Shown: piece after piece, positions 1-64,000 of the stretch | Position numbering within the stretch: position 1 is the first letter of the stretch | Layout of the letters: each line of letters opens with the position of its first letter | DNA from: Bacillota bacterium | Lineage (GTDB): Bacteria > Bacillota > Clostridia > Christensenellales > Aristaeellaceae | Assembly (NCBI GenBank): GCA_023392515.1 | Contig: JAEVYX010000017.1 | Coordinates: 1,344-65,343, forward strand | Direction of reading: 5' to 3' | DNA length: 64,000 nt | Made by a program: the position numbers and the translations under genes | The notes under the pieces: model-generated | Databases searched by the model: none | What the model was told of the DNA's origin: nothing | The model's input: the letters and a program-made list of their open reading frames with translations, nothing else

Positions 1-1
1 C

Positions 2-2122
2 TACCCGGTTACTGAGCACTACCTGTATGAGCAGAATTGCCCCTTTACACCGGATGCGAATGAGCCCAACTCCAGCGGCTATTCCGCCTGGTACTACATC
101 AATGTGTACAACAACCGGTGCTTCCTGGACAACGCCAACGGCACACCTGAAGAGCAGGTTTTTGTGCACAATGAAATCCAGAAGATGTGCGAAGAAACCC
201 GCTTGGGCATCCCGATGACCTTCACCAGCGACCGCGAGTACAACGCATTTGGCGGCTTTATTGATAAGCCCCATGATGCTTTCGGCGTTGCCAACAACCC
301 CGAGCTGGCTGAAAAATTGCTTGTGAGCTATGCGAAGGCTATGAAGGCAGTGGGCGTCCATGTGACGTTCGAGCCCTATGGCAATGAGATTGGCGCCTTC
401 AACGGGGAGGATCCTGAATACATCGCCAAAATGACCGCCCTTGAAGTCGGCACATTGGAACAGAATGGCCTGGCCTCCTGCACCAAGCATTGGATCGGCC
501 GCGGCGGCGATTCCTCTTTCGGCGGTGCCCGCAGCGTCGCACAAAACGTGGATAACTGGCTAGAAGGCTGGAAAGCCGCAATCAACGCGGGCTGCGAATG
601 GGTGATGACCAACTCCGGCGGCACGGGCCTGACAAACACTGTATCTGTGGACTACGACAGCGTGACCATGGGTTATCTGCGCGACACCCTCGGCTTTGAC
701 GGCGTTGTCGTTACTGACTGGTGGGCGCTGGGCATGCAGAGCCACATTACTGGCATTACCCCAGAAGGGGAAGATTTGGCCCAGATGAATGGCCGCCAGC
801 TGTACAAGAAGATGCTGGAATGCGGTGTTGACCTGTTTGGCACCGTGACCACCACCCCCGGCGAAGACATTGATGCCAAGATCATGTCCAACTACCCGGA
901 TTGCATCATCAACGGCGTCAAGGATGGCGAAATTGACAAGGCGCTGGTTGACCGCGCTGCGACCCGTATTCTTCGGTTCAAATTCAACCATGGCCTCTTT
1001 GAAAACCCGTATTCCGACGCTGAGGCGGCAATTGCCCTTTGCACCAGCAGCAGCTATACCGCGGCTCCCATCAATACCTTTGAAGAATATGCCGCTGCGC
1101 CGCGCAGCATCACCACCAATGAAGAGCTGAAGGCCGCCCGCAACGCTGAGGATGTGGAGATGGACGAAGCTATGCAGGCTGCCTCTGCCGTTCTGGTCAA
1201 AAACGACAATAGCCTTCTGCCTCTGAAAAAAGGCACCAAGGTTTATGTATCAGCTACCAGTGAGGAATTGGCCCAGCACTACGCAAAATACATTGCCAAC
1301 TTTGGTACTGTGGTTGATACGATGGCGCAGGCAGATGTTGTGGTTGGGGATTTCACCGCCATGGATGACGTTGCCGAGCTGTTTGTCGACGATGCGAAGG
1401 AAGCGGGCAAGCCCATCATTATGACCCTCAACTGCATTGATCCCACCGAGTGGGCTATCAACAATGCCGATGCTCTGATGTACCTGAGCTTCAATCAAAA
1501 GGCTGACCATGGTTCTCAGCTGCCCGGCTTCATCACCACCACTGAGCCTTGGATCTACGCCGACCTGCTCTTTGGCGAGCGTGAGCCCAGCGGCATGATC
1601 GTAAAGGAACTTGCCCGCAACAGTGAGATGGATGCATATCAGTGGAAAGATTTGGCCGGCGATCAGGGCGCAAATACCTGGGTACGCCTGATGCTGGAAG
1701 CCACAATGAAAACCAGCGAGACACATACGGTTCCCGAAAACTGGGGCGATCCGCTGATTTGCTACAAATACAGCATGCGTTATGGCACCAAGGGTGATTT
1801 CGTGTATGATACCCTTGTTGTTCCGACCGTTCTGAAGGACACTGAAGTTGAACGCTGGGGAAGAAAACAGACGGTTACAATTTCTGTTCCTGCTGCGGCA
1901 AAGGTCGGCGAGGCCTACAATGTAAGCTTCCTGCTGTGGAACAACGGTGGCGATGACATGATCACGGTCAAGGCTGCCGAAGGCGACAAAGTGCTGGCAG
2001 AAAAACTCATGGCTGTCAATGGCGGAAGCTGGCGTGTGGTTTCGATGGATCTGACCTTTGACACCGCTGGTGAGCATGCCATTACTATTGGCAATTTGAG
2101 TACAACCATTACCGTTGAATAA
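2..2122 (+). CDS. Glycoside hydrolase family 3 (beta-glucosidase/xylosidase-like), 5'-truncated by the window edge
   Basis: The frame is open from nt 2, with no stop before the listed Met at 104. Motifs LGIPMTFTSDRE, KHWIGRGG and GFDGVVVTDWWALG (GH3 nucleophile-Asp region) are present. VLVKNDNSLLPLKKG is typical of the second GH3 domain. Confidence 0.8.
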   Translation, partial: YPVTEHYLYEQNCPFTPDANEPNSSGYSAWYYINVYNNRCFLDNANGTPEEQVFVHNEIQKMCEETRLGIPMTFTSDREYNAFGGFIDKPHDAFGVANNPELAEKLLVSYAKAMKAVGVHVTFEPYGNEIGAFNGEDPEYIAKMTALEVGTLEQNGLASCTKHWIGRGGDSSFGGARSVAQNVDNWLEGWKAAINAGCEWVMTNSGGTGLTNTVSVDYDSVTMGYLRDTLGFDGVVVTDWWALGMQSHITGITPEGEDLAQMNGRQLYKKMLECGVDLFGTVTTTPGEDIDAKIMSNYPDCIINGVKDGEIDKALVDRAATRILRFKFNHGLFENPYSDAEAAIALCTSSSYTAAPINTFEEYAAAPRSITTNEELKAARNAEDVEMDEAMQAASAVLVKNDNSLLPLKKGTKVYVSATSEELAQHYAKYIANFGTVVDTMAQADVVVGDFTAMDDVAELFVDDAKEAGKPIIMTLNCIDPTEWAINNADALMYLSFNQKADHGSQLPGFITTTEPWIYADLLFGEREPSGMIVKELARNSEMDAYQWKDLAGDQGANTWVRLMLEATMKTSETHTVPENWGDPLICYKYSMRYGTKGDFVYDTLVVPTVLKDTEVERWGRKQTVTISVPAAAKVGEAYNVSFLLWNNGGDDMITVKAAEGDKVLAEKLMAVNGGSWRVVSMDLTFDTAGEHAITIGNLSTTITVE

Positions 2123-2213
2123 TTTTACTGGCGGATGCAGGGTTAGTTTCGGCTTTCCCTGCATCCCAGGCTGCATGGCCTGGAAACCCGATTTCCCTGT
2201 AGAGGTGGAGAAT

Positions 2214-3677
2214 ATGAGGGGATTGCTCTGCACAAGCGCAGTAACGCTATTGATTTTGTTGATGCTCTGCTTTCCGGTATTTGCAGATGAATTGTTTGTA
2301 GGCACGGAAGAAGGCTATTCCAGCCTCACGGCTGCAGTAGCGGCTGCGGCGCCCGGCGATGTGATTCGTCTTGCATCCGGCGTTTATGCCGAGCCTGCTG
2401 AAACCTATCCAATTGAAATTAATAAGCCTCTTACCTTGACAGGAGAGCCTGGTGCTGTCCTCAAGGGCTCCCCTTTTAAGGCGCTGCTTAGGGTGACTGC
2501 TCCTGATGTATCAATTGAGGGGCTTGATTTTCAGCTGCTCCGATGGGGCATTGTGGACACGGCCGACAGGATGTCATTATCGGACTGCCGCTTTGTACTG
2601 GCGGATACCGCTTACCGCGTATCCTCCTGCGGGGTTTGGATGGCCGGCGTTTACAATTGCCGCATCACGGACTGCGATTTCACGGGCTGTGGTGTTTGCA
2701 TGGCCGGCCCTCCGCTAAGTGAGCGGAGCAAGGGGCTGCCTGTGCTTACAGGGTTATTTGAGGTCGGGGAGGATACGGCCGTCTTTACTTCCCATACTAT
2801 AATGAACAACCGCATCAACGGAAAGCCGCTGTATTATTTCGTCAATGAGACTGATCTGACTGTCCCAGAGGATGCAGGCGGTGTGATAGCTGCCTGCTGT
2901 GAGAATTTGAAAGCAGAAGGGCTGAATGTCTCTGACAGCAGCATGGGAATCGAACTGGTACACTGCAGCAATGCGCTGGTTAGCAATTTAACGGCGGACC
3001 GTTGCGGCATCTTTGGCATATATATTGCTCACACCGACGGCGGAATTGTTGAAAATGTCATCTGCAGGGAAGCCAATCACGGAATTGATCTGCGCGCCGT
3101 TCAGAGTATGGCCGTCACCGGCTGTGAAACGCCAGACTGTGAACAGGGTATCTTTCTTTCCTTTTCATTCGATTCCATTGTGGATAGCTGCAGGATGCTT
3201 AATTGCGGCAACGGCTTTTTCATTGCCGGGGGTGCGCGAAATCAGCTGTCGGGCAGCCGGGTAGAGGGTAATGACAATGGTGTCTATGTTCAGGGTGAGA
3301 AGGACATGCTGATTTGCGGCAACGAAATTACCGGCAACACGGTAGCGGGAGTGCGTTTCCTGCGCTCCAGCGGACAAACGATGGAAAATACGATCCACGA
3401 CAATTGGGTCGGAGTGCTGGCGGCAGAAGGAGAGTCATTCACGATATGGCGCAATTCGTTCTGTGCCAATGCTTCTGCAGGATTGTATATGAAGGACATG
3501 ACATCGGGGAAAATCTCGGCAAATATCTTTGACAGTATGGAAAATGTTTTTTTGGAATTGGCAGGATCCATTGCTGATACGCTAATCTGGAATAACACTT
3601 TCAAAGGAGGTATAGAAAGAATCATTCACAATTCCGAAAGCCGGGTTTCGCTAGCCATAAATGAATGGAATGAATAA
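2214..3677 (+). CDS. Secreted right-handed parallel beta-helix repeat protein (PbH1/NosD-like fold), Cys-rich
   Basis: ORF 2115-3677. The preferred start is ATG 2214, just after GAGGTGGAG. MRGLLCTSAVTLLILLMLCFPVFA looks like a signal peptide. The body is made of ~22-aa repeats such as ICGNEITGNTVAGVRF and RVEGNDNGVYVQG, typical of beta-helix proteins. Confidence 0.7.
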   Translation: MRGLLCTSAVTLLILLMLCFPVFADELFVGTEEGYSSLTAAVAAAAPGDVIRLASGVYAEPAETYPIEINKPLTLTGEPGAVLKGSPFKALLRVTAPDVSIEGLDFQLLRWGIVDTADRMSLSDCRFVLADTAYRVSSCGVWMAGVYNCRITDCDFTGCGVCMAGPPLSERSKGLPVLTGLFEVGEDTAVFTSHTIMNNRINGKPLYYFVNETDLTVPEDAGGVIAACCENLKAEGLNVSDSSMGIELVHCSNALVSNLTADRCGIFGIYIAHTDGGIVENVICREANHGIDLRAVQSMAVTGCETPDCEQGIFLSFSFDSIVDSCRMLNCGNGFFIAGGARNQLSGSRVEGNDNGVYVQGEKDMLICGNEITGNTVAGVRFLRSSGQTMENTIHDNWVGVLAAEGESFTIWRNSFCANASAGLYMKDMTSGKISANIFDSMENVFLELAGSIADTLIWNNTFKGGIERIIHNSESRVSLAINEWNE

Positions 3678-3820
3678 AGAATAAAGCCATTCCGTATTCC
3701 AAATTTAATTATTATGTCTCGTAAAAAGCTCCCTGATAGTTTTCCCGTCATAAGCAAGCAGCATATCTTCCCTTTCTACCATCGGTGCATATTGATTATA
3801 AAGCGGAACCGGGCGGGGAT

Positions 3821-3856
3821 AAAAAAGGGCCAGATGGAAGGTTGGCCCTTTTTTCC
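3821..3856. terminator. Rho-independent-type hairpin (bidirectional: A-run / GGGCCA-loop-TGGCCC / T-run)
   Basis: The sequence is aaaaaaGGGCCAgatggaaggtTGGCCCttttttcc. It lies 145 nt downstream of the beta-helix gene stop. Confidence 0.6.
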
Positions 3857-4092
3857 GTAACCGCTTTTTATCGAGAAATTGAAAAAAGCAGTTCCATTGC
3901 ATGTCATTATACAATCATACCGGAGTGATTATTAGTCCCTGGTTATCAAAACGCTATCATGTTTTTATAAAACTGTATGGAAGACAGTTAAGCCATTCCG
4001 TGTGCTGCAAATCGGAAATCCTCGATTTCTGTAAATCATCGATAGCAGCTTACGCGCACGGAAATCGCATATGGCGCAGCAGAAATTGTGGA

Positions 4093-4121
4093 TTTACATT
4101 TTTGCTGTTCACCGATACAAT
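4093..4121 (+). promoter_or_regulatory. Candidate sigma-A promoter of the LplABC-type transporter operon
   Basis: TTTACA (4093-4098), a 17-nt spacer, then TACAAT (4116-4121), about 120 nt upstream of the SBP start. Confidence 0.4.
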
Positions 4122-4128
4122 TTAAGCA

Positions 4129-4146
4129 ATGATTGAGCTTGATCAT
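4129..4146. promoter_or_regulatory. Imperfect 18-bp palindrome just downstream of the candidate -10 (possible operator)
   Basis: ATGATTGAGCTTGATCAT has 14 of 18 positions self-complementary (ATGAT..AGCT..ATCAT). Confidence 0.3.
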
Positions 4147-4240
4147 ATGAACCGTTGAACCATGGTGGAGCGGGAGCAATGCAATGCCGGTGTTGCGTGC
4201 GGTCCGCCCCAGCCTCATTTGTAAAGGAGGTAAAACCTAT

Positions 4241-5893
4241 ATGCGGAAATTGCTAAGCTGGATGCTTGCAATGGTCATGGTTCTGGGCGTGGGAACGTCC
4301 GTGATCGCGGAAGATCAGCCCGTGATCAATAATCAGGAAGTATATGACATGTACCTTGCCGCTGAGGAAAACGCACTGCCCATTTGCCAGCCCGGCGAAG
4401 TTACGCTCACTATTTATGCGGAGTTGGATGAATATGCGGCCAACTTTATGCAATCCTATGAAGAACATCCAATCATCAAAAAGGTGGAGGAACTCACAGG
4501 CCTCAAGCTTAAATTCATCCATCCGCCTACCGGGGATGACGGTACTTTCTTCAACATGACAATTGCGTCGGGAGATTATCCCGATATCTTCATTACCACC
4601 AAGTTCAACGAGATATATCCCGGCGGTATCCATGGTGCTGTGCGGGATGGTGTGCTGGCCGACAATGATGAGCAGATACGCAAGTACGCCAAGAATTTCC
4701 TTTACTACATGTCTATTGCAGATAAGAACACCTATCGGAATACCGCTGATGATGATGGAAAACTCACGCTGGGTACTCCCTTCGCATGTGATTTTATCCG
4801 TGGCATCAACAACATGGGGTTCATAGCACGTAAGGATATTCTGGATAAGTATGGGCTTGATGTGCCTAAGACCATTGATGAACTGACCAATGCGCTACGG
4901 ACCCTCAAAGAAAACGGCATAGAGGTGCCAATGGCACTGGGCACGCTGGATAACTATCGCTATACCGACTGCAACTTCCTTTCCGGTGCATTTGGCGTGA
5001 CGATGAAAGATTATCAGGTCGATGAAAACGGCAAGGTATTCTACAGCCGTGCCAATGAAGGCTATCGTGATTACCTAAGGCAGATGGCCGCCTGGTATAA
5101 GGAGGGGCTGATTGACCGCGATTTTGTCAATCGTGATGTAAAAGATGCCCTGAAGATGTTCTATAATAACCGTACTGCCTTCTGCGTGATTGGCAACTGG
5201 CAGACAACGGAGATCGTCACACTGGGTAAGGCAGAGAACCCTGATTTTGAAATTTACCCTGTCCGCGTGCCGCGTCTGACCGACAGTGAGGAGCCCTATC
5301 ATCTTGGCAACCCGCTTGCTGAGGGTGGCGTGGGCGATATGCTCATATCTGCGACATGCAAGCACCCCAAGGAGGCCGTAAAGCTCCTGGATTATCTCTA
5401 TAACATGGATCTTGCGGAACTGGCTTACTGGGGCGTGGGCGAACTGGAAGATGGAACCCATACCTATATCATCAATGAAGATGGCATGCACGTGTATGGC
5501 GATGCGATTCTCAACAATTCGGATTGGCCTTATGAGACCATCCGCCATAAGTACACGCTGCAGATTTTCCAGCGCCAGCTGCTGGAGGAGCCGGAACGCT
5601 TTGAATATTCCGATCCTATTTGCCAAACTTGCTGGGATGAGTGGGGATACAAGACGGATCGTGATGGCCGGCTTCCGGAATCTGTTTCCCGCACTGTCGA
5701 GGAGGATACGGTATTTACCCGCAATCAAGTGGAGATTGAAACCTATAGTGATGAAATGATTTACAAGTTCATCACCGGCGGTCTGGATATTGATACACAG
5801 TGGGATACCTTCGTAAGCACCATGTACGGTATGGGCCTGGGCGATAACGAGCAGATCCAGCAGGCCGCTTACGAGCGCTGGATAAAGCGCTGA
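4241..5893 (+). CDS. Large (LplA-like) extracellular solute-binding protein of a carbohydrate ABC importer
   Basis: ORF 4184-5893. ATG 4241 lies 9 nt after AAAGGAGG. MRKLLSWMLAMVMVLGVGTSVIA looks like a signal peptide. The ~550-aa size and its position directly upstream of LplB/LplC-type permeases support the call. Confidence 0.8.
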   Translation: MRKLLSWMLAMVMVLGVGTSVIAEDQPVINNQEVYDMYLAAEENALPICQPGEVTLTIYAELDEYAANFMQSYEEHPIIKKVEELTGLKLKFIHPPTGDDGTFFNMTIASGDYPDIFITTKFNEIYPGGIHGAVRDGVLADNDEQIRKYAKNFLYYMSIADKNTYRNTADDDGKLTLGTPFACDFIRGINNMGFIARKDILDKYGLDVPKTIDELTNALRTLKENGIEVPMALGTLDNYRYTDCNFLSGAFGVTMKDYQVDENGKVFYSRANEGYRDYLRQMAAWYKEGLIDRDFVNRDVKDALKMFYNNRTAFCVIGNWQTTEIVTLGKAENPDFEIYPVRVPRLTDSEEPYHLGNPLAEGGVGDMLISATCKHPKEAVKLLDYLYNMDLAELAYWGVGELEDGTHTYIINEDGMHVYGDAILNNSDWPYETIRHKYTLQIFQRQLLEEPERFEYSDPICQTCWDEWGYKTDRDGRLPESVSRTVEEDTVFTRNQVEIETYSDEMIYKFITGGLDIDTQWDTFVSTMYGMGLGDNEQIQQAAYERWIKR

Positions 5894-5936
5894 GCCCCAA
5901 CCAACAGATCCAATTGCGTTTGAAGGCAGCCAAAGG

Positions 5937-5975
5937 CCGGGGGAGAGGCTTCCTCTTTCCCCCGGTTGTTTCTTG
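5937..5975 (+). terminator. Hairpin plus T-rich tail after the SBP gene (terminator/attenuator)
   Basis: CCGGGGGAGAGG-cttc-CTCTTTCCCCCGG is followed by ttgtttcttg. Confidence 0.5.
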
Positions 5976-6030
5976 TACCTTTTTTAGGCTTGGCGGCCAA
6001 TTCATCTGCTGACAGAATAAGGGGGAATCC

Positions 6031-6975
6031 GTGGTGATTGCTGCGGCCAGTAAAAACACCTGCAAACGAAAGCGCGAAGGGTACATCAGTAACATGATCC
6101 ATAATCCATGGCTGTACCTGATGGCGCTTCCAGTGGTTGCCTATTACATTATTTTTCACTATCTGCCTATGTATGGCGTTGTGATCGCCTTTAAGGATTA
6201 TGTGCCGGCGCGCGGAATCTGGGAAAGCAACTGGGTAGGTCTGAATCATTTCTCTTCCTTTTTTACCAGCTCTTATCTCCCGCGCCTGCTGCGCAATACG
6301 CTTTCCATCAACATCAAGGAACTTTTGTTTTCTTTTCCGGTGCCTATCTTGTTTGCAATTCTGCTCAATGAGGTGCGCAGTACGCGCTTCAGGCGCATTT
6401 CACAGTCGTTGACTTATATGCCCCACTTTGTATCCACAGTGGTTATCTGCGGTTTGATTGTCGATTTTACCAAGAGCTCCGGCGTATTGACCAACCTGTT
6501 TGTGGCGCTGGGTATGGAACGCGTCAATATGCTCTCCGTGCCGGAATACTTTCAGGGGATCTTCATTGGGGGCATTGTTTGGCAATCTTTTGGCTGGGAT
6601 TCCATTATCTACTTTGCGGCACTCACAGGTATCGATCCCGCCCTCTATGATGCCGCCCGCGTGGATGGCGCTGGGCGGTTCAAGCAGACGCTGCATGTGA
6701 CGCTGCCGGGTATAACGCCCACCATCATGATTCTGATGCTGCTTCGCATTGGGTCAATGATGAGCGTTTCATGGGATCGCATTGTATTGCTGTACAATCC
6801 CCTTACCTATGAAACGGCGGATGTGCTAAGCAGCTATGTTTACCGTATTGGCCTTACCAAGATGCAATATAGCTTTGCAACCGCGGTGAGCCTGTTCAAT
6901 TCCGGCATCAACATTTTGTTGCTCATCAGCGCAAACACCATTTCCAAGCGCGTCAGTGAAAACAGCTTGTGGTAA
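6031..6975 (+). CDS. ABC transporter permease, LplB/YteP type
   Basis: GTG 6031 follows AAGGGGGA. The PMYGVVIAFKDY N-terminal motif and the EAA-type loop YDAARVDGAGRFKQTLHVTLPGI are present, with multiple hydrophobic segments. Confidence 0.85.
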   Translation: MVIAAASKNTCKRKREGYISNMIHNPWLYLMALPVVAYYIIFHYLPMYGVVIAFKDYVPARGIWESNWVGLNHFSSFFTSSYLPRLLRNTLSINIKELLFSFPVPILFAILLNEVRSTRFRRISQSLTYMPHFVSTVVICGLIVDFTKSSGVLTNLFVALGMERVNMLSVPEYFQGIFIGGIVWQSFGWDSIIYFAALTGIDPALYDAARVDGAGRFKQTLHVTLPGITPTIMILMLLRIGSMMSVSWDRIVLLYNPLTYETADVLSSYVYRIGLTKMQYSFATAVSLFNSGINILLLISANTISKRVSENSLW

Positions 6976-6989
6976 AGGGGGAGAGACAT

Positions 6990-7916
6990 ATGAATACCGG
7001 CGTGGTTAAGGACAAGGCTATTATCACAAAACGGTGGGGCCGAAGAAGCGTCAAGGAACGCATTTTTGATGCCGCTAATATTCTATTTATCCTGATGTTG
7101 GCAATAACGACGGTTTACCCGATGCTATATACGGTATTTGCATCCTTCAGTGATGCGCGGGCCTTGCTCAAGCACGAAGGAGCTCTTATCTTCCCGCTTG
7201 CGCCTATGACGCTGCAGGGATATTTTATGACGTTTTCAAATCCCAACATCACAATGGGGTTCATTAACACGGCGTGTATGGTGATAAGCGGCACGGTCAT
7301 CGGTGTGATTATGACTATGTTGGGTGCGTACGTGGTTACACGCAAAAAGTTCAAGCCACGTGGCATTATGATGAAGGCGATATTGGTGACCATGTTCTTC
7401 AGCGGCGGCATCATCCCTACATTTTTTGTAGTGCGCAGCGTGGGGCTGTACAACAACTTCTGGGCAATGGTGATCCCCAGCGCACTGAACACGTATAACC
7501 TGATTATATTGCGCACGTTCTTTTTAAGCATACCCGACAGCCTAGAGGAATCTGCCGTGCTGGACGGTGCAAACGATATGCAAGTGCTTTTCAAGATTTT
7601 TTTGCCGTTATCGCTGCCTGCCCTGGCGGTTATCACGCTGTATTATGCGGTGGATTATTGGAACAGCTGGTATCCGGCGCTGCTTTATGTCCGGGACCGC
7701 AAGCTTTATCCCTTGCAGATGTTTCTGCGGGAACTGCTCATTCTCAACGAAAACGTGGAATCCGCCAGCGGCAAGCAGATGGTTTCGGAAGTTTATACCC
7801 GGGAGCTGGTCAAATATTGCACGGTAGTGGTGTCTACGGTACCGATACTGATCTTATACCCGTTTTTGCAGAAATATTTCGTTAAAGGCGTTATGATTGG
7901 TGCGATCAAGGGCTGA
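6990..7916 (+). CDS. ABC transporter permease, LplC type
   Basis: ORF 6969-7916. ATG 6990 follows AGGGGGAGA. The EAA loop ESAVLDGANDMQVLFKIFLPLSLP is present. Confidence 0.85.
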   Translation: MNTGVVKDKAIITKRWGRRSVKERIFDAANILFILMLAITTVYPMLYTVFASFSDARALLKHEGALIFPLAPMTLQGYFMTFSNPNITMGFINTACMVISGTVIGVIMTMLGAYVVTRKKFKPRGIMMKAILVTMFFSGGIIPTFFVVRSVGLYNNFWAMVIPSALNTYNLIILRTFFLSIPDSLEESAVLDGANDMQVLFKIFLPLSLPALAVITLYYAVDYWNSWYPALLYVRDRKLYPLQMFLRELLILNENVESASGKQMVSEVYTRELVKYCTVVVSTVPILILYPFLQKYFVKGVMIGAIKG

Positions 7917-7927
7917 GGAGAATACGC

Positions 7928-8611
7928 ATGGATTGGAAAGTGACGGAGATCTTGGATGCCCTGCGCGCTGCTTCCTATGTTTATGATGCTTTTAGGCAGG
8001 CGGTTAGACCCGGTGCTTGCGAAAGTGACCTTCAGGCGGCGCTGGCAGGCGCTTGCGCTGGCCGGGAAATTGGTTTTGATCTGCTGAGCGGACCACGCAC
8101 TGCGGAGGTGGAGGGCGGAGCAACGCTGCGTATGCTTGAACGCGGCGATGCGCTCATACTTGATCTGTGCCTCAGGCATGGTGAACATTGGTGTGATGTA
8201 TGCCGTACATATTTTTTGGGCAAGCCCGATCCAGTTCAACAGGCGACCTACGAGGTTGTGCTGGATTGCTTTGAGGTGGTAGCTCATCAGCTTCGAGACG
8301 GAGCCAGCGCCAGAGAGGTCTACCATACAGCCAGGGGCCTTCTGGATGATAAGGGCTTGGCGGGCTGGATGCGTCATCACACCGGTCATGGCATTGGTCA
8401 TACTCCCTTCGAAGCGCCGGTGGAGGCTCCTGAATCGGAAGATATAATTCGTGCAGGGGATGTGATCACGGTGGAGATCGGTATCTATTGCGCAGGTGCG
8501 TTTGGCATCCGCGTAGAGGATGATTTTCTTATTACCCTGGACGGTGCAAAAAACCTATGGAACTACCCCAAGGCGCTTGCGGATGTGACACTGCCGTGGC
8601 CAGAAGCCTAA
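7928..8611 (+). CDS. M24-fold (creatinase/prolidase 'pita-bread') metallohydrolase, catalytic domain only
   Basis: Motifs ILDLC...CDVCRTY, HHTGHGIGHTPFEAP, GDVITVEIGIY and GIRVEDDFLIT match the metal-ligand pattern of M24 enzymes. At 227 aa it lacks the usual N-terminal domain. Confidence 0.7.
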   Translation: MDWKVTEILDALRAASYVYDAFRQAVRPGACESDLQAALAGACAGREIGFDLLSGPRTAEVEGGATLRMLERGDALILDLCLRHGEHWCDVCRTYFLGKPDPVQQATYEVVLDCFEVVAHQLRDGASAREVYHTARGLLDDKGLAGWMRHHTGHGIGHTPFEAPVEAPESEDIIRAGDVITVEIGIYCAGAFGIRVEDDFLITLDGAKNLWNYPKALADVTLPWPEA

Positions 8612-8753
8612 ATTGAAAGCAGGTTTAGCCTTGGATAATAGATTAGGAGCGGCGGAAATGGACGCCCATGGCCCGGAACCCCGTAAGGCAGCCTGGTGTC
8701 TTCCTGGTAACTGTGCTCTTATGAAAAGCATGTAAAATAAACAGGGGGAAAGC

Positions 8754-9785
8754 ATGAAAGCGATGATGTGGGAAGGCCGCGGCGCGCTGCGGCTGATGGA
8801 AATGCCCAAGCCTGTATGCAAGCCGGGATGGCTGCTGATCAAGGTAATGAGTGCCGGCGTTTGTGCAACGGATGCACATATCATACACGGCACATTTTTC
8901 AATGGCGAACCGCCCCACGTGCTGGGGCATGAGATTGCCGGCGAGGTGGTGGAGGCGGGTGATGATAGCCTTAATGATTGGATTGGCAAGCGAGTGGTGG
9001 TGGAAACGGCTATCGGCTGTGGGGTTTGCGAACATTGTCGCAGCGGTAACAAGCACCTCTGCACAAAGGGCGGAGAGATTGGCTTTCCCCCGTATGCGGG
9101 CGGGTACGCTCAATATGTGACCGTGCCTTACACTTGCGCCCATGTGATGCCGGATGGCATGACCTATGATGAAGGCGGTATCTTGGAGGCTATTGCCTGC
9201 CCTGTAGGCGCGATCCGCCGCCTTGGACTCGCATTTGGGCAAACGGTTCTCATACAAGGCATCGGCATTGCCGGTATTTCCTTTTTGCAGGCGGTGCGAG
9301 CGTGTGGGGCGGGAAAGGTGATTGTTGCCATCACGCGGGAAAGCAAGCGGGAGCAGGCAATGCGCTTTGGCGCAGATGTGGCAATCAACATCACACAAGA
9401 AGATCTCACCCAGCGCGTGCTGCAGGAAACAGGCGGCAGGGGTGTGGATCTATCCATCGATGCGGCAGGCGCAGCAACAACCATAACGGCTGCCGTAATG
9501 CTTTGCGCCGCACAGGGGCGCGTGCTGCTTTACGGCTTGCCCAATGAGCAAAATCTGCCGCCTTTCCCTGTGTCGCGTATTATTATGAAACAGCTGACGG
9601 TAGTGGGTCTTACCAATAATGAGATGGGCTGGCAGCCGCTGCTGGACATGGCGGAGCGGGGAATTATCAATGTACGGGATATGGTCACCCATCATTTCAA
9701 CCTGGAACAACTTCCTGAAGCAATTGAGACAGTCATGCGAAGGCCGGATGACCTGATCAAAGCAGTGGTGCATCCTTGGGGTTAA
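8754..9785 (+). CDS. Zinc-dependent medium-chain dehydrogenase (sorbitol/threonine dehydrogenase-like)
   Basis: Motifs GHEIAGEVVEAG, the structural-Zn motif CGVCEHCRSGNKHLC and the Rossmann segment IQGIGIAG. The RBS is GGGGGAAAG. Confidence 0.85.
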   Translation: MKAMMWEGRGALRLMEMPKPVCKPGWLLIKVMSAGVCATDAHIIHGTFFNGEPPHVLGHEIAGEVVEAGDDSLNDWIGKRVVVETAIGCGVCEHCRSGNKHLCTKGGEIGFPPYAGGYAQYVTVPYTCAHVMPDGMTYDEGGILEAIACPVGAIRRLGLAFGQTVLIQGIGIAGISFLQAVRACGAGKVIVAITRESKREQAMRFGADVAINITQEDLTQRVLQETGGRGVDLSIDAAGAATTITAAVMLCAAQGRVLLYGLPNEQNLPPFPVSRIIMKQLTVVGLTNNEMGWQPLLDMAERGIINVRDMVTHHFNLEQLPEAIETVMRRPDDLIKAVVHPWG

Positions 9786-9855
9786 ACTCCTTTGATTGGT
9801 GCTGGGATGCTGCCGCTTAATAGTGATTATATACACGGGAAAGGTGGTTTTTGCT

Positions 9856-10971
9856 TTGAAGATTACCGACGTGCAGGCGTTCATCGTGCGCCAGCCAGAA
9901 ATTTCACTTATTGGGGATGGTACGCAGGATTCTGTCATCATCCGCATTGATACCGATGAAGGCATTTATGGCTTGGCTGAGGTGGATTCCGCCCCCTATC
10001 TGGTTAAGCAGGCTATTGACATGCCCGACTCGCACAGCGCGCAGCGCGGCATGCGCAATGTACTCATCGGCATGGATCCGATGGCTACAGAGGTCATATG
10101 GGACACTCTTTATGAAAGCACTTATTACTATGCCCGCGGCGGTGCAGGGATGCACACCATCAGCGGGATTGACATGGCACTGTGGGATATCAAGGGCAAG
10201 GCGCTGGGCTTACCGGTGTACCAATTACTGGGCGGCGCCTGCCAACGCCGTATACCTGCCTATATCAGCATTTTGATGCCTTCCACCGAGGATGAGGTAA
10301 AGCGGTTGGTGGACTACCATATGGTTAAGGGATATTCCGGCATTAAATTTGGCTGGGGGAAACTGGGCGAAGATCAAGCGCATGATCTGCGTTTGATTCG
10401 TGCGGCGCGAAAGGCATTGGGACCGGATAAGCTGCTCATGATCGACATTGCCATGAACTGGCGGGAGTACAAGGCAGCTCTGGACGCCTGCCATGCCTAT
10501 GAGCAGGAGGGCGTCTACTGGGTAGAGGAGCCCTTCCGAGTGGAGCAGCCTGATCTTTTTGCTCGCCTGCGCAGCGAAACAAGCCTCAACATCACTGCCG
10601 GCGAGGAACTGAGCGCCCTTGCAGAGTTTGAAACCTATCTTCAAAAAGGCTGTATCGATATCCTTCAACCTGATTTAAGCCGCTGCGGCGGGTTTACGGC
10701 TGGTAAGAAGATAATGGACATGGCAAAGCGCCATCAGGTGCCGATAATCCCGCACAATTTCAAAAGCGGGCTTTTGATGTCAGCAACGCTGCAGTATATC
10801 GCTTGCCTGACAAACGCCAAGTATCTGGAGTATTGCGGACAGGAAACCGTGCTGAGCCGTAGCCTGATTACCGAACCACTGACTGTAACCAATGGCTATG
10901 TTGAAATTCCCGACCGGCCGGGCTTGGGTGTGGAACTGAACGTGGATACCGTGGAGCGCTACAGAGCATAG
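9856..10971 (+). CDS. Enolase-superfamily (mandelate racemase subgroup) sugar-acid dehydratase-like enzyme
   Basis: ORF 9796-10971. The probable TTG start at 9856 lies 8 nt after GAAAGGTGG and gives the N-terminus (M)KITDVQAFIV. Candidate metal ligands sit in MIDIAMNW, VEEPF and AGEEL. DILQPDLSRCGG and IPHNF give the His-Asp dyad context. Confidence 0.8.
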   Translation: MKITDVQAFIVRQPEISLIGDGTQDSVIIRIDTDEGIYGLAEVDSAPYLVKQAIDMPDSHSAQRGMRNVLIGMDPMATEVIWDTLYESTYYYARGGAGMHTISGIDMALWDIKGKALGLPVYQLLGGACQRRIPAYISILMPSTEDEVKRLVDYHMVKGYSGIKFGWGKLGEDQAHDLRLIRAARKALGPDKLLMIDIAMNWREYKAALDACHAYEQEGVYWVEEPFRVEQPDLFARLRSETSLNITAGEELSALAEFETYLQKGCIDILQPDLSRCGGFTAGKKIMDMAKRHQVPIIPHNFKSGLLMSATLQYIACLTNAKYLEYCGQETVLSRSLITEPLTVTNGYVEIPDRPGLGVELNVDTVERYRA

Positions 10972-10999
10972 CAGCCGACGCTGGAAGGAGTATGCACCC

Positions 11000-12517
11000 A
11001 TGACGTTTGAATTTATCCCCGGTGAGCTTTGGTGGGTGGGGCGAACCTTTGACGGCGTTAAGATGCCGCTTAATGAGACTGCCGACTATCAGGCAGACCT
11101 GCGTTGCATTAAGCCTAATGCTGGTGCAGCCATAATGCTTTCCAGCCGCGGGCGCTATGTGGCCGGTACGCTGCCTTTTTGTGTGAAGGTGAAAGGCGGT
11201 GTGATTACGCTAACAGAACAGGAGGCACTCAGCGTGCACACTGCCGGCACAACGCTGATGGACGCTTACCGTGCCGTGGCCGGGCAATTCTTCATGAGGG
11301 CGGAGCGCGCGCCATGTGATCTGTGCTTTACCGCGCCGGTTTACAATAGCTGGATTGAGGTCGGCTTTGAGACAACCCAGGAAAAAGTGCTTGCTTATGC
11401 GCAAGGGCTTATCGACAGCGGCGCTCAGCCCGGTATTCTGATCATCGACGACAACTGGATGGTGCGCTACGGGCAATGGACTTTCGACCGGGAGCGCTTT
11501 CCGGAGCCAAAGGCTATGGTGGAAAAGCTGCATGGGATGGGTTTCCAGGTCATGCTATGGGTAATACCCTATACGGTTGCCTCCGGGCACCCGTACTTGG
11601 AGCTGAAGGATCAAAGACTGCTTGTAATGGATCATGCTGGCGCGCCCAAGCTTGTGCCTTGGTGGAACGGAACCAGCTGCCTTCTGGATGTGACAAACGC
11701 AGATGCAGTAAGTTTCTTGACAGGCCAATTGGATTTGCTGGTAAGCGAGTATGGCATAGATGGTTTCAAATTTGACGCGGGCGATCCGCTCATGCAGGAT
11801 GGTACGTTTGCCTTCAGCCGCCACATACCGCAGAACGAGGATGACGCCCTTTATAGTCACATCGGGATTCGCTATAAGATTGCCGAATACCGCGAAAGCT
11901 GGAATATGGGCGGAGCGCCCCTGATGCTGCGCCAGCAGGATAAAGCACACGCTTGGGGGAAGGATGGCCTTCAAGCCCTTATCCCGAACGGACTGGCATT
12001 AAGCTTGATGGGTTATCATTATCATTGCCCGGATATGGTAGGCGGGGGGGATTTGGGTGTAGTGGATATCCACAAGCCGTTGGATCAGGAACTTTTCGTA
12101 CGCTGCACCCAAGCCAGTGCTCTATTCCCGATTATCCAGTTTTCAATGGCTCCGCATCATTTGCTGGATGCGCCGCATTACCATGCCTGTGAGCTGGCGC
12201 TTGATGTTCGCAGACAGTTAACGCCTTACCTAATGGAGCGGGTGGCGCTGGCAGCCAGTAAGAATATGCCTGTTTTTGCGCCGCTGGAGTTGTTTTATCC
12301 TGACCAAGGCTTGGCTGAAGTGACGCAGGGCTTTTGCCTAGGTGACCGCTATATTGTTTATCCCATTGTGGAAAAAGGGCAGACACAAGCGCTATTTTCA
12401 TTGCCAGGAGGTAGGTGGAGGGATTGGCGCGGAGGGGAATTCCAAGCGGAGACAGGCAAGCCGCTTACCTATACCGTGGGCATAAATGACCTGCCCGTAT
12501 TTGAACGGCTGGCATAA
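11000..12517 (+). CDS. Short GH31-type (clan GH-D) glycoside hydrolase
   Basis: IIDDNWMVRYGQWTFDRERFPEPKAMVEKLHGMGFQVMLWVIPY and GIDGFKFDAGD parallel the YicI-type segments (...FxWD...FPDP..M...L...G....W.NPY and GVDCFKTDFGE). There is no signal peptide. At 505 aa it is shorter than classical GH31. Confidence 0.6.
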   Translation: MTFEFIPGELWWVGRTFDGVKMPLNETADYQADLRCIKPNAGAAIMLSSRGRYVAGTLPFCVKVKGGVITLTEQEALSVHTAGTTLMDAYRAVAGQFFMRAERAPCDLCFTAPVYNSWIEVGFETTQEKVLAYAQGLIDSGAQPGILIIDDNWMVRYGQWTFDRERFPEPKAMVEKLHGMGFQVMLWVIPYTVASGHPYLELKDQRLLVMDHAGAPKLVPWWNGTSCLLDVTNADAVSFLTGQLDLLVSEYGIDGFKFDAGDPLMQDGTFAFSRHIPQNEDDALYSHIGIRYKIAEYRESWNMGGAPLMLRQQDKAHAWGKDGLQALIPNGLALSLMGYHYHCPDMVGGGDLGVVDIHKPLDQELFVRCTQASALFPIIQFSMAPHHLLDAPHYHACELALDVRRQLTPYLMERVALAASKNMPVFAPLELFYPDQGLAEVTQGFCLGDRYIVYPIVEKGQTQALFSLPGGRWRDWRGGEFQAETGKPLTYTVGINDLPVFERLA

Positions 12518-12586
12518 CAGGAGACTGCATATGGAATTGCTTTTCCCTGTATTTGTAGATCTGATTTTGACAATCTTAATATAGGA

Positions 12587-12630
12587 GCGCCCTGCAAACG
12601 TATAAGATGCACGTTTGCAGGGCGCTTTTG
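12587..12630. terminator. Bidirectional terminator between convergent genes
   Basis: GCGCCCTGCAAACGT-ataagatgc-ACGTTTGCAGGGCGC (a 15-bp perfect stem) is followed by TTTTG. Confidence 0.8.
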
Positions 12631-12643
12631 CGGGATACGCGAT

Positions 12644-13744
12644 CTAACGGGGGCGGCGGGCTTTTTCATCTGGCAGGGCCGGAAATGGATTGTGGGGCTC
12701 CGTCTGGTACCAGTACGCCACAGAGGATACATCATCCTGCCGCTCAAATAGGCCATGCTCGTTGGCACCGATCTGCTGCAGCGTCACCCGCAGATCCGTT
12801 TCAAACTGGATCGGATCGGGGATGTGCAAGCGGTAGAAAGCTCGCATAGGCGGGCATTCGCTGTGGAAAAACTCGTTTCGGTAGTCATCGTCGCGGGAAT
12901 AGAAAGGATAGCCCATATATGGGGTGCAATAGGTCTGTTCTCGAGTGCTGCCTTGCTCATTCTTGCCGCCAAAGGACCATGCTCCTCCAAAATAGTCCTC
13001 GGCTCCGGTGCCGCAAATGGTCGGATAATCCTTGTCCCCATCCAGGTAGAACTTGAACTCCCCCTCTCCCCACCAGGCGCGCTCCAGTGTCTGCAGGGCT
13101 AAAAAGGTGCCCACATAATGGCCTTTGCCGCGAATGGCATTAACAATGGTGTAGTCCTCCCGAAGGGTGGTCAAACGCTGTCTGTGCCATTGAGCGTGAA
13201 AGGCGCCGCTGTTAATGGGTGGTGTATCCAATTCTGTGTAGTCGATCTGGTAAAAAAAACCCGGCACATCTCCTCCATGCTGGTTTTCCAGGGTGATTCT
13301 GGCTTCACTGCTGAACGGCATGGGGAAAAAGCAGTTCATGCCGCGTTTCGGGTTGACGGCTATAGCTTGCGATACAACAGGGTACCCCCTTGCAAAACCG
13401 TTGAGAAAGAAATCACCCAGCGGCGTTTCCACGGAAGGTTCAGTTTCACCGTCCCAGTACATGCGCAGTACCAGATCCCTTAGCACAAAGCGGCCCGCGA
13501 TCGTTTGGTCGGTAACGGTACACCAAATGTGGCGCAGTACACCAGCGCCGAGAATGTGTGCCAGCGTGACTGTCTCACCTTGTTTGAGCAAGGGAATGCA
13601 TGGCGAACCCTTGCGGGCTGGACCAAGTACGCTTGTGGCTGTACCGCCGTGGCCTTTTTCACCGGTGGGATTTTCTGCATTGATGGCGCGGGAGCGGCCC
13701 TCGCGGAGTACAGGCAGGCCGGAAATGGAAAAGGGATCGAGCAT
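12644..13744 (-). CDS. DUF2961 / glycoside hydrolase family 172 protein
   Basis: ORF 12644-13939. ATG 13744 lies 7 nt after AGGAGG. Motifs RSRAINAENPTGEKGHGG, VLRHIWCT, MYWDGE and PLGDFF fit the DUF2961 pattern as I recall it. Confidence 0.7.
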   Translation of the reverse strand: MLDPFSISGLPVLREGRSRAINAENPTGEKGHGGTATSVLGPARKGSPCIPLLKQGETVTLAHILGAGVLRHIWCTVTDQTIAGRFVLRDLVLRMYWDGETEPSVETPLGDFFLNGFARGYPVVSQAIAVNPKRGMNCFFPMPFSSEARITLENQHGGDVPGFFYQIDYTELDTPPINSGAFHAQWHRQRLTTLREDYTIVNAIRGKGHYVGTFLALQTLERAWWGEGEFKFYLDGDKDYPTICGTGAEDYFGGAWSFGGKNEQGSTREQTYCTPYMGYPFYSRDDDYRNEFFHSECPPMRAFYRLHIPDPIQFETDLRVTLQQIGANEHGLFERQDDVSSVAYWYQTEPHNPFPALPDEKARRPR

Positions 13745-13874
13745 GGTCAATCCTCCTGGTAATAGAATAAAAAGCTGAATAGGCGGGTGTGACTTCGGTA
13801 GGAGAGCAGTCTGCTGCGTAACGGCCTGCCTTGTATGAAAAATGAATTGCTTTAGGGATGCTGAACAGGCGGCC

Positions 13875-14861
13875 TCAGGCGCAAGGCAGGTCGAAGAAGG
13901 TGAGGGTGACCTCTGTGGTAACGCTGGCAAAAGGCGCAAGATGAGGCAGCGTATTATCTCTTTTTGCTTCTATCCTGCCGTTCACGTGATTGTTGGCCGG
14001 TTCAAGGCCCAGCACGTAATCTCCGCTGCGCAGGCAGCGCCACTGGTTCAGGTAGGGCAGTGTATCCAACCGGTACTGCAGGCCAAAGCCAATCCCCAGC
14101 GCACTGTTTTCGCCAGTCAATTTGCAGTAGCCGTCCATGCCGGGCAGTTTGTGGAGGAAATCCTGCTCTTGAAAATCTATTTGCGGGGCTGTACATTCGG
14201 CCAGCTGATGCAGGTGCTTGCCCGCATGCTCGTTAGCCGGAAAAGTTTGCGTGCCCTCCGGAAAATGGAGCGTGAGCCACTCGCTCAGCAGCGGATAGCC
14301 CAGGTTGATGTGGTATAGCAGCATATACGGCTGTGGACGCGGTGTCTGATTGGTGATTGTATCCGATAGATGCACCTCGCTTTTGTACAAAGGGAAGATG
14401 AGCTTTCGCTCCAGCAGCAGGTTTTCGCCAAAGAGTGTGCTTTCCCGCATCTGCCCCTGCAGCACGAGAGTGTCGCCTTCGCGGCGTATGCTGCGCATAG
14501 TGGCGCTATGCAGATGAATGCGGCCATGAGTAGGCTGTTCACAGTCTCCCGGCCCGACATTCAGCAGGCCGCAGGTATAAAGCATGCCGCCGCTAAATCG
14601 CTGCTCAAACACGGGAGAGATATCATCCCGCTCATCGTTCCTCCCCAGATAATAAAGCGGAATGCCATGGTAGCTGAGGCGGGAGATATCCATGCACCGA
14701 TCCCATATCATGGTAGCGGCCAACCCGCTGGGCAGGGCGACTTGATGGCAGTGCAATGTGCGGCCGTCGCCCTGGCACAAGGCTATCTCCTGCTGGTGAA
14801 CGAGCTGTTCCTCCCGGGATATGTAGCCCCTTTGAAGGGCTTGCCGATCGGTTAGTTGCAT
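13875..14861 (-). CDS. Aldose-1-epimerase-fold protein (DUF4432-like)
   Basis: Motifs DRCMDISRLSYHGIPL, GGMLYTCGLLNVGP, HGRIH, LFGENLLLERK and MLLYHINLGYPLLSE. Its RBS AAAGGAGAG lies inside the end of the upstream regulator gene. Confidence 0.6.
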   Translation of the reverse strand: MQLTDRQALQRGYISREEQLVHQQEIALCQGDGRTLHCHQVALPSGLAATMIWDRCMDISRLSYHGIPLYYLGRNDERDDISPVFEQRFSGGMLYTCGLLNVGPGDCEQPTHGRIHLHSATMRSIRREGDTLVLQGQMRESTLFGENLLLERKLIFPLYKSEVHLSDTITNQTPRPQPYMLLYHINLGYPLLSEWLTLHFPEGTQTFPANEHAGKHLHQLAECTAPQIDFQEQDFLHKLPGMDGYCKLTGENSALGIGFGLQYRLDTLPYLNQWRCLRSGDYVLGLEPANNHVNGRIEAKRDNTLPHLAPFASVTTEVTLTFFDLPCA

Positions 14862-14869
14862 GGGGTGTG

Positions 14870-16990
14870 CTACTCTCCTTTGTTTTGCGTACGGTAGCGG
14901 CCGGGTGTAATCCCCTCAATGCGCTTGAATGAGCGGATGAAGGAATCTGCTCCAAAGTACCCAACCCGCTGCGAAATCTGCGCCACGGAAAGGGAGGGTT
15001 GGTTGATAAGCAGATCCTTAGCGGCCTTAATGCGCATATGATGGATATAATCCAGAAGGCCGATGGTGGTCGTCTGCTTGAACACGCGGGAGATATAATC
15101 CACATTCTTGCCCAGCTGATCCGCAATGGCGCTCACGTTAAGCATGGGATTCGGATATTCGTTTTTCACAATTTCCAATATGCTGCGTTTCAGCCGCATT
15201 TCGGTGGAATCTTCTTCATCGGCGTCGGCGTCGTGTTCGGCTTTGGACTGGTTTTCGCTCAAGGCCTGTATCTGCTCGGTTAACTGCGCCAACAACTGGC
15301 TGGTTTCGGCTGTGGCGCCGCGCAGGCAGGCATGCATCAGCCTGTGCATGGTATGCTCCACGGAGATGTGCATCACCTTGTCCACCGCCTGCGTGGAATA
15401 AAACAGGATGGATTCACCCTCTGTCGGGTTGCCTGAGGCGATTTGAGCTTCGGTGAGCATGGCAGAGAACACGTCTTCCTTGATGACCGTTTGAGCGTGG
15501 ATGGCGCTCATGGCAATCTGACAATCAATAGAGAAGCTGCCGCGCAGCAGATGCAGCCAGTTTGTAAAGGAGGTGCCCAGATAGGCCAGATGTTGCAGTT
15601 CGTTGGTTGGCAGGTTGATGAGAACCAGCAGGGATCTGTCTTGATACAGCGGCAAAATGGTGTAAAACTGTGCTACTACAGTGCTCAGCGAGTCGTGAAC
15701 CTGTGTCATGCTTCGCTGGAAGGCAGTCTCCGCGTCTGCCGTATCGTCTGAAAAGTCAACTACAGTCACGATGCATAGCACCCAAGCGCTGCCCACCAGG
15801 GTTAGCTGCTCCCGCTGCAGGCGCTTTTCCAGCGCGGCCTGGCTGCCCGGTTTGAGCATGTTTTGTATCAGATGCTGATCCTCCATCATTTCCTGCGCAT
15901 AGCGGGCGCGATCCATTCGCATCCGCTTTTCGTCGCTGGCCTCCATGAGCGAAATGCGCAAACGGGTGAATTCATCCACATCCGGGTCATCCGTAACTGG
16001 TTGCGCCAAAGCGTTTAAATAGGCAATAGGCTTGAAGTTATTCACTGTGGTCAAGTAGGTGATAAGAGTGCAAATGAAAAACGAAATTAGCAGCACCACA
16101 TAGGAAAGGCTGCGTGCGCCGCTGAGGGCACTATTGATATTGGAGAGGGGTACTACACTGAAATAGTAATTGCGCGTGAGCGCGGAGCGTGCAAAGGTGA
16201 CCAGCTGATTATTGTGAATATAATGGCCGCCGTCGCCTCCTGCCTTTGCAAGATCAATTTGCTGGTCGAGGCTGACGGGGGAATAGACAACCTCCCCTTT
16301 TTCATTCAGCATGCCGATCCATTCATTTTCAGAGAGGGAGCTTGCGTCAAATACATCCTGCAGGTAAGAAGTATTTAGGGCAATCATCAGGTTGCAACGG
16401 TCAGCGTCAAAGGCCGATGGGACTGTCTGAATGTAATAGAGAACCTGTGCGCCTCGCTTGTTCAAGGTGAGCAGCCATTGGCTGCGGTAGGAGGCCGAGA
16501 GCATGGAGCGCCAGAGATCATCATTGCCAGGAAGAAGGGCTGAGTCCTCCAGTGTGTAAAGGGCGTCGCCGATTGGCAGCGCGCGCACGGCATCCACATA
16601 GATGTTGTTTGTAGGCATGTACAAAAAGATGCGCGATACGACGGATGGGTCGGCCGCAAAACTGCTGAGTGTGCTGCGTAGGTTCATTAGCCGCAGCGTA
16701 TCGGCAGCGGTCAGGTCCTGGTACTTCATGCGGCGCAAGCGATTTACATCCGCATTGTTGAGCAGCATGGCGGCAAAGGTACGGTAACGGGCGTACTCAA
16801 AATCCATGGTGCGGCGCATATAGTTGACAGCTGCATCCTGGATATCGTAAATCTCCCGGGTGAGGAGTTCCCGGTTTTTGTATTCCAGGTAGCCAAATAG
16901 AAGGCTGATGGGCAGCACAAAAGCCGCCAGAAAAGAAAGCATGAATTTGCGAAACACAGCACTGTGGAAGAAAGAAAAAGCGTTTTTCAA
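14870..16990 (-). CDS. Membrane-anchored one-component AraC-family regulator with an extracytoplasmic sensor region
   Basis: ORF 14870-17047. The better-supported start is TTG 16990, 8 nt after AAAGGGGG. Two TM segments (FMLSFLAAFVLPISLLFGYL; LSYVVLLISFFICTLITYLTTV) flank a ~250-aa outside domain. The C-terminal AraC HTH pair reads ...VSAIADQLGKNVDYISRVFKQ...SVAQISQRVGYFGADSFIRSFKRIEGITPGRYR. Confidence 0.8.
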   Translation of the reverse strand: MKNAFSFFHSAVFRKFMLSFLAAFVLPISLLFGYLEYKNRELLTREIYDIQDAAVNYMRRTMDFEYARYRTFAAMLLNNADVNRLRRMKYQDLTAADTLRLMNLRSTLSSFAADPSVVSRIFLYMPTNNIYVDAVRALPIGDALYTLEDSALLPGNDDLWRSMLSASYRSQWLLTLNKRGAQVLYYIQTVPSAFDADRCNLMIALNTSYLQDVFDASSLSENEWIGMLNEKGEVVYSPVSLDQQIDLAKAGGDGGHYIHNNQLVTFARSALTRNYYFSVVPLSNINSALSGARSLSYVVLLISFFICTLITYLTTVNNFKPIAYLNALAQPVTDDPDVDEFTRLRISLMEASDEKRMRMDRARYAQEMMEDQHLIQNMLKPGSQAALEKRLQREQLTLVGSAWVLCIVTVVDFSDDTADAETAFQRSMTQVHDSLSTVVAQFYTILPLYQDRSLLVLINLPTNELQHLAYLGTSFTNWLHLLRGSFSIDCQIAMSAIHAQTVIKEDVFSAMLTEAQIASGNPTEGESILFYSTQAVDKVMHISVEHTMHRLMHACLRGATAETSQLLAQLTEQIQALSENQSKAEHDADADEEDSTEMRLKRSILEIVKNEYPNPMLNVSAIADQLGKNVDYISRVFKQTTTIGLLDYIHHMRIKAAKDLLINQPSLSVAQISQRVGYFGADSFIRSFKRIEGITPGRYRTQNKGE

Positions 16991-17341
16991 ACGTACTGCC
17001 CCCTTTACCGTGGGCACGGCATCCAGGCGAGCCGCAGCTTTCCCCATTGCGGGCTGGACGGCTGCCTGTACAGGCAGCCGCCGTGGTTTTGCCGTTGGGC
17101 CTGATAGAATGCCGTTCGAGCTTGTATTCTATACAAATTATACACAATTATGTCCTTTCAGGCCATAGACGAAATCCTTCATACATACCGCATGGGGCAC
17201 AAATCTCTGAAATCGTCGATGGAGGACGGAAACTGCTTGCTTTAATGGCTGAAACTGGCGATGGCATGCGGCCATATTTGTTTGACACCCGCCCTAGAGT
17301 CTGGCTATGCTTTTGATATAGCATAAAAGGGAGGATACGCA

Positions 17342-20300
17342 ATGAAACATGATGTTCGCAATTTCAATCCCATGCCATATGCCCGGCTGCGCAGCTATAA
17401 CGACAGTACGGGTAAGGACATGACTGCCACAAGTATCAGGAAGGATGCCGATGGCGCCATGCTTTGTGCCCCGCTTGGGCAAAAACGTTGGCAAATCGGC
17501 TTTGAATGGGATCAGCCGCGCGATTTGCTGGGCGTCTCAGCAACGTTTGCCGAAGGATCGGTCTTGCCTGAGGACTGGCATGTGGAATACTGGCATTATT
17601 CCTGGCCAAACGAACAGAAGGATCGCCGGGCAGGCGCGCACAAGGGGTGGCTTTTGACGGACGATGCCTTCCATGGCCGGTGGTTGGCCGCTTATGGCGA
17701 GCAGACGTTGGATGAGAAGGGCTGCAGCGTAGTGTTTGACCATATCGATGTAAACGAGGTGCTTTGCCTTGGCGGAGACTATCCCCAAAACTTGTTTCTG
17801 AGTGACGAGTATAATGCCATGTTCCGCCGCGCGCTCAAGTTCCGCATCGTGTTTGAAGGGGAAAGCGCACCCAGGATCAGCGGCATCCGCCTCACGGGGG
17901 ACGCAGAAATTGCGCAGGATACCTGCCTGGTCTATACAAACGCTACCGGCAGGGGTGAAGGCAGATGCGTGGCGGTGGAAGGTATCTGGAACGGCACACT
18001 TTTTTCTGGGCAGGGCAAGGTTGAAGACTTTGCCAAATTGGCTTACACCCGTACGGTAGGAGCAAAGACCCAAGCCGATGAAACCATGTTGGAATTGCGT
18101 GTGGATGGCACCGGCTTTGCCGTGCGTGCGGAGGATATCCGGCAAGGCGTGTATATGGAAGATTATGATTTGCTGCTGGTGCCTGAGGGCATGGACGGCG
18201 ATGCAAGGCAGATTGCCCTCAGGCTCACGGAGGGCAAGTGTTCCATCTTTGACCGGGTGCCGGAACATAAAGAGCAGACCATTGCAAACGCCATGGCGGA
18301 AGTGCCTGAAATGGAAAAGAACATGCAGCCCAAATACGGCCGCTATGTAATCATGGGCTGGGAAGGCGTGCGTCAAAAGTTCGCATTGCGTTTCAATGGC
18401 GATATTTTTGCCAATAAAATCGAACAGAAGGTATCGCAGCGGGATACGGCCAAGACACGCTGGGCCGCCAATGAACTGCATTTCCGCATCGCTACAGGGG
18501 ATCCGCCCGATCGTCATCAGCACCATAGCGACACGGAGCAATCTATGCCTGATGCACGCGTACCTATTTATGTGACCCGGTGGCTGGATCGCGAAATCGA
18601 GTATACGCAAACCTCCTTTGCAACCCTTATGGCAACGCAGGATATTCCTGTCCGCGGCGATGAAGATATCATGGCAATGAGCCGCTTCAAAATGCGCAAC
18701 GCTTCCTCGGAGGCACGCGTGGCCAAGCTGTTTGTGGAACTGTATCCCGGTGAACAGCTTTGCCTGGATGGGACTTCCCTGCTGGCCGCCGGGCGCGTAC
18801 GCCCGGGTGATACTTCCACCTATGGCTGGACGGTTCAACCTTATCCGGACCGCTATCTTCGCGCTCAAGTGAACTGTCATGACCGCGGTACGATGCGCAG
18901 TGTGCCCTTTACGGCGGCGGGCGGCACATCGCTTTCCATGCAGCCGCAGTTTGGCTTTGAAGGGTACGATTATAATCCGGTGCGCATGCAGCCCGCTTCC
19001 AGTATCGCCTCGGCCATGCTGTATGAGGTGGAACTCGGACCATATGAAACCCATACGCTGGATATGTTCATTCCTTACCCCTCCCTTTCGGATCGGGAGG
19101 CTATCAACGATGTTGCACGGCGCTCCTTTGAAGAGGAGTATGAACGCGTAACCCGGTTCTGGCTGGCGCTGGCGGGGCGGGGCGCACAGATTGACCTGCC
19201 GGGCGAACCGAAGCTGAATGATTTTGCAAAGGCGGTGCCATGGCATGTAATCCTTACCGCGATGCGGGATCTACGAACTGGGTTCTATATGGTGCCAGCG
19301 GGAACATACGGCTATGGATCCTGCGGAAATGAGGCATCGCTGCAGATTCGCATGCTGGATTATCTGGGTTACCATGACTATGCTGAAAAATATCTGCATA
19401 CCTTTATTGCCAGTCAGGGGCAAGGCTGCATGGACGGCAACTTCCGCTCCCAGGATGGGGCTCTTGTTGCCAACAATTACGGTGGCTATTCGGACCACAC
19501 GACTTCGCTGTTTGCCTACAACCTTGACCACGGCTACATTCTCAGTTGTCTTGCGGATCATTATCGCCTTACCGGGAACCGGGAATGGCTCATGAATACT
19601 GCGCCCGTACTGGTCAAGGCATGCAGGTATATTTTTGAGGAGCGCAAGGCGACCATGCTGTTGGACGATCAGGGTGAGAAGGTGAGCTATTATGGGCTGA
19701 TGCCCCACGGGCATCTGGAAGATAATCCCGAATGGCGCTGCTGGTTCGCGGTCAATGCTCACGCCTGCGGCGGTATCCTGCAAGCGGCGCAGGTGCTGTC
19801 AGAGATCGGCCATCCCGAGGCGGTGCACATTATGGCGCAGGCGCAGGCCTATCGAAATGATATCCGAGAATGTGTCACGAGGGCTATGGCCAAATCCCCG
19901 GCGGTGCCAACAGGGAACGGAGGCTATATGCCTCATGTACCCACACAGGCGGAAATCCGCGGGCGTGACTGGGGCTGGTTTCGCGAGGTGGCATACGGTC
20001 CCCTGCACTTGGTGACCGGTCAGGTGCTGGATCCTTATGAAAATATGACTACCTGGATTCTGCGCGATCAGGAGGATAACCTGTTTCTCTCCCGTGATTA
20101 TGGGCGGGCCGTGGATCGGGATAAGTATTGGTTCAGCCGAGGCGGCATGACCATACAATCGAACCTTCTGTTTAACGATCTTATCTATTTGCGAAGGGGA
20201 GAAAGTGCACGGGCCATCCGCGGGTTGTTCAATAACTTTGCGCAAAACCTGTACCGGGATGTAAACTGCTTCAGCGAACATCCGATCACGGACTTTGGCA

Positions 20301-20707
20301 AAGGATTCGGACCGTTTTTTAAAACTCCGGATGAGGCGCAGTTTATCAACAACCTTCGCAACCACCTGATACGCGAGGAGGGGGATGCGCTGTATCTGCT
20401 TCAGGGTGCCGCACAAGGATGGTTTGCTGCCGGGCAAACGCTGCGTTTTGAGCGTATGGCGACATACTTTGGTGTCGTGAGTCTGCACCTGGGCGTTGCG
20501 GAGGATGGCAAAGTTATTGATGTACGGGTGGAAGCAGAGTGGCGCACCGTACCGGGGGAACTGGTGCTGTACCTGCGCACAATTAACGGGGAATCTCCCA
20601 AAGCTGTGCTGCTTAACGGTGCAGAGCTTGGGCTAGAGGCGTATACTGATCAGAAACTAACACTGGCATCCCCCGCACAAGCATTGCATCTGAAAGTTAA
20701 TTACTGA
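17342..20707 (+). CDS. Large (1121 aa) cytoplasmic protein of unrecognised family; possible helical (alpha/alpha)-toroid glycosidase-like C-terminal half
   Basis: ATG 17342 lies 6 nt after AAAGGGAGGA. The ORF is uninterrupted for 3366 nt, with no signal peptide or TM segment. I recognise no catalytic motif. Residues ~650-900 are Trp/Tyr/His-rich helical-repeat-like sequence (YLGYHDYAEKYLHTF..., GLMPHGHLEDNPEWRCWFAVNAHACGGILQAAQVL). Confidence 0.75.
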   Translation: MKHDVRNFNPMPYARLRSYNDSTGKDMTATSIRKDADGAMLCAPLGQKRWQIGFEWDQPRDLLGVSATFAEGSVLPEDWHVEYWHYSWPNEQKDRRAGAHKGWLLTDDAFHGRWLAAYGEQTLDEKGCSVVFDHIDVNEVLCLGGDYPQNLFLSDEYNAMFRRALKFRIVFEGESAPRISGIRLTGDAEIAQDTCLVYTNATGRGEGRCVAVEGIWNGTLFSGQGKVEDFAKLAYTRTVGAKTQADETMLELRVDGTGFAVRAEDIRQGVYMEDYDLLLVPEGMDGDARQIALRLTEGKCSIFDRVPEHKEQTIANAMAEVPEMEKNMQPKYGRYVIMGWEGVRQKFALRFNGDIFANKIEQKVSQRDTAKTRWAANELHFRIATGDPPDRHQHHSDTEQSMPDARVPIYVTRWLDREIEYTQTSFATLMATQDIPVRGDEDIMAMSRFKMRNASSEARVAKLFVELYPGEQLCLDGTSLLAAGRVRPGDTSTYGWTVQPYPDRYLRAQVNCHDRGTMRSVPFTAAGGTSLSMQPQFGFEGYDYNPVRMQPASSIASAMLYEVELGPYETHTLDMFIPYPSLSDREAINDVARRSFEEEYERVTRFWLALAGRGAQIDLPGEPKLNDFAKAVPWHVILTAMRDLRTGFYMVPAGTYGYGSCGNEASLQIRMLDYLGYHDYAEKYLHTFIASQGQGCMDGNFRSQDGALVANNYGGYSDHTTSLFAYNLDHGYILSCLADHYRLTGNREWLMNTAPVLVKACRYIFEERKATMLLDDQGEKVSYYGLMPHGHLEDNPEWRCWFAVNAHACGGILQAAQVLSEIGHPEAVHIMAQAQAYRNDIRECVTRAMAKSPAVPTGNGGYMPHVPTQAEIRGRDWGWFREVAYGPLHLVTGQVLDPYENMTTWILRDQEDNLFLSRDYGRAVDRDKYWFSRGGMTIQSNLLFNDLIYLRRGESARAIRGLFNNFAQNLYRDVNCFSEHPITDFGKGFGPFFKTPDEAQFINNLRNHLIREEGDALYLLQGAAQGWFAAGQTLRFERMATYFGVVSLHLGVAEDGKVIDVRVEAEWRTVPGELVLYLRTINGESPKAVLLNGAELGLEAYTDQKLTLASPAQALHLKVNY

Positions 20708-20728
20708 TACACTTCATAAATGCAAGGA

Positions 20729-20765
20729 TGGGCCAAGCGCGAATGCGCAAGGCCCACCCTTTTGC
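20729..20765 (+). terminator. Imperfect hairpin plus T-run after the 1121-aa gene
   Basis: TGGGCCaaGCGC-gaat-GCGCaaGGCCCA is followed by cccTTTTg. Confidence 0.4.
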
Positions 20766-20835
20766 GGTTATTGAAAGCAATCAGCGGTAAATAGAGCATA
20801 TCCGGCGTGTTGCACGGAATGAGCGGATGGGTAAA

Positions 20836-21981
20836 TCAATCCATTACAAAGCTGGTTTTGAATACACGGCAGCCATGCGCCGGAATCTCAAGCGGGTAAT
20901 GCTCGCTGAAAATGCCGGCCTCCTGCTGTGATAGCAAATCGAATAAGCGCAGCTTGATCCCGGCGGGATAAGGGAGACCCAGGTCGGCAAAGATGCAGTC
21001 AATCTCGGCTTCCTCCTCGCCTAGGTTGGCATATACCAGAACCTGCGTATTATCGCTGAGGTGCCTGATAAAGCTGAAGCAATGCTCCTCTTGACAAACG
21101 ATGTACGGCGCACGGCATTCTATATCCTGATTGATTGCCAGCAGTGCCTTGTTCTGCACAAGGCTGCGGCTGTCTGCATCCATTGAGCGGATGTCTGCGC
21201 CCAGAATCAGCGCAGAACCCATGCATGCCCATAGCACAAACTGGGTTGTGTAGTCCTGTGCGGTACAGGCGGTTTCGGCCTTGTTATTGGGGTCCTCAAG
21301 TCCAACATGGCCTTTCCCAAACATGCCTACGGTGAGCATGTCCATATCGTTAAAGCACGGTGCGGCACTTGCGTAATAGCTGTTCAGCTGGCTGTAAGCA
21401 ATAGAAGCCGCGGAGGAGAAGTTATCCAAAATATCATAGGTGGAGCGGTAGCTGTTCGCGCCGACGGAGCGCATCCATTTTTCTGGGGATTCCAGACCCC
21501 AGTTACAAGCGGCAAAAAAAATGTCCCGTCCGCTGGCCCGAAGCGCCATGGCCATGGTCTGGTAGCGCTGGCGGCAATTGGCACTTTTGGGAAAATTACA
21601 AAAATCATATTTCAGGTAATCAATTTGCCATGATGCAAACTGCTTTGCGTCACTGAACTCATGGTCGAACGAACCGGGAAAGCGCCCGCAGGTGCGAGTG
21701 CCCGCACAGGAGTAAATACCCAGTTTGAACCCCTTGCTGTGCACATAGTCTGCCAGGGGACGGATGCCCATAGGGAACTTTTCCGGGTCTGGCACCAATT
21801 GGCCGCTGGCATCCCGCTGAGGCAGCATCCAGCCATCATCCATGATGATGTACTCATAGCCTGCGTCCCGGTAGCCCAAGGCTGCCATGGCATCGACTGT
21901 TTCCCGGATAATGGTGTCACTCAAATTCGGGCCGAAGGTGTTCCAGCTATTCCAGCCCATGGGTGGTGTTTTGGCGTACAT
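20836..21981 (-). CDS. GH27 alpha-galactosidase, cytoplasmic
   Basis: Motifs PPMGWNSWNTF, YEYIIMDDGW and LKYDFCNFP (nucleophile region). The RBS is AAGGAGG. No signal peptide. Confidence 0.85.
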   Translation of the reverse strand: MYAKTPPMGWNSWNTFGPNLSDTIIRETVDAMAALGYRDAGYEYIIMDDGWMLPQRDASGQLVPDPEKFPMGIRPLADYVHSKGFKLGIYSCAGTRTCGRFPGSFDHEFSDAKQFASWQIDYLKYDFCNFPKSANCRQRYQTMAMALRASGRDIFFAACNWGLESPEKWMRSVGANSYRSTYDILDNFSSAASIAYSQLNSYYASAAPCFNDMDMLTVGMFGKGHVGLEDPNNKAETACTAQDYTTQFVLWACMGSALILGADIRSMDADSRSLVQNKALLAINQDIECRAPYIVCQEEHCFSFIRHLSDNTQVLVYANLGEEEAEIDCIFADLGLPYPAGIKLRLFDLLSQQEAGIFSEHYPLEIPAHGCRVFKTSFVMD

Positions 21982-21992
21982 GGGGTACCTCC

Positions 21993-22892
21993 TTATTTTT
22001 CATCTGTAATGTCCGCAAGGCGGATGGGATTGGTCCAGGCGCTGTTGCCTATTTTGTCAATAAGCTGGCAGCGCACAAATGTCTCACCCTGTTGGGCTGT
22101 CAGGTCATAGACGCTGTGGGTCAGGCCATCGCCTTGACGACAACGGCCTGCTACCCATGAAAGATTGCTGTAGAAGATAATGGTATCGACAGGCGAGCAT
22201 TCGATAGAAATACGTTCGCTCGTTGCGCTTAAACGGTAGATGCGCGGTCCTTGGCTGGCATAAAACCGCCGCTCCTCCAACGCCTGAAGAAGAGACTCCT
22301 GCGTAAGCTCCCGCATCTGTACCATCACGTAGCTTTTGCATTGCTCGCCATCGTAATAATGGGCGTCATCTACGGCGACAAGCGGCAGCGCATGTCCGTG
22401 CGCGGCTGCAATATCCACAATGGAGGAGGAATCTGCTCGCAGGCAGTTGCGCGGTGCAGTGGACATGGAGTTGTAGATCTCTATGGCCGAAACATTGTGA
22501 AGGCCCGATATCGTACCTGTGGAAAGCAATGACCACGCCGGGTGAGCGATAATGGCACGGCCTCCTGCGGTACGGATGCCGTCAATGGCATACTGGGGGC
22601 CAAAACGTGGTTCAAGTTTGGACTCCAACCCCTGCGGCAAACAGATGCCCACGATATGCAGCTCTTCGCTGGGCAGTTCATATGCAAGCTCAATGCCGGA
22701 GAGAATAAGCATATTCTCCCTGCGGTGTGTAGGCATGGCAACGGTGTCATGATCCGTGATAGCGACAAAATCATATCCATGCCTGCGATACAAGGCAATT
22801 GCCTCCTCTGGCGAAAGGCGGCCGTCACTTACGGTGGTGTGCATATGCAGGTTGCCCTTCCGGAAGGGAATATCCTGGTCGAAGTATTCCAA
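21993..22892 (-). CDS. PHP-domain metal-dependent phosphoesterase
   Basis: Motifs GNLHMHTTVSDG and DFVAITDHD. The ORF lists ATG 22931, but that overlaps the upstream small ORF by 37 nt. TTG 22892 lies 10 nt after AGGAGG and 2 nt after the upstream stop, so it is preferred. Confidence 0.7.
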   Translation of the reverse strand: MEYFDQDIPFRKGNLHMHTTVSDGRLSPEEAIALYRRHGYDFVAITDHDTVAMPTHRRENMLILSGIELAYELPSEELHIVGICLPQGLESKLEPRFGPQYAIDGIRTAGGRAIIAHPAWSLLSTGTISGLHNVSAIEIYNSMSTAPRNCLRADSSSIVDIAAAHGHALPLVAVDDAHYYDGEQCKSYVMVQMRELTQESLLQALEERRFYASQGPRIYRLSATSERISIECSPVDTIIFYSNLSWVAGRCRQGDGLTHSVYDLTAQQGETFVRCQLIDKIGNSAWTNPIRLADITDEK

Positions 22893-22894
22893 GC

Positions 22895-23137
22895 CTATCG
22901 CTCCTCCTGCCGTTTGGGAAACAGTGCGCAACCCAAGGCGCGGTATTCCTCAATCTTCATACGGATCACATGCTTCTCCACGCCCAGCAGAGCGGCCAGA
23001 CAGGAAATGCAGTAAAACTGCGATATGCCACGCCCCAGCAGCCGCCTGGATATAGCTGTTTCGTCCCGGCTAAGGGGCGTGCGGCATGCTTTGCAAAGGA
23101 TACGGGGCAGTTCGCCGCCGCACGTGGGACGCTTCAT
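22895..23137 (-). CDS. Small (80 aa) Cys-rich, zinc-ribbon-like protein
   Basis: The RBS GGAGGT lies 5 nt before ATG 23137. Cys pairs occur at CGGELPRILCKAC and YCISC. It appears translationally coupled to the PHP gene. Confidence 0.45.
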   Translation of the reverse strand: MKRPTCGGELPRILCKACRTPLSRDETAISRRLLGRGISQFYCISCLAALLGVEKHVIRMKIEEYRALGCALFPKRQEER

Positions 23138-23399
23138 GATCTACCTCCAAGGGCAGCACTTCCATTTGATTATACCTTTGATGTATCCTGGCACAATCCG
23201 CAGTTTCCTACATCGTATCGGGCGTTTTTGACCGGTATGCCCCTGACGGGTAATTGACGATTCATAAGGCGTTAACATCGGAAAGAGGGGATTGAAAAGC
23301 ACATCTTGCTTTTTTTACACTGAGCATAGACAGATTAGCCGCTGCACGGGTGAATGGCGCGCAGGTTATGCTGATGTGAAGGGATGGCGTAAGCAAATA

Positions 23400-24293
23400 A
23401 TGAAGGAATTACATGGCGCAATAGGGGTTACGGTGACTCCGTTTATGCGGGATTGGCAGATTGACCTGGATACTGTTGCAGCGCAGGCCGAACAACTTGC
23501 GGCAAGCGATATCACAGGGATATTCCCCTGTGCCTCCACGGGGGAGTTTCCTAATTTGAGCATGGAGCAGCAGCGCTCCGTATACGCAGCGACACAGAAA
23601 GCGGTAAATGGCCGGAAGACGCTCATTGCCGGCGCTTGCGCGCCGAATCTTAGGCAGGCTGCCGCCTGCGTTCAAATGGCACAGGATTTATGCTACGATG
23701 CCTGCGTTGCATGTCCGCCTTACTATTACCCGCTATCTCAGGAAGAGATATACCTTTTTTACCGCGCCCTGGCAAAAGAATCGGCACTGCCGATCATCCT
23801 ATATCATGTTCCGTTTTTTACCAGCAGTATCAATATTGAAACGGTGGAACGGCTGATGGAGATTCCTAATATTGCGGGTATCAAGGATTCTTCCGCCAAC
23901 ATGAAACGCATAGCACATCTGTGTCAGCTACATACCAAACGGGATGATTTCTTGCTGTATTCCGGTACGGATGATTGCCTGCTGCCTGCGCTTGTAGCCG
24001 GGGTAGATGGCAGTATGACCGCCCTTGGTGCGAGTATGCCCACACTTGTATCCAGAGTCTATAACGAATTTGCACGGGGAGACATCGAGAAGGCCGCTTG
24101 CTACCAAAGGAGGATGATGCCGCTTCTCAAGGCGGCGGATGCACTGCCATTCCCACTGGGCTACAAACTTGTGGCGCAGGCCAGCCTTGGCTTGCCAATG
24201 ACGCAGGCCTATCATCAGATGATGGTTGAAAGTGATGTACAGGCTGCTGGCATGCAAATTGAAGCGCTTGTCAGACAGGCACTTGATTGGTAA
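23400..24293 (+). CDS. DapA/N-acetylneuraminate-lyase-family class I aldolase (2-keto-3-deoxy-sugar-acid aldolase-like)
   Basis: ORF 23292-24293. ATG 23400 gives the family-typical N-terminus MKELHGAIGVTVTPF. Motifs CASTGEF and IAGIKDSS (Schiff-base Lys context) are present. Confidence 0.75.
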   Translation: MKELHGAIGVTVTPFMRDWQIDLDTVAAQAEQLAASDITGIFPCASTGEFPNLSMEQQRSVYAATQKAVNGRKTLIAGACAPNLRQAAACVQMAQDLCYDACVACPPYYYPLSQEEIYLFYRALAKESALPIILYHVPFFTSSINIETVERLMEIPNIAGIKDSSANMKRIAHLCQLHTKRDDFLLYSGTDDCLLPALVAGVDGSMTALGASMPTLVSRVYNEFARGDIEKAACYQRRMMPLLKAADALPFPLGYKLVAQASLGLPMTQAYHQMMVESDVQAAGMQIEALVRQALDW

Positions 24294-24307
24294 GGGATCG
24301 GTTTAAA

Positions 24308-24333
24308 ATAGACGCAGCCTGAGCTGCGTCTAT
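24308..24333. terminator. Perfect hairpin between convergent genes
   Basis: ATAGACGCAGC-ctga-GCTGCGTCTAT. The T-run (TATTTTAAAC) is on the minus-strand side. Confidence 0.65.
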
Positions 24334-24396
24334 ATCGGAAATGAAACTTAAATTCATGCAGAGCTTTCTGCAAATAGATGGAAGCTTGCGGCATAT

Positions 24397-25947
24397 TTAG
24401 TGGCCGGATAGCAGCGATTCCATATTGCTGTTTGTAAAGCTATACCATACAGCATCCTGCTTTTTGTCTTGCTTATCCACGGCTGCATTGTACACATTTG
24501 CTGTAACGGGCGAGCGGTTGACAAAAAAGGAAACGCTGAAATTGTTATTGGCATCGTAATTCGATTGACTGTAAGTCTGCGCTTCAATCGAGCATCCATT
24601 CTTGGTGAATTTCAATGTGCCGAATCCGCCGTCAGCCGCACCGCTGGAATAGGAAAATGTTCCATCCCACTTTAATGCCACAAAGGCCCGGTAAGCAAGA
24701 CCATAGCCGTAAACTGTTCCATCTTGATAGTGCAGAATTTCCACCCCATCATCTTGACCGTTAGCGGTCGCCCATAGGATCACTTCCGGTTTATCGTCGT
24801 GATCAAGATCGGCGAGGGCAAACTGCGAAATTTCCATGGGGACGTTAGTAAACGAACTGATTAGCTGGTTCAGATATAAGGTTTTTTGATCGTCTGTACT
24901 AAAAAAAGTGGCCTTGTTTTGCATCACCGCCTTATACGCACTGAAGGCTGCCTGGTTTGGCACTGCAGTGCCGGGAGCAGGAGAAACTGAGCTGCCAACT
25001 GATAAAAATTCAGCCATGATATAGCCCTGTTGATCGCCTGCTTTTACGTAATACCATTGGCTGGCAGTCTGACCGAGAACAATAGCCGAATCCCCGTCAT
25101 AAAGTTTGCTTTCAACTGCTGCGTTTTGGGATGGTTCTTTGCGCAGGTTAATCCAGCCGCGGGCTTTTTTGTTCTTCACCACAGCTTTTGGTTGTTTGGA
25201 TTGAATACTGTCCGGCTTGGACCCGCGGTACAGATACTCGGATTTCATGTAGCCCGTTTGGCTGCCAATGGTGACCTTTACCCATTCCTTGCTGGGATCA
25301 GACTCACACACGACTTTCGTGCCGGTAAAGAAAAGCCCCATTGAGCTTGCTTCTGCAGATGCTCGTTCTCTCAGATGGACCCGGTCAGAGCTGCGCCCGT
25401 CTATCATTGCTGTCCCATAGGCGGTTCCTGAAGTTGAACCGCTGATCTGCAGATAGTCAGACATTATATACCCGTAAAGATCGTCTGTCTGGACATAGTA
25501 CCATTTTGTGGCGGTCTGGCCAAGTACAGTGACCACATCTTTATTATATAGTTTTCCTGCAACTGCCGAGCGGAGGGAAGGCTCCTGACGCAGGTTAACC
25601 CAACTGCCTCTTTTTATGTTACTTACCACCGCCTCCGGCTGCTTGGGCTGGACGCTGCTTGGATTGGTGCTTCGATACAGAAACTCGGATTTTATGTAGC
25701 CTGTTTGACTGCCGATCATAACCTTGACCCATTCATCGCTGGGGTCAGATGTACACTCGACCTCTGTGCCTGTAAAGTAAAGGCCCAGCGATTTTGATGA
25801 TATGCTGGGGCGCTCTCGCAGATGAACCCGATCTGCTTTCCCACAGTCAATGATAGCCGTACCATGGCCAGCAGCAATTGCCGGGTTTGCGTACATGCAT
25901 GCCATTAATCCAAATAACAGAATAATTGATAGGATTCTCTTTTTCAT
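24397..25947 (-). CDS. Secreted protein with four SH3b-like modules and a C-terminal domain of unknown type
   Basis: ORF 24397-25974. ATG 25947 follows AAAGGAG. MKKRILSIILLFGLMACMYANPAIA looks like a signal peptide. Repeated segments DRVHLRERPS...WVKV.IGSQTGY.KSE.LY and W.NLR.EPS......KLY......VLGQTA..WYYV fit bacterial SH3. Confidence 0.7.
   Translation of the reverse strand: MKKRILSIILLFGLMACMYANPAIAAGHGTAIIDCGKADRVHLRERPSISSKSLGLYFTGTEVECTSDPSDEWVKVMIGSQTGYIKSEFLYRSTNPSSVQPKQPEAVVSNIKRGSWVNLRQEPSLRSAVAGKLYNKDVVTVLGQTATKWYYVQTDDLYGYIMSDYLQISGSTSGTAYGTAMIDGRSSDRVHLRERASAEASSMGLFFTGTKVVCESDPSKEWVKVTIGSQTGYMKSEYLYRGSKPDSIQSKQPKAVVKNKKARGWINLRKEPSQNAAVESKLYDGDSAIVLGQTASQWYYVKAGDQQGYIMAEFLSVGSSVSPAPGTAVPNQAAFSAYKAVMQNKATFFSTDDQKTLYLNQLISSFTNVPMEISQFALADLDHDDKPEVILWATANGQDDGVEILHYQDGTVYGYGLAYRAFVALKWDGTFSYSSGAADGGFGTLKFTKNGCSIEAQTYSQSNYDANNNFSVSFFVNRSPVTANVYNAAVDKQDKKQDAVWYSFTNSNMESLLSGH
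24970..25869 (-). repeat. Intragenic tandem duplication (2 x ~450 nt, each encoding two SH3b-like modules)
   Basis: Protein residues ~36-185 and ~186-335 of the listed ORF align along their full length, e.g. GTAIIDCGKADRVHLRERPS / GTAMIDGRSSDRVHLRERAS and WVKVMIGSQTGYIKSEFLYR / WVKVTIGSQTGYMKSEYLYR. Coordinates are approximate. Confidence 0.7.
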
Positions 25948-26292
25948 AGTCTGCTCCTTTTCCCTGCATCCCAACCAACTTAGGCAGAAGTCATTGAAGC
26001 ATGAATCAACATTAACCTCAAGTATCCCGCTAGAATATAGACGAAGGGTGCCGAAATTTTCTTTCCAGCATTTCTCGCAAACGTAAAATAATGCCTTCGT
26101 TGATGAATGCTATGGTTGTACGGGATATCATCTTCGGCAGTGATTTTTGTCACCATACCGGAGTATATCAAAAAAGCCCGGAAAAGATTGCTTTTCGAGC
26201 TTTTCAGTGGGATGTGGGATATTGATTGATATAAAGACACAGCCAGTGTATGGCAGAAACTAATCAGTCCTCATTAGGCTGCTTTGGCTGTC

Positions 26293-27603
26293 TTAGTAAG
26301 CATCACTCAAGTCTTTTATCACAACAGGCAACAATCCATCCTCATACAAACGATAGATAAGCTCCCCAAACAATGAATTCGCCCAGGCAAACCATGAACG
26401 GGTATACTTCTCCGGATGATTTGGATCAAAGCTCTCATGCATGAAAGAGGTACCGGCATGGGTGGACAATAGCATTTTCAGCAGGGATGAAATCTCCTTT
26501 GTGTCGGTGGATGTCAGAGCCTGTATGCACAGCGAAATGGGCCAAATGTATCCTTCCGGCGTATGGGGGCTGCCCATGCCTTTTGCGTAGTTCCCCCGAT
26601 AATAATAGGGATTGTCGGCGCTGAGCACAAAGGCCCGTGTTCTTGTATATAGCGGATCATTTTTTTCACAAACACCTAAGTATGGCAGTGATAAGAGGCT
26701 GGGGACATTTGCGTCGTCTATCAGGAGGTGATGGCCAAGCCCATCTGCCTCGTAGGCATATATTTCCCCATAAACAGGGTGATATACATGACCGTGGGCC
26801 TCGATGCCTTGTGCAATTTCATCCCTAAAGGTTTTTGCCCTTTGAACAAGCGCCGAATTCCCCTTTAGGCCGGCAAACATTTCAATGATTTGCAGCGCCC
26901 TGATGGCCATTAGATTTGACGGAACCAAATATCCAAAGCGGCAGGCGTCGTCGCTGGGCCGGAAGCCAGACCAAGTCATGCCCGTATAAGCCGTCTCCGC
27001 CCCTTTCCCGCCCCTTGGCAGGGTATCGCTCGGGGCGCAGTTGTCCCGCTCAAAGGTATAGGGACTTTTTTGCTCATGGTGCTGTTCGGTAGAAAAAATA
27101 TCCACAATGAGGGCCATAGCTTGATCAAAGTCCTCATCCATCCAGTGAGTAGTGCCTGACTTTTTGTAGTATGCTTCTGCCAGAAAAACCGGATGGCATA
27201 GGGAGTCAATTTCATATTTGCGCTCCCATACCCAAGGAGATGGCACAGGATGATCGCTGTACTCCCATGTAGGGGCAGGCGCAAGCTTAAACGCGTTGGC
27301 GTATGGGTCGAGCAGGATGTATTTTACCTGCTGTCCAATCAACCCTTCCAAAAAACATGCTGTATCCTTGTCTCCATCCGCGAAACGTATGTAGTGTAGA
27401 GCCTGTGCAGTGGAATCCCTCAGCCACATGGCAGGAATGTCGCCGGTTATGACAAAGGTTCGACCATCCGCCGTCTCACTGACAGTCGTTTCCAGCGTGT
27501 TCAGAAAGCATTTTTCAAACATATCCCCAAGGCCTTCTATGGGCGCCAGCGCAGCTTTTACGTGGGCAATGCGGGCCTGTATCTTTTTTGTGAGTTCCTT
27601 CAT
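26293..27603 (-). CDS. GH125 exo-alpha-1,6-mannosidase-family protein, cytoplasmic
   Basis: ORF 26293-27654; the preferred start is ATG 27603. The hallmark GDIPAMWLRDSTAQ is present and there is no signal peptide. Confidence 0.8.
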   Translation of the reverse strand: MKELTKKIQARIAHVKAALAPIEGLGDMFEKCFLNTLETTVSETADGRTFVITGDIPAMWLRDSTAQALHYIRFADGDKDTACFLEGLIGQQVKYILLDPYANAFKLAPAPTWEYSDHPVPSPWVWERKYEIDSLCHPVFLAEAYYKKSGTTHWMDEDFDQAMALIVDIFSTEQHHEQKSPYTFERDNCAPSDTLPRGGKGAETAYTGMTWSGFRPSDDACRFGYLVPSNLMAIRALQIIEMFAGLKGNSALVQRAKTFRDEIAQGIEAHGHVYHPVYGEIYAYEADGLGHHLLIDDANVPSLLSLPYLGVCEKNDPLYTRTRAFVLSADNPYYYRGNYAKGMGSPHTPEGYIWPISLCIQALTSTDTKEISSLLKMLLSTHAGTSFMHESFDPNHPEKYTRSWFAWANSLFGELIYRLYEDGLLPVVIKDLSDAY

Positions 27604-27668
27604 CGGTGTCCATCCCCGCTTTGTTTCATTTGGGCCGATAGGCATAGATAACAATCAAAAAGTAACTT

Positions 27669-28508
27669 TTATCCCTTCACCGCCCCAGCAGCGATTCCTT
27701 TTACAATATGCTTTTGCATCAGCACATAGAAAATGACAATGGGAATGGTGGAAATTACAAATCCGGCCAGAATCAAATTCCACTGATTGTTATAGGTCCC
27801 GTAAAAATATTGCTGTGACACCGGAAGTGTCATGGGTTTTTTGGTACCGTAGATCAAAAAGGCCACCAGGAATTCTCCCCATACCCACAGGGCATTAAGC
27901 ACTGCCACCGTCGCCATGACCGGGCGCATTAAAGGCAGCACGATAGAGAAAAACATGCGCAGTTTGGAACAGCCGTCAATGGTGGACGCCTCTTCAATTT
28001 CCACTGACATGCCCTTGGCATAACTTCTGAACAGAAAAATTGGCACTGGCATACCCAAGGCAATATAAATCAGCAGCAACCCTGGCAGGTTGCCCGTCAG
28101 ACCCAGTTGTTTGGCAATAATGATCAGGGCTACCATGTACACTTGGAAAGGCACAAAAAGCGTGGACATAATGGCCAGCATCAGCAAATTGGAAAATTTG
28201 TTGTTCCACCTGGCTAGAGAATAGCCGGCCAAGGCTGCGATCAGGCAGGTTAAAGTGGTGGTGGCCGCAACAAGGCAAAGGCTGGTGATAAACGAGGCGA
28301 CAAAGGAGTTATTACCCAGCACCGTGGCATAGTTGTCAAGGTACAGGTTTGAGGGTAAGCTCAAAGCTGAAACCATGATATCGCCCTTGGTTTTGAAGGA
28401 GTTTATGACAACAAAATACAGCGGAGCAGCAAACAGAATGGTCATGATCCAAAGAATGGCTGACCGGAGGGCGTGAAATAACCGGCTTTGAAGCTTGTTT
28501 CTTTTCAT
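27669..28508 (-). CDS. Carbohydrate ABC transporter permease
   Basis: The EAA loop is EEASTIDGCSKLRMFFSIVLPLMRP, with six hydrophobic segments. It overlaps the upstream permease by 4 nt. Confidence 0.9.
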   Translation of the reverse strand: MKRNKLQSRLFHALRSAILWIMTILFAAPLYFVVINSFKTKGDIMVSALSLPSNLYLDNYATVLGNNSFVASFITSLCLVAATTTLTCLIAALAGYSLARWNNKFSNLLMLAIMSTLFVPFQVYMVALIIIAKQLGLTGNLPGLLLIYIALGMPVPIFLFRSYAKGMSVEIEEASTIDGCSKLRMFFSIVLPLMRPVMATVAVLNALWVWGEFLVAFLIYGTKKPMTLPVSQQYFYGTYNNQWNLILAGFVISTIPIVIFYVLMQKHIVKGIAAGAVKG

Positions 28509-29374
28509 GACAGCTTATCCTCCCTTCTGCGCATGAATATTGTCAGCGCCAGGGATACCGACGCCAGCAGCACAAAGAAGATGGTGGATTGCGCGGTGGC
28601 ATACCCTGTGCGGTTGGCGTTATAGGCCGTGTTGTATATTTTCAGCACCATGGTCATAGAGGCGCCCGCCGGGCCGCCGGAAGTCATGGTATAAGGTATT
28701 TCAAACGTTTTCATATGGGCTGCGCAGGAAAGAATTAAGCAGGTAAAAATAGTGGGGGAAATCAAGGGGAGTTTGATATTCCATAGCACATGCCACCCAT
28801 TTGCACCGTCAATTTCTGCCGCTTCCAGGAGATCATCGGATATGGTCTGCAAGGACGACAGATAAATGATCATATAATAACCTGCACAGTTCCATATCCC
28901 CACCACAGCCAGGGCATAAATTACACTTTGGGGTTTGCCCAGCACTGCTGTGGCTGGCAGCTTTATCACTTCCAGTATATCCGGCAGTGCCCCGGTGTAC
29001 ACAAAGCGCCAAATATAGCCTACCACCAGCAAGCTCATAATGTTGGGAATAAAAAAGGCGGAGCGCATCAGATTCCGGCCTCTTATGGGCCTGTCCAGCA
29101 TCAAGGCCAGCGTCAGCGAAAGCAGATTTCCTGCGATAACCGCCACCAATGCATAGGTAAGCGTGATGGAAATGGTATCTACAAAGCTTTTATCCGTCAG
29201 TGCTTCCTTATAGTTACTCAATCCCACCCAATTGTAAGAGGATTTCATGCCATAGGAGTCGGTAAAGGAAAGCACCAGGCTTTGCAGTACCGGCACTACA
29301 AAAAATACTACGAATAGGCTCAAGGCAGGCAAAAGGATCAATAAATAAAAGATTGCATCCCGTTTCTTTTTCAT
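28505..29374 (-). CDS. Carbohydrate ABC transporter permease
   Basis: The EAA loop is LEAAEIDGANGWHVLWNIKLPLISP. Confidence 0.9.
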   Translation of the reverse strand: MKKKRDAIFYLLILLPALSLFVVFFVVPVLQSLVLSFTDSYGMKSSYNWVGLSNYKEALTDKSFVDTISITLTYALVAVIAGNLLSLTLALMLDRPIRGRNLMRSAFFIPNIMSLLVVGYIWRFVYTGALPDILEVIKLPATAVLGKPQSVIYALAVVGIWNCAGYYMIIYLSSLQTISDDLLEAAEIDGANGWHVLWNIKLPLISPTIFTCLILSCAAHMKTFEIPYTMTSGGPAGASMTMVLKIYNTAYNANRTGYATAQSTIFFVLLASVSLALTIFMRRREDKLS

Positions 29375-29402
29375 GTCAACCTATCCTTTCCGGATAAACG
29401 GA

Positions 29403-29454
29403 GCCCGCCGCTGAAAAGAAGGGCGGGCACCCGGGACGGGATACTTCCCCGTCC
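29403..29454 (-). promoter_or_regulatory. Two GC-rich hairpins between the SBP and permease genes (intra-operon attenuator/mRNA stabiliser)
   Basis: GCCCGCC-12 nt-GGCGGGC and GGACGGG-7 nt-CCCGTCC lie in the 152-nt SBP-permease spacer. Confidence 0.5.
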
Positions 29455-29526
29455 TCTGAGTACCCGCCATTAAATGAGGCATCCAGGGATATTTACAAAA
29501 ATTGTTTCCCTTTGGCGTAGGAACGC

Positions 29527-30768
29527 TTATTCAGCGTCTCGGGCCTTGTCCCAGAAGGTATCAAGATCGGCGGACAGCGCTTCCCAAGTGGTGGTATCCA
29601 GCATGTACTTGGAGAAGCTTTCCCACAGCTTATCGGTGAATATGGAGCGAAGCACGCGATCGCCGTAGGGGGTAAACTGACCGGAGGTCATATAGGCGCT
29701 GATATCAGCGGCGATGGGATCATAATCCACATTTACACCTGTGACGGCAGAGGAAACCTTGACGTTCCTGGACCAGATTTCTCCGGCTTCGGCAGAGGTC
29801 ATGTATTCGAGAAAGGCAAGGGCCATTTCGGCGTTCTTGGAATCCTTTGCAATGGACATCGCGCTGTCGGGGAAAGCCAGGAGCTTGGCGTCTTCCGCAT
29901 TATCAGAAATGGGGAAAGCCATCAGGCCGATGTTGGCATCGGGGTTGGCGGCACGGATACCGGACAGCGCCCAGGAGCCGTTGCCATAGAAGGCGGCGGC
30001 ACCGGTAGCCAAAGCTGCATTGGAATCGTCATAGGACATGTTGAAGGTGTTGTTTGGATCAGCATAGCCGTAGGCAAATTCCTTTTGGAGGTCAAAGGCC
30101 AGCTTCCATTCGGCACTTGCGACGATGGAAACTTCGCCGGCATCACGCTTTGCAGACCATTCAGGATCCTGTCCAAATACGGTTTCGGAGAATAGTGCGA
30201 TCAAGGACATGTAAGGCACGGATAAATCCAGGCAACCGGTTGCAAAGGGGGTTACGCCGTTGGCCTTCAAGGTCTCGCAGGCGGTACGCAGTTCAGTAAG
30301 CGTGGTGGGTACGGCGATATTGTTGGCGGCCAGCACATCCTTGTTGTAGTACAGGGCGATGTAGCCGTTGTCAATGGGCATGGCGTACACGCCGTTGTCA
30401 TAGATGGCATTGGCGGCGGCAACGGTGTCAGCGCTAAGGTTGTTTAGGAAATCTTGACCGTTCAGGTCCAGCAGATATTCAGGCTCGATTTCCTTCATCC
30501 AGGTAATGAGATCAGGCATATCGCTGGAAGCAGCCCTGGCGCGCAGGGTGGTTTTCAACTGATCGGCTGTCATGGACTGCAGATCAAATTCCACATTGGG
30601 ATACAGTTTCTGAAATCCGGCGAACATCTCGGCAAAGGCATCCTGGCAGGACTGTTCTTGTTTTAAAGACAGGATTTCGAGAACGACTTTGTCCTCGGCT
30701 GATGCAACGGTCAGGAGCAAGGTGCTCATCAAAACCACGACAAGCAGCAAAGAAATTAATTTCTTCAT
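29527..30768 (-). CDS. Family-1 extracellular sugar-binding protein
   Basis: MKKLISLLLVVVLMSTLLLTVASA looks like a signal peptide. The RBS is AAAGGAGAAA. It is ~410 aa and is the first gene of the SBP-permease-permease-GH125 operon. Confidence 0.85.
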   Translation of the reverse strand: MKKLISLLLVVVLMSTLLLTVASAEDKVVLEILSLKQEQSCQDAFAEMFAGFQKLYPNVEFDLQSMTADQLKTTLRARAASSDMPDLITWMKEIEPEYLLDLNGQDFLNNLSADTVAAANAIYDNGVYAMPIDNGYIALYYNKDVLAANNIAVPTTLTELRTACETLKANGVTPFATGCLDLSVPYMSLIALFSETVFGQDPEWSAKRDAGEVSIVASAEWKLAFDLQKEFAYGYADPNNTFNMSYDDSNAALATGAAAFYGNGSWALSGIRAANPDANIGLMAFPISDNAEDAKLLAFPDSAMSIAKDSKNAEMALAFLEYMTSAEAGEIWSRNVKVSSAVTGVNVDYDPIAADISAYMTSGQFTPYGDRVLRSIFTDKLWESFSKYMLDTTTWEALSADLDTFWDKARDAE

Positions 30769-30842
30769 ATGATTTCTCCTTTACTCGTACCATTTGGATT
30801 ATTTCATGCCCACGAAAACCTGGCCAGCATCTTCATGGGGCA

Positions 30843-32087
30843 TCAAACCATAGATAAAGATAGTTTCGGCTTGCTGAATAAATTATCAAACACCATGAAA
30901 CAACCGCCAAGGGCATATTTGTCTTCTGGAAGCTGACCGCAGTAAACGGAAACTTTAACCCCAAGATTATCGGTGAGATACGTTTGCAGCGCATCTTCGG
31001 CAGTCTTAAAAAAAACACTGCTTTCCAATGCTGGGCTGCCGCCTATCACCACCTTGGAAATTTCCATGGTTTTCACAATGTTGGAAATGGCAATGCCAAG
31101 ATAGGAGCCCGCTTCCGATAATACCGCCCGCGCCGCAGAATCGCCTTCTCCCGCCATTTTGACCAAACGATCAAAGTCTGGCAATTCCCCGTCTGCTCCT
31201 TGGAGGCCGGACTTTTCGCGATAGCGCTCAACAATGGACAGCTTTCCGGCGTACACATCCAGACATCCCCAGCTGCCGCAGCGGCATGGCGGTCCTTTGG
31301 GATCTAGGGTGGTATGGCCGATAAAGCCTGCGTTCCCCTTTTCCCCCGCCATAGGATGGTTGTTCTGATAGATAATGCTGCCTATGCCGGCCCGCAAACC
31401 AATGTATATAAAGTCGGTGGTTTCATCGCCTAGGTACAAGCGCTTTTCAACCAATCCCATCAGGTGCACATCGTTTTGAATGTACACTGCTAGTTTCAGG
31501 TGGCGCTCCAGCTTCTTCTGAATGTCTACGCGCTGCCAGCCATGAATGCGCTCAATGTTCATGGATATGCCGTTTACCGTATCAATGACCCCCGGCAGCC
31601 CGATGCCCACGCCGTCGATCAAGGCTTTTTCAACCCCGGAATCAGCAATGAACTGATCCAGCTCCCGGAGCAGATCCTCCATAAGAGCATCCTTTTCAAT
31701 GTCTATATCATAATTCAGCGTCTTTGCTGCTCGAATATCGCCCTTCATGTTGGCAATAGCCATGCGGATTATGGGAAATTCAAAGTCTATTCCCACTGCA
31801 AAATGGCGCTCTCCGCTGAGATTTAGCAAAGCGGCCGCCCGCCCGCCGCAGGATTCGGAGTAACCATCCTTAACGACGATCCCCTCTTCCATCAGCTCCT
31901 TGACGAGGTTAAGTACAGTAGGCCGGCTAAGGCTTGTGCGCCTTACCACATCTTCGGTGGAAATGGGAGCATATTTCATGATGCATTGAAGGATCAGAAA
32001 TTTGTTGGCCTCCTTCAAAATCTTGATGTTATTCCCTTTCACCGCATTATCAGCGTTCAATACGCTCCCCCCGCTTCTTGATTGCAT
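30843..32087 (-). CDS. ROK-family transcriptional regulator
   Basis: The N-terminal winged HTH reads STEDVVRRTSLSRPTVLNLVKELMEEG. The ROK Zn motif CRCGSWGCLDVYAG is present. The RBS is GGAGGG. Confidence 0.85.
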   Translation of the reverse strand: MQSRSGGSVLNADNAVKGNNIKILKEANKFLILQCIMKYAPISTEDVVRRTSLSRPTVLNLVKELMEEGIVVKDGYSESCGGRAAALLNLSGERHFAVGIDFEFPIIRMAIANMKGDIRAAKTLNYDIDIEKDALMEDLLRELDQFIADSGVEKALIDGVGIGLPGVIDTVNGISMNIERIHGWQRVDIQKKLERHLKLAVYIQNDVHLMGLVEKRLYLGDETTDFIYIGLRAGIGSIIYQNNHPMAGEKGNAGFIGHTTLDPKGPPCRCGSWGCLDVYAGKLSIVERYREKSGLQGADGELPDFDRLVKMAGEGDSAARAVLSEAGSYLGIAISNIVKTMEISKVVIGGSPALESSVFFKTAEDALQTYLTDNLGVKVSVYCGQLPEDKYALGGCFMVFDNLFSKPKLSLSMV

Positions 32088-32117
32088 TATAACAGCCCTC
32101 CAAACTTTTGTAAATAC

Positions 32118-32129
32118 ATTTAATTAAAT
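32118..32129. promoter_or_regulatory. Perfect 12-bp palindrome in the divergent promoter region (candidate ROK operator)
   Basis: ATTTAATTAAAT lies between the ROK regulator gene and the unknown 383-aa gene. Confidence 0.3.
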
Positions 32130-32166
32130 TTTTTAATAAAAACAATATCATTGGATCGGGATTGTA

Positions 32167-32175
32167 TGATATAAT
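32167..32175 (+). promoter_or_regulatory. Extended -10 promoter element
   Basis: TGATATAAT (TGnTATAAT) lies 47 nt upstream of ATG 32222. Confidence 0.45.
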
Positions 32176-32221
32176 AAATCCAAGGATCATTGGCACTATA
32201 TACAGCAAGGAGTCATTCCTA

Positions 32222-33373
32222 ATGAAAGAAACGTTTTCTTCCTACTTAGAAATGCTATCGCAAAAGCTTATCAGGGGATGTGTTACCAAAACGCCCGCAG
32301 GTATTACCTTGTTCACTCCGGATGGCGTTGCCAGTTACGATGCATTGTGGCTGCGGGATTTTGCCTACATGGCCGAATACGCCGGAGATTTCATTTCCAA
32401 TGATGAATTGGAAGGATGCATCCGTTATGCGCTCTCCGGCAAGCGGGAGGATGGCTGGATGCCTGACCGCATTTATGCCGATGGAATGGTGGCCTATGCG
32501 GCCGGCGTTGTGGGCAAGCCCGTAGGCGAGGCTAACCTGGATAACACCCCTTTTCTTATTTATGCTGTATGGCAGTTGCTGAGCAGGCTGCCTGTCAGCA
32601 AAGCAAAGCCATTGTTTGAAACTTGGCAAAGTGACTTGGTTCAGGGTCTTCGCGCTATTCCCCGCAGCACAAGGGGATTGGTATATTCCTCTCCCGCAGC
32701 CCCCCATTCCCCTTATGGTTTTACCGATACCGTGGCCAAAACCGGTGAATTGATGATGGAATCCCTTTTGTATTGGCGTGCCGCAAAAATGATGAGCGTG
32801 CTTCAGCATCGCTATGGTTTTACCCATAAAGCTGACCTCACCGAAGATGCTGCTTTAATTGAGAATAACCTGCAGGCCCTGTATGACGAAGAAAGCGGCA
32901 TGTTCCTGGCAGCCACGCAGGACTGCCGCCAAATTGATATTTGGGGCAATGCCTATTTGCTGTATATCGGTTTCCCGGCAGCAAAGGCGAAAGAAACCAT
33001 TCTTTCTTATTTGTCCACGCATCTTTGGGATTTCACATACAAGGGGCAAATACGCCATCTGCCTCCCAGGGAATATTGGCAGCGGCTTTTAATTGATGTA
33101 GCCCATGATGAGTATCAAAACGGCGCGTACTGGGCCACCGCTACGGGATGGGTCTTGTGGTGCGTGGCACAGAAGGATGCAAAAAGTGCGTTTGAACTTT
33201 TGACGAAAGTTGTGTACTCCTTCCAAAATGATGGCGTTTTTGAGTGCGTTAATGAAGGATACGAAAAGCTTGATAGTTTTGTAGTCAGCGCTACCAATGT
33301 ATTGGGGGGCTTCCGCCGCGCCGTACATGAATTCCCAGCCTTAGCGGAGCTTGTCTTAAGCGCAGACCTCTAA
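32222..33373 (+). CDS. Uncharacterised cytoplasmic protein, possibly a six-hairpin glycosidase-like fold
   Basis: ORF 32162-33373, but nt 32162-32221 contain the promoter. ATG 32222 lies 8 nt after AAGGAG. The segment YDALWLRDFAYMAEY echoes the AMWLRDS segment of GH125. I cannot place the family. Confidence 0.7.
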   Translation: MKETFSSYLEMLSQKLIRGCVTKTPAGITLFTPDGVASYDALWLRDFAYMAEYAGDFISNDELEGCIRYALSGKREDGWMPDRIYADGMVAYAAGVVGKPVGEANLDNTPFLIYAVWQLLSRLPVSKAKPLFETWQSDLVQGLRAIPRSTRGLVYSSPAAPHSPYGFTDTVAKTGELMMESLLYWRAAKMMSVLQHRYGFTHKADLTEDAALIENNLQALYDEESGMFLAATQDCRQIDIWGNAYLLYIGFPAAKAKETILSYLSTHLWDFTYKGQIRHLPPREYWQRLLIDVAHDEYQNGAYWATATGWVLWCVAQKDAKSAFELLTKVVYSFQNDGVFECVNEGYEKLDSFVVSATNVLGGFRRAVHEFPALAELVLSADL

Positions 33374-33532
33374 ACAGCTTGATTATACCTTTTTTTCTGG
33401 TCTGCCTCAACTATCGTATCAATAAAGCGGCGCAGGCGGCCGGGATATACCCTCCCTTATTCATTAGAAGCACCTGAGTATACATGCGCCCGACCAGCGT
33501 AACTTAATTGCTCCACGTTAGGAGGAAGTCTT

Positions 33533-34474
33533 ATGAACAGCAATTTCCGCCTGGGCATTGATATTGGCGGAACCAAGGTAAATGCAGGCATTATACGCGA
33601 GGATGGTTATATATTGGACACCTGCACCTTTTCTTCCAGGGATTCTGCAGACGCCGAAGGCTTGGTCAAGGAAATTTGCATACAATCGGAAATATGCCTT
33701 ACCCGCAACGACATGACACTTTCGAATATTCACCATATCGGTGTGGGTATCCCGGGGACGGCAGACTATCAAAATGGTGTAGTCCGTTACAGCTCCAACC
33801 TTTTTGGTGAGAACGTCCCCCTGGGCAGTTACTTTTTTGACCGCTGGCAGCGAAGCGTTACAGTCGTACAGGATTCTTGGGCAGGCGCTTGGGCGGAGTA
33901 CCTGTTTGGTCAGAATCGAAAGTGGGACAACATGCTTTGCCTTACCATCGGCACCGGCATTGGCTGCGGCATCATCCTTCACGGAAAGGTGTTTGGAGGC
34001 GCCATGCATACAGCCGGTGAAATCGGCCACACCCCAATTGTTCCCAACGGCAGGCCTTGCAGCTGCGGCAAGCGGGGATGTTTGGAGACATATGCTTCAG
34101 GAACGGCTATCTGGGAGCAGGCACTGGAGCGCTTTCCTGACAAACTCAGCGGCCTTGCCCAGAGGGCAGAAACAATTTTTCAAATGGCATACGATGGTGA
34201 TGCAGATGCGCTTGATCTAATTGAAGAATGTGTTGACAAACTTGCCTACGGCCTATCCATAATGATCGACATTTTGTCGGTAAATGTTATCACCATCAGC
34301 GGTGGAATCTGCAGCCATGAACGGCTGATGATAGCACCCCTGGTCGAAAAAATACGGGCTTACGGTTATCCATCCTGGGCAAAAGAAAATTCAGTTATTG
34401 TGAAAAAGGCCGGGCTTGGCAGCTATGCCCCCATGGCGGGTGCTGCCTTTCTCACAAAAGATTTTATTATATAA
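33533..34474 (+). CDS. ROK-family sugar kinase (gluco/mannokinase-like)
   Basis: Motifs LGIDIGGTKVNAG and CSCGKRGCLETYASG. There is no N-terminal HTH. The RBS is AGGAGGAAG. Confidence 0.85.
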   Translation: MNSNFRLGIDIGGTKVNAGIIREDGYILDTCTFSSRDSADAEGLVKEICIQSEICLTRNDMTLSNIHHIGVGIPGTADYQNGVVRYSSNLFGENVPLGSYFFDRWQRSVTVVQDSWAGAWAEYLFGQNRKWDNMLCLTIGTGIGCGIILHGKVFGGAMHTAGEIGHTPIVPNGRPCSCGKRGCLETYASGTAIWEQALERFPDKLSGLAQRAETIFQMAYDGDADALDLIEECVDKLAYGLSIMIDILSVNVITISGGICSHERLMIAPLVEKIRAYGYPSWAKENSVIVKKAGLGSYAPMAGAAFLTKDFII

Positions 34475-34499
34475 GCACACATCATATAAGGAGAAAGCC

Positions 34500-35429
34500 A
34501 TGGCCGTATATTTTACCAAGCCCATCCCTCGTCCTGCATTATGGGGCGGGAAACTGTTAAAAGAGTATTTTCAATATCCCGATTTTCCAGACAATATTGG
34601 ACAATCCTGGGCTTTCAGCGCACAGGATGGCGCATCCAACCTGATTGAGGGAGGAGAATACGCCGGGAAAACCCTGGCGGACCTATGGCATGAGAAGCCT
34701 TATATTTTCGCAAGCCGATATAATACGTTTCCTGTTATCGTCTCCCTGGTTGCGCCTGTGGAGGATTTGAGCATTCAGATTCATCCCAATGCTGCCATCG
34801 CGGCAGAAAGCGGTCATGCCATGGGTAAAAATGAGGCGTGGTATTTTTTGGAGGCTCAGGATGACGGAAACATTGTTTACGGATGCCGTGCGAAAAATGA
34901 AGTGGAACTCCGGAAGATGATTGCATCTGATCGGTGGAATGACCTGGTGCAGCTCTTGCCTGTGCGCCGGGGGGATTTTGTTTATCTTCCAGCCGGCATA
35001 CTCCATGCGCTTAGAAAAGGCAGCATTGTATATGAAATTCAGCAGGCAACAGACATCACCTATCGTTTTTTTGATTACCACCGAAAGGGTACTGATGGCA
35101 AAGAGCGAGATTTGCACATCGAGCAGGCTATTCGCTGCATGAACTTCAATTTGAACGAGGACTGCGCACATTCATCCCAAATTGATGATTACCTTCCCCA
35201 TGGTACGCTGACCAAACTGATTTGCAACGACAGTTTTTGTGTGCGTAAGCTTGTGCTGAATAGAGAGGAAACCCTGGTCTTTGACGGCTACCAACTAATG
35301 ACCGTCTGTAATGGCGGCGGCAGAGTAGATGGCCTTCCTCTGCATATCGGACAAAGTTTTCTTGTTCCCTCAAAGAATAAGATATTGCTTGAAGGACAAA
35401 TGACGATTTTGATGACCGGGGAAAGATAG
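34500..35429 (+). CDS. manA: Class I mannose-6-phosphate isomerase
   Basis: ORF 34416-35429. ATG 34500 follows AAGGAGAAAG. Motifs SIQIHPN, GKNEAWYFL and HALRKGSIVYEIQQATDITYRFFDYHR match Firmicute type I PMI. Confidence 0.85.
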   Translation: MAVYFTKPIPRPALWGGKLLKEYFQYPDFPDNIGQSWAFSAQDGASNLIEGGEYAGKTLADLWHEKPYIFASRYNTFPVIVSLVAPVEDLSIQIHPNAAIAAESGHAMGKNEAWYFLEAQDDGNIVYGCRAKNEVELRKMIASDRWNDLVQLLPVRRGDFVYLPAGILHALRKGSIVYEIQQATDITYRFFDYHRKGTDGKERDLHIEQAIRCMNFNLNEDCAHSSQIDDYLPHGTLTKLICNDSFCVRKLVLNREETLVFDGYQLMTVCNGGGRVDGLPLHIGQSFLVPSKNKILLEGQMTILMTGER

Positions 35430-35561
35430 TGGATCAATTATTCCTGGAACCTTCTTCTGCCGCATTCTTGAGAAAACCTGGGCTGTTAACGGGCAAGATA
35501 TGTTTGCATCACCTTTGCGGCGTATGATATACTTGTGCATAACAATCAGATTGAAGACGGG

Positions 35562-36332
35562 ATGGACAAACTGATGAACATGAAGCAGCGGCAGCAGGCA
35601 ATGATAGAAATGATCAATAGGGAAGGTTCTGTCGGCTTTGCTTCGCTGAAGGAAGCCTTTCCCGATGTTTCGGAAATGACTTTGCGCCGTGATTTAGAAT
35701 ACTTGGATCGTGTTAAGAAAATCATTCGTATTCATGGCGGAGCTAAATCAGTAGACGTTGTGATCGGTACGGATGATCTTTTCTTCAAGCGCAGCACCAG
35801 AAATGCGGAGGCAAAGAAGCTGATTGCGCAAAAGGCGGTGGAATTGATCAGTGAGAATACTTCCATTTACATTGATTCGGGTTCGACTGCTACAGAATTC
35901 GCGAAGATTTTTCCTGATGGCAGGTATCTGGTCTTTACAAGCGGCATTAGCTGCGCACAGGAACTGGCTCGCTTGACAGAGGCGCAGGTTCATATGGTTG
36001 GCGGACGGCTGAATCCCTTTAGCCTAAGCGTAAACGGATCAAGAAGCCTGACTTATCTGGAAAACATAAATTTTCAAACGGCTTTTTTGGGGGTAACCGG
36101 ATATATACACGGGCGTGGTTTCACTTGCGGTTCAGAGGAAGAATGCGAATTGAAGCGTGCTATCATCAGAAAGTCAGAAAAGGTGGTACTCCTGATGGAT
36201 GCTCAGAAGGTGGATGTTACCAGCACGTTTACATTTGCCAATCTGGAAGATGTGGATGTTGTTGTGTCCGATCCGGCATTGGGAGATAAGACGCGCAAGG
36301 AATTTGAGAAATACAATATTGCCGTATATTAA
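35562..36332 (+). CDS. DeoR-family transcriptional regulator
   Basis: The HTH reads FASLKEAFPDVSEMTLRRDLEYLD. The sensor-domain motif IYIDSGSTATEFAK is present. The start is ambiguous (35535 GTG, 35562, 35574 or 35580 ATG). Confidence 0.85.
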   Translation: MDKLMNMKQRQQAMIEMINREGSVGFASLKEAFPDVSEMTLRRDLEYLDRVKKIIRIHGGAKSVDVVIGTDDLFFKRSTRNAEAKKLIAQKAVELISENTSIYIDSGSTATEFAKIFPDGRYLVFTSGISCAQELARLTEAQVHMVGGRLNPFSLSVNGSRSLTYLENINFQTAFLGVTGYIHGRGFTCGSEEECELKRAIIRKSEKVVLLMDAQKVDVTSTFTFANLEDVDVVVSDPALGDKTRKEFEKYNIAVY

Positions 36333-36362
36333 AATAGTTATCTACTAACATAGGTCTTTGCT

Positions 36363-36391
36363 GCCCGCTTGACGAAGCGGGCTTTTTGTTT
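36363..36391 (+). terminator. Rho-independent terminator
   Basis: GCCCGCTT-gacg-AAGCGGGC is followed by TTTTTGTTT. Confidence 0.85.
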
Positions 36392-36425
36392 GCAATTAAG
36401 GTTACAAATAACACCAAAAAGCCTA

Positions 36426-36474
36426 TTGACTATTGAAACGAACATGATATCATTGTATATATGTTTGAAACAAC
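36426..36474 (+). promoter_or_regulatory. Candidate promoter with two TTGAAAC direct repeats (possible DeoR operator)
   Basis: TTGACT (36426-31), a 16-nt spacer, then TATCAT (36448-53). TTGAAACGAAC (36433-43) and TTGAAACAAC (36465-74) flank the -10. Confidence 0.4.
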
Positions 36475-36537
36475 CTCTTTTTGATGTGATAATTACGTCC
36501 GCGTGGTTTTCGAATCAATTGGAAAGGAAATAACGGG

Positions 36538-37464
36538 ATGATTATAACGGTTACCTTGAATCCGGCGCTGGACAAAACAGTGACTCTTCCCATGTTTTCT
36601 GTTGGGCGAGTCAACCGGATCACGCAGATGCGCCTGGACCCTGGCGGAAAAGGTATAAATGTGTCAAAGGTCATCCAAAGTCTGGGAGGCCAAAGCGTGG
36701 CTATGGGGATTTTGGGCGGCGAAGCGGGTAAATGCATTAAAGAATCCCTGGATGCAATGGGGATAGTAAACGACTTTTTGTTCGTAGCGGAACCTACGCG
36801 TACCAATCTAAAAATAATCGATCCGGAACTGCACACCAATACGGATATCAATGAACCTGGCTCTCCGGTGGATGAACAAAAGGCGGAAAGCGTTTATGCG
36901 AGGCTGGAAGCAAGAGTGCAGTCTGGAGACGTTGTTGTTTTGGCTGGGAAAGCCCCTCCGGGTATACATGACGGTATTTTTGCTCAATGGACTGAACGGC
37001 TGCATAGGCTGGGTGCAAAAGTATATCTGGATGCGGACGGGCCTCTGCTTTTGCAAGGGGTTGCAGCCAAACCGGATTTGATCAAGCCTAATGAGGAAGA
37101 GTTTTCGCATTTGATGGGGAGAAGCCTTCGCTCGGTTGACGAAATTGCCTCGGCTGCACAAGAACTTCTGCACAGGGGTATTGGACAAATTGTTATATCT
37201 TTGGGTGCAAATGGCGCTTTGTTTGTTAAGCAAGGCCGAACAATTTATGCAAAGGGGCTTAAAGTGCCTGTCCAAAGTACAGTAGGAGCGGGGGACGCCA
37301 CCATGGCCGCATTGGTATTGGGCAGTGCCCGGGGCGATTCCTGGGAAAGCACCATACGACTGGCTATTGCGGCTGGAGCAGCCAGCGTGATGTGCGCCGG
37401 CACGGAGGCTGCCTCCTTGAAAACAGTGGTAGCGCTTATGAAGCAAGTAGAATTGGAAGGATAA
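36538..37464 (+). CDS. PfkB-family 1-phosphofructokinase/tagatose-6-phosphate-kinase-like enzyme
   Basis: The N-terminus MIITVTLNPALDKTV is typical of FruK/LacC. Motifs DPGGKGINVS and TVGAGDA are present. Confidence 0.8.
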   Translation: MIITVTLNPALDKTVTLPMFSVGRVNRITQMRLDPGGKGINVSKVIQSLGGQSVAMGILGGEAGKCIKESLDAMGIVNDFLFVAEPTRTNLKIIDPELHTNTDINEPGSPVDEQKAESVYARLEARVQSGDVVVLAGKAPPGIHDGIFAQWTERLHRLGAKVYLDADGPLLLQGVAAKPDLIKPNEEEFSHLMGRSLRSVDEIASAAQELLHRGIGQIVISLGANGALFVKQGRTIYAKGLKVPVQSTVGAGDATMAALVLGSARGDSWESTIRLAIAAGAASVMCAGTEAASLKTVVALMKQVELEG

Positions 37465-37471
37465 TATCATA

Positions 37472-38737
37472 ATGAAGACAAGAGCACTCAGGTTATATGG
37501 AGCTTCAGACCTGCGGTTGGAATCTTTTGAACTTCCGGAAATTCGGGATGATGAAATTCTGGTGGAAGTTATTACTGACAGTATCTGCATGTCCACCTAT
37601 AAATGCGCTACCCTGGGAGTAAAGCACAAAAGAGTTCCCAAGGATGTGGCGCAGCATCCGGTTATCATGGGGCATGAATTTGCCGGCAATATCGTAAAGG
37701 TGGGAAAAAAGCATCAGCATAAATTTGCACCTGGCATGAAATTTACTTTGCAGCCGGCTTTAAACTACAAGGGCAGCATGGCGTCTCCTGGTTACTCTTA
37801 TCAATTCTTTGGAGGGGATGCCACCTACTGCATCATTCCGCAAGAGGTGATGGAGCTGAATTGTTTGCTTGAATATGGCGGCGATGCTTATTTTGAAGCA
37901 TCCCTGGCCGAGCCTATGAGCTGTTCCATCGGCGCATTCCATGCTTGCTTTCATACAAAAATGGGTGTGTATCACCATGACATGGGAATTCGAGAAGGCG
38001 GAAAAGTGGCGATACTTGCGGGGGCAGGCCCTATGGGGTTGGGCGCTATTGATTATGCCCTTCATTGTGACCGGAGGCCTAGACAGCTTGTTGTAACGGA
38101 CATCAATGAGGAACGCCTTGTAAGGGCGCGAGAGCTTTTTTCTAAAGAAAACGCGAAGAAAATCGGCATCGATCTGGAATTTATCAACACTTCGGAATTG
38201 GACAATCCTGCAGCAAGTTTGCGTTTATTATCTGACGGCGGTTTTGATGATGTTTTTGCTTTTGCTCCGGTTCGATCTGTAGCGGAGCTGGCATCCAAAA
38301 TTTTGGGCAGGGACGGCTGCCTCAATTTCTTCGCCGGCCCGGAGGATCCGGGATTCAGCGCAGAGCTTAATTATTATGATGTGCACTATAATTCTGCTCA
38401 CGTAATCGGAACTACCGGGGGCAACACACAGGATATGATTGAATCCCTGGAACTGACAGCGGCGGGGCGGATTACACCTGCGGTTATGGTAACGCATATC
38501 GGCGGCTTGGATGCAGCGGGAGAAGCTACCTTGCATTTGCCATCAATCCCTGGTGGGAAAAAATTGATATATACACATATAAACATGCCGCTAACGGCAA
38601 TTGCGGAATTCGGCAGCAAAGCGGCAGAGGATAAGCGGTTTGGGGATTTGGATCAAATCACCAGAAAAAATGGCGGCTTGTGGTGTTTGGAAGCTGAACG
38701 GTATCTGATGCAGCATTGGACCAAGATAGATGCTTGA
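37472..38737 (+). CDS. L-sorbose-1-phosphate-reductase-like (SorE-type) zinc dehydrogenase
   Basis: 421 aa. The segments MKTRALRLYGASDLRLESFELPEIRDDEILVEVITDS, GHEFAGNIVKVGKKHQHKFAPG, FFAGPEDPGFSAELNYYDVHY and GGKKLIYT align with my recollection of enterobacterial SorE. Confidence 0.65.
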   Translation: MKTRALRLYGASDLRLESFELPEIRDDEILVEVITDSICMSTYKCATLGVKHKRVPKDVAQHPVIMGHEFAGNIVKVGKKHQHKFAPGMKFTLQPALNYKGSMASPGYSYQFFGGDATYCIIPQEVMELNCLLEYGGDAYFEASLAEPMSCSIGAFHACFHTKMGVYHHDMGIREGGKVAILAGAGPMGLGAIDYALHCDRRPRQLVVTDINEERLVRARELFSKENAKKIGIDLEFINTSELDNPAASLRLLSDGGFDDVFAFAPVRSVAELASKILGRDGCLNFFAGPEDPGFSAELNYYDVHYNSAHVIGTTGGNTQDMIESLELTAAGRITPAVMVTHIGGLDAAGEATLHLPSIPGGKKLIYTHINMPLTAIAEFGSKAAEDKRFGDLDQITRKNGGLWCLEAERYLMQHWTKIDA

Positions 38738-38858
38738 AAAATGATCGGACCATATCCTGGCGGCGAGGGGTGTAATAGAAAACAAGGCTTCATGTATCGT
38801 GGGTTATTATGACATAAAACTTGATACAAGCATATTGACAATTCCAATGTTTGAATGT

Positions 38859-38915
38859 ATGATTGAAATGTGATTATAACGAACATTAACTGCCGAAATT
38901 ATGGTTGAAAATGAC
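38859..38915. promoter_or_regulatory. Two copies of the ATGATTGAAAATGA-like motif
   Basis: ATGATTGAAATGTGA (38859-38873) and ATGGTTGAAAATGAC (38901-38915) lie in the AT-rich spacer between convergent genes. Confidence 0.4.
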
Positions 38916-38958
38916 AAATTTCTAACGTTCTATAAAGGTGCCGAATGCTGTGCGGCAA

Positions 38959-39723
38959 TCAATCCTCCGCGAAATGGAGCTTTGTGCGAAACTCGTTCCA
39001 GCATTCGTTTTCAAATACATTGGAACGGTTGGTAATGATGGAGGTTACCTCTGAGAGGGGGGCTACTTTGCAGAAGGCGGTGCGCCCAAACTTGCTGGAA
39101 TCTGCCAGAAGAACGACGGACTTGGCCTGGCGCATCATGGTTGATTTCAGATTGGCGACTTCCTCCCCTTGGTCGGTCAAGCCGTTTTTGCTATCCACGG
39201 ATTGAACGGAGAAAAGAAAGATATCTGCAAATTTCTTTGTAACGCAGCTTTCGGCAAATGGCCCGACCAACGAAGCCGTGTTGCGGTGATAAGTTCCGCC
39301 GGTACAAATGAGGGTACACTTGATTTGTTCGGCAACCAAAGTAGATGTTTGCAAACAGTTGGTGATAATTGTCAAATTTGCCTTATGGGCAAGAAAAGGG
39401 ATTAATTCCATCACGGTTGTGCTGGCATCCAGAAACAATACGTCATTATCCCGGACTAGGTCGGCAGCCTTTCTGGCGATACGTTTTTTTTCTGCATTAT
39501 GTTCCGCCGCTCTCACGGCCAGAGGTGTCTCAACGTTGGAACCTGAATTGCAGATGGCGCCGCCCCGAATTCTTCTGATCAATCCTTGCTGCTCCAATTC
39601 CTCCAGGTCCCGCCTAATGGTTGCCTCACTAAAAAAGAGCTGATCACGCAAGTGGATAACAGACAGAAAGGAATTGGTTTGAAACAGCTCCATGATCTTC
39701 TGCTGACGTTCGATGCCCAGCAT
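38959..39723 (-). CDS. DeoR-family transcriptional regulator
   Basis: ORF 38959-39768. ATG 39723 lies 7 nt after GGGAGGG. The HTH reads VIHLRDQLFFSEATIRRDLEELEQQG. The sensor motif is LFLDASTTVMELIPFL. Confidence 0.85.
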   Translation of the reverse strand: MLGIERQQKIMELFQTNSFLSVIHLRDQLFFSEATIRRDLEELEQQGLIRRIRGGAICNSGSNVETPLAVRAAEHNAEKKRIARKAADLVRDNDVLFLDASTTVMELIPFLAHKANLTIITNCLQTSTLVAEQIKCTLICTGGTYHRNTASLVGPFAESCVTKKFADIFLFSVQSVDSKNGLTDQGEEVANLKSTMMRQAKSVVLLADSSKFGRTAFCKVAPLSEVTSIITNRSNVFENECWNEFRTKLHFAED

Positions 39724-39868
39724 AGTTGTGCCCTCCCTGTAATTGAATCTTGAATAGCGCCTGCCCATTTACTGCTTATTCCGCATATGGATGGCGGCCA
39801 GGATTTTGGAACGAAGAAGCGGGAAAGGGAGATTTGCTGCATGGTTTTTGCACGAAGTATTGCACTAT

Positions 39869-39925
39869 TTGATTGATTAATGATTAACGAATGATTGAAA
39901 ATGACCGATGATGATTGAAGGATGG
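39869..39925. promoter_or_regulatory. Cluster of ATGATTGA-type repeats in the divergent DeoR/ABC control region
   Basis: TTGATTGATTAATGATTAAC (39869-88), ATGATTGAAAATGAC (39891-905) and ATGATTGAAGGATGG (39911-25). Confidence 0.45.
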
Positions 39926-40281
39926 GGATTCCGTGCGTAATGCAAAATCTTGCTGCCCCTCTTTCACTCACAAAAATTATAGTATAAAATAGGCATGAAG
40001 TCAACGAAATGTATGGTAAATTGTACAATCGATAAATGATTCGCCGTTGCTTTGCACAATTTGATAAAAATAGCGATCAAAATGTGACGGTAATTGATTG
40101 GAAAGTAACGATTGTTGAGCGGAATGGAAAGGTAAATGCAGGAAAACGCTCAAATTCTTACACGACCCCTGTTGCATATGTGGTAACCATTGCAACTTGG
40201 ATATTCCTATAGGAAGGAGTGAAAAATCCACACGCGTTACCTTGAAAAACAACTATAAAAACAATAAGGAGGAAATGGATA

Positions 40282-41562
40282 ATGAAAAAATTGGTAGCAC
40301 TGACGTTGGCCCTCATACTCGCTATTGGCATGGTGCAGATCGCCTCAGCCGACGAGCCCACCGTAATTCAATTCTGGCACTCCTACGGTTCTGGTGCAAA
40401 CATGGAGGCAACTGACAAGGTTGTTGCTGGGTTTAATGAACTGTATAAAGGCAAGTACGAAGTGGTTGCCACCTTCCAGGGAAACTACGCCGAACTTCTG
40501 AGCAAGTTCATGGTTGCGTATCCCGCTAACGAAAACCCCACCATCTCCATCTGTGACGCTCCTGACTCCCAGCAGCTCATTACGTACAGCATGCTGGAGA
40601 ACATCACTGCCTTGGACGCAGCAGATGATGAGTTCGATGCCAACGATTTCTTGGATGGTTTTATGAACTATGGTACTGCTGCTGATGGCACCGTATACGC
40701 TCTGCCGTTTGCCCGCTCCACTCCCCTCATGTATGTGAACCTGGACTTGGTCAAGCAAGCTTATGGCGAAGCGATCGTTCCCAAGACCTGGGATGAATTC
40801 CTTGCTGTGGCGAAAGCTGTTCGCGATAACACCGACAAAGAAGCTTTCACTTGCGAAATTTCCAACTGGTTCTATGGAAACTTTGTAACCGCTCAGGGCT
40901 ATCAGTTCCTCACCGATGACGGCCAAGGCTCCATGCTGGCTGTTGACGATGCGGCTCTCAAGGCTTTGGAATGGTGGGGCATGCTCAAGGAAGAAGGCCT
41001 GTACGCCGTTCCCCCTCTCACCTCTCAGGGCACCTGGATGCTGGAAGAATTCTACAAGGGCAACATCGCTATCCTGTTCCAGTCCACTGGCAACGCCCGT
41101 AACGTAGCCAAGAACACCGAGGGCAAGTTTGAAGTGGCCGCTGGATTCCTGCCTGCCAAAGCCCGCAATGCTGTCAGCACCGGCGGCGGAAACATCGTAA
41201 TGTTCAACAACCGCAGCGAGGCCGAAAAAGAAGCCGGCTGGGCATTCCTGAAGTATGCTACCAATTTGGAGAATAACGCTGCTTTCAACGAGGGTACCGG
41301 CTACATGCTGACCCACAAGGATTCCGCCTCTCTGGAAAGCGTGCAGAAGCTGTGGGAAGAAGCCCCCATGTTCAAGGTTGCTTACGACCAGTTGCAGTAT
41401 GTATATGACTGCTACGTATCTCCCTACTGGGCCGAGCTGAATCTGGAGATCGTAAAAACGCTGCAGAGCTTCCTCCAGGATGGCACAATGAACGCGCAAC
41501 AGGCGTACGAAGAAATCCTCTTCTCCTGTGACACCATTCTGCCTAACGGAAACGTTAAGTAA
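40282..41562 (+). CDS. Family-1 extracellular solute-binding protein (sugar / glycerophosphodiester-type)
   Basis: MKKLVALTLALILAIGMVQIASA looks like a signal peptide. The RBS is AAGGAGG. It is 426 aa. Confidence 0.85.
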   Translation: MKKLVALTLALILAIGMVQIASADEPTVIQFWHSYGSGANMEATDKVVAGFNELYKGKYEVVATFQGNYAELLSKFMVAYPANENPTISICDAPDSQQLITYSMLENITALDAADDEFDANDFLDGFMNYGTAADGTVYALPFARSTPLMYVNLDLVKQAYGEAIVPKTWDEFLAVAKAVRDNTDKEAFTCEISNWFYGNFVTAQGYQFLTDDGQGSMLAVDDAALKALEWWGMLKEEGLYAVPPLTSQGTWMLEEFYKGNIAILFQSTGNARNVAKNTEGKFEVAAGFLPAKARNAVSTGGGNIVMFNNRSEAEKEAGWAFLKYATNLENNAAFNEGTGYMLTHKDSASLESVQKLWEEAPMFKVAYDQLQYVYDCYVSPYWAELNLEIVKTLQSFLQDGTMNAQQAYEEILFSCDTILPNGNVK

Positions 41563-41584
41563 GAGAAAACCTTTTTAATGAAAC

Positions 41585-41630
41585 CTGTCCAGCCTGTCTT
41601 AGACAGGCTGGACAACCTTCCCTTTTTTCC
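41585..41630 (+). terminator. Strong hairpin plus T-run directly after the SBP gene (intra-operon attenuator)
   Basis: TGTCCAGCCTGT-cttag-ACAGGCTGGACA is followed by accttcccTTTTTTcc. Confidence 0.75.
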
Positions 41631-41750
41631 CTCTTTTGTTTTCACGTTGATATCTGATATGGATATTGTTCCGGCGCTCAATGAAATGCCTGACGCCTCT
41701 GCCGGAAATCTTAGACAATTCAATCATTTTTCATCAACAGGAGGTTTATC

Positions 41751-42791
41751 ATGGCACAAATCGAATTTCGAAATGTCACCAAGAAATTCGGCGACCGGGC
41801 AATCATCGAAAACATGAACCTCACTATCAAGGATGGTTCTTTTACCGTTTTGATAGGCCCCTCTGGTTGCGGAAAAACAACGCTTTTACGCATGATAGCC
41901 GGTATTGGTCCACAAACGTCCGGGCAGGTTCTGCTGGATGGTGTGGATATTTCCCATACCCAGCCGGGTAAGCGCGGTGTTGCTATGGTTTTCCAGAATT
42001 ACGCGATATACCCTACCATGACCGTTCGTGAGAATATCGAATTCGGTCTTAAAAACAACAAGGTTCCTGAGAAGGAAAGAAAATCGCTGATTGACGAAAT
42101 CAGCCAGATTGTTGGCATTGCTGATTTGCTGGATCGTAAGCCGGGTACGTTGTCCGGCGGACAGCGTCAGCGCATCGCCTTAGCCAGAGCAATGGTAAAA
42201 AAACCCAAAGTATTCCTGATGGACGAACCGCTGTCCAACCTGGACGCAAAGCTGCGTGTTGCAATGCGCATCGAGCTGATTGAGCTGCACAAACAGTTGA
42301 AAACCACCTTCGTTTATGTAACACATGACCAGGTCGAAGCAATGTCCATGGCAGATAATATTATCCTGATGAATAAAGGTATCATTCAGCAGGAGGATGC
42401 GCCTCATGATATATATCACAACCCTCATAATATGTTTACCGCCCAATTCATCGGCTCTCCTCAAATGAACATATTGCCGGCAGAGACGGATGGGGTGTGT
42501 TTTGGCTTCCGGCCTGAGAAGGTCATTCTGTCCAATCTGGATTGCGGCGGCTTTTATTGCGGTGTGGGCCGTATCATCACCAAAGAAATGCTGGGCTCAG
42601 AAACGATTTATCAGATTCGATTCGAAGGCCGCTCCATCATGGTCAAGAGTTTGGATGAAACGTTTGAAGCAGATCGGGACATCAAGTTTTCCGTTCGTGA
42701 GGAAGACATTCTCTTTTTTGACAGGGACAAAAATCGAATTTTCCAAACAGATGGGCAGTATGCGATCCAACTGGCCAAACTGAGGAGGTAG
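41751..42791 (+). CDS. ABC transporter ATP-binding protein (MalK/UgpC/MsmX type)
   Basis: Walker A GPSGCGKTT, signature LSGGQRQRIALARA and Walker B VFLMDEPLSNLD, plus a C-terminal regulatory-type domain. Confidence 0.9.
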   Translation: MAQIEFRNVTKKFGDRAIIENMNLTIKDGSFTVLIGPSGCGKTTLLRMIAGIGPQTSGQVLLDGVDISHTQPGKRGVAMVFQNYAIYPTMTVRENIEFGLKNNKVPEKERKSLIDEISQIVGIADLLDRKPGTLSGGQRQRIALARAMVKKPKVFLMDEPLSNLDAKLRVAMRIELIELHKQLKTTFVYVTHDQVEAMSMADNIILMNKGIIQQEDAPHDIYHNPHNMFTAQFIGSPQMNILPAETDGVCFGFRPEKVILSNLDCGGFYCGVGRIITKEMLGSETIYQIRFEGRSIMVKSLDETFEADRDIKFSVREEDILFFDRDKNRIFQTDGQYAIQLAKLRR

Positions 42792-42795
42792 TCTG

Positions 42796-43683
42796 ATGAA
42801 CGACCTGTCACGAAGCCAACGAATGGATAAAGTTCGGCCATACCTGTTTATATTGCCAGCCATGGTGTTCCTAGGTGTCTTTGTAATATATCCTATCATT
42901 GACTTAATCATCCGCAGTTTTCAGACCTGGAATCTGGTTAATCCGCCAACGTGGGCGGGGCTTAAGAATTATCAAATCATTTTTCGCAAGCGTGACTTTT
43001 TGGATTCTCTGGTGAATACCGGGGTATATACGGTCTTCGGTGTAAGTATCCAGCTGGGGCTTTCTATCCTATTAGCGACGTGGCTACGCAAGTCTAAAAG
43101 GTTGAACAACTTTACGAGAACCGCCATGTTTATGCCCCACATCATTTCTCTTTTATCCGTAGCAATGGTGTGGATGTGGATCATGGATGAAAAGACAGGC
43201 TTGCTGAATCTTGTTTTGGGCTGGTTTGGCGTGCCTGGTCTACGCTGGCTGCAAAGCTCTGATACTGCCATGATGTCTATCATCCTTGTTTCCGTCTGGA
43301 AAAGCTTGGGGTATCACACCATGATCATCTATGCCGCACTCCAGGGTGTTCCTTCGGAGCTGTATGAGGCGGCTGATTTGGATAATGCCGGGCGTTTGCG
43401 CACCTTCTTTAAGATCACCCTGCCCATGATCTCTCCTCAGACATTCATGTTGCTGATCACCATGACTATTGGCTCATTTAAAGTTTTTGAAACCATCCGC
43501 ATCATGACAGGCGGCGGCCCAGGCTCGGCGACAGAGGTGTTGGTCTACTACATTTATCAGCAAGCCTTCTATTACCAGAAGGTGGGCCTGGCTTCGGCAG
43601 CCGGCGTCGTGCTTCTTGCCATCGTCGGCGTTCTGACGGCAATCTATTTTCTGGCACTTTCCAAGAAGGTGCACTATCAATAA
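42796..43683 (+). CDS. ABC transporter permease
   Basis: The EAA loop is YEAADLDNAGRLRTFFKITLPMISP. Confidence 0.9.
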   Translation: MNDLSRSQRMDKVRPYLFILPAMVFLGVFVIYPIIDLIIRSFQTWNLVNPPTWAGLKNYQIIFRKRDFLDSLVNTGVYTVFGVSIQLGLSILLATWLRKSKRLNNFTRTAMFMPHIISLLSVAMVWMWIMDEKTGLLNLVLGWFGVPGLRWLQSSDTAMMSIILVSVWKSLGYHTMIIYAALQGVPSELYEAADLDNAGRLRTFFKITLPMISPQTFMLLITMTIGSFKVFETIRIMTGGGPGSATEVLVYYIYQQAFYYQKVGLASAAGVVLLAIVGVLTAIYFLALSKKVHYQ

Positions 43684-43717
43684 GCACTTCGCGTGCTGGA
43701 AAAGGAGTGGCTGTCTC

Positions 43718-44545
43718 ATGAAGGAAAATATCAGCATATCCAAGGTGTTGGCTTTCTTAGCAAAATGCGTGCTGATTGTTATTTTCATTTTTCCCTTTCT
43801 TTGGATGATTGTTACCGCCTTTAAGACCTACGATGAAACCATCATTTATCCGCCCACACTCATTCCTCAAAGCCTGCAGTGGGTGAACTTTAAAACCGTA
43901 TGGGAATCCGGCCCGTATTTGATGTATCTGAAAAACAGTCTAGTTGTCACCTTGTCCATCCTGGCGATCCAGATTTTTGTCATGGTGCCCGCGTCGTTTT
44001 CGTTTGCACGGTATAAATTCAAGGGTAACGGGCTGTTGTTTGGTGTGGTTATGATCGCCTTTATGATTCCGTCCCAGATCACATTTATCTCGATTTACTT
44101 CATGTTTGCCAAACTGGGATGGCTCAAGACGCTCCTGCCTCAGATTCTTCCTTTCGGTGCCAATGCGTTTGGTATTTTCCTGCTGCGTCAGGCCTTTAAG
44201 CAGGTTCCGGAAGAGATTCTGGAATCAGCTCGCCTGGACAATGCCACAGAGATGCAATTGCTGAGCAGGGTGATGCTGCCCATGGCGAAACCAACATTGA
44301 TTTCTATCATGATGCTCGCCTTTATCAGCCATTGGAATGACTACTTCTGGCCTTTCGTTATGACCAACTCCATTGAGGTTCGGCCCTTAACCATTGGTAT
44401 TGCCGCGCTTAGGAGCATTGAAGGTGCATTTGATTGGCATATCATCATGGCTGGCAATGTGATTCTTGTTATGCCGATTGTGCTGGTGTATCTCTTCTTT
44501 AATAAAAAAATTGTCAATGCATTTGTCTATAACGGCATCAAATAG
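43718..44545 (+). CDS. ABC transporter permease
   Basis: The EAA loop is LESARLDNATEMQLLSRVMLPMAKP. Confidence 0.9.
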   Translation: MKENISISKVLAFLAKCVLIVIFIFPFLWMIVTAFKTYDETIIYPPTLIPQSLQWVNFKTVWESGPYLMYLKNSLVVTLSILAIQIFVMVPASFSFARYKFKGNGLLFGVVMIAFMIPSQITFISIYFMFAKLGWLKTLLPQILPFGANAFGIFLLRQAFKQVPEEILESARLDNATEMQLLSRVMLPMAKPTLISIMMLAFISHWNDYFWPFVMTNSIEVRPLTIGIAALRSIEGAFDWHIIMAGNVILVMPIVLVYLFFNKKIVNAFVYNGIK

Positions 44546-44576
44546 TGACATTCACAAAGGCGGAAGAGGAAACGAT

Positions 44577-45425
44577 ATGACGCTAGTTTCAACAAAGAAA
44601 ATGTTGTTGGATGCACAGAGTGGCGGCTATGCCGTTGGAGCATTCAATGCAGAGAATATGGAGATGGCTCAGGCCATCATTAGTGCTGCGCAGGCTTTGA
44701 ATGCGCCGGTGATTGTACAAACAACGCCTTCCACCGTAAAGTACGGGGATTTGCGGCAATTCAGTGCCCTTATTCAAGCGATTGGCAGTGAAGTACAAAC
44801 GCCTGTTGCCATTCACCTGGATCATGGTGATTCTTATGAGCTGGCAGCCCGGGCCGTGCTGGCAGGGTACACCTCCGTAATGATTGACGGCTCAGCCAAG
44901 CCCTATGAAGAAAATGTGGCCATAACCCGAAAGGTTGTGGAAATAGCCTCGCTGGCAGGGGTTTCTGTGGAGGCGGAGCTTGGCAAGGTCGGGGGCAAGG
45001 AGGACGGTCTTTTCGTGGAAGATGAGGCTTATACCGATCCTGAGACTGCTGCTGATTTTGCAAAAAGAACAGCCGTAGATTCCCTCGCGGTGGCGATAGG
45101 AACCGCTCACGGCTTATATGCCAAGACGCCCAAACTTGATGTAATGCGTTTAAAAGAAATCCGCCGAAGAGTGGATATTCCCCTCGTTCTCCATGGTGCT
45201 TCGGGCCTTTCCGAGGACGATGTCCGCCGGTGCATTGGCGAGGGTATTTGCAAGGTGAATTTTGCTACAGAACTGCGAATCGCCTACAGCAATGCGGTTT
45301 CTCAAACATTCAGCCAAAAGCCGGATGTGTTCGACCCCAAGGTTTATGGGAAAGCAGCCAGAATTCAAGTACAGAAACTTGTAGAAAACTGGATTACAGT
45401 CCTCGGCTGTGCGGGAAGGGCATAG
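44577..45425 (+). CDS. Class II ketose-bisphosphate aldolase family (GatY/KbaY/Fba-like)
   Basis: ORF 44466-45425, but its 5' part overlaps the permease. ATG 44577 follows GGAAGAGGA. Motifs YAVGAFNAENMEMAQAII, AIHLDHG, VEAELG, AVAIGTAHG and LVLHGASG. Confidence 0.85.
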   Translation: MTLVSTKKMLLDAQSGGYAVGAFNAENMEMAQAIISAAQALNAPVIVQTTPSTVKYGDLRQFSALIQAIGSEVQTPVAIHLDHGDSYELAARAVLAGYTSVMIDGSAKPYEENVAITRKVVEIASLAGVSVEAELGKVGGKEDGLFVEDEAYTDPETAADFAKRTAVDSLAVAIGTAHGLYAKTPKLDVMRLKEIRRRVDIPLVLHGASGLSEDDVRRCIGEGICKVNFATELRIAYSNAVSQTFSQKPDVFDPKVYGKAARIQVQKLVENWITVLGCAGRA

Positions 45426-45457
45426 CCCTACCGCATTGCTGGGAGGTTGATGTCCAT

Positions 45458-46957
45458 ATGAAAGAGTATTTGCTCGGAATTGATATTGGCTCCTCTGCAG
45501 TGAAACTGGCCCTGGCACGTACCGATGGGGAAACTGTGGCGAGCGCTTCGGGAAATTATCCCACCTATTATCCCCAAAGGGGATGGGCGGAGCAAAACCC
45601 CAATGACTGGTGGCAGGCAATTTGCCAGCAAATACGCTCACTTATTAAAAATGCGGGAATAGCGGCCAGGGATATCGGAGCCATTGGCGTGGACGGATAC
45701 AGTTGGGCAGCGGTGGCCTTGGGAAAAAAAGGCCAGGTGCTATGCAATACGCCTCTTTGGTATGATATACGGGCTGCAGAAGAGTGCACGTTTATAAGGG
45801 AGCAGCTGGGAGAAGAGCAGGTTTTTGATTTGTGCGGAAACCCTGTTCATCCCAACTATACCCTGCCCAAAGTATTGTGGTATAAAAATCATTTGGCAAA
45901 GGTAGTTCCAGGCATCCACACGATTCTGCAAACCAACGGTTTTATTGTCTACCGCTTGACGGGGGAGCTGACCCAGGACGTGTCCCAGGCATATGGGTAT
46001 CACTGTTTTGATATCCGGCGGGGAACGTGGAACTTAGGCATGCTGGAAAAGCTGGGCATTGATCCCCAATGGCTCCCCGAGATTTCTTCCTGCAGCCAAG
46101 TGGTGGGAACGGTTACGGCTGCGGCTGCCCGGGAGACGGGGCTGCATCCTGGAACGCTTGTTGTGGCTGGGGGGCTGGATGCTGCCTGCGGCACATTAGG
46201 TGCGGGCGTTCTCCACCGGGGTCAGACCCAAGAGCAAGGCGGGCAAGCTGGCGGTGTGAGCATTTGCACAGATGATTGCATACCGGTTAAAAACATGATT
46301 CTCAGCAACCATGTAGTGCCCGGCCGATGGCTTGTGCAGGGAGGCACGGTGGGCGGCGGCGGGATTATGCGCTGGCTTGCCGGTATCCTGAAGGCACAGG
46401 AAAGTGCGGACAGCGCTGAATACTTCGCACAGATGGATCAATGGGCCGGGCAGGTGCCCGCAGGTGCCGAAGGGCTTTTATTTTTGCCCTATATGGCCGG
46501 CGAACGGTCACCCATCTGGGATGAAAATGCCAAGGGTGTTTTCTTTGGGCTGGATTATGCTAAAAATCGCGGACATATCATCCGTGCCGCAATGGAAGGG
46601 GCTGCTTTTGCGCTTAAGCACAATTTAGAAGCAGCAGGGTCGGCAGCCGACAACGTTCAGGAAATGAGGTCAGTTGGCGGTGCGTCCAAAAGCAGCATAT
46701 GGATGCAGATAAAAGCCGATATCACCGGCATACCCATCCGCCCGGCAGGGGGCGATTTGGCTACCGCCCGAGGGGCGCTAATCCTGGCAGGCGTTGGAAC
46801 CGGGATGCTTCCCGGCTTTGAAAAGGCATGTGAGCAGTTTGTGCAGTTGGGGCCTGTATATGTCCCGGATGGAGCACAAAAGGCACGCTATGATGTGAAC
46901 TATGATCGGTATTTACGGCTTTATACACAGCTGAAAGAATTAATGAAAGGGTGTTGA
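45458..46957 (+). CDS. FGGY-family carbohydrate kinase (xylulokinase-like)
   Basis: ORF 45230-46957. ATG 45458 lies 11 nt after GGGAGG. Motifs LLGIDIGSSAVK, GWAEQNPNDWW and VGGASKSSIWMQIKADITG. Confidence 0.85.
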   Translation: MKEYLLGIDIGSSAVKLALARTDGETVASASGNYPTYYPQRGWAEQNPNDWWQAICQQIRSLIKNAGIAARDIGAIGVDGYSWAAVALGKKGQVLCNTPLWYDIRAAEECTFIREQLGEEQVFDLCGNPVHPNYTLPKVLWYKNHLAKVVPGIHTILQTNGFIVYRLTGELTQDVSQAYGYHCFDIRRGTWNLGMLEKLGIDPQWLPEISSCSQVVGTVTAAAARETGLHPGTLVVAGGLDAACGTLGAGVLHRGQTQEQGGQAGGVSICTDDCIPVKNMILSNHVVPGRWLVQGGTVGGGGIMRWLAGILKAQESADSAEYFAQMDQWAGQVPAGAEGLLFLPYMAGERSPIWDENAKGVFFGLDYAKNRGHIIRAAMEGAAFALKHNLEAAGSAADNVQEMRSVGGASKSSIWMQIKADITGIPIRPAGGDLATARGALILAGVGTGMLPGFEKACEQFVQLGPVYVPDGAQKARYDVNYDRYLRLYTQLKELMKGC

Positions 46958-46977
46958 GATTGGCACTTCAACAGACC

Positions 46978-48024
46978 ATGAAGGCGGCTGTTTTGCATGG
47001 ACAAGGGGATATACGTTACGAAGACTACCCTATGCCCCAGTTGAAAGCAGGTCATATATTGATAAAAGTGCGGGCGGCGGGCATCTGTGGATCTGATATT
47101 CCACGGGTGCTTGGTACGGCCGCTCATTTTTTTCCCATTGTACTTGGTCATGAATTCTCCGGAGAAGTGATGGAAGCAGGAGAAGGTGTTACCCAGTTTC
47201 AGGTGGGCGATCGGGTGGTAGCGGCACCTCTCGTTCCCTGTGGTGTTTGCAATGATTGCCAGGAGGGCTCCTATGCCCTTTGCAAACATTATACCTTTAT
47301 TGGCTCCCGGCAGCAGGGCGGATTTGCGGAATATGTGGTAATACCGGCGGCAAATGCAGTCAAGTTTTCTTCCGACTATTCATTTTCACAGGCTGCCTTG
47401 TTTGAGCCGGCAGGCGTCGCGCTGCATGGCTTAATTCAAAACAGTTATCTGGGCGGCGGTACTGTGGCCATTCTGGGTGCAGGTACCATTGGCGTATTTA
47501 CTGGACAGTGGGCGCAAATTTTCGGCGCTGAAAAAGTGGTCTTCTTCGATGTGGATGAGGAGCGGCTGAAAATTGCCACTGAAATCACGGGAGGTAAAGG
47601 GATTAACCTAAGCCTTTCCAATGGACGTGAGGAGGCTATGAAAGTTACCAACGGAAAGGGCTTTTCATACGTATTTGGCACTTCCGGCGCTTCGGAAACC
47701 ATCAACATGGCCTTTTCTATTGCGGCTAACAAGGCCAAAATCTGTTTTATTGGAACGCCAACCGGCCCCGTTTCCTTTACGGCGGAAGAATGGGAACTGA
47801 TGAACCGGCATGAATTTACCGTAACAGGCTCTTGGATGAGCTATTCCGCACCTTTTCCCGGCAGGGAATGGACCCTTACCGCTGAAATGATGGGCCAGGG
47901 AAGATTGAAATTCGATGAGCGGTTTATTTACAAAAAGTTTTCTCTGGCGCAATGTGCTGAGGCGTTTGCATCCTTTCAGCATCCCGGGCAGGTAAAGGGA
48001 AAAATTCTTCTGGTCAATGAATAA
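46978..48024 (+). CDS. Galactitol-1-phosphate-5-dehydrogenase-like (GatD-type) zinc dehydrogenase
   Basis: GICGSDIPRVLGTAAHFFPIVLGHEFSG, CGVCNDCQEGSYALC and FIGSRQQGGFAEYVV align with my recollection of E. coli GatD (GLCGSDLPRIF..GAHYYPITLGHEFSG; FIGSRRDGGFAEYIV). The start could instead be TTG 46960. Confidence 0.7.
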   Translation: MKAAVLHGQGDIRYEDYPMPQLKAGHILIKVRAAGICGSDIPRVLGTAAHFFPIVLGHEFSGEVMEAGEGVTQFQVGDRVVAAPLVPCGVCNDCQEGSYALCKHYTFIGSRQQGGFAEYVVIPAANAVKFSSDYSFSQAALFEPAGVALHGLIQNSYLGGGTVAILGAGTIGVFTGQWAQIFGAEKVVFFDVDEERLKIATEITGGKGINLSLSNGREEAMKVTNGKGFSYVFGTSGASETINMAFSIAANKAKICFIGTPTGPVSFTAEEWELMNRHEFTVTGSWMSYSAPFPGREWTLTAEMMGQGRLKFDERFIYKKFSLAQCAEAFASFQHPGQVKGKILLVNE

Positions 48025-48028
48025 GTCT

Positions 48029-48043
48029 ACGATTGAAAATGTT
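48029..48043. promoter_or_regulatory. Copy of the GATTGAAAATG motif
   Basis: ACGATTGAAAATGTT lies in the 33-nt gap between the GatD-like and PfkB genes. Confidence 0.3.
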
Positions 48044-48057
48044 AGTATGAGGATCTT

Positions 48058-48990
48058 ATGATAGCGACAATTACGCTGAATGCATCCATCGACAGGCGTT
48101 ATGTGGTGGAAAGCACTCAATGGGGCGTTGTTCACCGTGTTAAGAGCTGTACCAGCACGGCAGGCGGCAAAGGGCTCAATGTTGCAAGAATCATCCATGC
48201 CTTGGATGAAAAAGTGATAGCAGGTGGATTTGCGGGTGGTTTCTCAGGGGCCTTTCTGCTTAAAATGCTTGCCCAGGAAGGGGTTCCTGAGGCCTTTGTG
48301 AAAGTACAGGGCGAAACGCGCTCCTGCATTAATGTACACGATCTTACGACAGGCGTCCAAACGGAATTCCTGGAGCCGGGAACAGCTGTTTTGCCTGGGG
48401 AATATAATGAATTTTTGGCTGTATACCGGGAGCTTTTAAAGGAATGCCGGGTGGTCAGCCTGTCAGGCAGCCTGCCCGGAGGGCTGGATGTTGCAGCGTA
48501 CGGTAATCTAATTCGCATTGCAAAAGAGAGCGGTGCCAAGGTGCTTTTGGACACAAGCGGCCCGGCTCTCATGGCGGCTTTGCCTTTTGGGCCTTCAGTC
48601 ATCAAGCCGAATGAAGAGGAAATCAGGCAGCTTGCCGGTGAGAACACACAATCTTTGCAGGCACTGGCTTATGAGGCGCAAAAATTGCACCGGCAGGGTA
48701 TTGAGCGGGTGGTTGTCTCCCTGGGCGCAAGGGGTGCGCTTCTGGCCTGTGAGCAAGGTGTGTACCATGGAAAGCCACCACAAATTCAACCTTTGAATAC
48801 CGTTGGATGCGGTGATGCCATGACAGCCTCCTTTGCGGTGAGCTTTTCCCGGGGGGACGATTCCCGGGAGGCGTTGCGCCAGGCAATTGCCGTTTCAGCG
48901 GCCAGCGCCCTTTCGCTAGATACAGGCGGGCTTGACAAAAACGAGTATGAAAAGATATTGCCGTTGGTCCGGCTAGAAAAGTTGCTGTGA
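48058..48990 (+). CDS. PfkB-family ketose-phosphate kinase (tagatose-6-P / fructose-1-P kinase-like)
   Basis: Motifs MIATITLNASIDRRY, TAGGKGLNVA and TVGCGDA. Confidence 0.8.
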   Translation: MIATITLNASIDRRYVVESTQWGVVHRVKSCTSTAGGKGLNVARIIHALDEKVIAGGFAGGFSGAFLLKMLAQEGVPEAFVKVQGETRSCINVHDLTTGVQTEFLEPGTAVLPGEYNEFLAVYRELLKECRVVSLSGSLPGGLDVAAYGNLIRIAKESGAKVLLDTSGPALMAALPFGPSVIKPNEEEIRQLAGENTQSLQALAYEAQKLHRQGIERVVVSLGARGALLACEQGVYHGKPPQIQPLNTVGCGDAMTASFAVSFSRGDDSREALRQAIAVSAASALSLDTGGLDKNEYEKILPLVRLEKLL

Positions 48991-49032
48991 CCGAGCCTGA
49001 AAATGATGCTATAATAGTAAGAGGGATTGAAA

Positions 49033-50328
49033 ATGAGTCAGCATTTGATTGTTATCTCGGAGGATGCCTTGGTTTACGAGGACCTGGAAACGCTGAAGAC
49101 GCTGCCTAACTTCTCAAAAGTATGGGAAAAGACGGCTCGGGTAAACAGGACGCGTTCCGTATATCCCAGTCTGACGTATCCATGTCATACAAGCATGCGG
49201 ACTGGAATGTATCCCAATCGCCATGGGATTATCAATAATGAAAAAAGCACGCTTTGTGAGAAAAGCTCCCCATGGGTACTGTTTAATGATGCGGTAAAGG
49301 TGCCTGATGTGTTTGATGCGGCAAAGAAAAAGGGGCTTACCACAGCCGCTGTATTCTGGCCGGTGACAGGAAACCATGCCTCCATTGACTACCTGGTAAA
49401 CGAATATTGGCCCCAAAGCCCTGAGGAGACTACACGGGACTGTTTTGCAAACTCCGGAAGTTCCCCTGAAGTGATGGAAAAAGTTGTGGATAAGAACTTG
49501 CATATGCTGATCAACAGGGTACATCCCTATTGCGATGCATTTATTCATGCTTGTGCCTGCTCCATTATCAGGGAATTCAAACCGAACCTGCTGATGATCC
49601 ATCCTGCCAATGTGGATGATTATCGCCACAAATCCGGGCTTTTCTCCACATTGGTAACCCATGGACTCCACGAGATTGATCTGTGGCTGGGGGACATTAT
49701 CAAAGCTGCGCAGGATGCGGGCATCTATGAGGATACGGACTTTGTTATTACCAGCGACCATGGACAGCTGAATATCATTAGAACCATTTCCCCCAATGTG
49801 GTTTTTGCCGATCATGGGCTGATCCAGGTTGATTCAAATGGAGACATTGCGGATTTTACCGCCTTTTGCAAATCCACCGCACTTTCAGCCCAGGTATATT
49901 TAAAAAACCCCAACGATAAAGCTGCTTATGACAAGACGTTGCAATTGCTTACCCATATGTGCGAAGAGGGAATTTACGGCATAAACCGCGTCTATACTGC
50001 CGAAGAGGCCGAACAAGAGGAGCATTTGGCCGGAGATTTTTCCTTTGTCATTGAAAGCGATGGCTATTCGTCTTTTACAAACAATTGGGTACGCCCGATT
50101 GTGCGCAATAAAGATATCACGGATTACCGCTTTGGACATGCCACCCATGGCCATCATCCGGATAAAGGACCCCAGCCCACTATGGTGGCCTTTGGCCCCC
50201 GGTTCCGTGCCGGTGCTGTGGTGGAAAGAAGACCACTAGTAGACGAAGCAGCCACCTTCGCCCGTGTGCTGGGTTTGGAAATGGGCGATATTGACGGTAA
50301 AGCCATTGAAGAAATCCTGAATGTGTAA
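49033..50328 (+). CDS. Alkaline-phosphatase-superfamily type I phosphodiesterase/nucleotide pyrophosphatase (NPP)-like enzyme, cytoplasmic
   Basis: YPSLTYPCHTSMRTGMYPNRHGIINN parallels the NPP nucleophile-Thr segment (FPTKTFPNHYS..TG..P..HGI..N). SDHGQ and HGHH metal-ligand-like motifs are present. No signal peptide. Confidence 0.7.
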   Translation: MSQHLIVISEDALVYEDLETLKTLPNFSKVWEKTARVNRTRSVYPSLTYPCHTSMRTGMYPNRHGIINNEKSTLCEKSSPWVLFNDAVKVPDVFDAAKKKGLTTAAVFWPVTGNHASIDYLVNEYWPQSPEETTRDCFANSGSSPEVMEKVVDKNLHMLINRVHPYCDAFIHACACSIIREFKPNLLMIHPANVDDYRHKSGLFSTLVTHGLHEIDLWLGDIIKAAQDAGIYEDTDFVITSDHGQLNIIRTISPNVVFADHGLIQVDSNGDIADFTAFCKSTALSAQVYLKNPNDKAAYDKTLQLLTHMCEEGIYGINRVYTAEEAEQEEHLAGDFSFVIESDGYSSFTNNWVRPIVRNKDITDYRFGHATHGHHPDKGPQPTMVAFGPRFRAGAVVERRPLVDEAATFARVLGLEMGDIDGKAIEEILNV

Positions 50329-50372
50329 CGGTTAAGCAAAGCTTTTGTGCGATTTCAAAGGAGTGAGAACCC

Positions 50373-51191
50373 ATGCTGTATCAGGAAATGCAGCTTCATG
50401 TGCCAGGACAGCAGGAGACAGCCGCATTAATTTCCTACATCCCTTCCAACAGCCCGGAAATTGAGCAGGATCGCCGCCGTCCGGCAGTGATTGTATGTCC
50501 AGGGGGTGGATATCACTTTTTGTCTGACCGGGAGGCAGAGCCCATCGCCATCCGGTTGAATGCCTTGGGGCTGAACGTCTTCATTTTGCGCTATAGTGTG
50601 TCACCCGCCCGCTACCCCGTGCCTCAAAGGCAGCTGGCCATGGCGGTGCATTTGGTGCGCAGCCAAGCGGCGGAATTTGCGACTGATCCCAATAAAATCT
50701 TTGTAGCCGGCTTTTCTGCCGGCGGGCATTTGGCTGCCAGCCTGGGTATACTTTGGAAGGATGCTGCATGCTTTGCGGAATTGGGTCTTTCCCCGGAAGC
50801 AATTCGTCCCAACGGAATGATTTTGAGCTATCCTGTCATCACTTCGGGAGAATTCGCCCATCGCAACTCTTTCCTTTGTCTGCTGGGAGAAAAGCATGAT
50901 GCCTTAAAGGATCAGGTCTCCCTGGAAAAGCGGGTAACGGATGATGCCGTACCTGCGTTTATATGGCATACCTACGAGGATGAGCTGGTACCGGTAGAAA
51001 ACAGCTTGCTGCTGGCTATGGCACTGCGGGCCCACCTTGTTCCTATGGAACTGCACATTTATCCCTTTGGGCGGCACGGCCTTTCCCTCTCCAATAATCA
51101 GGTATACGGGCCTGATGCAAAAACCGCCATACGGCCCGAGTGCAAAGACTGGATTGATATGGCGGCTCGGTGGATATTTTCCTTTGAGTAA
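50373..51191 (+). CDS. Alpha/beta-hydrolase-fold esterase (Aes/BD-FAE-like)
   Basis: The oxyanion region is VIVCPGGGY and the nucleophile elbow is GFSAGGHLA. Late D/H residues (YEDELVP; GRHGLS) are present. Confidence 0.75.
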   Translation: MLYQEMQLHVPGQQETAALISYIPSNSPEIEQDRRRPAVIVCPGGGYHFLSDREAEPIAIRLNALGLNVFILRYSVSPARYPVPQRQLAMAVHLVRSQAAEFATDPNKIFVAGFSAGGHLAASLGILWKDAACFAELGLSPEAIRPNGMILSYPVITSGEFAHRNSFLCLLGEKHDALKDQVSLEKRVTDDAVPAFIWHTYEDELVPVENSLLLAMALRAHLVPMELHIYPFGRHGLSLSNNQVYGPDAKTAIRPECKDWIDMAARWIFSFE

Positions 51192-51245
51192 ATGTTTCAC
51201 GTATAAAATAGGATAATATAAAAAGCAGCTATTAAGGAGCTATGT

Positions 51246-52625
51246 ATGGTGGATTTTTCAAAACTGTCTTTGGAGGAGCTTATACAAAGGGATGGTTTTG
51301 ATTGTGACTGCGGCTGTCATCACCAGGTAAAGGTTCAGCATGTAAAAATCGGAGCCGATGCGGCAGCCAGCCTGCCAGGTGTGCTGGCGAGCCTTAATGT
51401 CATTAGACCTTTTGTGGTTTGTGATCAGAATACGGCAGCAGTCGCTTGGCCCAAGGTGAAAGCGCTGCTGGAAAAGGCGCAAATCCCCTATCAGCTTTTT
51501 GTTTTTCCGCAGCAGCGTGTGGAGCCGGATGAGGCCGCGATAGGCGCGCTTGCCATGGCTTTTGACCCGGAATGTGATGTGATTTTAGGCGTTGGCTCCG
51601 GTGTTATCAATGATTGCTGCAAGGTTTTGGCTAAAGTGAGCGCAAGACCATTTCTCATCGTCGCCACTGCACCTTCCATGGACGGATACGCATCTGACTC
51701 TGCCTCCATGATTCAAAACCGCGTGAAGGTTTCGCTGGGAACGCCTTGCCCTCTAGCAGTCATCGCGGATACGGATATTGTTGCGAATGCCCCGATGCGC
51801 ATGCTGCAGGCGGGCCTTGGTGACATGATGGCTAAATATACTGCATTGTGCGAATGGCGGATCGCACATTTGGTGATCGGAGAATATTACTGCCCGCATG
51901 TAGCTGAATTGGTCCGTTGTTCTCTTAAAAAGTGCGTCAATCATGCGGAAAAGCTGGTTCTCAGAGACCCGGATGCGGTGGAAGCGGTCATGGAAGGGCT
52001 CATTATAACCGGTATTGCGATGAGCTTTGCAAAATGCTCCAGACCTGCCTCCGGACTGGAACATTATTTTTCACATATGTGGGAAATGATGGCGCTGGAT
52101 AAAAACATTCCAGCCGATCTGCACGGTATTCAGGTGGGGGTTGGTACGCATCTCACATTGATGATATTTGACAGCTTAGCCAATGAAATGCCCGATTGGG
52201 CACAGGCACAAAAACATCTGTCTAACTTTGATGAAGCAGCATGGGAGCAAGAAATGCGGGAGATTTTCGGCAAAGCATCCAATGCCGTAATTCAAGGCGA
52301 AAGAAATAAATTCCACAAAAATGACCTGGGAGAATTGGCCCGGCGGATCCATTTCATTCAACTTCATTGGGAGGAAATCCTGACGGTAGTAAAGCAGGAA
52401 CTTCCTGCATCCAAGGATTTGCTGGCCTTGATGCGGCGCCTGGGCATGCCTGCATGGCCCCAGGAACTGGGGCTGAGCCCGCAGGATGTCAAACAGGCGT
52501 TGATAGGATCCCGGGATATCCGTGATAAGTATCTGGTCAGCTCTCTCTTGTGGGATTTAGGCAAGCTGCACGATTACGCGAATATGCTTGCAGCCTCCGG
52601 AAAAGGTGGCGATTCCAAGCAGTAA
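51246..52625 (+). CDS. sn-Glycerol-1-phosphate dehydrogenase-like (AraM/EgsA family, DHQS-like fold)
   Basis: GVGSGVINDCCK, TAPSMDGYAS, NAPMRMLQAGLGDMMAKYTALCEWRI and SRPASGLEHYFSHMWEM align with my recollection of B. subtilis AraM (AVGSGTIHD; TAPSVDGFTS; AAGFGDMLGKITSLADWEI; SRPASGGEHHISHWIEM). Confidence 0.65.
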   Translation: MVDFSKLSLEELIQRDGFDCDCGCHHQVKVQHVKIGADAAASLPGVLASLNVIRPFVVCDQNTAAVAWPKVKALLEKAQIPYQLFVFPQQRVEPDEAAIGALAMAFDPECDVILGVGSGVINDCCKVLAKVSARPFLIVATAPSMDGYASDSASMIQNRVKVSLGTPCPLAVIADTDIVANAPMRMLQAGLGDMMAKYTALCEWRIAHLVIGEYYCPHVAELVRCSLKKCVNHAEKLVLRDPDAVEAVMEGLIITGIAMSFAKCSRPASGLEHYFSHMWEMMALDKNIPADLHGIQVGVGTHLTLMIFDSLANEMPDWAQAQKHLSNFDEAAWEQEMREIFGKASNAVIQGERNKFHKNDLGELARRIHFIQLHWEEILTVVKQELPASKDLLALMRRLGMPAWPQELGLSPQDVKQALIGSRDIRDKYLVSSLLWDLGKLHDYANMLAASGKGGDSKQ

Positions 52626-52696
52626 GACCCTGGGGCATTCGCATCGCATCGCAAAAGATTTATTTATTCGGCAAAATTATGAGGAGACAAATGACG

Positions 52697-53719
52697 ATGA
52701 AGCAAGCACTGATGGTATGCCCCGGAGAAATCATTTTTCAAGACGTACCTGTGCCTATGGTGGGCGACAACCAGATCAAGGTGCAAATGAAGCGTATCGG
52801 GGTTTGCGGATCTGATATCCATGTATATCACGGCAAACATCCCTACACCAGTTATCCGGTTGTCCAGGGGCACGAAGTGTCTGCCGTGGTTGTGGAGATT
52901 GGGAAAGATGTGAAAAACGTCCGCGTGGGTGATGCGGTAACGATTCAGCCCCAGGTAGTGTGCGGCACCTGTTATCCCTGTACCCATGGCATGTATAACG
53001 ACTGCGAAATGTTGAAAGTTATGGGCTTTCAAACTACCGGCATGGCCAGCGAATACTTTGTGACTGAAGCCGACAAAGCGCTAAAACTGCCGGAGGGCAT
53101 GGACTTGGACCATGGCGCCATGATTGAGCCATTAGCAGTAGCGGTTCATGCAGTGCGCAGGGCTGGAGACTTGGCAGGAAAAAAAGTGCTGGTGTTAGGC
53201 GGCGGCCCCATTGGCAACCTGGTGGCACAAACAGCCAGGGCCTTGGGTGCATCTCAAGTTCTGTTAAGCGAGGTAAGCGCATACCGGCTAAAAACGGCGG
53301 AGGATTGTGGTCTTTTGACCATAAACCCCAAGGAAAGGGATCTTCGGGAAGGCATCAGGGAGTATTTTGGAAGTGATGGAGCAGATGTCATCTTTGAATG
53401 CATTGGCAGCAGTGCAACGGTAGATCAAGCCATTGCCTGTGCCCGCAAGGGAAGCGACATTATCATCGTAGGTGTTGTTGCCTCAGCCGGCCCCGTCAAT
53501 ATGGGCTTTGTGCAGGATCACGAGCTGCGACTGATTGGCTCTGCCATGTATCGGGTAGAAGATTATATCGAGGCAATTGATCTTGTTAATGCAGGCAAGA
53601 TTGCCTTTGAGGCATTAATCACCCATCGTGTAAAATTCAGCGATTATCTCTCTGCTTACAAGATTATTGAAGAAGCAAAAGATAAGGCAATGAAAGTAAT
53701 GATTACTTTCGACGAGTGA
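52697..53719 (+). CDS. Zinc-dependent polyol dehydrogenase (sorbitol/L-iditol dehydrogenase-like)
   Basis: ORF 52550-53719, whose 5' part overlaps the previous gene. ATG 52691/52697 follows GAGGAG. Motifs CGSDIHVYHG, GHEVSAVVVEIG, CGTCYPCTHGMYNDC and VLGGGPIGN. Confidence 0.85.
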   Translation: MKQALMVCPGEIIFQDVPVPMVGDNQIKVQMKRIGVCGSDIHVYHGKHPYTSYPVVQGHEVSAVVVEIGKDVKNVRVGDAVTIQPQVVCGTCYPCTHGMYNDCEMLKVMGFQTTGMASEYFVTEADKALKLPEGMDLDHGAMIEPLAVAVHAVRRAGDLAGKKVLVLGGGPIGNLVAQTARALGASQVLLSEVSAYRLKTAEDCGLLTINPKERDLREGIREYFGSDGADVIFECIGSSATVDQAIACARKGSDIIIVGVVASAGPVNMGFVQDHELRLIGSAMYRVEDYIEAIDLVNAGKIAFEALITHRVKFSDYLSAYKIIEEAKDKAMKVMITFDE

Positions 53720-53852
53720 TTGGTTTCAACATGTAAAAAGCCCCATGGCCAGCGTAGCAAGGAAGAGTATATTGTGAAATGCAATCATATTGGATGCATT
53801 TGTGTTTTAGTTACTCATGAATATAGCCAAAGAATAGGAATAAAGGTATCTT

Positions 53853-54764
53853 ATGAAAATCAAGATCATTCCCCTGCTTTTATGCTCGGTGATGCTTTTA
53901 AGCTTTTCTCCCTCTGCGCTATTAGAGAGCACGCACAATAATGAAGGCATCATGACCTTCCGGTTTTTTGATGTTCCTGAAATAGTAACAAAGATTGGAG
54001 ACTGCAGCTTTATACAATTCCCCAATGGAGAGACCATGCTGATTGACGCGTTTATTGCCAATGCTGCGCCTTATGTTGTAGAGGATTTGAAGGCGCTGGG
54101 GGTAACGCGAATTGATTACCTGGTGGTCAGTCATTATCATGGAGACCATATAGGCGGTATGCCAGCGTTTATGGACAATTTTGAAATTGGCGGTGTCTAC
54201 ACCAGCGGGCTGCACGTTTACACTACCTCGGGGCTGAACTTGCTTAGCAAGATGGAGGAGATGGGCCTTGAGGAACATATCCTTCGGCAGGGAGACGTCC
54301 TTCAGGTTGGAGATGTGGATATTCAAATTCTGAATCCTGACGTAACTGATGAAGTTATGGCTGCCTTTGAAAGCGGGGAAGTCCCTTCCGACGCAGCGGT
54401 AAATGTGCAGTCGTTGGTAATGAAGTTTATCTATAAGGATTTTACCGCCTTATTTACCGGGGACGTATACGACAAAGCCGAGCGGTGGCTGATGGACAAA
54501 TATGGCGATGAGCTGCATGTGATGCTATTCAAAGCCCCCCATCACGGCTCCTATACGTCATCCGGTGCCCGCTTTCTTCGTACAATCAATCCCCAATATG
54601 TAGTAGCCATTGGCAATGTAGGCGTTGTCGGCGGCAAGAACAAATACATGCGGATAGGTGCCGAGGCTGTCTACTATACGTATATGGATGGCACAGTAGT
54701 TGCCACGACGGACGGAAAAACAGTTACATTCGAGGCAAACAAGGAAGCAAAACAGCAGCCATAA
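53853..54764 (+). CDS. Secreted metallo-beta-lactamase-fold hydrolase (ComEC-type MBL domain)
   Basis: MKIKIIPLLLCSVMLLSFSPSAL looks like a signal peptide. Motifs VVSHYHGDHIGG and KAPHHGS. Confidence 0.7.
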   Translation: MKIKIIPLLLCSVMLLSFSPSALLESTHNNEGIMTFRFFDVPEIVTKIGDCSFIQFPNGETMLIDAFIANAAPYVVEDLKALGVTRIDYLVVSHYHGDHIGGMPAFMDNFEIGGVYTSGLHVYTTSGLNLLSKMEEMGLEEHILRQGDVLQVGDVDIQILNPDVTDEVMAAFESGEVPSDAAVNVQSLVMKFIYKDFTALFTGDVYDKAERWLMDKYGDELHVMLFKAPHHGSYTSSGARFLRTINPQYVVAIGNVGVVGGKNKYMRIGAEAVYYTYMDGTVVATTDGKTVTFEANKEAKQQP

Positions 54765-54886
54765 GTTCAGCAGAGCGCATAATGCCGCCGACCGCTGATT
54801 GCAATTGCAGTTAGGTCTAAGCACGGCAAGAGAAATCCTTGTGTTTTAACAGGCAGTCCAAAAGAATTGTAAAAGGAGGCGTTCAT

Positions 54887-55906
54887 ATGAGAAGTGCAGT
54901 ATTTTACGGGAAGCATGATTTGCGGGTGGAAGAATCACCAAAACCAACCATTACGGAGGAGCAGGTGCTCATTCGGGTAAAAGCATGCGGCGTGTGCGGT
55001 ACGGATGTTCATATCTATGAGGGGGATAAGGGCGCGGCTGCTTGCACGCCTCCCACGATATTGGGCCATGAATTTTCAGGCATTGTTGAGGAAATAGGCA
55101 GCAAGGTAATTGGAATCAAGGTGGGTGATCGCGTCAGCGTTGACCCGAATCAGACCTGCGGGCGTTGCTATTACTGCAGAAATGGGTTGGCCCATTATTG
55201 CCAGCACATGACCGGCTACGGCACAACTGCCAATGGGGCCTTCGCGGAATATTGCGCCGTTCATTTTCAGCAGGTCTATCTATTGGGTGATAACACTACC
55301 TTCGAACAAGGTGCAATGACCGAACCCGTGGCTTGCTGCCTGCATGGAATAGATATGTGTGAAATCACGCCGGGAAGCGTGATTGCTGTCATTGGCGGTG
55401 GCATGATTGGGCTAATTATGCTGCAGCTGGCCAAACTATCCGGGGCGCACCAAACCATTCTTTTGGAGCCGGTGGCAGGGAAGCGTGCCATGGGAGCAAA
55501 GCTGGGCGCTGATCTGGTAATTGATCCCCTGAATGAGGATGTGCAGGAAGTTTTAAAAGCCAATGGCATCCACAGAATCAACACGGTGATTGAATGTGCC
55601 GGCCTACCCTCCACCATCAAAATGGCTATTGATATCGCAGGGAATAAATCGGTGGTCATGATGTTTGGGCTGACAAAGCCCGATGAGGAAGTAGCCATTA
55701 AACCCTTCCAGATTTTCCAAAAGGAAATTGTGCTGAAAGCAAGCTTTATCAACCCCTATACGCAGCAGCGGGCGCTTGATTTGATCAACTCTGGCCGGTT
55801 GGATGTATCTTCGATGGTGTATAGTGTTTGTTCCTTAAAGGATTTGGAAAATGTTCTATCAAACCCGGAATGGCGGGCCAAGGGGAAATACATCATTCAG
55901 CCGTAA
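54887..55906 (+). CDS. Zinc-dependent dehydrogenase (threonine/sorbitol dehydrogenase-like)
   Basis: ORF 54839-55906. ATG 54887 follows AAAGGAGG. Motifs CGVCGTDVHIYEG, GHEFSGIVEEIG, CGRCYYCRNGLAHYC and VIGGGMIG. Confidence 0.85.
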   Translation: MRSAVFYGKHDLRVEESPKPTITEEQVLIRVKACGVCGTDVHIYEGDKGAAACTPPTILGHEFSGIVEEIGSKVIGIKVGDRVSVDPNQTCGRCYYCRNGLAHYCQHMTGYGTTANGAFAEYCAVHFQQVYLLGDNTTFEQGAMTEPVACCLHGIDMCEITPGSVIAVIGGGMIGLIMLQLAKLSGAHQTILLEPVAGKRAMGAKLGADLVIDPLNEDVQEVLKANGIHRINTVIECAGLPSTIKMAIDIAGNKSVVMMFGLTKPDEEVAIKPFQIFQKEIVLKASFINPYTQQRALDLINSGRLDVSSMVYSVCSLKDLENVLSNPEWRAKGKYIIQP

Positions 55907-55937
55907 GGTACAGCACCGTGTTTTAGACTCTATACAT

Positions 55938-55990
55938 AAAGCATAGGCTCGTCTTCCTTGGAATGGAGGCGCGAGCCTATGCTTTTTCAT
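55938..55990 (+). terminator. Rho-independent terminator closing the long + strand gene run
   Basis: AAAGCATAGGCTCG-20 nt-CGAGCCTATGCTTT is followed by TTCATTT. Confidence 0.8.
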
Positions 55991-56040
55991 TTGTGTTACC
56001 AAACTAAATCCTGGGACTGGAAAAAATATTTTCAAAACCA

Positions 56041-56071
56041 TTGACTTGGAGTTGACTCCAGGGTATAGGCT
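56041..56071 (+). promoter_or_regulatory. MerR-type promoter (19-bp spacer containing a palindrome)
   Basis: TTGACT (56041-46), a 19-nt spacer carrying TGGAGT-TG-ACTCCA (56047-60), then TAGGCT (56066-71). A MerR-family gene closes the downstream operon. Confidence 0.6.
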
Positions 56072-56075
56072 GTAG

Positions 56076-56237
56076 ACGAGCACCCATGAAGGCAGCGGCA
56101 TGGGCCGCAGCGAAGCTGACTTAGGGAAGCTCTGCCCGAATGCCAGAATTGCCAAAGGCCTTGCTATTCAAGACGGCAGTGTAAAGAATGCGGATAACGC
56201 AATCAAACAGTGGCTGGAAAAGAACGGCATCACTTGA
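56076..56237 (+). pseudogene. 3' remnant of a flavodoxin-family gene
   Basis: The in-frame translation TSTHEGSGMGRSEADLGKLCPNARIAKGLAIQDGSVKNADNAIKQWLEKNGIT* resembles only the C-terminal third of short flavodoxin-like proteins (..ATSGGSGMGKT...L...CP.A....G...). It starts at a stop codon 2 nt after the -10 element. Confidence 0.55.
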
Positions 56238-56270
56238 CATAGCGCAGCACAAAGCATGGAGGGGAAACAG

Positions 56271-57389
56271 ATGGAGTATCGTAAGCTGCCCCATGGTACG
56301 GAGAAAGAGCGCTTCAGTGTGCTCGGCTTGGGCTTGGGCGGTATTCAGCAAAGCCCGGAGGAAGAAATCGAGCGTACCATCCGGCACGCTATTGAAAACG
56401 GGATCAATTTCTTTGACCTGTGCGCGGGTGGGAAAAGCGTATATGCGCCATTCGGGCATGCCATTGCCGGACAACGAGACAAAGTGTTTATTCAGTTGCA
56501 TTTTGGAGCGGTTTACAACGAAAAAGGTGAATACGCCTGGTCGCGCAATCTGAATGAAATCAAGCGTACCTTTGCGTGGGAAATGAAAGCGATGAACATG
56601 GACTATGCGGACATGGGCTTTCTGCACTGCGTTGATGAGGACGAGGATTTTGAAGAGCTTGAAGCTTCAGGTATATTGGACGAATTGATCGCCCTCAAAA
56701 AGCAGGGCGTGATACATCATATTGGCTTCTCTTCCCATACGCCCTCTGTAGCAAACCGTATCCTTGATACAAATCTTGTCGATATGCTGATGTTCAGCCT
56801 CAATCCTGCTTATGATTTTGAGCAAGGTGACGCGTTTGGCATCGGCAGCGTTTCGGAACGTGCGGAGCTGTTCCGGAGGTCTCAAGCCATGGGCGTTGGT
56901 ATATCTGTGATGAAAGCGTTCCACGCGGGAAAACTGCTGGATCCGAAAACATCCCCATTCAAGCATGCCTTGACAAGGGCACAGTGCATTCAATATGCGC
57001 TGGACCGTCCGGGTGTACTGACTGTTCTGCCTGGCGTGCGCGGGATGCAGGACCTGGAAGCGCTGCTGACTTATGCGCAAGCTTCGCCAGAGGAACGGGA
57101 CTATTCCGTTTTGGGCAGTTTCACGGCAGATAGCGTCAGCGGCAACTGCGTATACTGCAATCATTGTCAGCCTTGCCCTGCGGGGATCGACGTGGGTCTG
57201 GTCAATAAGTATTACGACCTGTCCCTTGCAGGGGACCATATGGCGCAGAGCCATTATGATAAGCTGGCGATCAAAGCGGACGCGTGCCTGAAATGCGGGC
57301 ATTGCGACGCCCGGTGCCCCTTTCATACGCATCAAAGCCAGCGGATGGGCGACATCGACTATTATTTTGCGAATGGATATCGTGGATAA
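56271..57389 (+). CDS. Aldo/keto reductase fused to a C-terminal 2x[4Fe-4S] ferredoxin-type domain
   Basis: ORF 56256-57389. ATG 56271 follows GGAGGGGAAA. The AKR N-terminus is MEYRKLPHG...NFFDLC. The C-terminal cluster motifs are CVYCNHCQPCP and CLKCGHCDARCP. Confidence 0.8.
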   Translation: MEYRKLPHGTEKERFSVLGLGLGGIQQSPEEEIERTIRHAIENGINFFDLCAGGKSVYAPFGHAIAGQRDKVFIQLHFGAVYNEKGEYAWSRNLNEIKRTFAWEMKAMNMDYADMGFLHCVDEDEDFEELEASGILDELIALKKQGVIHHIGFSSHTPSVANRILDTNLVDMLMFSLNPAYDFEQGDAFGIGSVSERAELFRRSQAMGVGISVMKAFHAGKLLDPKTSPFKHALTRAQCIQYALDRPGVLTVLPGVRGMQDLEALLTYAQASPEERDYSVLGSFTADSVSGNCVYCNHCQPCPAGIDVGLVNKYYDLSLAGDHMAQSHYDKLAIKADACLKCGHCDARCPFHTHQSQRMGDIDYYFANGYRG

Positions 57390-57405
57390 CCAAGGAGGAT
57401 TTTGA

Positions 57406-58494
57406 ATGAAAAACTTTGGATTTGGATGCATGCGCCTGCCTATAAAGGGCGGGGAGGTGGATATTCATCAATTTTCGGAAATGGTGGATTGCTTTCTGGC
57501 GGCGGGTTTCACCTACTTTGACACCGCCCATGGCTATATACAGGGGAAAAGCGAAACTGCCCTGCGGGAATGCCTGGTTAAAAGATATCCCAGAGACCGG
57601 TATGTGCTCACGGATAAGCTGACGGTACATTTCTTCAATAATAGGGCTGATCTTCCCGGCTTATTTGCCGATCAGCTGGAGAAGACGGGTGTGGAATACT
57701 TCGACTATTACCTGATGCACGCCCTGACAAGCGATTTCTATCGGAAGTTCGTACGCTGCGGCGCTTTTGACTTTGCCAAAGAGCTTAAGGCTCAGGGTAA
57801 AATAAAGCATATCGGCATTTCATTCCATGACAAGGCGGAAGTGCTGGAACAGATCCTGTCCGAACATCCGGAGGTGGAGGTCGTGCAGATTCAGTTCAAT
57901 TATGCCGATTATGATGATCCGACGATTCAGAGCCGTGCCGTGTATGATGTGTGCGTGAGGCATAACAAACCCGTCATCATCATGGAGCCCTGCAAGGGCG
58001 GCGGCCTCATCAATCTTCCGGAGGAGGCCAAAAAGGTTTTGAAAACGCTGGGCGGCAGCCCGGCAAGTTATGCCATACGGTATGCGGCTTCCTTTCCCCA
58101 GGTGATGATGGTGCTAAGCGGCATGAGCACCTCCGAGCAGCTGGAGGAAAACGTCGGCTTTATGGCGGACTTTGCCCCTTTGACCGATACAGAAAACCAC
58201 GCGATTGATCAGGTTCGTGCCATTCTCAAAAGTCAGGACCTGATCGCCTGCACTGCCTGCCGCTACTGTACCGACGGCTGCCCCAAGAAAATCTCTATTC
58301 CTGATTTGTTTGCCTGCTATAATGACAAAAAGCAGTACAAGGATTGGAACAGCGACTTTTACTACATGTTCAGCACTACGGGCAAAGGCAAGGCTTCCGA
58401 CTGCATCCGCTGCGGAAAGTGCGAAAAGGAATGCCCGCAGCACTTGCTAATCCGCGACTTGCTAAAAGATGTGGCCGCAGCGCTGGAACGGTAA
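57406..58494 (+). CDS. Aldo/keto reductase fused to a C-terminal 2x[4Fe-4S] ferredoxin-type domain (paralogue)
   Basis: Motifs MKNFGFGCMRLP and YFDTAHGY. The C-terminal cluster motifs are CTACRYCTDGCP and CIRCGKCEKECP. Confidence 0.8.
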   Translation: MKNFGFGCMRLPIKGGEVDIHQFSEMVDCFLAAGFTYFDTAHGYIQGKSETALRECLVKRYPRDRYVLTDKLTVHFFNNRADLPGLFADQLEKTGVEYFDYYLMHALTSDFYRKFVRCGAFDFAKELKAQGKIKHIGISFHDKAEVLEQILSEHPEVEVVQIQFNYADYDDPTIQSRAVYDVCVRHNKPVIIMEPCKGGGLINLPEEAKKVLKTLGGSPASYAIRYAASFPQVMMVLSGMSTSEQLEENVGFMADFAPLTDTENHAIDQVRAILKSQDLIACTACRYCTDGCPKKISIPDLFACYNDKKQYKDWNSDFYYMFSTTGKGKASDCIRCGKCEKECPQHLLIRDLLKDVAAALER

Positions 58495-58521
58495 GTCGGT
58501 GGAATGAAAGGAGAAAGGCTT

Positions 58522-58934
58522 ATGGATCAGCAGATGAGCCCCTTTGAGCGGGGGGATAAACTGCCGGAGGTCTTCGCCAGATATTTTGACGGCGACACAT
58601 ACCTGTCAATGCTGGTGCCCGGCAATAGCCCGCTGAATGTACCCATCGGGCATGTCACTTTTGCGCCGGGAAGCAAAAACACTGGCATATCCACCCGGGC
58701 GGACAAATTTTGCTTGTGACATCTGCGTGCGGCTGGTATCAGGCGGAGGGAGAACTGACCTGGCAGCTCCGACCGGGGGATGTTTTGGAAATCCTGCCCG
58801 GTGTGAAGCATTGGCATGGTGCAGTACAAGATAGCTGGTTTTCTCACCTGGCAATTGAGGCAGGGGCATCAGCAGGACCTGTACAATGGCTGGAACCGGC
58901 GCTGGATGAAGTTTATCAGGCAATGGAGGGATAA
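58522..58934 (+). pseudogene. Cupin-domain gene interrupted by a 1-nt frameshift (or a sequencing error in an A5 run)
   Basis: Frame 1 reads ...GHVTFAPGSKN, then junk and a stop at 58717. The other frame, from ~58680, reads HWHIHPGGQILLVTSACGWYQAEGE...PGVKHWHGAVQDSWFSHLAIE. Joined, the two give the well-known small cupin pattern (V.F.PG.RN.WH.HP.GQIL.VT.G.GWYQ..G...PGDVV.I...VKHWHGA...SWF.H.A). Confidence 0.75.
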
Positions 58935-58936
58935 AA

Positions 58937-59314
58937 ATGACCATTGCAGAAGTGTGCAAAAGATATGGCTTGAGCGCCGATACGCTGCGTTATTATGAGC
59001 GGGTTGGGCTGCTGCCGCCTATCACGAGAACCTCGGGCGGGATAAGGGACTATTCTGAAAAAGACTGCCGCTGGGTGGAGTACATCAAGTGTATGCGCTC
59101 AGCTGGGGTTTCCGTGGAGACACTGGTAGAATACATGGCACTGTTTCAAAAAGGGCCGGAGACAATTGTCGCCCGCAAGGCACTGTTGCTGGAGCAAAGA
59201 GAACAGATCGTGGCGCGTATCAGCGAGATGAACGAAATACTGGCCAAGCTGGACTGGAAGCTGGATGGATACGAGGAAAGGATGCTCCATTATGAAGAGC
59301 AGCTAAAGCCCTAG
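58937..59314 (+). CDS. MerR-family transcriptional regulator
   Basis: The N-terminal HTH is MTIAEVCKRYGLSADTLRYYERVGLLPP, followed by a coiled-coil C-terminus. The RBS is GGAGGGA. Confidence 0.9.
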   Translation: MTIAEVCKRYGLSADTLRYYERVGLLPPITRTSGGIRDYSEKDCRWVEYIKCMRSAGVSVETLVEYMALFQKGPETIVARKALLLEQREQIVARISEMNEILAKLDWKLDGYEERMLHYEEQLKP

Positions 59315-59946
59315 CATGCTGCGCTGATAATTTGATCACTCCCAAATGCCGGGTGTGTTCGGCGGATTGACCAGACACCGCATGCTGATTCCGGCGCGCG
59401 GTGTTTTGCATACAATAAAAGATTTTGGCACATTGGAATGGGTACAGCTTAACCATCCATCATTTTTGTGCAAATATCAAATGGGATGCAGAGCGAAGAA
59501 AATTCGGAATAAGAATATCACAATTGTATGTTGTTTCTTTATCAAACATATCACCTGGAATAAACTCCAAGTCAATACATTTTCCATCTATTTGAAATTT
59601 GTTCATCCTTGGAATTGGATGACAATCCAGTAAGATTCAGAGCGGTGAATGAGGGCGCTTTTCCCTTTATTTTCAAGGCTTGCTTTCAGAAGCCTCAGGT
59701 ATTACAATGCTTGTGCAACATTAATAAGTAAAGCAGGCATATTTTTATGATATAGTTCCCTTTGGGTAACCATTGGAGGAATGCTTGATGTTGACAAAAA
59801 ATGAACTTCCGGCTCGCCCTGTGGCGGCAACAATTAACTTATTGGTATCAGATGGAAGCTGCCACCGTGTGCGGCAAAGGCGGTTCATCATCCGGTTTTT
59901 CGAGATTTATCCCGTACCAGAGTACATTTTTTGAGGAGGAGTTGCC

Positions 59947-60876
59947 ATGGTGCTTTCAATCTTGCAGATGGTGCTTCCGGTATTGATTACCTTTGGGCTT
60001 GGCTACCTTTGCAACCGCAAGAAAGTATTCGGCACGGAGGGTCTTGCGGGGCTAAAGGCAGTGGTGGGCAATGTGACGCTGCCCGCGGTGCTGTTTTTCG
60101 CATTTTTTACGGCAGAGTATTCTGGCAAGATCGCACTGATGTTCGCGACCGTGTTTCTTTCCTGCACGCTGGGGCTGCTTATGGGTTATGTGCTCCGGCG
60201 CCTTGTTAAGCCATATGGCAAGTTTATGCCATTTCTGGTAACAAACTTTGAGGGCGGCATGCTGGGCTATGCTCTCTTTGGCCTGCTGTACGCTGGGCAG
60301 ACGCAGATATTTGCCATGGTGGATATCGGGCAGTCCTTTTGCGCGTTCACAGTATTTCTTGCAGCGCTCAAGGCAACAGGCGGGGAGAAAGTAAACGTGA
60401 AAGCGCTGGGCAAGAACATGCTGCACAATGTGGTTTTTGTGTGCATCACGCTAGGCGCGGTATTGGGTGCGCTGGGCGTGGGCAAGTGGCTGCTGTCTTT
60501 ACCGGTTGGCGGGATCATAAGTGATGTGATTCGCTTCATCGCCGCACCCACCAGCGCGCTCATCCTTATTATCGTGGGGTATGAACTGAGTTTCCAGAAG
60601 GCGCTGCTCTCTCCGGTACTCAAGACGATCGGACTGCGCCTTGCGGTCATGTATGCTTTGCTGGCAGTGGGAGCATTCGCGGTGTTCAGCATCATCCCGT
60701 TTGAAAAGCCGCTGTTTGTGGCAATGCTGCTGGCTTACAGCATGCCCGCGCCATTCATAGTGCCCTTGTATGCGGATGTGACGGGTCACGGGGAGTATAT
60801 CTCCACCACACTTTCAGTGCAGACGTTGCTTTCCGTCGCATTGTTCATCGGCATAGCGGTGTATTCGCTGTCATGA
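59947..60876 (+). CDS. AEC (auxin efflux carrier) family membrane transporter
   Basis: The RBS is GAGGAGGAG. The protein has ~10 hydrophobic segments. The N-terminus MVLSILQMVLPVLITFGLGYL is typical of the family. Confidence 0.75.
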   Translation: MVLSILQMVLPVLITFGLGYLCNRKKVFGTEGLAGLKAVVGNVTLPAVLFFAFFTAEYSGKIALMFATVFLSCTLGLLMGYVLRRLVKPYGKFMPFLVTNFEGGMLGYALFGLLYAGQTQIFAMVDIGQSFCAFTVFLAALKATGGEKVNVKALGKNMLHNVVFVCITLGAVLGALGVGKWLLSLPVGGIISDVIRFIAAPTSALILIIVGYELSFQKALLSPVLKTIGLRLAVMYALLAVGAFAVFSIIPFEKPLFVAMLLAYSMPAPFIVPLYADVTGHGEYISTTLSVQTLLSVALFIGIAVYSLS

Positions 60877-60978
60877 GGGAGCAGCCCCACACTTCAAATC
60901 CACATCCGGACGCTGCATGGTTTGCACCAGGATACAGCGCCAAATTGTGTTCAATGTTTGTGTATGGAGAGGTAACAT

Positions 60979-60988
60979 GTGATATAAT
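60979..60988 (+). promoter_or_regulatory. Extended -10 promoter element upstream of the flavodiiron gene
   Basis: TGATATAAT (TG at 60980-81, TATAAT at 60983-88). Confidence 0.45.
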
Positions 60989-61041
60989 GGATTTATTCAA
61001 ATGTAGGAAAATAATGGGCCGATGCTTCGTTGTATCATGAA

Positions 61042-61060
61042 ATCCGCAAATATTGCGGAT
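61042..61060. promoter_or_regulatory. Perfect 8-bp-arm inverted repeat between promoter and RBS (candidate operator)
   Basis: ATCCGCAA-ata-TTGCGGAT lies 29 nt upstream of ATG 61089. Confidence 0.4.
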
Positions 61061-61088
61061 GCAAAACATTACAAAGGAGGATCTTTTT

Positions 61089-62624
61089 ATGGACGGGAAT
61101 ATGAACAGGCGGAAGTTTATCAAGACGATGGCTGGCGGCGCCGTAGGCGCTGCCGGACTGAGCGTGATGGGCGGATTGCCCAGGGCCTTGGCTTCTACAG
61201 CAGATGCGGCCAAGCCCCAGGAGCCGGTGCTGCAGTATGAAGGCAAGCAGAAGTTTGCTGGTGTCCATAATGTTCGCAAAATCAGCGAAGACCTAGTCTA
61301 TTTGGGTGCAAGCGACAGCCGTCTTGCATTGTTTGAAAACGTGTATCCCATCCCGCGCGGGGTGAGTTACAATGCCTACCTGTTGCTGGATGAGAAGACC
61401 GTTCTTTTTGATACTGTAGACCGGTCGGTCTCCGGCCAGTTTTTTGAGAACCTGATATATGCGCTCAATGGCCGTTCCCTTGACTACCTGGTCATCAACC
61501 ACATGGAGCCTGACCACTGCTCCTCAATTGCTGAGGTGCTGGCCCGCTGGCCCGCTGTACAGCTCATTTGTTCAGTGGCTGCTGAACCGTTGATCCGGCA
61601 GTTTTTCGGTTTTGAGTTAAGCGATCATGGCCGCACTGTGCAGGAGGGCGATCAGTTGGTCACCGGCCGGCATACTCTGGCCTTTGTAATGGCGCCCATG
61701 GTGCATTGGCCAGAAACCATGATGACCTATGACGCTACAGACAAGGTGCTCTTCTCTGCTGATGCCTTTGGCTCCTTTGGTGCGCTTAACGGTAACCTTT
61801 TCGCCGATGAACTGAACTTCCAGAGCGAATGGCTTCCCGATGCCAGGCGCTACTACACCAACATTGTGGGAAAATACGGTCCTCAGGTGCAGAATGTATT
61901 GGAAAAAGCGGCTACCATCGAAATCCAGACCATCTGCCCCCTGCATGGTCCCGTCTGGCGCAAGGATCTTAGTTGGTTTATAGACAAGTATGTCAAGTGG
62001 AGCAGCTACACCCCCGAAGAGGAAGCCGTGATGATTGTATACGGCTCCATTTATGGCGGTACGGAAAACGCTGCCAAAGTGCTTGCCTCCCACCTGTCCA
62101 TAGGCGGAATCCCCAATGTGGCGGTATATGATGTATCCAAGACCCATGTTTCCGAGCTCATAGCCGAGGCTTTCCGCTGCAGCCATCTGGTGTTCGCTTC
62201 CATCACCTACAACATGGATATCTTTACACCAATGAAAAACCTGCTGACCGACCTGGAGGTGCACAACTTGCAGCAGCGGCGTTTTGCCTTGATTGAAAAC
62301 GGCAGTTGGTCGCCGGTTTCCGGGGGCAAGATGCAGGAGGCGCTCGCACGGATGAAGGGCATGGAGCAGGTTGGCGGCACTGTCACTATCCAGTCTACCA
62401 CCAACGAAACAAGTTTCAAGCAGCTTGAAGACCTGGGTAACAGCGTCCTAGCTGACTTTGGCAAAACAGCACCAGCTGCCGCAGCGGAGCAAGCCCAGCC
62501 TGCCCAAAAGACCACTTGGCGCTGCAGCGTCTGCGGTTATGTGGTCGAGGCTGAGGAACTGCCCGCGGACTATGTATGCCCTGTCTGTGGGGTGGGGCCC
62601 GATAAGTTCGTAAAAGTGGAATAA
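61089..62624 (+). CDS. Flavodiiron protein (MBL-like diiron domain + flavodoxin domain) with C-terminal rubredoxin and an N-terminal twin-arginine signal peptide
   Basis: ATG 61089 lies 9 nt after AAAGGAGG. The Tat-type leader is MDGNMNRRKFIKTMAGGAVGAAGLSVMGGLPRALA|ST. The diiron motif is INHMEPDH. The flavodoxin-like segment is VMIVYGSIYGGTENAAK. The rubredoxin motif is WRCSVCGYVVE...YVCPVCGVGPDKF. Confidence 0.8.
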   Translation: MDGNMNRRKFIKTMAGGAVGAAGLSVMGGLPRALASTADAAKPQEPVLQYEGKQKFAGVHNVRKISEDLVYLGASDSRLALFENVYPIPRGVSYNAYLLLDEKTVLFDTVDRSVSGQFFENLIYALNGRSLDYLVINHMEPDHCSSIAEVLARWPAVQLICSVAAEPLIRQFFGFELSDHGRTVQEGDQLVTGRHTLAFVMAPMVHWPETMMTYDATDKVLFSADAFGSFGALNGNLFADELNFQSEWLPDARRYYTNIVGKYGPQVQNVLEKAATIEIQTICPLHGPVWRKDLSWFIDKYVKWSSYTPEEEAVMIVYGSIYGGTENAAKVLASHLSIGGIPNVAVYDVSKTHVSELIAEAFRCSHLVFASITYNMDIFTPMKNLLTDLEVHNLQQRRFALIENGSWSPVSGGKMQEALARMKGMEQVGGTVTIQSTTNETSFKQLEDLGNSVLADFGKTAPAAAAEQAQPAQKTTWRCSVCGYVVEAEELPADYVCPVCGVGPDKFVKVE

Positions 62625-62686
62625 GGGAAGGCGGCATAAAAATTCCGCCCCCAAGATTTATTATTGCCCGGTGTGTTTGCCAGGCG

Positions 62687-62729
62687 CAGCGTGTCGAAAA
62701 GGTGACTGTGCCTCTTTTTCGACACGCTG
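62687..62729. terminator. Hairpin between convergent genes
   Basis: CAGCGTGTCGAAAA-15 nt-TTTTCGACACGCTG (14-bp arms). Confidence 0.6.
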
Positions 62730-62739
62730 CCTTGATGAA

Positions 62740-62961
62740 TCAGTTCATCAATTGTTTTGAATCACGGCCAATGCAGTGAGTAATAAACTGCAGATAACAT
62801 GGGAGCTTCTGAAAATCTTCGCGATCGTGGACCAGAGAAAGTATGTTGCCAGTTAATCCGTCATTTGCCCCAGAAATAGCCGAAACCCTATATTCCTCAA
62901 CGCTAGCAGCGGTTTGTCCAATCAAAGGAGTAATTTCAGCGGCCTTAGCATGACCGGACAT
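62740..62961 (-). CDS. Small hypothetical protein (73 aa)
   Basis: Its ATG overlaps the stop of the upstream gene (TAATG), suggesting translational coupling. No recognisable motif. Confidence 0.3.
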   Translation of the reverse strand: MSGHAKAAEITPLIGQTAASVEEYRVSAISGANDGLTGNILSLVHDREDFQKLPCYLQFITHCIGRDSKQLMN

Positions 62962-64000
62962 TACTCACTTTCCTGATAATCGTGCAAATAATCCAGACGA
63001 GTTATAAAAGGAGTGTCAGGAAAGCCTGGCTCTTCCAATGTGGCTCCGTAAAGAAGGACCTCGTTCTCCTGTGCTTTTGCCATGCCCATAAGTTCCAATA
63101 CGCCTCCGCCAATATATGGAACCCCTTCGGTTTTCATGGCATTTCCCGATTCATCCAGGAATAGCAGCCATCCATTACCCAGGTTAGGGCAGTTTTCAAG
63201 GTCTAGCCCACGGCTGCCAACGAGGAAGCCATTCGTCATGGGCACAATATAATCTGCTGATAGGTGTTTTTCCAGGGCATGTTCCCATAACAACCTGCCA
63301 TCCATTGTCATGCAGAAAATAAAACCGGAACGGCTTTCCGGGAATCCCATCTCCTCATCAAATGAAACTCCGGCATAGCAGCCGGATATTATTCCCCCAG
63401 ACGTTACACACACATCATGAATGAAGGCTTGCTGATAACTCCGGGCTTCCATATTCCAGAGCACTTGACCATCCGGGCCTATGTGATGAATGAGGCCTAC
63501 ATAGGATCCATCCTCCGCAAATCCGCTCCCGATGATAACCAATGAATCAGCGGCGGCCGCCCCCTTGTGAAAAGTCATGTCAGAATATGCCGGGTTAGAG
63601 TATATAAGCGACCATAGGTTTTTGCCTGCTTTGTCCAAGCGTGTCAGCGTGGCTTGCGGTGCTTCTTCTTCATGTGGGCCTGCGGTCTGATCATAAGAAT
63701 TCCCAATGAGATAATATCCGTCTTCATATGGTATCATCCATTCCGTATAAGGCGAAAGGAATTGAGTTTGTGTGATTGTGCCTTCACTGCTGATGAAGGC
63801 CAGCAAGGTTTCGTCTGAACCTGTTTGATTGCCCAAATAATCATGGGTCGCATTGCGCTTAATCAGAGCAGAAAAGCCGCCGTCACCCAACCCTTTGGCA
63901 CAACGGAAAGAACCATTGCCTTCCTCAGCCAGCACCCAGCGCACGCTGCCGTCTGACCGAAGATTTGCCATCCAACCGTTATCTTCGTACTCAGATGCGC
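62961..64000 (-). CDS. Repeat-containing (beta-propeller-like) hypothetical protein, 5'-truncated by the window edge
   Basis: The frame stays open upstream of the listed Met (…ASEYEDNGW-MANLRSDGSVRW…). The recurring DG..(L/R)W pattern (SDGSVRWV, KAGKNLWS, PDGQVLWN, MDGRLLWE) resembles PQQ/BamB-like propeller blades. Confidence 0.5.
   Translation of the reverse strand, partial: ASEYEDNGWMANLRSDGSVRWVLAEEGNGSFRCAKGLGDGGFSALIKRNATHDYLGNQTGSDETLLAFISSEGTITQTQFLSPYTEWMIPYEDGYYLIGNSYDQTAGPHEEEAPQATLTRLDKAGKNLWSLIYSNPAYSDMTFHKGAAAADSLVIIGSGFAEDGSYVGLIHHIGPDGQVLWNMEARSYQQAFIHDVCVTSGGIISGCYAGVSFDEEMGFPESRSGFIFCMTMDGRLLWEHALEKHLSADYIVPMTNGFLVGSRGLDLENCPNLGNGWLLFLDESGNAMKTEGVPYIGGGVLELMGMAKAQENEVLLYGATLEEPGFPDTPFITRLDYLHDYQESE

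Follow-up and report, generated by a model that had tools for sequence, protein, structure and literature searches.

Described systems

The enterobacterial gatYZABCD systems of E. coli and Klebsiella combine the GatABC PTS with a GatD-subfamily dehydrogenase, a GatY-like class II aldolase, GatZ and a DeoR-type repressor, and pass through galactitol-1-phosphate, tagatose-6-phosphate and tagatose-1,6-bisphosphate. The locus dealt with here lies in a 64,000-nucleotide stretch of DNA from a member of the Clostridia (Aristaeellaceae), hereafter the window; it has the same types of dehydrogenase, aldolase and repressor, and the same three intermediates are predicted for it. Unlike gatYZABCD, it has neither the GatABC PTS nor GatZ, the predicted phosphorylating enzyme being a soluble FGGY kinase that acts once ABC import is complete, and, where in E. 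coli PfkA supplies the kinase step, its operon encodes a dedicated PfkB; identity to the E. coli Gat proteins is only 34-46%.

ABC-type routes for D-tagatose and galactitol are also on record, from the tag cluster of E. coli Nissle and the tagatose operons of S. meliloti and A. tumefaciens (PMC9720028). They share with the window PTS-independent ABC uptake and, as predicted there, passage via tagatose-6-phosphate. The Nissle cluster resembles it further in encoding a GatY-like aldolase but no GatZ of its own, and in the two alpha-proteobacteria the aldolase step is replaced by a tagatose-6-phosphate epimerase (PMC9720028), a parallel to the GatZ-like variants of related loci considered below. 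These systems differ in having a CUT2 importer and a tagatose kinase of the PfkB family that phosphorylates free ketose and, where galactitol is used, in beginning with oxidation by an unrelated dehydrogenase (PMC9720028). In the window an FGGY kinase and a GatD-type MDR are the entry enzymes, and import falls to a Ugp-like CUT1 system. The preliminary description of the locus as a relative of the Gat pathway that dispenses with both PTS and GatZ is supported, though that combination is not new in itself, since ABC-based GatY-like routes lacking a cluster-encoded GatZ have been published (PMC9720028). What is novel in the operon is its entry enzymes.

FGGY enzymes are already known to open polyol catabolism by phosphorylation, as GlpK does in glycerol utilization, where GlpD or GpsA follows, and EryA in erythritol utilization, where EryB follows. 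The logic proposed for the window is the same, with PTS-free polyol import, FGGY phosphorylation of a terminal hydroxyl and oxidation of the polyol-phosphate, but the substrate in the window would be six-carbon and the dehydrogenase is a Zn-MDR, not a GlpD-type flavoenzyme or GpsA. The ugpBAECQ system for sn-glycerol-3-phosphate and glycerophosphodiesters likewise has a CUT1 solute-binding protein (SBP), two permeases and a MalK-type ATPase, followed by a cytoplasmic phosphodiesterase. However, the window transporter scores far under the equivalog cut-offs, its phosphodiesterase is of NPP/alkaline-phosphatase type and not a GDPD-type UgpQ, and a complete putative hexitol-to-triose module sits between permeases and phosphodiesterase. 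Gram-positive lacABCD also takes tagatose-6-phosphate to triose phosphates with a PfkB-family kinase and an aldolase, but the window has no LacAB isomerase, its aldolase is a GatY-like class II enzyme and not the class I LacD, and its kinase is well under the LacC cut-off (235 versus 469 bits).

Gene organization

Both the ORF listing and gene calls made independently for an identical contig (L006) give eight plus-strand genes in 40282-48990, with intergenic gaps from the SBP gene through PfkB of, in order, 188, 4, 34, 31, 32, 20 and 33 nt. The tight same-strand run originally reported, with gaps of at most about 190 nt, is borne out; the count of nine genes in that interval is not, the ninth, for an NPP-type phosphodiesterase, starting some 40 nt past its end. 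The features are as follows.

38959..39723, minus strand: DeoR/GlpR-family regulator, divergent (GlpR/SrlR/AgaR-type NCBIfam matches; HTH_DeoR and DeoRC domains)
39724..40281, no strand: AT-rich, putative divergent promoter/operator region (sequence, repeats, promoter-like hexamers)
40282..41562, plus strand: lipoprotein-type CUT1 SBP, distantly UgpB-like (NCBIfam UgpB match)
41585..41615, no strand: GC-rich hairpin with 14-bp stem, within the 188-nt SBP-ATPase spacer (terminator-like scan)
41751..42791, plus strand: ABC transporter ATPase, UgpC/MalK type (UgpC subfamily model 383.4 bits, cut-off 432; MalK 333 bits)
42796..43683, plus strand: CUT1 permease, UgpA-like (UgpA model 161.7 bits; BPD_transp_1 domain)
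43718..44545, plus strand: CUT1 permease, UgpE-like (UgpE model 115 bits; BPD_transp_1 domain)
44577..45425, plus strand: class II ketose-1,6-bisphosphate aldolase, GatY/KbaY-like (GatY subfamily model 375.4 bits, cut-off 383)
45458..46957, plus strand: FGGY-family carbohydrate kinase (XylB model TIGR01312, 357.7 bits, cut-off 380.25)
46978..48024, plus strand: GatD-subfamily Zn-dependent MDR dehydrogenase (GatD NF007642 the best model, 277.8 bits, cut-off 550)
48058..48990, plus strand: PfkB-family hexose-phosphate kinase, FruK/LacC/PfkB-2 subfamily (TIGR03168, 316.3 bits, cut-off 216.4)
49033..50328, plus strand: NPP/alkaline-phosphatase-superfamily phosphodiesterase, cytoplasmic, without signal peptide (Pfam Phosphodiest 144.8 bits)
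50373..51191, plus strand: alpha/beta-hydrolase esterase (lp_1002-family arylesterase model 180.8 bits, cut-off 300)

The divergent DeoR/GlpR-family gene, in the same position in three related loci (L009, L011 and L098), is the probable repressor of the operon; sugar phosphates are a common signal for regulators of this family. Clustered ATGATTGA-like direct repeats lie between it and the SBP gene, at 39868-39925. From its position, the hairpin probably stabilizes or attenuates the mRNA to give an excess of SBP. The esterase gene probably shares the operon transcript, and we infer that it is tied to the hexitol pathway. Elsewhere in the window, genes for a SorE/YggP-like ketose-1-phosphate reductase and a FruK-like kinase are present just upstream, and a glycerol-1-phosphate-dehydrogenase-like gene further downstream. 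As the preliminary description had it, no PTS component was found: profile searches detected no PTS domain in any ORF of at least 180 aa in the 64-kb window, and tblastn with Gat-type EIIA/B/C and one Glc-type EIIC as queries, a search less than exhaustive for small EIIA and EIIB of other PTS families, gave only noise.

A mobile enzyme module

The aldolase-FGGY-dehydrogenase set, usually with PfkB, was retrieved from 80 Clostridia genomes and one Fusobacteria plasmid, and is widespread in gut Clostridia. Gene-neighbourhood conservation, suggested earlier as a check, is high among the 61 complete loci, i.e. those with at least 5 kb either side of the dehydrogenase gene: FGGY, directly upstream of the dehydrogenase, and aldolase are each adjacent in 57, so the arrangement is not due to chance. 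The four-enzyme module is a mobile unit across Clostridia and Fusobacteria that is plugged into different uptake systems. The window has CUT1 ABC for this purpose, most relatives have CUT2 ABC accompanied by an aldo-keto reductase and a FucU-type mutarotase, and one Hungatella locus (L088) has a GatABC PTS. Lineages independent of one another carry ABC genes within the operon.

The dehydrogenase and the Hungatella locus

By profile, best-matching solved structure and motif, the dehydrogenase belongs to the GatD subfamily, as first proposed. Its GatD score compares with 190.6 bits for the runner-up model, threonine dehydrogenase, and E. coli GatD (4a2c) is the best solved structure at 221.5 bits, the next being at 143.4. 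Identity to E. coli GatD is 34-40%, but the motifs CGSDxPR, FIGSR and SWMxYSxPxPGxEW are common to both, and little or no variation is seen at P42, R43, S110, R111, R277 or within the W286-W298 motif among 85 members of the clade and E. coli GatD. The GatD-type motifs are absent from three other MDRs of the window and from solved free-polyol (xylitol) and threonine dehydrogenases, which have H-[FVIL] at 42-43 and no SWMxYSxPxPGxEW segment. R43 and R111 presumably bind phosphate, on alignment to substrate-pocket positions of sorbitol dehydrogenase; two PTS-linked MDRs of L. salivarius each have Lys at 43 or at 111. MDR specificities are prone to drift.

The Hungatella locus has a GatABC-type PTS directly upstream of FGGY-dehydrogenase-PfkB-aldolase, comprising GatA, a GatB that scores 110.5 bits against a cut-off of 95, and GatC in two copies (479 and 501 bits). 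That operon has no second dehydrogenase, so the one present must accept galactitol-1-phosphate. With the enzymes of L081 and L086, where a CUT2 ABC importer is present and a PTS is not, it shares 86.5% identity, and the window dehydrogenase is about 59-60% identical to both the PTS-linked enzyme and that of L081. PTS linkage and clade-invariant GatD motifs together point to galactitol-1-phosphate as the substrate of the dehydrogenase and to the FGGY enzyme as an uncharacterized hexitol kinase. The window enzyme is accordingly best described as a predicted galactitol-1-phosphate 5-dehydrogenase yielding D-tagatose-6-phosphate.

A proposed tagatose-phosphate trunk

Sharing 46% identity with E. 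coli GatY and having AgaY (1gvf) as its best solved structure (257 bits), the aldolase is predicted to act on tagatose-1,6-bisphosphate, though it also comes near fructose-bisphosphate aldolase models (332.6 bits, cut-off 343). PfkB is the candidate tagatose-6-phosphate kinase; as it scores higher on the 1-phosphofructokinase model (292.0, cut-off 292) than on that for LacC, a ketose-1-phosphate intermediate is possible. Related loci are informative here. In nine, a GatZ/KbaZ-family protein (TIGR02810, 521.7 bits; 40-46% identity to E. coli GatZ) is encoded next to FGGY-dehydrogenase, and in the six of these that are complete PfkB is always missing and the aldolase in four. Aldolase plus PfkB is found in 42 of the 61 complete loci, aldolase only in 13, GatZ-like only in four and aldolase plus GatZ-like in two; PfkB and GatZ-like never co-occur, and one or other of aldolase and GatZ-like protein is present in all 61. 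Support for tagatose-6-phosphate as intermediate lies in these related loci and not in the window itself.

The FGGY kinase

For the FGGY kinase, xylulokinase is the best model, but its score is below both xylulokinase cut-offs (narrowly for TIGR01312; 239.5 versus 912 for the other) and far under those of every other FGGY equivalog; identity to the Fusobacteria orthologue is 45%. It is predicted from its context to be a hexitol (galactitol) kinase producing galactitol-1-phosphate. In agreement with the earlier statement that no characterized FGGY kinase is known to make a hexitol-1-phosphate, a literature search yielded no paper linking FGGY with galactitol and no described FGGY hexitol kinase, and the kinase of the module appears not to have been characterized by anyone. 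The proposal that it supplies the alditol-phosphate is strengthened by the GatZ-like loci and by the Hungatella PTS linkage, while the order, kinase then dehydrogenase, is one that we infer.

Importer and cargo

For all four transporter components the best NCBIfam match is to Ugp proteins. In the case of the SBP, UgpB is the sole match (89 bits, cut-off 411) and UgpB proteins are the best-matching solved structures. In alignment, Y42, S121-T122 and W172 of E. coli UgpB coincide with invariant residues of the SBP family of the window, whereas W169 and R374 have no conserved counterpart. SBP homologues with 45-54% identity are in loci with GDPD/GpsA or other phosphoesterases, adjoining GDPD, a GpsA-like G3P dehydrogenase and a phosphodiesterase in L094, a GpsA-like gene and a phosphodiesterase in L097, a phosphodiesterase alone in L095, and a PHP phosphoesterase with a GatZ-like protein in L096.

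The phosphodiesterase has distant NPP matches among solved structures and carries the NPP-type motif PSLTYPCH..TG..P..HGI. Its gene directly follows PfkB in L009, L011 and L098 also and, in operons of the CUT1 type, is the conserved final gene; the homologous SBP-ABC units of L094, L095 and L097 are likewise accompanied by a phosphodiesterase. After it, L009 has the same esterase gene as the window, and L098 has at that place a GDSL lipase/esterase non-homologous to it. This association of a Ugp-like importer with phosphodiesterase and esterase was overlooked in the preliminary description. An importer of this type with a cytoplasmic phosphodiesterase, and often an esterase, in the related loci examined suggests that the cargo may be a phosphodiester or polyol-phosphate and not free galactitol.

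Proposed route and alternatives

With somewhat more than even confidence, we lean towards a single DeoR-controlled operon that would channel a hexitol of galactitol type into glycolysis by a PTS-free route, each step being deduced from sequence and gene context. The Ugp-like CUT1 importer would take up galactitol, either free or as part of a phosphodiester or ester that the cytoplasmic NPP-type phosphodiesterase and the esterase would then break up. The FGGY kinase would convert the free hexitol to galactitol-1-phosphate, the GatD-like Zn dehydrogenase this to D-tagatose-6-phosphate and PfkB that to D-tagatose-1,6-bisphosphate, from which the GatY-like class II aldolase, without GatZ, would yield DHAP and glyceraldehyde-3-phosphate.

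The same four enzymes, with identical stoichiometry, could act in another order, the MDR oxidizing free galactitol to free D-tagatose and FGGY being a tagatose 6-kinase, before PfkB and aldolase as above. Xylulokinase, the best model for the kinase, is a ketose kinase, and the Hungatella orthologue passes the TIGR01312 cut-off (387.7 versus 380.25). Retention of FGGY beside the PTS there would be superfluous if FGGY simply replaced the PTS, and it also fits a tagatose kinase providing a second entry point; published ABC-based galactitol routes begin with oxidation (PMC9720028). Against this stand the sole Hungatella dehydrogenase, so close to those of ABC-only loci, and the clade-wide GatD-specific motifs with their two Arg. 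Moreover, known tagatose kinases are PfkB-family, and on the TagKinase model the operon PfkB does not register at all, the upstream PfkB of the window giving 40 bits; we regard oxidation first as unlikely, if a good deal short of negligible. Less probable still is another hexitol or ketose-phosphate, such as sorbitol or L-iditol via sorbose or fructose phosphates, allitol via psicose-6-phosphate, or D-altritol. It would suit the aldolase's nearness to fructose-bisphosphate aldolases, a PfkB closer to FruK than to LacC, the upstream reductase and FruK-like kinase, and two loci (L007, L008) where aldolase-FGGY-dehydrogenase accompanies an allose-operon-like CUT2 importer, a ribulose-phosphate-3-epimerase family member and a ROK kinase. 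However, the best models are GatD and GatY, GatZ/KbaZ-family proteins are the ones displacing trunk enzymes in related loci, and the Hungatella GatC copies are nearer E. coli GatC (50-53% identity) than the presumed pentitol-type IIC of L. salivarius (36-39%). An ordinary pentitol route, with oxidation to xylulose or ribulose, a plain xylulokinase, and PfkB and aldolase as unrelated passengers, would account for the kinase's best match, though not for scores under both xylulokinase cut-offs, and is disfavoured to the point of being very improbable by gene context, an aldolase or GatZ-like protein, ever present in complete loci, being unneeded for pentitols.

A separate matter is what is imported. 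Entry of an already phosphorylated compound, a minor alternative in the preliminary description, is upgraded to a serious possibility, though we would put it clearly below even; that description's interpretation is, overall, partly supported. The cargo would be a hexitol-phosphate, or a phosphodiester or ester containing one, e.g. a teichoic-acid-like or deacylated-lipid fragment, from which esterase and NPP-type phosphodiesterase would release hexitol-phosphate and a free alcohol, FGGY salvaging only the unphosphorylated part and the trunk being unchanged. The Ugp matches, the aligned UgpB residues, the glycerophosphodiester-type surroundings of the nearest SBP relatives (which also count against the favoured route as to cargo identity), the terminal phosphodiesterase with non-homologous esterases after it, and the downstream glycerol-1-phosphate-dehydrogenase-like gene all speak for it. 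On the other side, similarity to UgpB is weak, W169 and R374 are unconserved, and no natural galactitol phosphodiester is known to us. Most relatives have the module served by CUT2 sugar importers with aldo-keto reductase and mutarotases, which indicates free sugars or polyols as cargo there, and CUT1 systems too carry free polyols, as with SmoEFGK (PMC10433430).

Operon organization

The operon considered here holds up on analysis, recurs in other genomes and represents a novel form of an established pathway; its most unexpected parts are the phosphodiesterase, the esterase and the cargo of the importer. The ORF listing of the window and independent gene calls on the identical public contig (L006) agree on the layout:

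38959-39723, minus strand, DeoR-family regulator
between the DeoR and SBP genes, AT-rich spacer of 558 nt
40282-41562, plus strand, SBP
41751-42791, plus strand, ABC ATPase
42796-43683, plus strand, permease 1
43718-44545, plus strand, permease 2
44577-45425, plus strand, class II aldolase
45458-46957, plus strand, FGGY kinase
46978-48024, plus strand, Zn-MDR dehydrogenase
48058-48990, plus strand, PfkB kinase
49033-50328, plus strand, NPP-type phosphodiesterase (Pfam Phosphodiest, 144.8 bits)

From SBP through PfkB the intergenic gaps are 188, 4, 34, 31, 32, 20 and 33 nt, and a GC-rich hairpin of 14 bp (41585-41615) lies within the 188-nt SBP-ATPase gap. The preliminary description, made from the sequence alone, counted nine same-strand genes between 40282 and 48990; eight lie inside that range and the ninth, for the phosphodiesterase, begins some 40 nt past its end. 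Its family reading of each gene is borne out by NCBIfam family scores. Its statement that the window lacks a PTS likewise holds, with no PTS domain among ORFs of at least 180 aa and nothing above noise in tblastn of E. coli GatA/B/C and L. salivarius IIA/B/C against the window (best E = 0.15).

Direct repeats resembling ATGATTGA are grouped at 39868-39925, within the spacer from which the DeoR and SBP genes diverge and which holds their promoters, and could be an operator. Enrichment of the motif in the window is not significant (9 found vs 3.7 expected, with 9 reached in 1 of 100 shuffles).

Conservation and variants of the enzyme module

Searching with the dehydrogenase brought up over 5,500 relatives (E <= 1e-40). 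On a scan of one genome per species at least 600 stretches matched, at least 585 of them encoding a relative, and the best 80 of these at least 585 loci (57-86% identity) are all from Clostridia or unclassified Bacillota MAGs, with Blautia, Lacrimispora, Dorea, Hungatella, Faecalicatena, Merdimonas, Anaerocolumna, Clostridium leptum and Oscillospiraceae represented. ORFs were called in all loci and clustered, the clusters being named by their Pfam and NCBIfam matches, and neighbors were counted in those 61 loci where both flanks of the dehydrogenase gene extend for 5 kb or more. The neighborhood proves to be conserved across Clostridia genomes: FGGY kinase and aldolase each accompany the dehydrogenase in 57 of the 61, an aldo-keto reductase (AKR) in 44, PfkB in 42, a FucU-type mutarotase in 28, CUT2 ABC genes in 22 and an aldose 1-epimerase in 15. 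The commonest order is aldolase-(LacI)-FGGY-dehydrogenase-PfkB-AKR. FGGY, AKR, dehydrogenase, aldolase, PfkB, FucU and aldose epimerase are also found together on a plasmid from Fusobacteria, whose kinase is 45% identical to that of the window.

In the window version the importer is of the CUT1 type, the regulator is DeoR and the phosphodiesterase is present, with AKR absent; this version recurs in three other loci, L009 (dehydrogenase 86% identical), L011 (60%) and L098 (SBP 39% identical). A further variant, at 1002-12403 of L007 and 702-10200 of L008, has aldolase-FGGY-dehydrogenase followed by a GH4 glycosidase gene, with PfkB absent, divergent from an allose-operon-like gene set for a CUT2 importer and a ribulose-phosphate-3-epimerase family protein (L007 has a ROK kinase and LacI in addition); it may serve a hexitol glycoside, or psicose-type intermediates. 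Often adjoining the CUT2/AKR version, as in L014, L034, L047, L067 (cluster C73) and the nine loci with cluster C28, are genes of the L-fucose type, for L-fucose isomerase, a GH29 alpha-L-fucosidase and a FucU-like mutarotase (L-fucose mutarotase model, 115.5 bits). That version might therefore take in L-galactose and reduce it to galactitol.

A GatD-like dehydrogenase and the probable order of steps

Profile placement bears out the GatD-like assignment of the 46978-48024 product: its top NCBIfam model is GatD, at 277.8 bits (equivalog cut-off 550), ahead of threonine dehydrogenase at 190.6, and its top solved structure is E. coli GatD (4a2c; 221.5 bits, the next being 143.4). Shared with E. 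coli GatD are P42-R43 (in CGSDxPR), S110-R111 (in FIGSR), R277 and the segment SWMxYSxPxPGxEW, and across 85 members of the clade these residues and the segment are invariant or nearly so. In three other MDRs of the window, positions 42-43 are H-[VI], position 111 is not basic and the segment is absent. His also replaces P42 in the solved xylitol and threonine dehydrogenases and in an uncharacterized Sinorhizobium MDR, none of which retains S110-R111 where the alignment extends. Positions 43 and 110-111 presumably align with Tyr50 and the Thr121 loop in the pocket of sorbitol dehydrogenase, and on this alignment R43 and R111 may bind the substrate phosphate. Two PTS-linked MDRs of a Ligilactobacillus plasmid, which must act on polyol-phosphates, have Lys at 43 or at 111, one each.

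A locus from a Hungatella MAG (L088, 2671-12889) bears on the substrate. There, genes for a PRD/EIIA-type regulator, GatA, GatB (110.5 bits, over the cut-off of 95) and two copies of GatC (galactitol EIIC model, 479 and 501 bits; 50-53% identity to E. coli GatC) are followed directly by FGGY-dehydrogenase-PfkB-aldolase. As the operon has only one dehydrogenase, that enzyme must accept the PTS product, galactitol-1-phosphate. It is 86.5% identical to the dehydrogenases of L081 and L086, loci with a CUT2 ABC importer, FGGY, a GatZ-like protein and aldolase, and with no PTS inside 10 kb, so the substrate is very likely shared; in such ABC contexts the phosphate must then be supplied by the FGGY kinase.

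The motifs of the dehydrogenase, the PTS-linked locus and the occurrence of the same dehydrogenase behind an ABC importer together make it reasonably probable, as judged from sequence comparison, that phosphorylation by the kinase precedes oxidation. Weak points are that the FGGY kinase is kept in L088 despite the adjoining PTS, and that the window dehydrogenase shares no more than 59-60% identity with those of L088 and L081. The kinase itself has FGGY_N and FGGY_C domains and scores 357.7 bits on one xylulokinase model (TIGR01312; cut-off 380.25), 239.5 on another (NF011601; cut-off 912) and far under the cut-offs of all remaining FGGY equivalogs (GlpK model, 184 vs 590). Given how narrowly the first is missed, and that the L088 orthologue passes it at 387.7 bits, failure of the xylulokinase cut-off is a weak result. 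The earlier proposal, that a kinase of new specificity would supply a GatD-type enzyme, is a hypothesis that now has comparative evidence behind it. In the literature searched, whose coverage excluded most subscription journals, neither a galactitol, hexitol or alditol kinase nor a link between FGGY and galactitol was found, and no description of the present gene cluster was found in it either.

Replacement of FGGY by a PTS was considered for four loci without the kinase (L012, L028, L036 and L015); none carries a PTS. On S. meliloti pSymB (L089, 5261-12569) a CUT2 importer, a GatD-like dehydrogenase (36% identity to that of the window, with the PR and SR motifs present), an FGGY kinase and a sugar-binding regulator occur together, with aldolase and PfkB absent from this cluster. 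The pair was rejected as an orthologous system, the kinase being only 26% identical to that of the window (146 bits), and FGGY and a GatD-type enzyme have thus been paired independently at least twice.

A probable tagatose-phosphate trunk

The aldolase scores 375.4 bits on the GatY subfamily model (cut-off 383) and 334.8 on the TBP-family equivalog (443.55), and is 46% identical to E. coli GatY. GatZ of E. coli has no tblastn match in the window; ten related loci do match. Nine loci encode, next to FGGY-dehydrogenase, an AgaZ/GatZ-family protein (TIGR02810, 521.7 bits) that is some 435 aa long and 40-46% identical to E. coli GatZ; its gene comes directly after that of the dehydrogenase in eight of the nine. 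(Cluster C31, which might be mistaken for the GH4 gene found after the dehydrogenase in L007 and L008, was placed by NCBIfam in the GatZ/KbaZ family.) The complete loci divide as follows:

Trunk enzymes encoded in the 61 complete loci
aldolase and PfkB, 42
aldolase only, 13
GatZ-like protein only, 4
aldolase and GatZ-like protein, 2

PfkB and the GatZ-like protein never occur together, and none of the 61 lacks both aldolase and GatZ-like protein. The GatZ/KbaZ family comprises tagatose-bisphosphate aldolase partners and tagatose-6-phosphate 4-epimerases, and we take TagE of S. meliloti to belong to it. That protein has been described as an epimerase (PMC9720028). The displacement by GatZ-like proteins makes sense only if FGGY and the dehydrogenase deliver tagatose phosphate, and we are fairly confident of a tagatose-phosphate trunk, the most likely pathway intermediate being tagatose-6-phosphate.

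Importer, phosphodiesterase and cargo

The domains of the importer (SBP_bac_1/8, a single-domain MalK-type ATPase and two BPD_transp_1 permeases) are those of CUT1. For all four parts the top NCBIfam match is a Ugp protein, always under the cut-off: UgpB 89.1 vs 411, UgpA 161.7 vs 335, UgpE 115 vs 297 and UgpC 383.4 vs 432 bits. The best solved relatives of the SBP are UgpB proteins, and the ligand residues of E. coli UgpB map onto it only in part; against plasmids, tblastn of the SBP gave only matches under generic names, none above about 30% identity. Its homologues in L094-L097 (45-54% identity) are found in other kinds of loci. In L094 there are genes for a GDPD, a GpsA-like glycerol-3-phosphate dehydrogenase, ABC components and the same NPP-type phosphodiesterase; in L097 for the GpsA-like dehydrogenase, ABC components, an MDR and the phosphodiesterase; and in L095 for ABC components and the phosphodiesterase, with nothing else. 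SBP, ABC and phosphodiesterase thus behave as a unit, much as ugpBAEC and ugpQ do. The four-enzyme module is interposed between permeases and phosphodiesterase in the window and in L009, L011 and L098. Next after the phosphodiesterase come esterases that are not homologous: the window and L009 encode an alpha/beta hydrolase there, and L098 a GDSL enzyme. The remaining locus (L096, 9080-17462) encodes a 45%-identical SBP, DeoR, two permeases, a PHP phosphoesterase at the place of the ATPase gene, a GatZ/KbaZ-like protein, an SDR and a 352-aa protein without annotation. It thereby independently connects the SBP family, for a second time, with a phosphoesterase and with enzymes of tagatose-phosphate metabolism.

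The preliminary description had, as its main line, the import of a free polyol. The evidence departs from this, to the extent that a phosphorylated or phosphodiester cargo, from which the freed hexitol would be rephosphorylated by FGGY, is a serious possibility, if on balance an unlikely one. Pointing toward it are the Ugp affinity of the transporter, the unit formed with the phosphodiesterase and the lack of a signal peptide in the latter, which has what we take to be the NPP nucleophile motif (PSLTYPCH...). The similarity of the SBP to UgpB is weak, however, and we know of no natural galactitol phosphodiester. CUT1 systems carry free polyols too (PMC10433430).

Relation to known pathways

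Past the uptake step the cluster would operate as the enterobacterial Gat system (gatYZABCD) does, but the defining GatABC PTS and GatZ are both absent and the other enzymes match at family level, below equivalog level. It shares freedom from a PTS with ABC-type tagatose/galactitol routes (PMC9720028), in which, as published, a PfkB tagatose kinase acts on the free ketose following CUT2 import (PMC9720028). CUT2 importers also serve most relatives of the enzyme module, whereas the window has CUT1 in place of the Peripla_BP_4 SBP, double-domain ATPase and BPD_transp_2 permease of the ABC-type tagatose pathway. On the kinase model for that pathway (TagKinase, NF049991) the operon PfkB is not listed at E <= 1e-5 and the PfkB encoded upstream scores 40.2 vs 420. 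From Ugp the operon differs in having an NPP-type phosphodiesterase instead of the GDPD-type UgpQ, and from LacABCD in that its PfkB scores 235 vs 469 and 215 vs 409.55 bits on LacC models and that LacD-like and LacAB-like genes are not among its members. Glycerol and erythritol catabolism (GlpK/GlpD, EryA/EryB) provide a parallel in entry logic, with an FGGY kinase followed by a polyol-phosphate dehydrogenase.

A more ambitious proposal, tentative and rather improbable as a whole, is that FGGY represents the first kinase for a hexitol (galactitol), and marks a route, widespread in gut Clostridia, that has two inputs one would not expect. In the common CUT2 version, L-galactose (or D-galactose) would be reduced to meso-galactitol by AKR together with the FucU-type mutarotase, whose genes often adjoin those for FucI or GH29 fucosidase, so that an L-sugar could be channeled into the D-tagatose-6-phosphate pathway. 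In the window version, the Ugp-like importer, a cytoplasmic NPP-type phosphodiesterase and the esterase would harvest hexitol-phosphate phosphodiesters, e.g. teichoic-acid-like or lipid-head-group fragments, for which no catabolic system is known to us.

Galactitol and tagatose are among the sugar alcohols and rare sugars that reach the colon and are there presumably consumed by Clostridia. To our knowledge, annotation of the galactitol pathway covers the PTS route only, and the module would accordingly be overlooked or mislabeled as ‘xylulokinase’ plus ‘iditol dehydrogenase’. If the pathway is confirmed, FGGY gains a new specificity, and one catabolic core behind exchangeable uptake systems (PTS, CUT2 ABC and CUT1 ABC) provides a clean natural example. 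The Ugp-like importer, phosphodiesterase and esterase are a lead to a possible unknown class of phosphodiester nutrient.

Flanking genes

Just upstream, at 35535-38737, is a second PTS-less set, for a DeoR regulator, a FruK-like PfkB (327 bits on the 1-PFK model, over the cut-off) and a 421-aa MDR with 50-52% identity to E. coli YggP and SorE (L-sorbose-1-phosphate reductase). This MDR could oxidize an FGGY-made hexitol-phosphate to a ketose-1-phosphate, or be the partner of a PTS encoded elsewhere.

Past the phosphodiesterase gene, tightly spaced and on the same strand (50373-58494), are genes for the esterase, for a protein of 459 aa resembling glycerol-1-phosphate dehydrogenase (209 bits; cut-off 413), for two MDRs with an MBL-fold hydrolase between them and, last, for two aldo-keto reductases with Fe-S cluster domains, strong in one and weak in the other. 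Speculatively, a glycerol-1-phosphate dehydrogenase would fit catabolism of an sn-glycerol-1-phosphate head group or of lipoteichoic-acid units.

In the upstream half of the window a 1121-aa ORF (17342-20707), with no Pfam match at E <= 1e-6, is accompanied by GH3, GH31, GH27-like, GH125, DUF2961 and DUF4432 glycoside-hydrolase genes.

What the first reader, a model, noticed from the sequence alone, without database searches (positions are those of the whole stretch)
49033..52625. Cytoplasmic NPP-type phosphodiesterase + esterase + AraM-like glycerol-1-phosphate dehydrogenase appended to the polyol operon: candidate sn-glycerol-1-phosphate / alditol-phosphate diester salvage module
Seen in the sequence: three consecutive genes, with 44-54-nt gaps, continue the same strand as the ABC/Gat-like genes. 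The first is an alkaline-phosphatase-superfamily phosphodiesterase with an NPP-like Thr-nucleophile segment and no signal peptide. The second is a GxSxG esterase. The third aligns well with my recollection of B. subtilis AraM, the G1P dehydrogenase.

Established knowledge: AraM interconverts DHAP and sn-glycerol-1-phosphate. Type I lipoteichoic acid and archaeal lipids are built on sn-glycerol-1-phosphate. The known GlpQ-type glycerophosphodiesterases are specific for the sn-3 enantiomer. Teichoic acids carry D-alanyl esters.

Inference (speculative): the triad could de-esterify an imported glycerol-1-phosphate or alditol-phosphate diester, cleave it, and oxidise the released G1P to DHAP. The neighbouring polyol dehydrogenases and kinases would then handle the alcohol moiety. 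I know of no described catabolic route for the sn-1 enantiomer.
Basis: inference. Interest (0 to 1): 0.7.

Follow-up and report, generated by a model that had tools for sequence, protein, structure and literature searches.

The report
Cytoplasmic phosphodiesterase arm of polyol-phosphate operon
A gut Clostridia operon pairs a Ugp-like importer with an unusual cytoplasmic NPP-type phosphodiesterase, an esterase and an AraM-like dehydrogenase; it most likely breaks down imported polyol-phosphate diesters, but the proposed use of the "wrong-handed" glycerol-1-phosphate is unproven.

Summary
The three genes are real: an NPP-type phosphodiesterase (49033-50328), an alpha/beta esterase (50373-51191) and an AraM-like dehydrogenase (51246-52625). 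They lie on one strand with 42-54 nt gaps, inside a DeoR-controlled operon.

The NPP protein has the full catalytic residue set, an NPP fold and no signal peptide.

- **NPP linkage.** Of 47 well-flanked homologous loci, 29 lie beside the same Ugp-like ABC importer, some as bare DeoR-ABC-NPP units. NPP therefore most likely cleaves the imported cargo, playing the role of UgpQ.
- **Recurrent partners.** These point to polyol- or glycerol-phosphate diesters: GDPD, GpsA-like G3P dehydrogenase, HAD phosphatases, esterases of three different folds, 1-phosphofructokinase with a sorbitol-DH-like MDR, and Gat-like genes.
- **Third gene.** Its best structural match is B. subtilis AraM (TM 0.85), and it keeps the G1PDH motifs. 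It fails NCBI's equivalog cut-off, and its family is mostly stand-alone: NPP is adjacent in 2 of 80 loci.
- **The triad.** It is not an obligate unit. It recurs in 8 loci, with non-homologous esterases.

The diester-catabolism idea holds up. The sn-glycerol-1-phosphate specificity and the teichoic-acid source remain inference. I rate this a new variant of a known kind.

The parts
35535..36332 (+). DeoR/GlpR-type regulator (DeoR1)
   Evidence: NCBIfam GlpR/AgaR-like. Orthologues at 58-87% identity lie co-directional with PfkB/MDR421/NPP in 12 related loci.
36538..37464 (+). 1-phosphofructokinase (PfkB family)
   Evidence: TIGR03828 scores 327 bits, above the 292 cut-off. The same gene sits directly upstream of NPP in L002-L005, L011 and L074.
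37472..38737 (+). Atypical 421-aa Zn-dependent polyol dehydrogenase (MDR421), sorbitol-DH-like
   Evidence: Best PDB hits are sorbitol dehydrogenases 3qe3/1pl6 and ketose reductase 1e3j. Residues C39/H68/E69 are read as the catalytic-Zn ligands by analogy with sorbitol dehydrogenase (sequence; not checked by alignment). In Merdibacter it is paired with 1-PFK and a mannitol PTS.
38959..39768 (-). Divergent DeoR-type regulator (DeoR2) of the ABC operon
   Evidence: Pfam HTH_DeoR + DeoRC. It belongs to the same subfamily as the regulators divergent from other ABC-NPP loci and from stand-alone G1PDH-like genes.
40282..41562 (+). Solute-binding protein, Ugp-like (CUT1)
   Evidence: Best NCBIfam match is UgpB, at 89 bits against a 411 cut-off. 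Best PDB hits are UgpB proteins 9lff, 4aq4, 4mfi and 6r1b.
41751..42791 (+). ABC ATPase (UgpC/MalK-like)
   Evidence: Pfam ABC_tran in the gene calls. It is 59-84% identical in 32 NPP loci.
42796..44545 (+). Two ABC permeases (42796-43683, 43718-44545)
   Evidence: BPD_transp_1. Conserved next to NPP.
44577..45425 (+). Class II ketose-bisphosphate aldolase, GatY-like
   Evidence: PF01116 scores 344 bits. NCBIfam GatY subfamily scores 375 against a 383 cut-off.
45458..46957 (+). FGGY sugar/polyol kinase (XylB-like)
   Evidence: FGGY_N/C domains. TIGR01312 scores 358 against a 380 cut-off.
46978..48024 (+). Zn-dependent dehydrogenase, galactitol-1-phosphate 5-dehydrogenase-like
   Evidence: Best NCBIfam match is NF007642 GatD, at 278 bits against a 550 cut-off.
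48058..48990 (+). PfkB hexose-phosphate kinase (1-PFK / tagatose-6-P kinase-like)
   Evidence: TIGR03168 scores 316 bits, above the 216 cut-off. TIGR03828 scores 292.0, equal to the cut-off.
49033..50328 (+). Cytoplasmic NPP-type (alkaline-phosphatase superfamily) phosphodiesterase
   Evidence: PF01663. Invariant catalytic set. AF2 model pLDDT 88. Foldseek matches Xac NPP, ENPP5, ENPP1/3, ENPP7 and ENPP6 at TM 0.65-0.77. Synteny with the ABC importer.
50373..51191 (+). Cytoplasmic alpha/beta-hydrolase carboxylesterase (BD-FAE / lp_1002-like)
   Evidence: Pfam BD-FAE and Abhydrolase_3. NCBIfam lp_1002 arylesterase scores 181 bits against a 300 cut-off. PDB 6a6o, 3bjr.
51246..52625 (+). AraM/EgsA-like (G1PDH-like) NAD(P)-dependent dehydrogenase, 459 aa, with an extra N-terminal CxCGxHH motif and a C-terminal helical extension
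   Evidence: Fe-ADH_2. NF002022 scores 209 against a 413 cut-off. Profile search gives AraM at 1e-57, then Mj and Pc G1PDH. AF2 pLDDT 92. Foldseek best hit is AraM.
52697..53719 (+). Further Zn-dependent polyol-type dehydrogenase
   Evidence: ADH_N/ADH_zinc_N; Tdh/IolM/YdjJ-like.
53853..54764 (+). Secreted MBL-fold hydrolase (candidate extracellular phosphodiesterase)
   Evidence: The N-terminal stretch MKIKIIPLLLCSVMLLSF looks like a signal peptide. PDB hits are the ComEC MBL domain and the teichoic-acid phosphorylcholine esterase CbpE/Pce. A homologue follows NPP in L011.
54887..55906 (+). Third Zn-dependent dehydrogenase; relatives occur in other NPP loci
   Evidence: Gene call. 47-89% identical copies in L001, L004, L011 and L013.

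Best explanation
The three genes are the distal, cytoplasmic processing arm of a DeoR-controlled operon (about 40282-55906, with a companion DeoR-1PFK-MDR421 unit at 35535-38737). The operon imports and degrades a phosphodiester built on polyol phosphate, that is, a glycerophosphodiester-like or teichoic-acid-type alditol-phosphate diester.

**Proposed steps**
1. A Ugp-like ABC importer brings the diester in.
2. If the diester is O-acylated, the esterase strips the acyl group.
3. The NPP-type enzyme does the job UgpQ does in classical Ugp systems. Thr48, activated by a two-metal site, attacks phosphorus. One alcohol leaves, and hydrolysis of the covalent intermediate releases a polyol phosphate.
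4. Hexitol phosphate is oxidised by the GatD-like dehydrogenase or MDR421, phosphorylated by a PfkB kinase, and split by the GatY-like aldolase.
5. The free alcohol is phosphorylated by the FGGY kinase.
6. Glycerol phosphate is oxidised to DHAP by the AraM-like dehydrogenase. That this is the sn-1 enantiomer is inferred, not shown.

**Shown:** gene order, family and fold assignments, the catalytic residues, the cytoplasmic location, and the synteny statistics.

**Inferred:** the identity of the cargo, which P-O bond is cut, the stereochemistry, and the direction of the dehydrogenase reaction.
For: **NPP identity**
- Pfam PF01663.
- Nucleotide-pyrophosphatase-type Thr motif.
- All eight catalytic or metal positions invariant.
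- NPP fold.

**Linkage to the importer**
- ABC genes are present in 29 of 47 loci with at least 5 kb on both sides.
- These include minimal DeoR-ABC-NPP loci (L028, L036, L039, L043, L067, L076), whose downstream genes are unrelated.
- The SBP's best relatives are UgpB proteins.

**Glycerol-phosphate context**
- GDPD and GpsA-like genes lie right after the permeases in L002, L004 and L005. GpsA-like lies after PfkB in L064 and L072.

**A separate monoesterase step**
- HAD phosphatases lie beside NPP (L002, L003, L005, L008, L011, L013, L047; Blautia L022, L025, L033).
- HAD-NPP fusions exist: P0287 and P0324.

**An esterase step**
- BD-FAE (window, L001, L083).
- GDSL (L006, L009, L023, L029, L094, L011, L013).
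- A SASA-NPP fusion, P0248.

**Hexitol-phosphate funnel**
- 1-PFK plus MDR421 lie directly upstream of NPP in many loci.
- The same pair is coupled to a mannitol PTS in Merdibacter and to a PhnS2-like (2-aminoethylphosphonate-type) SBP ABC in Caproiciproducens.

**AraM likeness**
-.
- DeoR2-type regulators are shared between ABC-NPP operons and stand-alone G1PDH-like genes.
Against: - No substrate is identified. The SBP is far below the UgpB cut-off (89 against 411 bits), and CUT1 transporters can carry free hexitols, as in Haloarcula (PMC11519228).
- 18 of 47 well-flanked NPP homologues have no ABC neighbour.
- The window itself has no GDPD, GpsA-like or HAD gene.
- G1PDH-like is mostly unlinked to NPP and is below the equivalog cut-off.
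- From established redox potentials, NAD-linked oxidation of glycerol phosphate is thermodynamically uphill, so the dehydrogenase could instead run in the reductive direction.
- Characterised NPPs are extracellular nucleotide or lipid-headgroup enzymes only 17-20% identical to this protein.
Confidence: 0.55

Rival explanations
1. The triad is a dedicated sn-glycerol-1-phosphate diester salvage unit. The substrates would be lipoteichoic-acid fragments, the phosphatidylglycerol head group or archaeal lipid head groups. The esterase removes D-alanyl or acyl esters, NPP releases sn-G1P, and the AraM-like enzyme oxidises it to DHAP.
For: - The third gene's best structural match is AraM, and it shares the G1PDH motifs TAPSxDG, GDMxxK, SRPASGxEH and LHG.
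- The order NPP-esterase-G1PDH-like recurs in 8 loci with two esterase folds.
- In NPP loci, the main G1PDH-like type (10 loci) never co-occurs with GDPD or GpsA-like, while GDPD goes with GpsA-like in 5 of 7 loci. This fits a G3P arm and a G1P arm.
- GlpQ-type enzymes are sn-3 specific (PMC7086022).
- Literature searches found no description of a G1P catabolic route.
Against: - G1PDH-like is absent from 39 of 47 well-flanked NPP loci.
- NPP is adjacent to only 2 of 80 G1PDH-like loci.
- The zero overlap with GpsA-like is not significant: about 1.4 loci would be expected by chance.
- Type-A loci pair NPP with GpsA-like and lack GDPD (L064, L072, L077, L078).
- The esterases belong to carbohydrate acetyl-esterase or aryl-esterase families, not to known D-alanyl esterases.
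- Hexitol-phosphate genes dominate the neighbourhood.
- G1PDH-like scores below the G1PDH equivalog cut-off.
Confidence: 0.25
2. This is a free-hexitol operon of the Haloarcula type. The CUT1 transporter imports galactitol, sorbitol or mannitol. The MDRs, FGGY, PfkB and the aldolase carry out the catabolism. The three genes are accessories. For example, they could form a redox valve, DHAP + NAD(P)H -> glycerol-1-P -> glycerol, with the AlkP-superfamily protein acting as a monoesterase.
For: - A CUT1 ABC plus polyol dehydrogenase plus kinase plus 1-PFK plus aldolase is an established hexitol route (PMC11519228).
- The window holds five MDR dehydrogenases and two aldo-keto reductases.
- HAD phosphatase followed by G1PDH-like occurs in L005, L011, L105, L131 and L144. 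This resembles araL-araM in B. subtilis (from established knowledge).
- Characterised AraM works in the DHAP-reducing direction (from my own knowledge of Guldan et al. 2008; the reference is listed in PMC10221552, but its text does not state the direction).
- Hexitols are more reduced than hexoses, so an electron sink would be useful.
Against: - Minimal DeoR-ABC-NPP loci have no polyol enzymes, which argues that NPP acts on the cargo itself.
- Separate HAD phosphatases sit next to NPP or are fused to it, which argues that NPP is not the monoesterase.
- GDPD genes in the same operons point to diesters.
- The SBP's nearest relatives are UgpB proteins.
Confidence: 0.15
3. The third gene is not a glycerol-1-phosphate dehydrogenase. 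It would be a paralogue acting on another small polyol, polyol phosphate or aldehyde, as found for the halophile glycolaldehyde reductase that was annotated as G1PDH.
For: - It scores 209 bits against a 413-bit cut-off for NF002022.
- The family has extra features that AraM and EgsA lack: an invariant N-terminal C20-x-C22-G-x-x-H26 motif and about 140 extra C-terminal residues.
- There is a precedent: VNG_6270G has no G1P or DHAP activity (PMC9700705).
- FGGY kinases are the commonest neighbours (6-7 of 80 loci; also L164). That would also fit a polyol -> ketose -> ketose-P pair.
Against: - The four best PDB sequence hits are all G1PDHs, at E 1e-57 to 1e-36, while true glycerol dehydrogenases score only 1e-13.
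- TM is 0.85 to AraM.
- 28-33% identity to AraM compares with 22.5% for the misannotated halophile enzyme.
- The three residues taken as metal ligands and the SRPASG motif are conserved.
- L164 places the gene beside a GlpA-type G3P dehydrogenase cluster.
Confidence: 0.3
4. The NPP-like protein is a housekeeping nucleotide pyrophosphatase or phosphodiesterase that sits in the operon by chance.
For: Its closest solved structures are nucleotide-hydrolysing NPPs: Xac NPP, ENPP1, ENPP3 and ENPP5.
Against: - It shows conserved synteny with the ABC importer in 29 of 47 loci across Christensenellales, Oscillospiraceae and Lachnospiraceae.
- It has gene fusions with esterase and HAD phosphatases.
- It is only 17-20% identical to nucleotide NPPs.
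Confidence: 0.03

Closest known systems
Ugp system of E. coli and M. tuberculosis (UgpBAEC importer plus cytoplasmic UgpQ glycerophosphodiesterase)
   Same: - An SBP whose nearest relatives are UgpB proteins, two permeases and a MalK/UgpC-like ATPase in one operon.
- A cytoplasmic phosphodiesterase encoded next to the transporter.
- A DeoR/GlpR-type regulator.
- Related loci even keep a GDPD gene and a G3P dehydrogenase.
   Different: - The diesterase here has the NPP/alkaline-phosphatase fold, not the GDPD TIM barrel.
- The SBP is far below the UgpB equivalog cut-off.
- The operon carries hexitol-phosphate catabolic genes, an esterase and an AraM-like dehydrogenase.
- The cargo is unknown.
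NPP family: Xanthomonas NPP, and mammalian ENPP1-7 including ENPP6 (a choline-specific glycerophosphodiesterase)
   Same: Same fold, Thr nucleophile and two-metal site. ENPP6 shows that the family can cleave glycerophosphodiesters.
   Different: It is cytoplasmic, only 17-20% identical, has no SMB or nuclease-like domains, and is linked to an ABC importer. Its substrate pocket is uncharacterised.
AraM (B. subtilis, PDB 9h4x) and archaeal EgsA G1P dehydrogenases
   Same: - Best sequence and structure match.
- Shared metal ligands and G1PDH motifs.
- Like araL-araM-araNPQ in B. subtilis (from established knowledge), some relatives lie as HAD phosphatase - G1PDH-like - CUT1 ABC (L005, L011, L131).
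   Different: - It is about 60 residues longer, with an invariant N-terminal Cys/His motif.
- It scores below the NCBIfam cut-off.
- No GGGPS/PcrB partner was seen.
- It sits in a catabolic operon context rather than a lipid-biosynthesis one.
Galactitol (Gat) / tagatose-6-phosphate pathway, and the Haloarcula mannitol/sorbitol pathway (PMC11519228)
   Same: GatD-like dehydrogenase, PfkB kinase and GatY-like class II aldolase, plus 1-PFK with a polyol dehydrogenase and a CUT1 transporter.
   Different: There is no PTS to make the hexitol phosphate. An NPP phosphodiesterase sits where the phosphorylated intermediate would have to be generated.
Agrocinopine catabolism (acc operon of Agrobacterium; from established knowledge)
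   Same: A DeoR-type repressor, an ABC importer for a sugar phosphodiester, a cytoplasmic phosphodiesterase and a phosphatase.
   Different: AccF is GDPD-like, the transporter belongs to a different family, and the substrate is a plant-tumour opine.

Membership tests
NPP / type I phosphodiesterase (Pfam PF01663, alkaline-phosphatase superfamily) | Matches the family HMM above the gathering score | tested here: met
   144.8 bits against 23, covering residues 7-356.
NPP / type I phosphodiesterase (Pfam PF01663, alkaline-phosphatase superfamily) | Thr nucleophile in the T-[FY]-P-x-H motif, plus the Asp/His ligands of the two-metal site and the conserved Asn | tested here: met
   T48 aligns with the ENPP3 and ENPP5 nucleophile. 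D11, T48, N69, D195, H199, D242, H243 and H372 are invariant in 19 homologues. The mapping of these residues to the Xac NPP ligands is by motif, not by superposition.
NPP / type I phosphodiesterase (Pfam PF01663, alkaline-phosphatase superfamily) | NPP catalytic-domain fold | tested here: met
   AF2 pLDDT 88. Foldseek gives Xac NPP at E 4e-23, and ENPP5, ENPP7 and ENPP6 at TMt 0.75-0.77.
NPP / type I phosphodiesterase (Pfam PF01663, alkaline-phosphatase superfamily) | Extracytoplasmic location, as in all characterised members | tested here: not met
   There is no N-terminal signal or membrane segment, and strand 1 starts at residue 4. Distant homologues P0283, P0319, P0335 and P0352 do have one.
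NPP / type I phosphodiesterase (Pfam PF01663, alkaline-phosphatase superfamily) | Phosphodiesterase or pyrophosphatase activity | not testable with these tools
   Requires an enzyme assay.
sn-Glycerol-1-phosphate dehydrogenase (EgsA/AraM) | Scores above the NCBIfam equivalog cut-off (NF002022) | tested here: not met
   209.3 bits against 413. It is still the best-scoring family: GldA scores 70 bits.
sn-Glycerol-1-phosphate dehydrogenase (EgsA/AraM) | Closest solved relatives are bona fide G1PDHs, not glycerol dehydrogenases | tested here: met
   Profile search: AraM 1e-57, Mj G1PDH 2e-39, Pc G1PDH 1e-35, GldA about 1e-13. Foldseek best hit is AraM, TMt 0.85.
sn-Glycerol-1-phosphate dehydrogenase (EgsA/AraM) | Metal-binding Asp/His/His and the SRPxSGxEH segment shared by solved G1PDHs | tested here: met
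   D193, H273/H277, H293 and S265-R266-P267-A268-S269-G270 are invariant in the family and align with AraM, Mj and Pc G1PDH. The role of SRPxSG in phosphate binding is my inference.
sn-Glycerol-1-phosphate dehydrogenase (EgsA/AraM) | Stereospecific DHAP <-> sn-G1P activity | not testable with these tools
   Requires an assay. A precedent exists for a misannotated homologue.
sn-Glycerol-1-phosphate dehydrogenase (EgsA/AraM) | Works with a prenyl-glyceryl-phosphate synthase (GGGPS/PcrB) | not tested
   None was noticed among the annotated neighbours. The genome was not surveyed.
Ugp glycerophosphodiester uptake system | UgpB-type SBP | tested here: inconclusive
   Best NCBIfam hit is UgpB but at 89 bits against 411. 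Best PDB hits are UgpB proteins at E 1e-19 to 1e-15.
Ugp glycerophosphodiester uptake system | GDPD-type UgpQ diesterase in the operon | tested here: not met
   No GDPD in the window. It is present in related loci L002, L004, L005, L037, L038, L047 and L086.
Gat (galactitol) pathway | GatD, GatY and a tagatose-6-P kinase at equivalog level, plus a galactitol PTS | tested here: not met
   GatD scores 278 against 550, GatY subfamily 375 against 383, LacC 235 against 469. No PTS genes are present.
BD-FAE / lp_1002-type carboxylesterases | Pfam BD-FAE match, GxSxG serine motif and alpha/beta-hydrolase relatives | tested here: met
   BD-FAE 61.9 bits against 26.8. GFSAG motif. PDB 6a6o at 3e-54. 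The NCBIfam lp_1002 equivalog is not reached: 181 against 300.

The most novel reading that the evidence does not exclude
Gut Clostridia possess a catabolic route for sn-glycerol-1-phosphate-type and alditol-phosphate diesters that GlpQ/UgpQ enzymes cannot handle. Candidate substrates are lipoteichoic-acid fragments, phosphatidylglycerol head groups and possibly archaeal lipid head groups. The route would consist of Ugp-like import, de-O-acylation, cleavage by a cytoplasmic NPP-fold diesterase, and oxidation of the released G1P to DHAP by a widespread AraM-like dehydrogenase. This would be the first described use of G1P as a carbon and phosphorus source in bacteria, and would give a physiological role to the large clostridial 'G1PDH' family.
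Probability: 0.25. Interest if true: 0.8.

Novelty: new variant of a known kind. Interest (0 to 1): 0.55.

Why it matters
Phosphodiesters from membranes and cell-wall polymers are a large pool of carbon and phosphorus in the gut. The known bacterial salvage enzymes, the GDPD family (GlpQ/UgpQ), are specific for sn-glycerol-3-phosphate diesters. The fate of the sn-1 enantiomer is therefore unexplained; it arises from lipoteichoic acid, the phosphatidylglycerol head group, the Lgt by-product and archaeal lipids.

This locus family offers three testable leads:
- a second, non-homologous cytoplasmic diesterase coupled to Ugp-like importers;
- a candidate physiological role for the thousands of clostridial proteins annotated 'sn-glycerol-1-phosphate dehydrogenase';
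- a link between phosphodiester salvage and hexitol-phosphate catabolism.

Even if the G1P idea fails, the NPP-ABC pairing defines an uncharacterised nutrient-acquisition system. It is common in Christensenellales, Oscillospiraceae and Lachnospiraceae.

Tried and rejected
- **Rfam scan of the whole window.** No riboswitch or other RNA family was found.
- **Promoter and terminator scan, 38700-58600.** Counts are at chance level. No terminator lies between the genes, which is compatible with one operon but not informative.
- **Clustering of neighbours of 80 G1PDH-like metagenome loci.** This looked for a conserved partner and found none. There were only scattered FGGY kinases, DeoR regulators, GDPD and ABC genes.
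- **Literature searches.** I searched for a G1P catabolic route, an NPP-Ugp pairing or teichoic-acid utilisation by gut bacteria and found no such description. The structural paper on M. jannaschii G1PDH is not held. I therefore could not map the residues that contact the phosphate, and relied on motif conservation.
- **NPP as phosphonoacetate hydrolase (PhnA) or PafA-type monoesterase.** No PhnA structure appears among the PDB hits. PafA scores only 25 bits against 650. Separate HAD phosphatases argue against a monoesterase role.
- **NPP as an unrelated nucleotide pyrophosphatase.** Rejected on synteny.
- **Mutual exclusion of G1PDH-like and GpsA-like genes in NPP loci (10 against 11 loci, no overlap).** This is suggestive but not significant; about 1.4 loci of overlap would be expected.
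- **Candidate operator ATGRTTGAAAATGA, flanking the DeoR2 gene.** The pattern was derived from those two copies, so its enrichment statistic is circular.
- **Model coordinates.** They are not available to scripts, so no pocket analysis was possible.

Full report
**1. Observation**

The + strand carries an uninterrupted gene series:
- SBP (40282-41562), ABC ATPase (41751-42791) and two permeases (42796-44545);
- a GatY-like class II aldolase (44577-45425);
- an FGGY kinase (45458-46957);
- a GatD-like Zn dehydrogenase (46978-48024);
- a PfkB kinase (48058-48990);
- then the three genes of the finding.

The NPP-like gene starts at the ATG at 49033 and encodes 431 aa; this is the start used by database proteins and by gene calls on identical contigs. 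The esterase is 50373-51191 and the AraM-like gene is 51246-52625. The gaps are 42, 44 and 54 nt. The series continues with:
- a Zn dehydrogenase (52697-53719);
- a secreted MBL-fold protein (53853-54764);
- another Zn dehydrogenase (54887-55906);
- two Fe-S aldo-keto reductases.

A DeoR regulator is transcribed divergently from the SBP gene (38959-39768). No terminator-like site above chance separates the genes.

**2. The three proteins**

*NPP-like protein.*
- It matches Pfam PF01663 at 145 bits.
- Its 'SVYPSLTYPCHTSMRTGMYPNRHGIINNE' segment aligns with the nucleophile segment of ENPP3 and ENPP5.
- D11, T48, N69, D195, H199, D242, H243 and H372 are invariant in 19 homologues of 61-91% identity.
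- The AlphaFold model (pLDDT 88) matches Xanthomonas NPP, ENPP5, ENPP1/3, ENPP7 and ENPP6 at TM 0.65-0.77, but at only 17-20% identity.
- It has no N-terminal signal or membrane segment. More distant family members do. This is therefore a cytoplasmic branch of a family that also has exported forms.

*Esterase.* It is a BD-FAE/Abhydrolase_3 protein with a GFSAG motif. It is closest to cytoplasmic aryl- and acetyl-esterases: lp_1002 type, PDB 6a6o and 3bjr.

*Third protein.*
- It belongs to Fe-ADH_2. Its best NCBIfam model is the G1PDH equivalog NF002022, at 209 bits, below the 413-bit cut-off. Glycerol dehydrogenase scores 70 bits.
- A family profile hits AraM (9h4x) at 1e-57, then the M. jannaschii and P. 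calidifontis G1PDHs. True glycerol dehydrogenases reach only about 1e-13.
- The model (pLDDT 92) superposes best on AraM: TMt 0.85, rmsd 3.1 A, 28% identity.
- The three residues I take as metal ligands and the segment SRPASGxEHxxSH are shared with all solved G1PDHs.
- The family adds an invariant N-terminal C-x-C-G-x-x-H motif and a C-terminal helical extension.

Membership in the G1PDH equivalog is not established. A homologue annotated as G1PDH has been shown to be a glycolaldehyde reductase (PMC9700705).

**3. Context across genomes, seen from NPP**

Eighty loci from species-representative genomes were fetched. They come from MAGs labelled Christensenellales/Limiplasma, Oscillospiraceae, Blautia, Fusicatenibacter and other Clostridia of animal guts. 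I compared them by tblastn and by clustering of all ORFs.

Among the 47 loci with at least 5 kb on both sides, the counts are:

| Partner | Loci (of 47) |
|---|---|
| Same ABC genes (ATPase 59-84% identical) | 29 |
| PfkB kinase | 17 |
| Atypical ~420-aa MDR dehydrogenase | 14 |
| FGGY kinase | 14 |
| GpsA-like NAD(P)-G3P dehydrogenase | 11 |
| G1PDH-like gene | 8 (plus 2 with a 32% paralogue) |
| GDPD glycerophosphodiesterase | 7 |
| Class II aldolase | 6 |
| GDSL esterase | 5 |
| BD-FAE esterase | 1 |
| HAD phosphatase | 8 |

These assignments rest.

Several loci are bare DeoR-ABC-NPP units, with unrelated genes downstream: L028, L036, L039, L043, L067 and L076. This is the strongest argument that NPP acts on the transporter's cargo.

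The SBP's closest characterised relatives are UgpB proteins, though weakly. GDPD and GpsA-like genes directly follow the permeases in L002, L004 and L005. Together these point to glycerophosphodiester-like cargo.

Gene fusions in the wider family tell the same story: SASA acetylesterase-NPP, HAD_2-NPP and NPP-Cof-type HAD. They suggest the order esterase, then diesterase, then monoesterase.

**4. The triad itself**

NPP-BD-FAE-G1PDH-like occurs in the window, in L001 (closest genome, 76-91% identity) and in L083. NPP-GDSL esterase-G1PDH-like occurs in L006, L009, L023, L029 and L094. Replacement of the esterase by a non-homologous one at the same position argues for a functional need.

The triad is nevertheless a minority arrangement. 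The G1PDH-like family has more than 7,800 hits in the 90%-identity protein database. I sampled 80 metagenome loci of this family:
- NPP is adjacent in 2, and a Ugp-like ABC, GDPD or HAD gene in a few more.
- FGGY kinases are adjacent in 6-7, and divergent DeoR regulators in 6.
- Among 18 loci with at least 5 kb on both sides, none has NPP.

Two observations still tie the family to glycerol-phosphate metabolism:
- In a Christensenellaceae contig it overlaps an FGGY kinase gene beside a GlpA-type G3P dehydrogenase cluster (L164).
- The regulators divergent from stand-alone copies belong to the same DeoR subfamily as the regulator of the window's ABC operon.

**5. The hexitol side**

Upstream of the operon lies a second unit: DeoR (35535-36332), 1-phosphofructokinase (36538-37464, 327 bits against 292) and a 421-aa sorbitol-DH-like MDR (37472-38737). 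In L002-L005, L011 and L074 this very unit is followed directly by NPP.

The MDR421 family is very widespread and conserved, with more than 8,000 hits at 73-80% identity across orders. Two contexts are informative:
- In Merdibacter it sits with 1-PFK, DeoR and a mannitol-type PTS IICBA (715 bits against 589), and no MtlD was seen in the locus shown.
- In Caproiciproducens it sits with 1-PFK and an ABC system whose SBP is PhnS2-like.

The simplest reading is hexitol-1-phosphate -> fructose-1-phosphate -> FBP. The window's own GatD-like, PfkB and GatY-like set reads as hexitol-P -> ketohexose-P -> bisphosphate -> trioses. There is no PTS to make a hexitol phosphate here. NPP cleavage of a hexitol-phosphate diester, or FGGY phosphorylation of a released hexitol, would supply it. 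This step is inference.

**6. Most likely mechanism and its rivals**

*Best explanation (0.55).* This is a polyol-phosphate diester utilisation operon. NPP is the cytoplasmic diesterase, a functional analogue of UgpQ on a different fold. The esterase removes O-acyl substituents. The AraM-like enzyme converts the released glycerol phosphate to DHAP.

*Strict G1P/LTA salvage reading (0.25).*
- For it: in NPP loci, GDPD travels with GpsA-like (5 of 7), while the main G1PDH-like type occurs only where GDPD is absent.
- Against it: the numbers are small, and type-A loci pair NPP with GpsA-like.

*Free-hexitol operon of the Haloarcula type, with a DHAP -> G1P -> glycerol redox valve (0.15).* PMC11519228 describes the Haloarcula route. 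This fits the thermodynamics and the araL-araM-like HAD/G1PDH pairs, but not the minimal ABC-NPP loci or the GDPD genes.

*Third enzyme has another substrate (0.3, independent of the other readings).* This cannot be excluded.

*Unrelated nucleotide pyrophosphatase.* Effectively excluded.

**7. Comparison with known systems, and novelty**

The locus works like a Ugp/UgpQ system fused to a Gat-like hexitol-phosphate pathway. It fails membership of both at equivalog level, and it uses an NPP-fold diesterase.

My searches of the held literature found no description of a cytoplasmic NPP coupled to a Ugp-like importer, nor of a G1P catabolic route. They did confirm that GlpQ is sn-3 specific and that LTA is the sn-1 polymer (PMC7086022).

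I classify this as a new variant of a known kind. Interest is moderate (0.55). The NPP-ABC pairing is solid and uncharacterised. The G1P claim is attractive but indirect.

Noticed in passing
window 35535-38737; L166, L167, L168: DeoR - 1-phosphofructokinase - 421-aa sorbitol-DH-like dehydrogenase unit. The dehydrogenase family is very widespread and highly conserved (73-80% identity across Clostridia and Erysipelotrichia). In Merdibacter it sits with a mannitol-type PTS and 1-PFK, and no MtlD was seen in the locus shown. It may define an undescribed route: mannitol/hexitol-1-phosphate -> fructose-1-phosphate -> FBP.
   Followed up: partly
window 53853-54764: MBL-fold protein with a signal-peptide-like N-terminus inside the operon. 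Its PDB relatives are the ComEC nuclease domain and the pneumococcal teichoic-acid phosphorylcholine esterase CbpE/Pce. A homologue follows NPP in L011, and an MBL gene follows NPP in L020. It is a possible extracellular phosphodiesterase that makes importable fragments.
   Followed up: partly
window 51246-52625 (residues 20-26); alignment A2: An invariant C-x-C-G-x-x-H motif at the N-terminus of the whole ~448-aa clostridial G1PDH-like family. It has no aligned counterpart in AraM or the archaeal G1PDHs (their alignments start after it). It could be an extra metal site.
   Followed up: no
protein P0191 (homologue of window 51246-52625): A eukaryotic-database protein (eukprot m51a1_g6371, 458 aa) is 56% identical to the clostridial G1PDH-like protein. 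This could be lateral transfer into an anaerobic protist, or contamination.
   Followed up: no
proteins P0242, P0248, P0255, P0287, P0324: NPP-family fusions with a GNAT acetyltransferase, a SASA acetylesterase, a CoaE-like P-loop kinase, a HAD_2 phosphatase and a Cof-type HAD phosphatase. The GNAT and kinase fusions are unexplained.
   Followed up: partly
L005, L011, L105, L131, L144: The gene order HAD-IIB phosphatase - G1PDH-like - CUT1 ABC transporter mirrors araL-araM-araNPQ of the B. subtilis arabinose operon (operon structure from established knowledge). The role of AraL/AraM in that operon has never been clear.
   Followed up: no
window 38901-38914 and 39891-39904: Two copies of ATGRTTGAAAATGA flank the divergent DeoR gene, one of them in the DeoR/SBP promoter region. 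This is a possible operator, but the pattern was derived from these copies, so the enrichment statistic is circular.
   Followed up: partly
window 41585-41615: A strong 14-bp stem-loop (8 G-C pairs) lies just after the SBP gene. The scan reports it on the - strand, where it lacks a clean T-tract. It is a typical position for an intra-operon stabiliser or attenuator that raises SBP expression.
   Followed up: no
window 56271-58494: Two adjacent aldo-keto reductases carry C-terminal 4Fe-4S ferredoxin-like Cys motifs. They lie downstream on the same strand as the operon and are followed by a MerR regulator. Their function is unknown.
   Followed up: no
L030, L037, L038: Tandem NPP paralogues (63-64% and 53-57% identical to the window protein) lie side by side. 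In L037 and L038 they lie next to DeoR1, with GDPD and GpsA-like genes on the opposite strand.
   Followed up: no
window 26293-35429: A separate sugar-utilisation region lies upstream. It holds a CUT1 SBP, a ROK-family NagC/Mlc-like regulator, a ROK kinase (33533-34474) and a class I mannose-6-phosphate isomerase-like gene (34416-35429).
   Followed up: no

What the first reader, a model, noticed from the sequence alone, without database searches (positions are those of the whole stretch)
61089..62624. Flavodiiron protein-rubredoxin fusion carrying a twin-arginine (Tat) export signal
Seen in the sequence: the only start with a good RBS (AAAGGAGG, 9-nt spacing) yields a ~35-aa leader. It has a canonical Tat motif (N-RR-KFIK), a mildly hydrophobic Gly/Ala-rich h-region and an ALA|S cleavage site. 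A ~30-aa linker follows, and the FDP core begins at ...VRKISEDLVYLGASD.

No in-frame ATG, GTG or TTG with an RBS exists near the core N-terminus.

Established knowledge: characterised FDPs (O2/NO reductases) and rubredoxins are cytoplasmic and draw electrons from NAD(P)H-linked partners. Tat exports folded, cofactor-loaded proteins.

Inference: this would be an extracytoplasmic O2/NO-scavenging enzyme. It would need an external electron supply, for example an extracellular electron-transfer chain. That would be an unusual arrangement. A perfect inverted repeat (61042-61060) between promoter and RBS suggests dedicated regulation.
Basis: partly seen in the sequence, partly recalled or inferred. 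Interest (0 to 1): 0.6.

Follow-up and report, generated by a model that had tools for sequence, protein, structure and literature searches.

The report
Exported (Tat-signal) flavodiiron oxygen/NO reductase
A gut Clostridia bacterium encodes an oxygen/nitric-oxide-detoxifying flavodiiron enzyme, a type described as strictly cytoplasmic, that carries a conserved twin-arginine export signal, so a whole clade of these enzymes probably works outside the cell membrane.

Summary
ORF 61089-62624 (+) encodes a 511-aa flavodiiron protein. It has an intact diiron site, a flavodoxin domain and a C-terminal short-spaced rubredoxin ("Class D" layout). A 35-aa leader (N-RR-K-F-I-K, Ala/Gly-rich h-region, ALA|S) and a 27-aa linker precede the core.

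The leader is not a start-codon artefact:
- 113 of the 120 closest homologues carry it.
- R7 and F10 are invariant.
- The leader-bearing proteins form one clade (support 0.999).
- 88 of 96 members hit both Tat-signal HMMs.

The genome has tatA-tatA-tatC. Seven of nine genomes with this protein have TatC, against 33% in the family and 4% in the order.

No partner gene is linked: nine neighbourhoods all differ. The genome does hold a rich extracytosolic flavin system, with three ApbE, a protein with nine FMN-binding domains, and exported flavin reductases. This could supply electrons.

The perfect palindrome at 61042-61060 is real but is not conserved in 11 related loci, so "dedicated regulation" is unsupported.

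The searchable literature describes no exported FDP, and one paper calls FDPs cytoplasmic. Verdict: a new variant of a known enzyme family. Export is strongly predicted but unproven. The electron donor and the substrate (O2 versus NO) are inferred.

The parts
60980..60988 (+). Putative extended -10 promoter element (TGaTATAAT) of the standalone gene
   Evidence: Read from the sequence. Similar TGnTATAAT-like elements lie upstream of the gene in L004, L005, L085 and L091. The consensus scan did not score it because the -35 is weak. Inference only.
61042..61060 (+). Perfect 8-bp-arm palindrome or hairpin in the 5' UTR (ATCCGCAA-ATA-TTGCGGAT)
   Evidence: Not conserved in 11 related loci. Function unknown.
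61073..61080 (+). Ribosome-binding site AAAGGAGG, 8 nt before the ATG
   Evidence: Equivalent GGAGG sites precede the leader-encoding start in all related loci.
61089..62624 (+). Coding sequence of the 511-aa Tat-signal flavodiiron-rubredoxin protein, including the stop codon
61089..61193 (+). Predicted Tat signal peptide, residues 1-35. The n-region holds N6-R7-R8-K9-F10-I11-K12 (nt 61104-61124), followed by an Ala/Gly h-region and the A33-L34-A35|S36 signal-peptidase site
   Evidence: The AF2 model gives low confidence here, with a helix at 7-19.
61194..61274 (+). Linker or mature N-terminus, residues 36-62. It ends in the clade-specific motif [FY]-[ED]-G-K-x-K-F-[AST]-G
   Evidence: Alignments A1 and A2. 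It is retained even in the leaderless derivative P0100.
61275..62003 (+). Metallo-beta-lactamase-like diiron domain. Ligands are H138-x-E140-x-D142-H143 (nt 61500-61517), H206, D225 and H286
   Evidence: Aligned to E. coli flavorubredoxin ligands H79/E81/D83/H84/H147/D166/H227. All are invariant in 96 homologues.
62019..62456 (+). Flavodoxin-like FMN domain (residues 311-456)
   Evidence: Pfam PF00258. AF2 pLDDT is above 90. Foldseek TM is 0.82-0.85 to solved FDPs.
62514..62621 (+). C-terminal short-spaced rubredoxin-like domain, C479-x2-C482 ... C497-x2-C500
   Evidence: PF21349 RUBY_RBDX at 1.5e-11. Present in 96 of 96 clade members. The four Cys are invariant.
62686..62730 (.). Perfect 15-bp-arm inverted repeat between the convergent genes, a likely bidirectional terminator

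Best explanation
The gene encodes a flavodiiron protein of the 'Class D' layout: a diiron metallo-beta-lactamase-like domain, an FMN flavodoxin domain and a short-spaced rubredoxin.

Proposed mechanism:
1. The protein folds and takes up its iron and FMN in the cytoplasm.
2. TatA/TatC exports it across the membrane by way of its N-terminal twin-arginine signal peptide.
3. Signal peptidase I probably cleaves it at A35|S36.
4. Outside the membrane of this monoderm Clostridia bacterium, it reduces O2 to water. O2 is more likely; NO to N2O is less likely.
5. Electrons enter through the rubredoxin domain from an extracytosolic donor. The most plausible donor is the flavin-based extracytosolic electron-transfer machinery that the genome encodes, or free reduced flavins or quinols.

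Shown here: the architecture, intact catalytic residues, a conserved Tat-type leader, Tat genes in the genome, and the statistical link between this protein and TatC.

Inferred: export itself, cleavage, donor, substrate, and a physiological role as an external oxygen shield.
For: Architecture and catalytic site:
- Domains and fold.
- All seven diiron ligands are present and invariant.

The leader is conserved:
- It is present in 113 of 120 nearest homologues.
- R7 and F10 are invariant; R8 and K12 are at least 90% conserved.
- 88 of 96 members match PF10518 and TIGR01409 at E <= 0.1, with best E-values of 5.9e-7 and 4.2e-6.
- Leader physico-chemistry is Tat-like. The h-region is 38% Ala and 19% Gly, mean hydropathy is 1.34, and a small-x-small site is present in 112 of 113.
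- A profile of the leader alone retrieves the N-termini of Tat-signal flavin reductases.

One origin:
- Leader-bearing proteins form one clade with support 0.999.
- Their sister groups are leaderless and have no rubredoxin.
- One 'leaderless' member (P0064) is a start miscall; the leader is in frame upstream.

Tat machinery:
- The genome has tatA-tatA-tatC.
- The FDP leader is the top hit of both Tat-signal models in the genome.
- TatC is present in 7 of 9 genomes with the protein. Background is 50 of 150 in the family and 6 of 151 in the order.

Possible electron supply:
- Three ApbE, a 1062-aa protein with nine FMN_bind domains, and exported FMN_bind+FAD reductases.

Logic from established knowledge:
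- Non-covalent FMN and iron sites must be loaded in the cytoplasm, so Tat is the only workable export route.
- No member of the clade has an NAD(P)H-binding module, whereas many close leaderless relatives do (about 610-aa forms).
Against: - This protein's own leader scores below the curated cut-offs: 15.7 versus 22.7 bits for PF10518, and 13.2-15.4 versus 16.7 bits for TIGR01409.
- No dedicated signal-peptide predictor could be run.
- Two of nine genomes with the protein show no TatC. Both are MAGs of unstated completeness in which the gene lies on a short contig.
- No electron-donor gene is linked to the FDP in nine neighbourhoods: the window and 8 related loci.
- No experimental localisation exists.
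- All characterised FDPs are cytoplasmic (PMC6033852).
- Second-sphere residues are mixed. D111 matches the NO-selective E. coli enzyme and Y322 matches the O2-selective Entamoeba enzyme. The substrate therefore cannot be called (PMC13133992).
Confidence: 0.7

Rival explanations
1. The protein is Tat-targeted but not released. The leader acts as an uncleaved signal anchor, as in Rieske proteins. The enzyme is held on the outer face of the membrane and takes electrons directly from a membrane complex or quinol.
For: 32 of 96 members also hit the Rieske Tat-signal model PF10399, and 6 hit the PetC anchor model. A membrane-proximal position would ease electron supply. No soluble donor gene is linked.
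Against: The h-region is weakly hydrophobic and Ala/Gly-rich (mean 1.34), which makes a poor anchor. A small-x-small cleavage motif followed by an acidic residue is conserved in 112 of 113. A conserved 20-30-aa linker follows the site.
Confidence: 0.17
2. The leader is translated but the enzyme stays in the cytoplasm. It could be a decayed or re-purposed Tat signal that gives peripheral membrane association or regulated turnover. The enzyme would then work like ordinary Class D FDPs, with a cytoplasmic NADH:rubredoxin oxidoreductase.
For: This protein's leader is below the curated HMM cut-offs. Two of nine carrier genomes lack a detectable TatC. One natural derivative (P0100) has lost the leader and so presumably works in the cytoplasm.
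Against: A decayed signal would not keep an invariant RR-x-F, a Tat-like h-region and a cleavage motif across a clade that diverges to 60% identity. The association with TatC is significant.
Confidence: 0.1
3. This is a start-codon artefact. The true protein starts downstream and the 'leader' is untranslated sequence.
For: NCBI annotation starts several relatives at about residue 58, giving 450-451-aa records.
Against: The window has no usable downstream start. V59 is GTC, and the GTG at V47 has only a 3-nt spacer. The only strong RBS precedes M1. The leader is conserved at the protein level in 113 of 120 homologues. The 'short' NCBI record P0064 has the full leader and an RBS in frame upstream.
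Confidence: 0.03

Closest known systems
Class D flavodiiron proteins (FDP core plus a short-spaced, rubrerythrin-type rubredoxin domain; Folgosa/Teixeira classification as cited in PMC6033852)
   Same: Same three-module order: diiron MBL-like, flavodoxin, short Cys4 rubredoxin. The ligands and fold are the same.
   Different: Class D is described as cytoplasmic and is presumed to be fed by an NADH:rubredoxin oxidoreductase. This clade adds a conserved Tat signal peptide and a 20-30-aa linker.
E. coli flavorubredoxin NorV (Class B FDP, NO reductase)
   Same: Best sequence match among solved structures (E = 9e-49). Both have an FDP core plus a C-terminal rubredoxin. D111 corresponds to E. coli D52.
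   Different: Only 27% identity. NorV has a canonical long-spaced rubredoxin, no signal peptide and a cognate reductase NorW. NCBIfam NorV models score 219 and 201 bits against cut-offs of 635 and 711. Residue 262 is Y here and S in NorV.
Desulfovibrio gigas rubredoxin:oxygen oxidoreductase (ROO) and Moorella FprA (Class A FDPs)
   Same: Top structural matches (1e5d, 1ycf; TM 0.82-0.85). Electrons arrive from a rubredoxin.
   Different: In those enzymes the rubredoxin is a separate cytoplasmic protein and there is no export signal.
Tat- or Sec-exported flavin reductases of flavin-based extracytosolic electron transfer (ApbE-flavinylated fumarate/urocanate-reductase-like enzymes; PMC8238504)
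   Same: Their Tat leaders are the nearest non-FDP matches to this leader. The same genome encodes such reductases and the flavinylation machinery. They too are extracytosolic terminal reductases.
   Different: They are an unrelated catalytic fold. They use covalently attached FMN installed outside the cell. The cited paper does not mention oxygen, diiron or rubredoxin proteins.

Membership tests
Flavodiiron protein (FDP) family | Metallo-beta-lactamase-like domain with diiron ligands H-x-E-x-D-H ... H ... D ... H | tested here: met
   HMEPDH 138-143, H206, D225 and H286 align to E. coli H79/E81/D83/H84/H147/D166/H227. They are invariant in 96 homologues.
Flavodiiron protein (FDP) family | Flavodoxin-like FMN domain directly after the diiron domain, with the overall FDP fold | tested here: met
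   PF00258 covers 316-442. The AF2 model has mean pLDDT 82.7. Foldseek top hits are all FDPs, with TM 0.82-0.85 normalised to the target.
Flavodiiron protein (FDP) family | O2 and/or NO reductase activity | not testable with these tools
   Needs purified enzyme. Second-sphere residues D111/Y322 are mixed, and the literature says the determinants are unknown (PMC13133992).
Flavodiiron protein (FDP) family | Soluble cytoplasmic location (stated as a general property in PMC6033852) | tested here: inconclusive
   The sequence predicts the opposite: a conserved Tat signal. Location itself was not measured.
Class D FDP | C-terminal short-spaced (rubrerythrin-type) Fe-Cys4 domain and no NAD(P)H-binding module | tested here: met
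   PF21349 at 1.5e-11, with C479xxC482-x14-C497xxC500. No other domain is found. Length is 511 aa.
Class B flavorubredoxin (NorV equivalog) | Score above the NCBIfam equivalog cut-off, and a canonical rubredoxin domain | tested here: not met
   NF008887 scores 219.5 against 635, and NF003954 scores 201.1 against 711. PF00301 Rubredoxin scores 20.3 bits, below its 23-bit cut-off.
Tat (twin-arginine) pathway substrates | N-terminal S/T-R-R-x-F-L-K consensus | tested here: met
   N-R-R-K-F-I-K at residues 6-12. The clade consensus is [STND]-R-R-x-F-[LI]-K.
Tat (twin-arginine) pathway substrates | Curated Tat-signal HMM cut-off reached | tested here: not met
   This protein scores 15.7 against 22.7 bits for PF10518, and 13.2-15.4 against 16.7 bits for TIGR01409. 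88 of 96 relatives match at E <= 0.1, with a best E-value of 5.9e-7. Six other clade proteins scanned individually with Pfam scored 19.7-29.3 bits for PF10518.
Tat (twin-arginine) pathway substrates | Weakly hydrophobic h-region and an A-x-A type cleavage site | tested here: met
   In this protein, an Ala/Gly-rich h-region (residues 13-31) is followed by A33-L34-A35|S36. Across the clade, mean hydropathy is 1.34, composition is 38% Ala and 19% Gly, and the site is present in 112 of 113.
Tat (twin-arginine) pathway substrates | TatA and TatC encoded in the same genome | tested here: met
   TatC scores 223 bits, and two TatA score 60 and 37 bits, all on contig C56.
Tat (twin-arginine) pathway substrates | Tat-dependent export demonstrated | not testable with these tools
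   Needs reporter fusions or fractionation.

The most novel reading that the evidence does not exclude
The exported FDP is the terminal oxidase of a flavin-based extracytosolic electron-transport chain. The chain would run from cytoplasmic NADH or ferredoxin, through a membrane complex and a multi-flavinylated wire or free flavins, to the rubredoxin domain, then FMN, then the diiron site, then O2. It would let haem-free strict anaerobes of the gut consume oxygen outside the cell. That would protect the cytoplasm and might allow a form of cytochrome-independent 'nanaerobic' respiration.
Probability: 0.22. Interest if true: 0.85.

Novelty: new variant of a known kind. Interest (0 to 1): 0.68.

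Why it matters
Flavodiiron proteins are the main O2/NO scavengers of anaerobes, and the literature I could search describes them as cytoplasmic. A conserved clade with a Tat signal would move that chemistry to the cell surface.

Consequences if true:
- It predicts an oxygen-consuming shield outside the membrane of strict gut anaerobes.
- It predicts a new electron acceptor module for flavin-based extracellular electron transfer.
- It gives a concrete enzyme candidate for the long-observed ability of some gut Clostridia to reduce O2 extracellularly.

There is also a practical point. Public records name these proteins 'MBL fold metallo-hydrolase', and some start calls cut the leader off. The feature is therefore hidden in current annotation.

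Tried and rejected
- **Conserved partner genes.** I examined the window plus 8 related loci. All contexts differ, so there is no operon partner or dedicated chaperone.
- **Palindrome as a conserved operator.** It is absent from the 86%-identical relative L084 and from 10 other loci. The UTR fold is not significant.
- **Regex scans for further Tat substrates**. These were noisy. Only the FDP and a C_GCAxxG_C_C protein look Tat-like.
- **Search of 1.84 billion representatives with the leader profile**. It did not give a census of the clade, because full-length members collapse into a few 50% clusters. It did show that the leader resembles other Tat leaders.
- **Samples of 150 (order) and 399 (class) genomes**. 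They found no further carrier, so prevalence could only be bounded: 3 of 150 in the family.
- **Literature.** Five of the nine literature searches targeted an exported FDP, and none found one. The FDP classification review (doi 10.1093/femsle/fnx267) is not held.
- **Substrate preference from second-sphere residues.** Rejected as uninformative (PMC13133992).

Full report
**1. What is in the sequence**

The ORF on the + strand from ATG 61089 to the stop at 62622-62624 encodes 511 residues. A strong RBS, AAAGGAGG (61073-61080), lies 8 nt upstream.

A longer frame from TTG 61053 exists but has no RBS, and homologues do not support it. Between the leader and the catalytic core there is no usable start. 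V59 is GTC. The single in-frame GTG (V47) follows an AGGAG by only 3 nt.

Pfam finds three domains:
- an FDP-type metallo-beta-lactamase domain (93-287);
- a flavodoxin domain (316-442);
- a rubrerythrin-type rubredoxin domain (477-507).

Aligned with E. coli flavorubredoxin, all diiron ligands are present: H138-x-E140-x-D142-H143, H206, D225 and H286. An AlphaFold2 model has mean pLDDT 82.7. Its best structural matches are D. gigas ROO, E. coli flavorubredoxin and Moorella FprA, with TM 0.82-0.85.

The module order corresponds to 'Class D' of the published FDP classification: core plus a short-spaced Cys4 domain and no NAD(P)H module. The same paper states that FDPs are soluble cytoplasmic enzymes (PMC6033852).

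**2. The leader**

Residues 1-35 read MDGNMNRRKFIKTMAGGAVGAAGLSVMGGLPRALA, followed by S36. This protein is below the curated cut-offs of both Tat-signal models: 15.7 versus 22.7 bits, and 13.2-15.4 versus 16.7 bits. On its own it would therefore be only suggestive. The comparative evidence is what decides the question.

- Of the 120 nearest homologues in a 5.8-billion-protein collection, 113 carry [STND]-R-R-x-F-[LI]-K near residue 7.
- In a 96-sequence alignment that diverges to 60% identity, R7 and F10 are invariant, and R8 and K12 are at least 90% conserved.
- 88 of 96 members match PF10518 and 88 of 96 match TIGR01409 at E <= 0.1. The best E-values are 5.9e-7 and 4.2e-6.
- The uncharged h/c stretch averages 20.5 residues, has hydropathy 1.34, and is 38% Ala and 19% Gly.
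- 112 of 113 have a small-x-small site, mostly followed by Glu.
- I searched a profile of the leader plus linker against 1.84 billion representatives. Apart from FDP fragments, it retrieved the N-termini of FAD_binding_2, FMN_bind and OYE reductases that themselves carry Tat signals.

**3. One origin, and annotation hides it**

A maximum-likelihood tree of the catalytic core places all leader-bearing proteins in one clade (SH-like support 0.999). The sister groups are leaderless, about 400 aa long and lack a rubredoxin.

Six 'leaderless' sequences nest inside the clade. I checked two of them.
- P0064, a 451-aa NCBI record, is a start miscall. MDKEINRRTFLKG... lies in frame upstream behind an RBS.
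- P0100 has genuinely lost the leader but keeps the linker.

NCBI names the clade 'MBL fold metallo-hydrolase', and several records are 450-451 aa.

**4. Tat machinery and co-occurrence**

The genome is 3.45 Mb and 94% complete. It has tatA-tatA-tatC on contig C56 next to molybdenum-cofactor genes.

The FDP leader is the best match to both Tat-signal models anywhere in the genome. The only other convincing candidate is a C_GCAxxG_C_C protein on C55.

TatC is uncommon in this lineage:
- 6 of 151 genomes sampled from the order;
- 50 of 150 sampled from the family.

The leader-FDP is rarer still:
- 3 of 150 in the family;
- none in 150 other genomes of the order;
- none in 398 others of the class.

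All three family carriers have TatC, as do four of six other carrier genomes reached through loci. In total that is 7 of 9. My binomial estimate against the 33% family background is p of about 0.008. The two exceptions are MAGs of unstated completeness in which the gene lies on a short contig.

**5. Surroundings**

The gene is monocistronic. It has its own extended -10 promoter-like element. A perfect 15-bp-arm inverted repeat lies downstream.

The window plus 8 related loci give nine neighbourhoods, and they share nothing. No donor, chaperone or regulator is linked.

The perfect palindrome at 61042-61060 is real. It is absent from the 86%-identical relative and from 10 other loci. The UTR does not fold better than shuffled sequence (z = -1.1). 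I therefore do not accept 'dedicated regulation'.

**6. Where could electrons come from?**

The clade never carries an NAD(P)H-binding module, although many close leaderless relatives do (about 610-aa forms). It always keeps the rubredoxin (96 of 96). This fits a location where NAD(P)H is not available and electrons come from a partner.

The genome encodes:
- three ApbE flavin transferases;
- a 1062-aa protein with an N-terminal membrane segment and nine FMN_bind domains, next to an ApbE;
- at least two signal-peptide FMN_bind + FAD_binding_2 reductases.

This is the flavinylation-based extracytosolic electron-transfer toolkit, including 'multi-flavinylated proteins', described in PMC8238504. 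That paper does not mention oxygen, diiron or rubredoxin proteins. The link to the FDP is an inference. It rests on co-residence and on redox plausibility: flavins lie well below rubredoxin in potential, and menadiol partly reduces the rubredoxin site of a Clostridial FDP (PMC6033852).

**7. Substrate**

The second-sphere positions discussed in the literature are mixed here. D111 corresponds to E. coli D52, and the invariant Y322 corresponds to Entamoeba Y271. Recent work shows these positions do not determine selectivity in the E. coli enzyme. E. coli FDP is so far the only clearly NO-selective FDP (PMC13133992). O2 reduction is therefore the more likely activity, but this is not shown.

**8. 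Comparison and novelty**

The protein is a member of the FDP family and has the Class D layout. It is not a NorV equivalog.

What differs from every described FDP is the conserved Tat signal and linker. Five full-text searches found no description of an exported FDP. The main classification review could not be read, so prior mention in paywalled literature cannot be excluded.

I rate it a new variant of a known kind. I put the probability that it is really exported at about 0.85: 0.70 cleaved and released, plus 0.17 anchored. Confidence in the proposed donor and physiological role is much lower.

**9. Limits**

- No signal-peptide predictor was available.
- No experiment supports localisation.
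- The organism is known only as a member of the same family as an 'uncultured Eubacteriales bacterium' MAG.
- Relatives are named Oscillospiraceae, Candidatus Ventricola, Lachnospiraceae, Blautia and Synergistaceae.

Noticed in passing
L104:1576-4764 (-) = G000:C89:36576-39764, with ApbE at L104:4845-5984 (-): A 1062-aa protein with an N-terminal membrane segment and nine tandem FMN_bind domains lies next to an ApbE flavin transferase. A NusG_II-domain membrane protein and a VanW/PG-binding protein lie 1.7 and 2.7 kb further along the same strand. This is a 'multi-flavinylated' candidate electron wire.
   Followed up: partly
L105:1523-3418 (+) and L105:5151-6971 (+) (G000:C142): Two signal-peptide FMN_bind + FAD_binding_2 (fumarate-reductase-like) extracytosolic reductases, each beside a transcription regulator.
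   Followed up: partly
G000:C55:9743-10441 (-), outside the window: A C_GCAxxG_C_C 'putative redox-active protein' with a TRREFLV Tat-like leader. It is the only other convincing Tat substrate candidate in the assembly. The contig ends about 400 bp upstream, so its partners are unknown.
   Followed up: partly
L001-L003 = G000:C56:19621-20918 (-), with neighbours to 26900: tatA-tatA-tatC lies directly beside molybdenum-cofactor genes (moeA-like, moaC, moaA, mogA/moaB-like) and a molybdate-binding protein. I found no Tat-signal molybdoenzyme in this 94%-complete assembly.
   Followed up: no
L091:1345-1500: The NCBI record for relative P0064 (451 aa) starts at an internal GTG. The full Tat leader and an RBS lie in frame upstream. 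Several other NCBI records of the clade are 450-451 aa.
   Followed up: yes
L092:1501-2880: P0100/P0101 (459 aa, 42 cluster members) nest inside the Tat clade. They have truly lost the signal peptide, keep the FEGKRKFAG linker and have a divergent C-terminal Cys4 domain. This is a natural 'cytoplasmic revertant', useful as a comparison.
   Followed up: partly
window 61848-62084 (residues 254-332): All 96 clade members match the NCBIfam 'exception' model for tetracycline-resistance oxidoreductase Tet(37) (E about 1e-18 to 1e-21). The scores are far below its cut-off (66 versus 225 bits). Tet(37) evidently resembles a fragment of an FDP.
   Followed up: no
window 61021-61035 and 61068-61083: In the minimum-free-energy fold, the segment GAUGCUUCGUUGUAU pairs with the RBS region. 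GCTTCGTTGTAT is also present upstream of the gene in the closest relative (L084). This is a weak hint of RBS occlusion, and the overall fold is not significant.
   Followed up: partly
window 62961-63971 (-): A 336-aa ORF convergent with the FDP gene has no Pfam match at E <= 0.01.
   Followed up: no
window 57406-58494 (+) and 58937-59314 (+): An aldo/keto reductase fused to a C-terminal 4Fe-4S dicluster domain, followed by a MerR-family regulator. A Mem_trans (auxin-efflux-carrier type) transporter at 59947-60876 lies directly upstream of the FDP gene.
   Followed up: no
G000:C2:98163-99476 (+), outside the window: The same genome has a second, leaderless FDP: 437 aa from the first ATG and 46% identical in the core. 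The bacterium would therefore have both a cytoplasmic and a predicted exported enzyme.
   Followed up: partly
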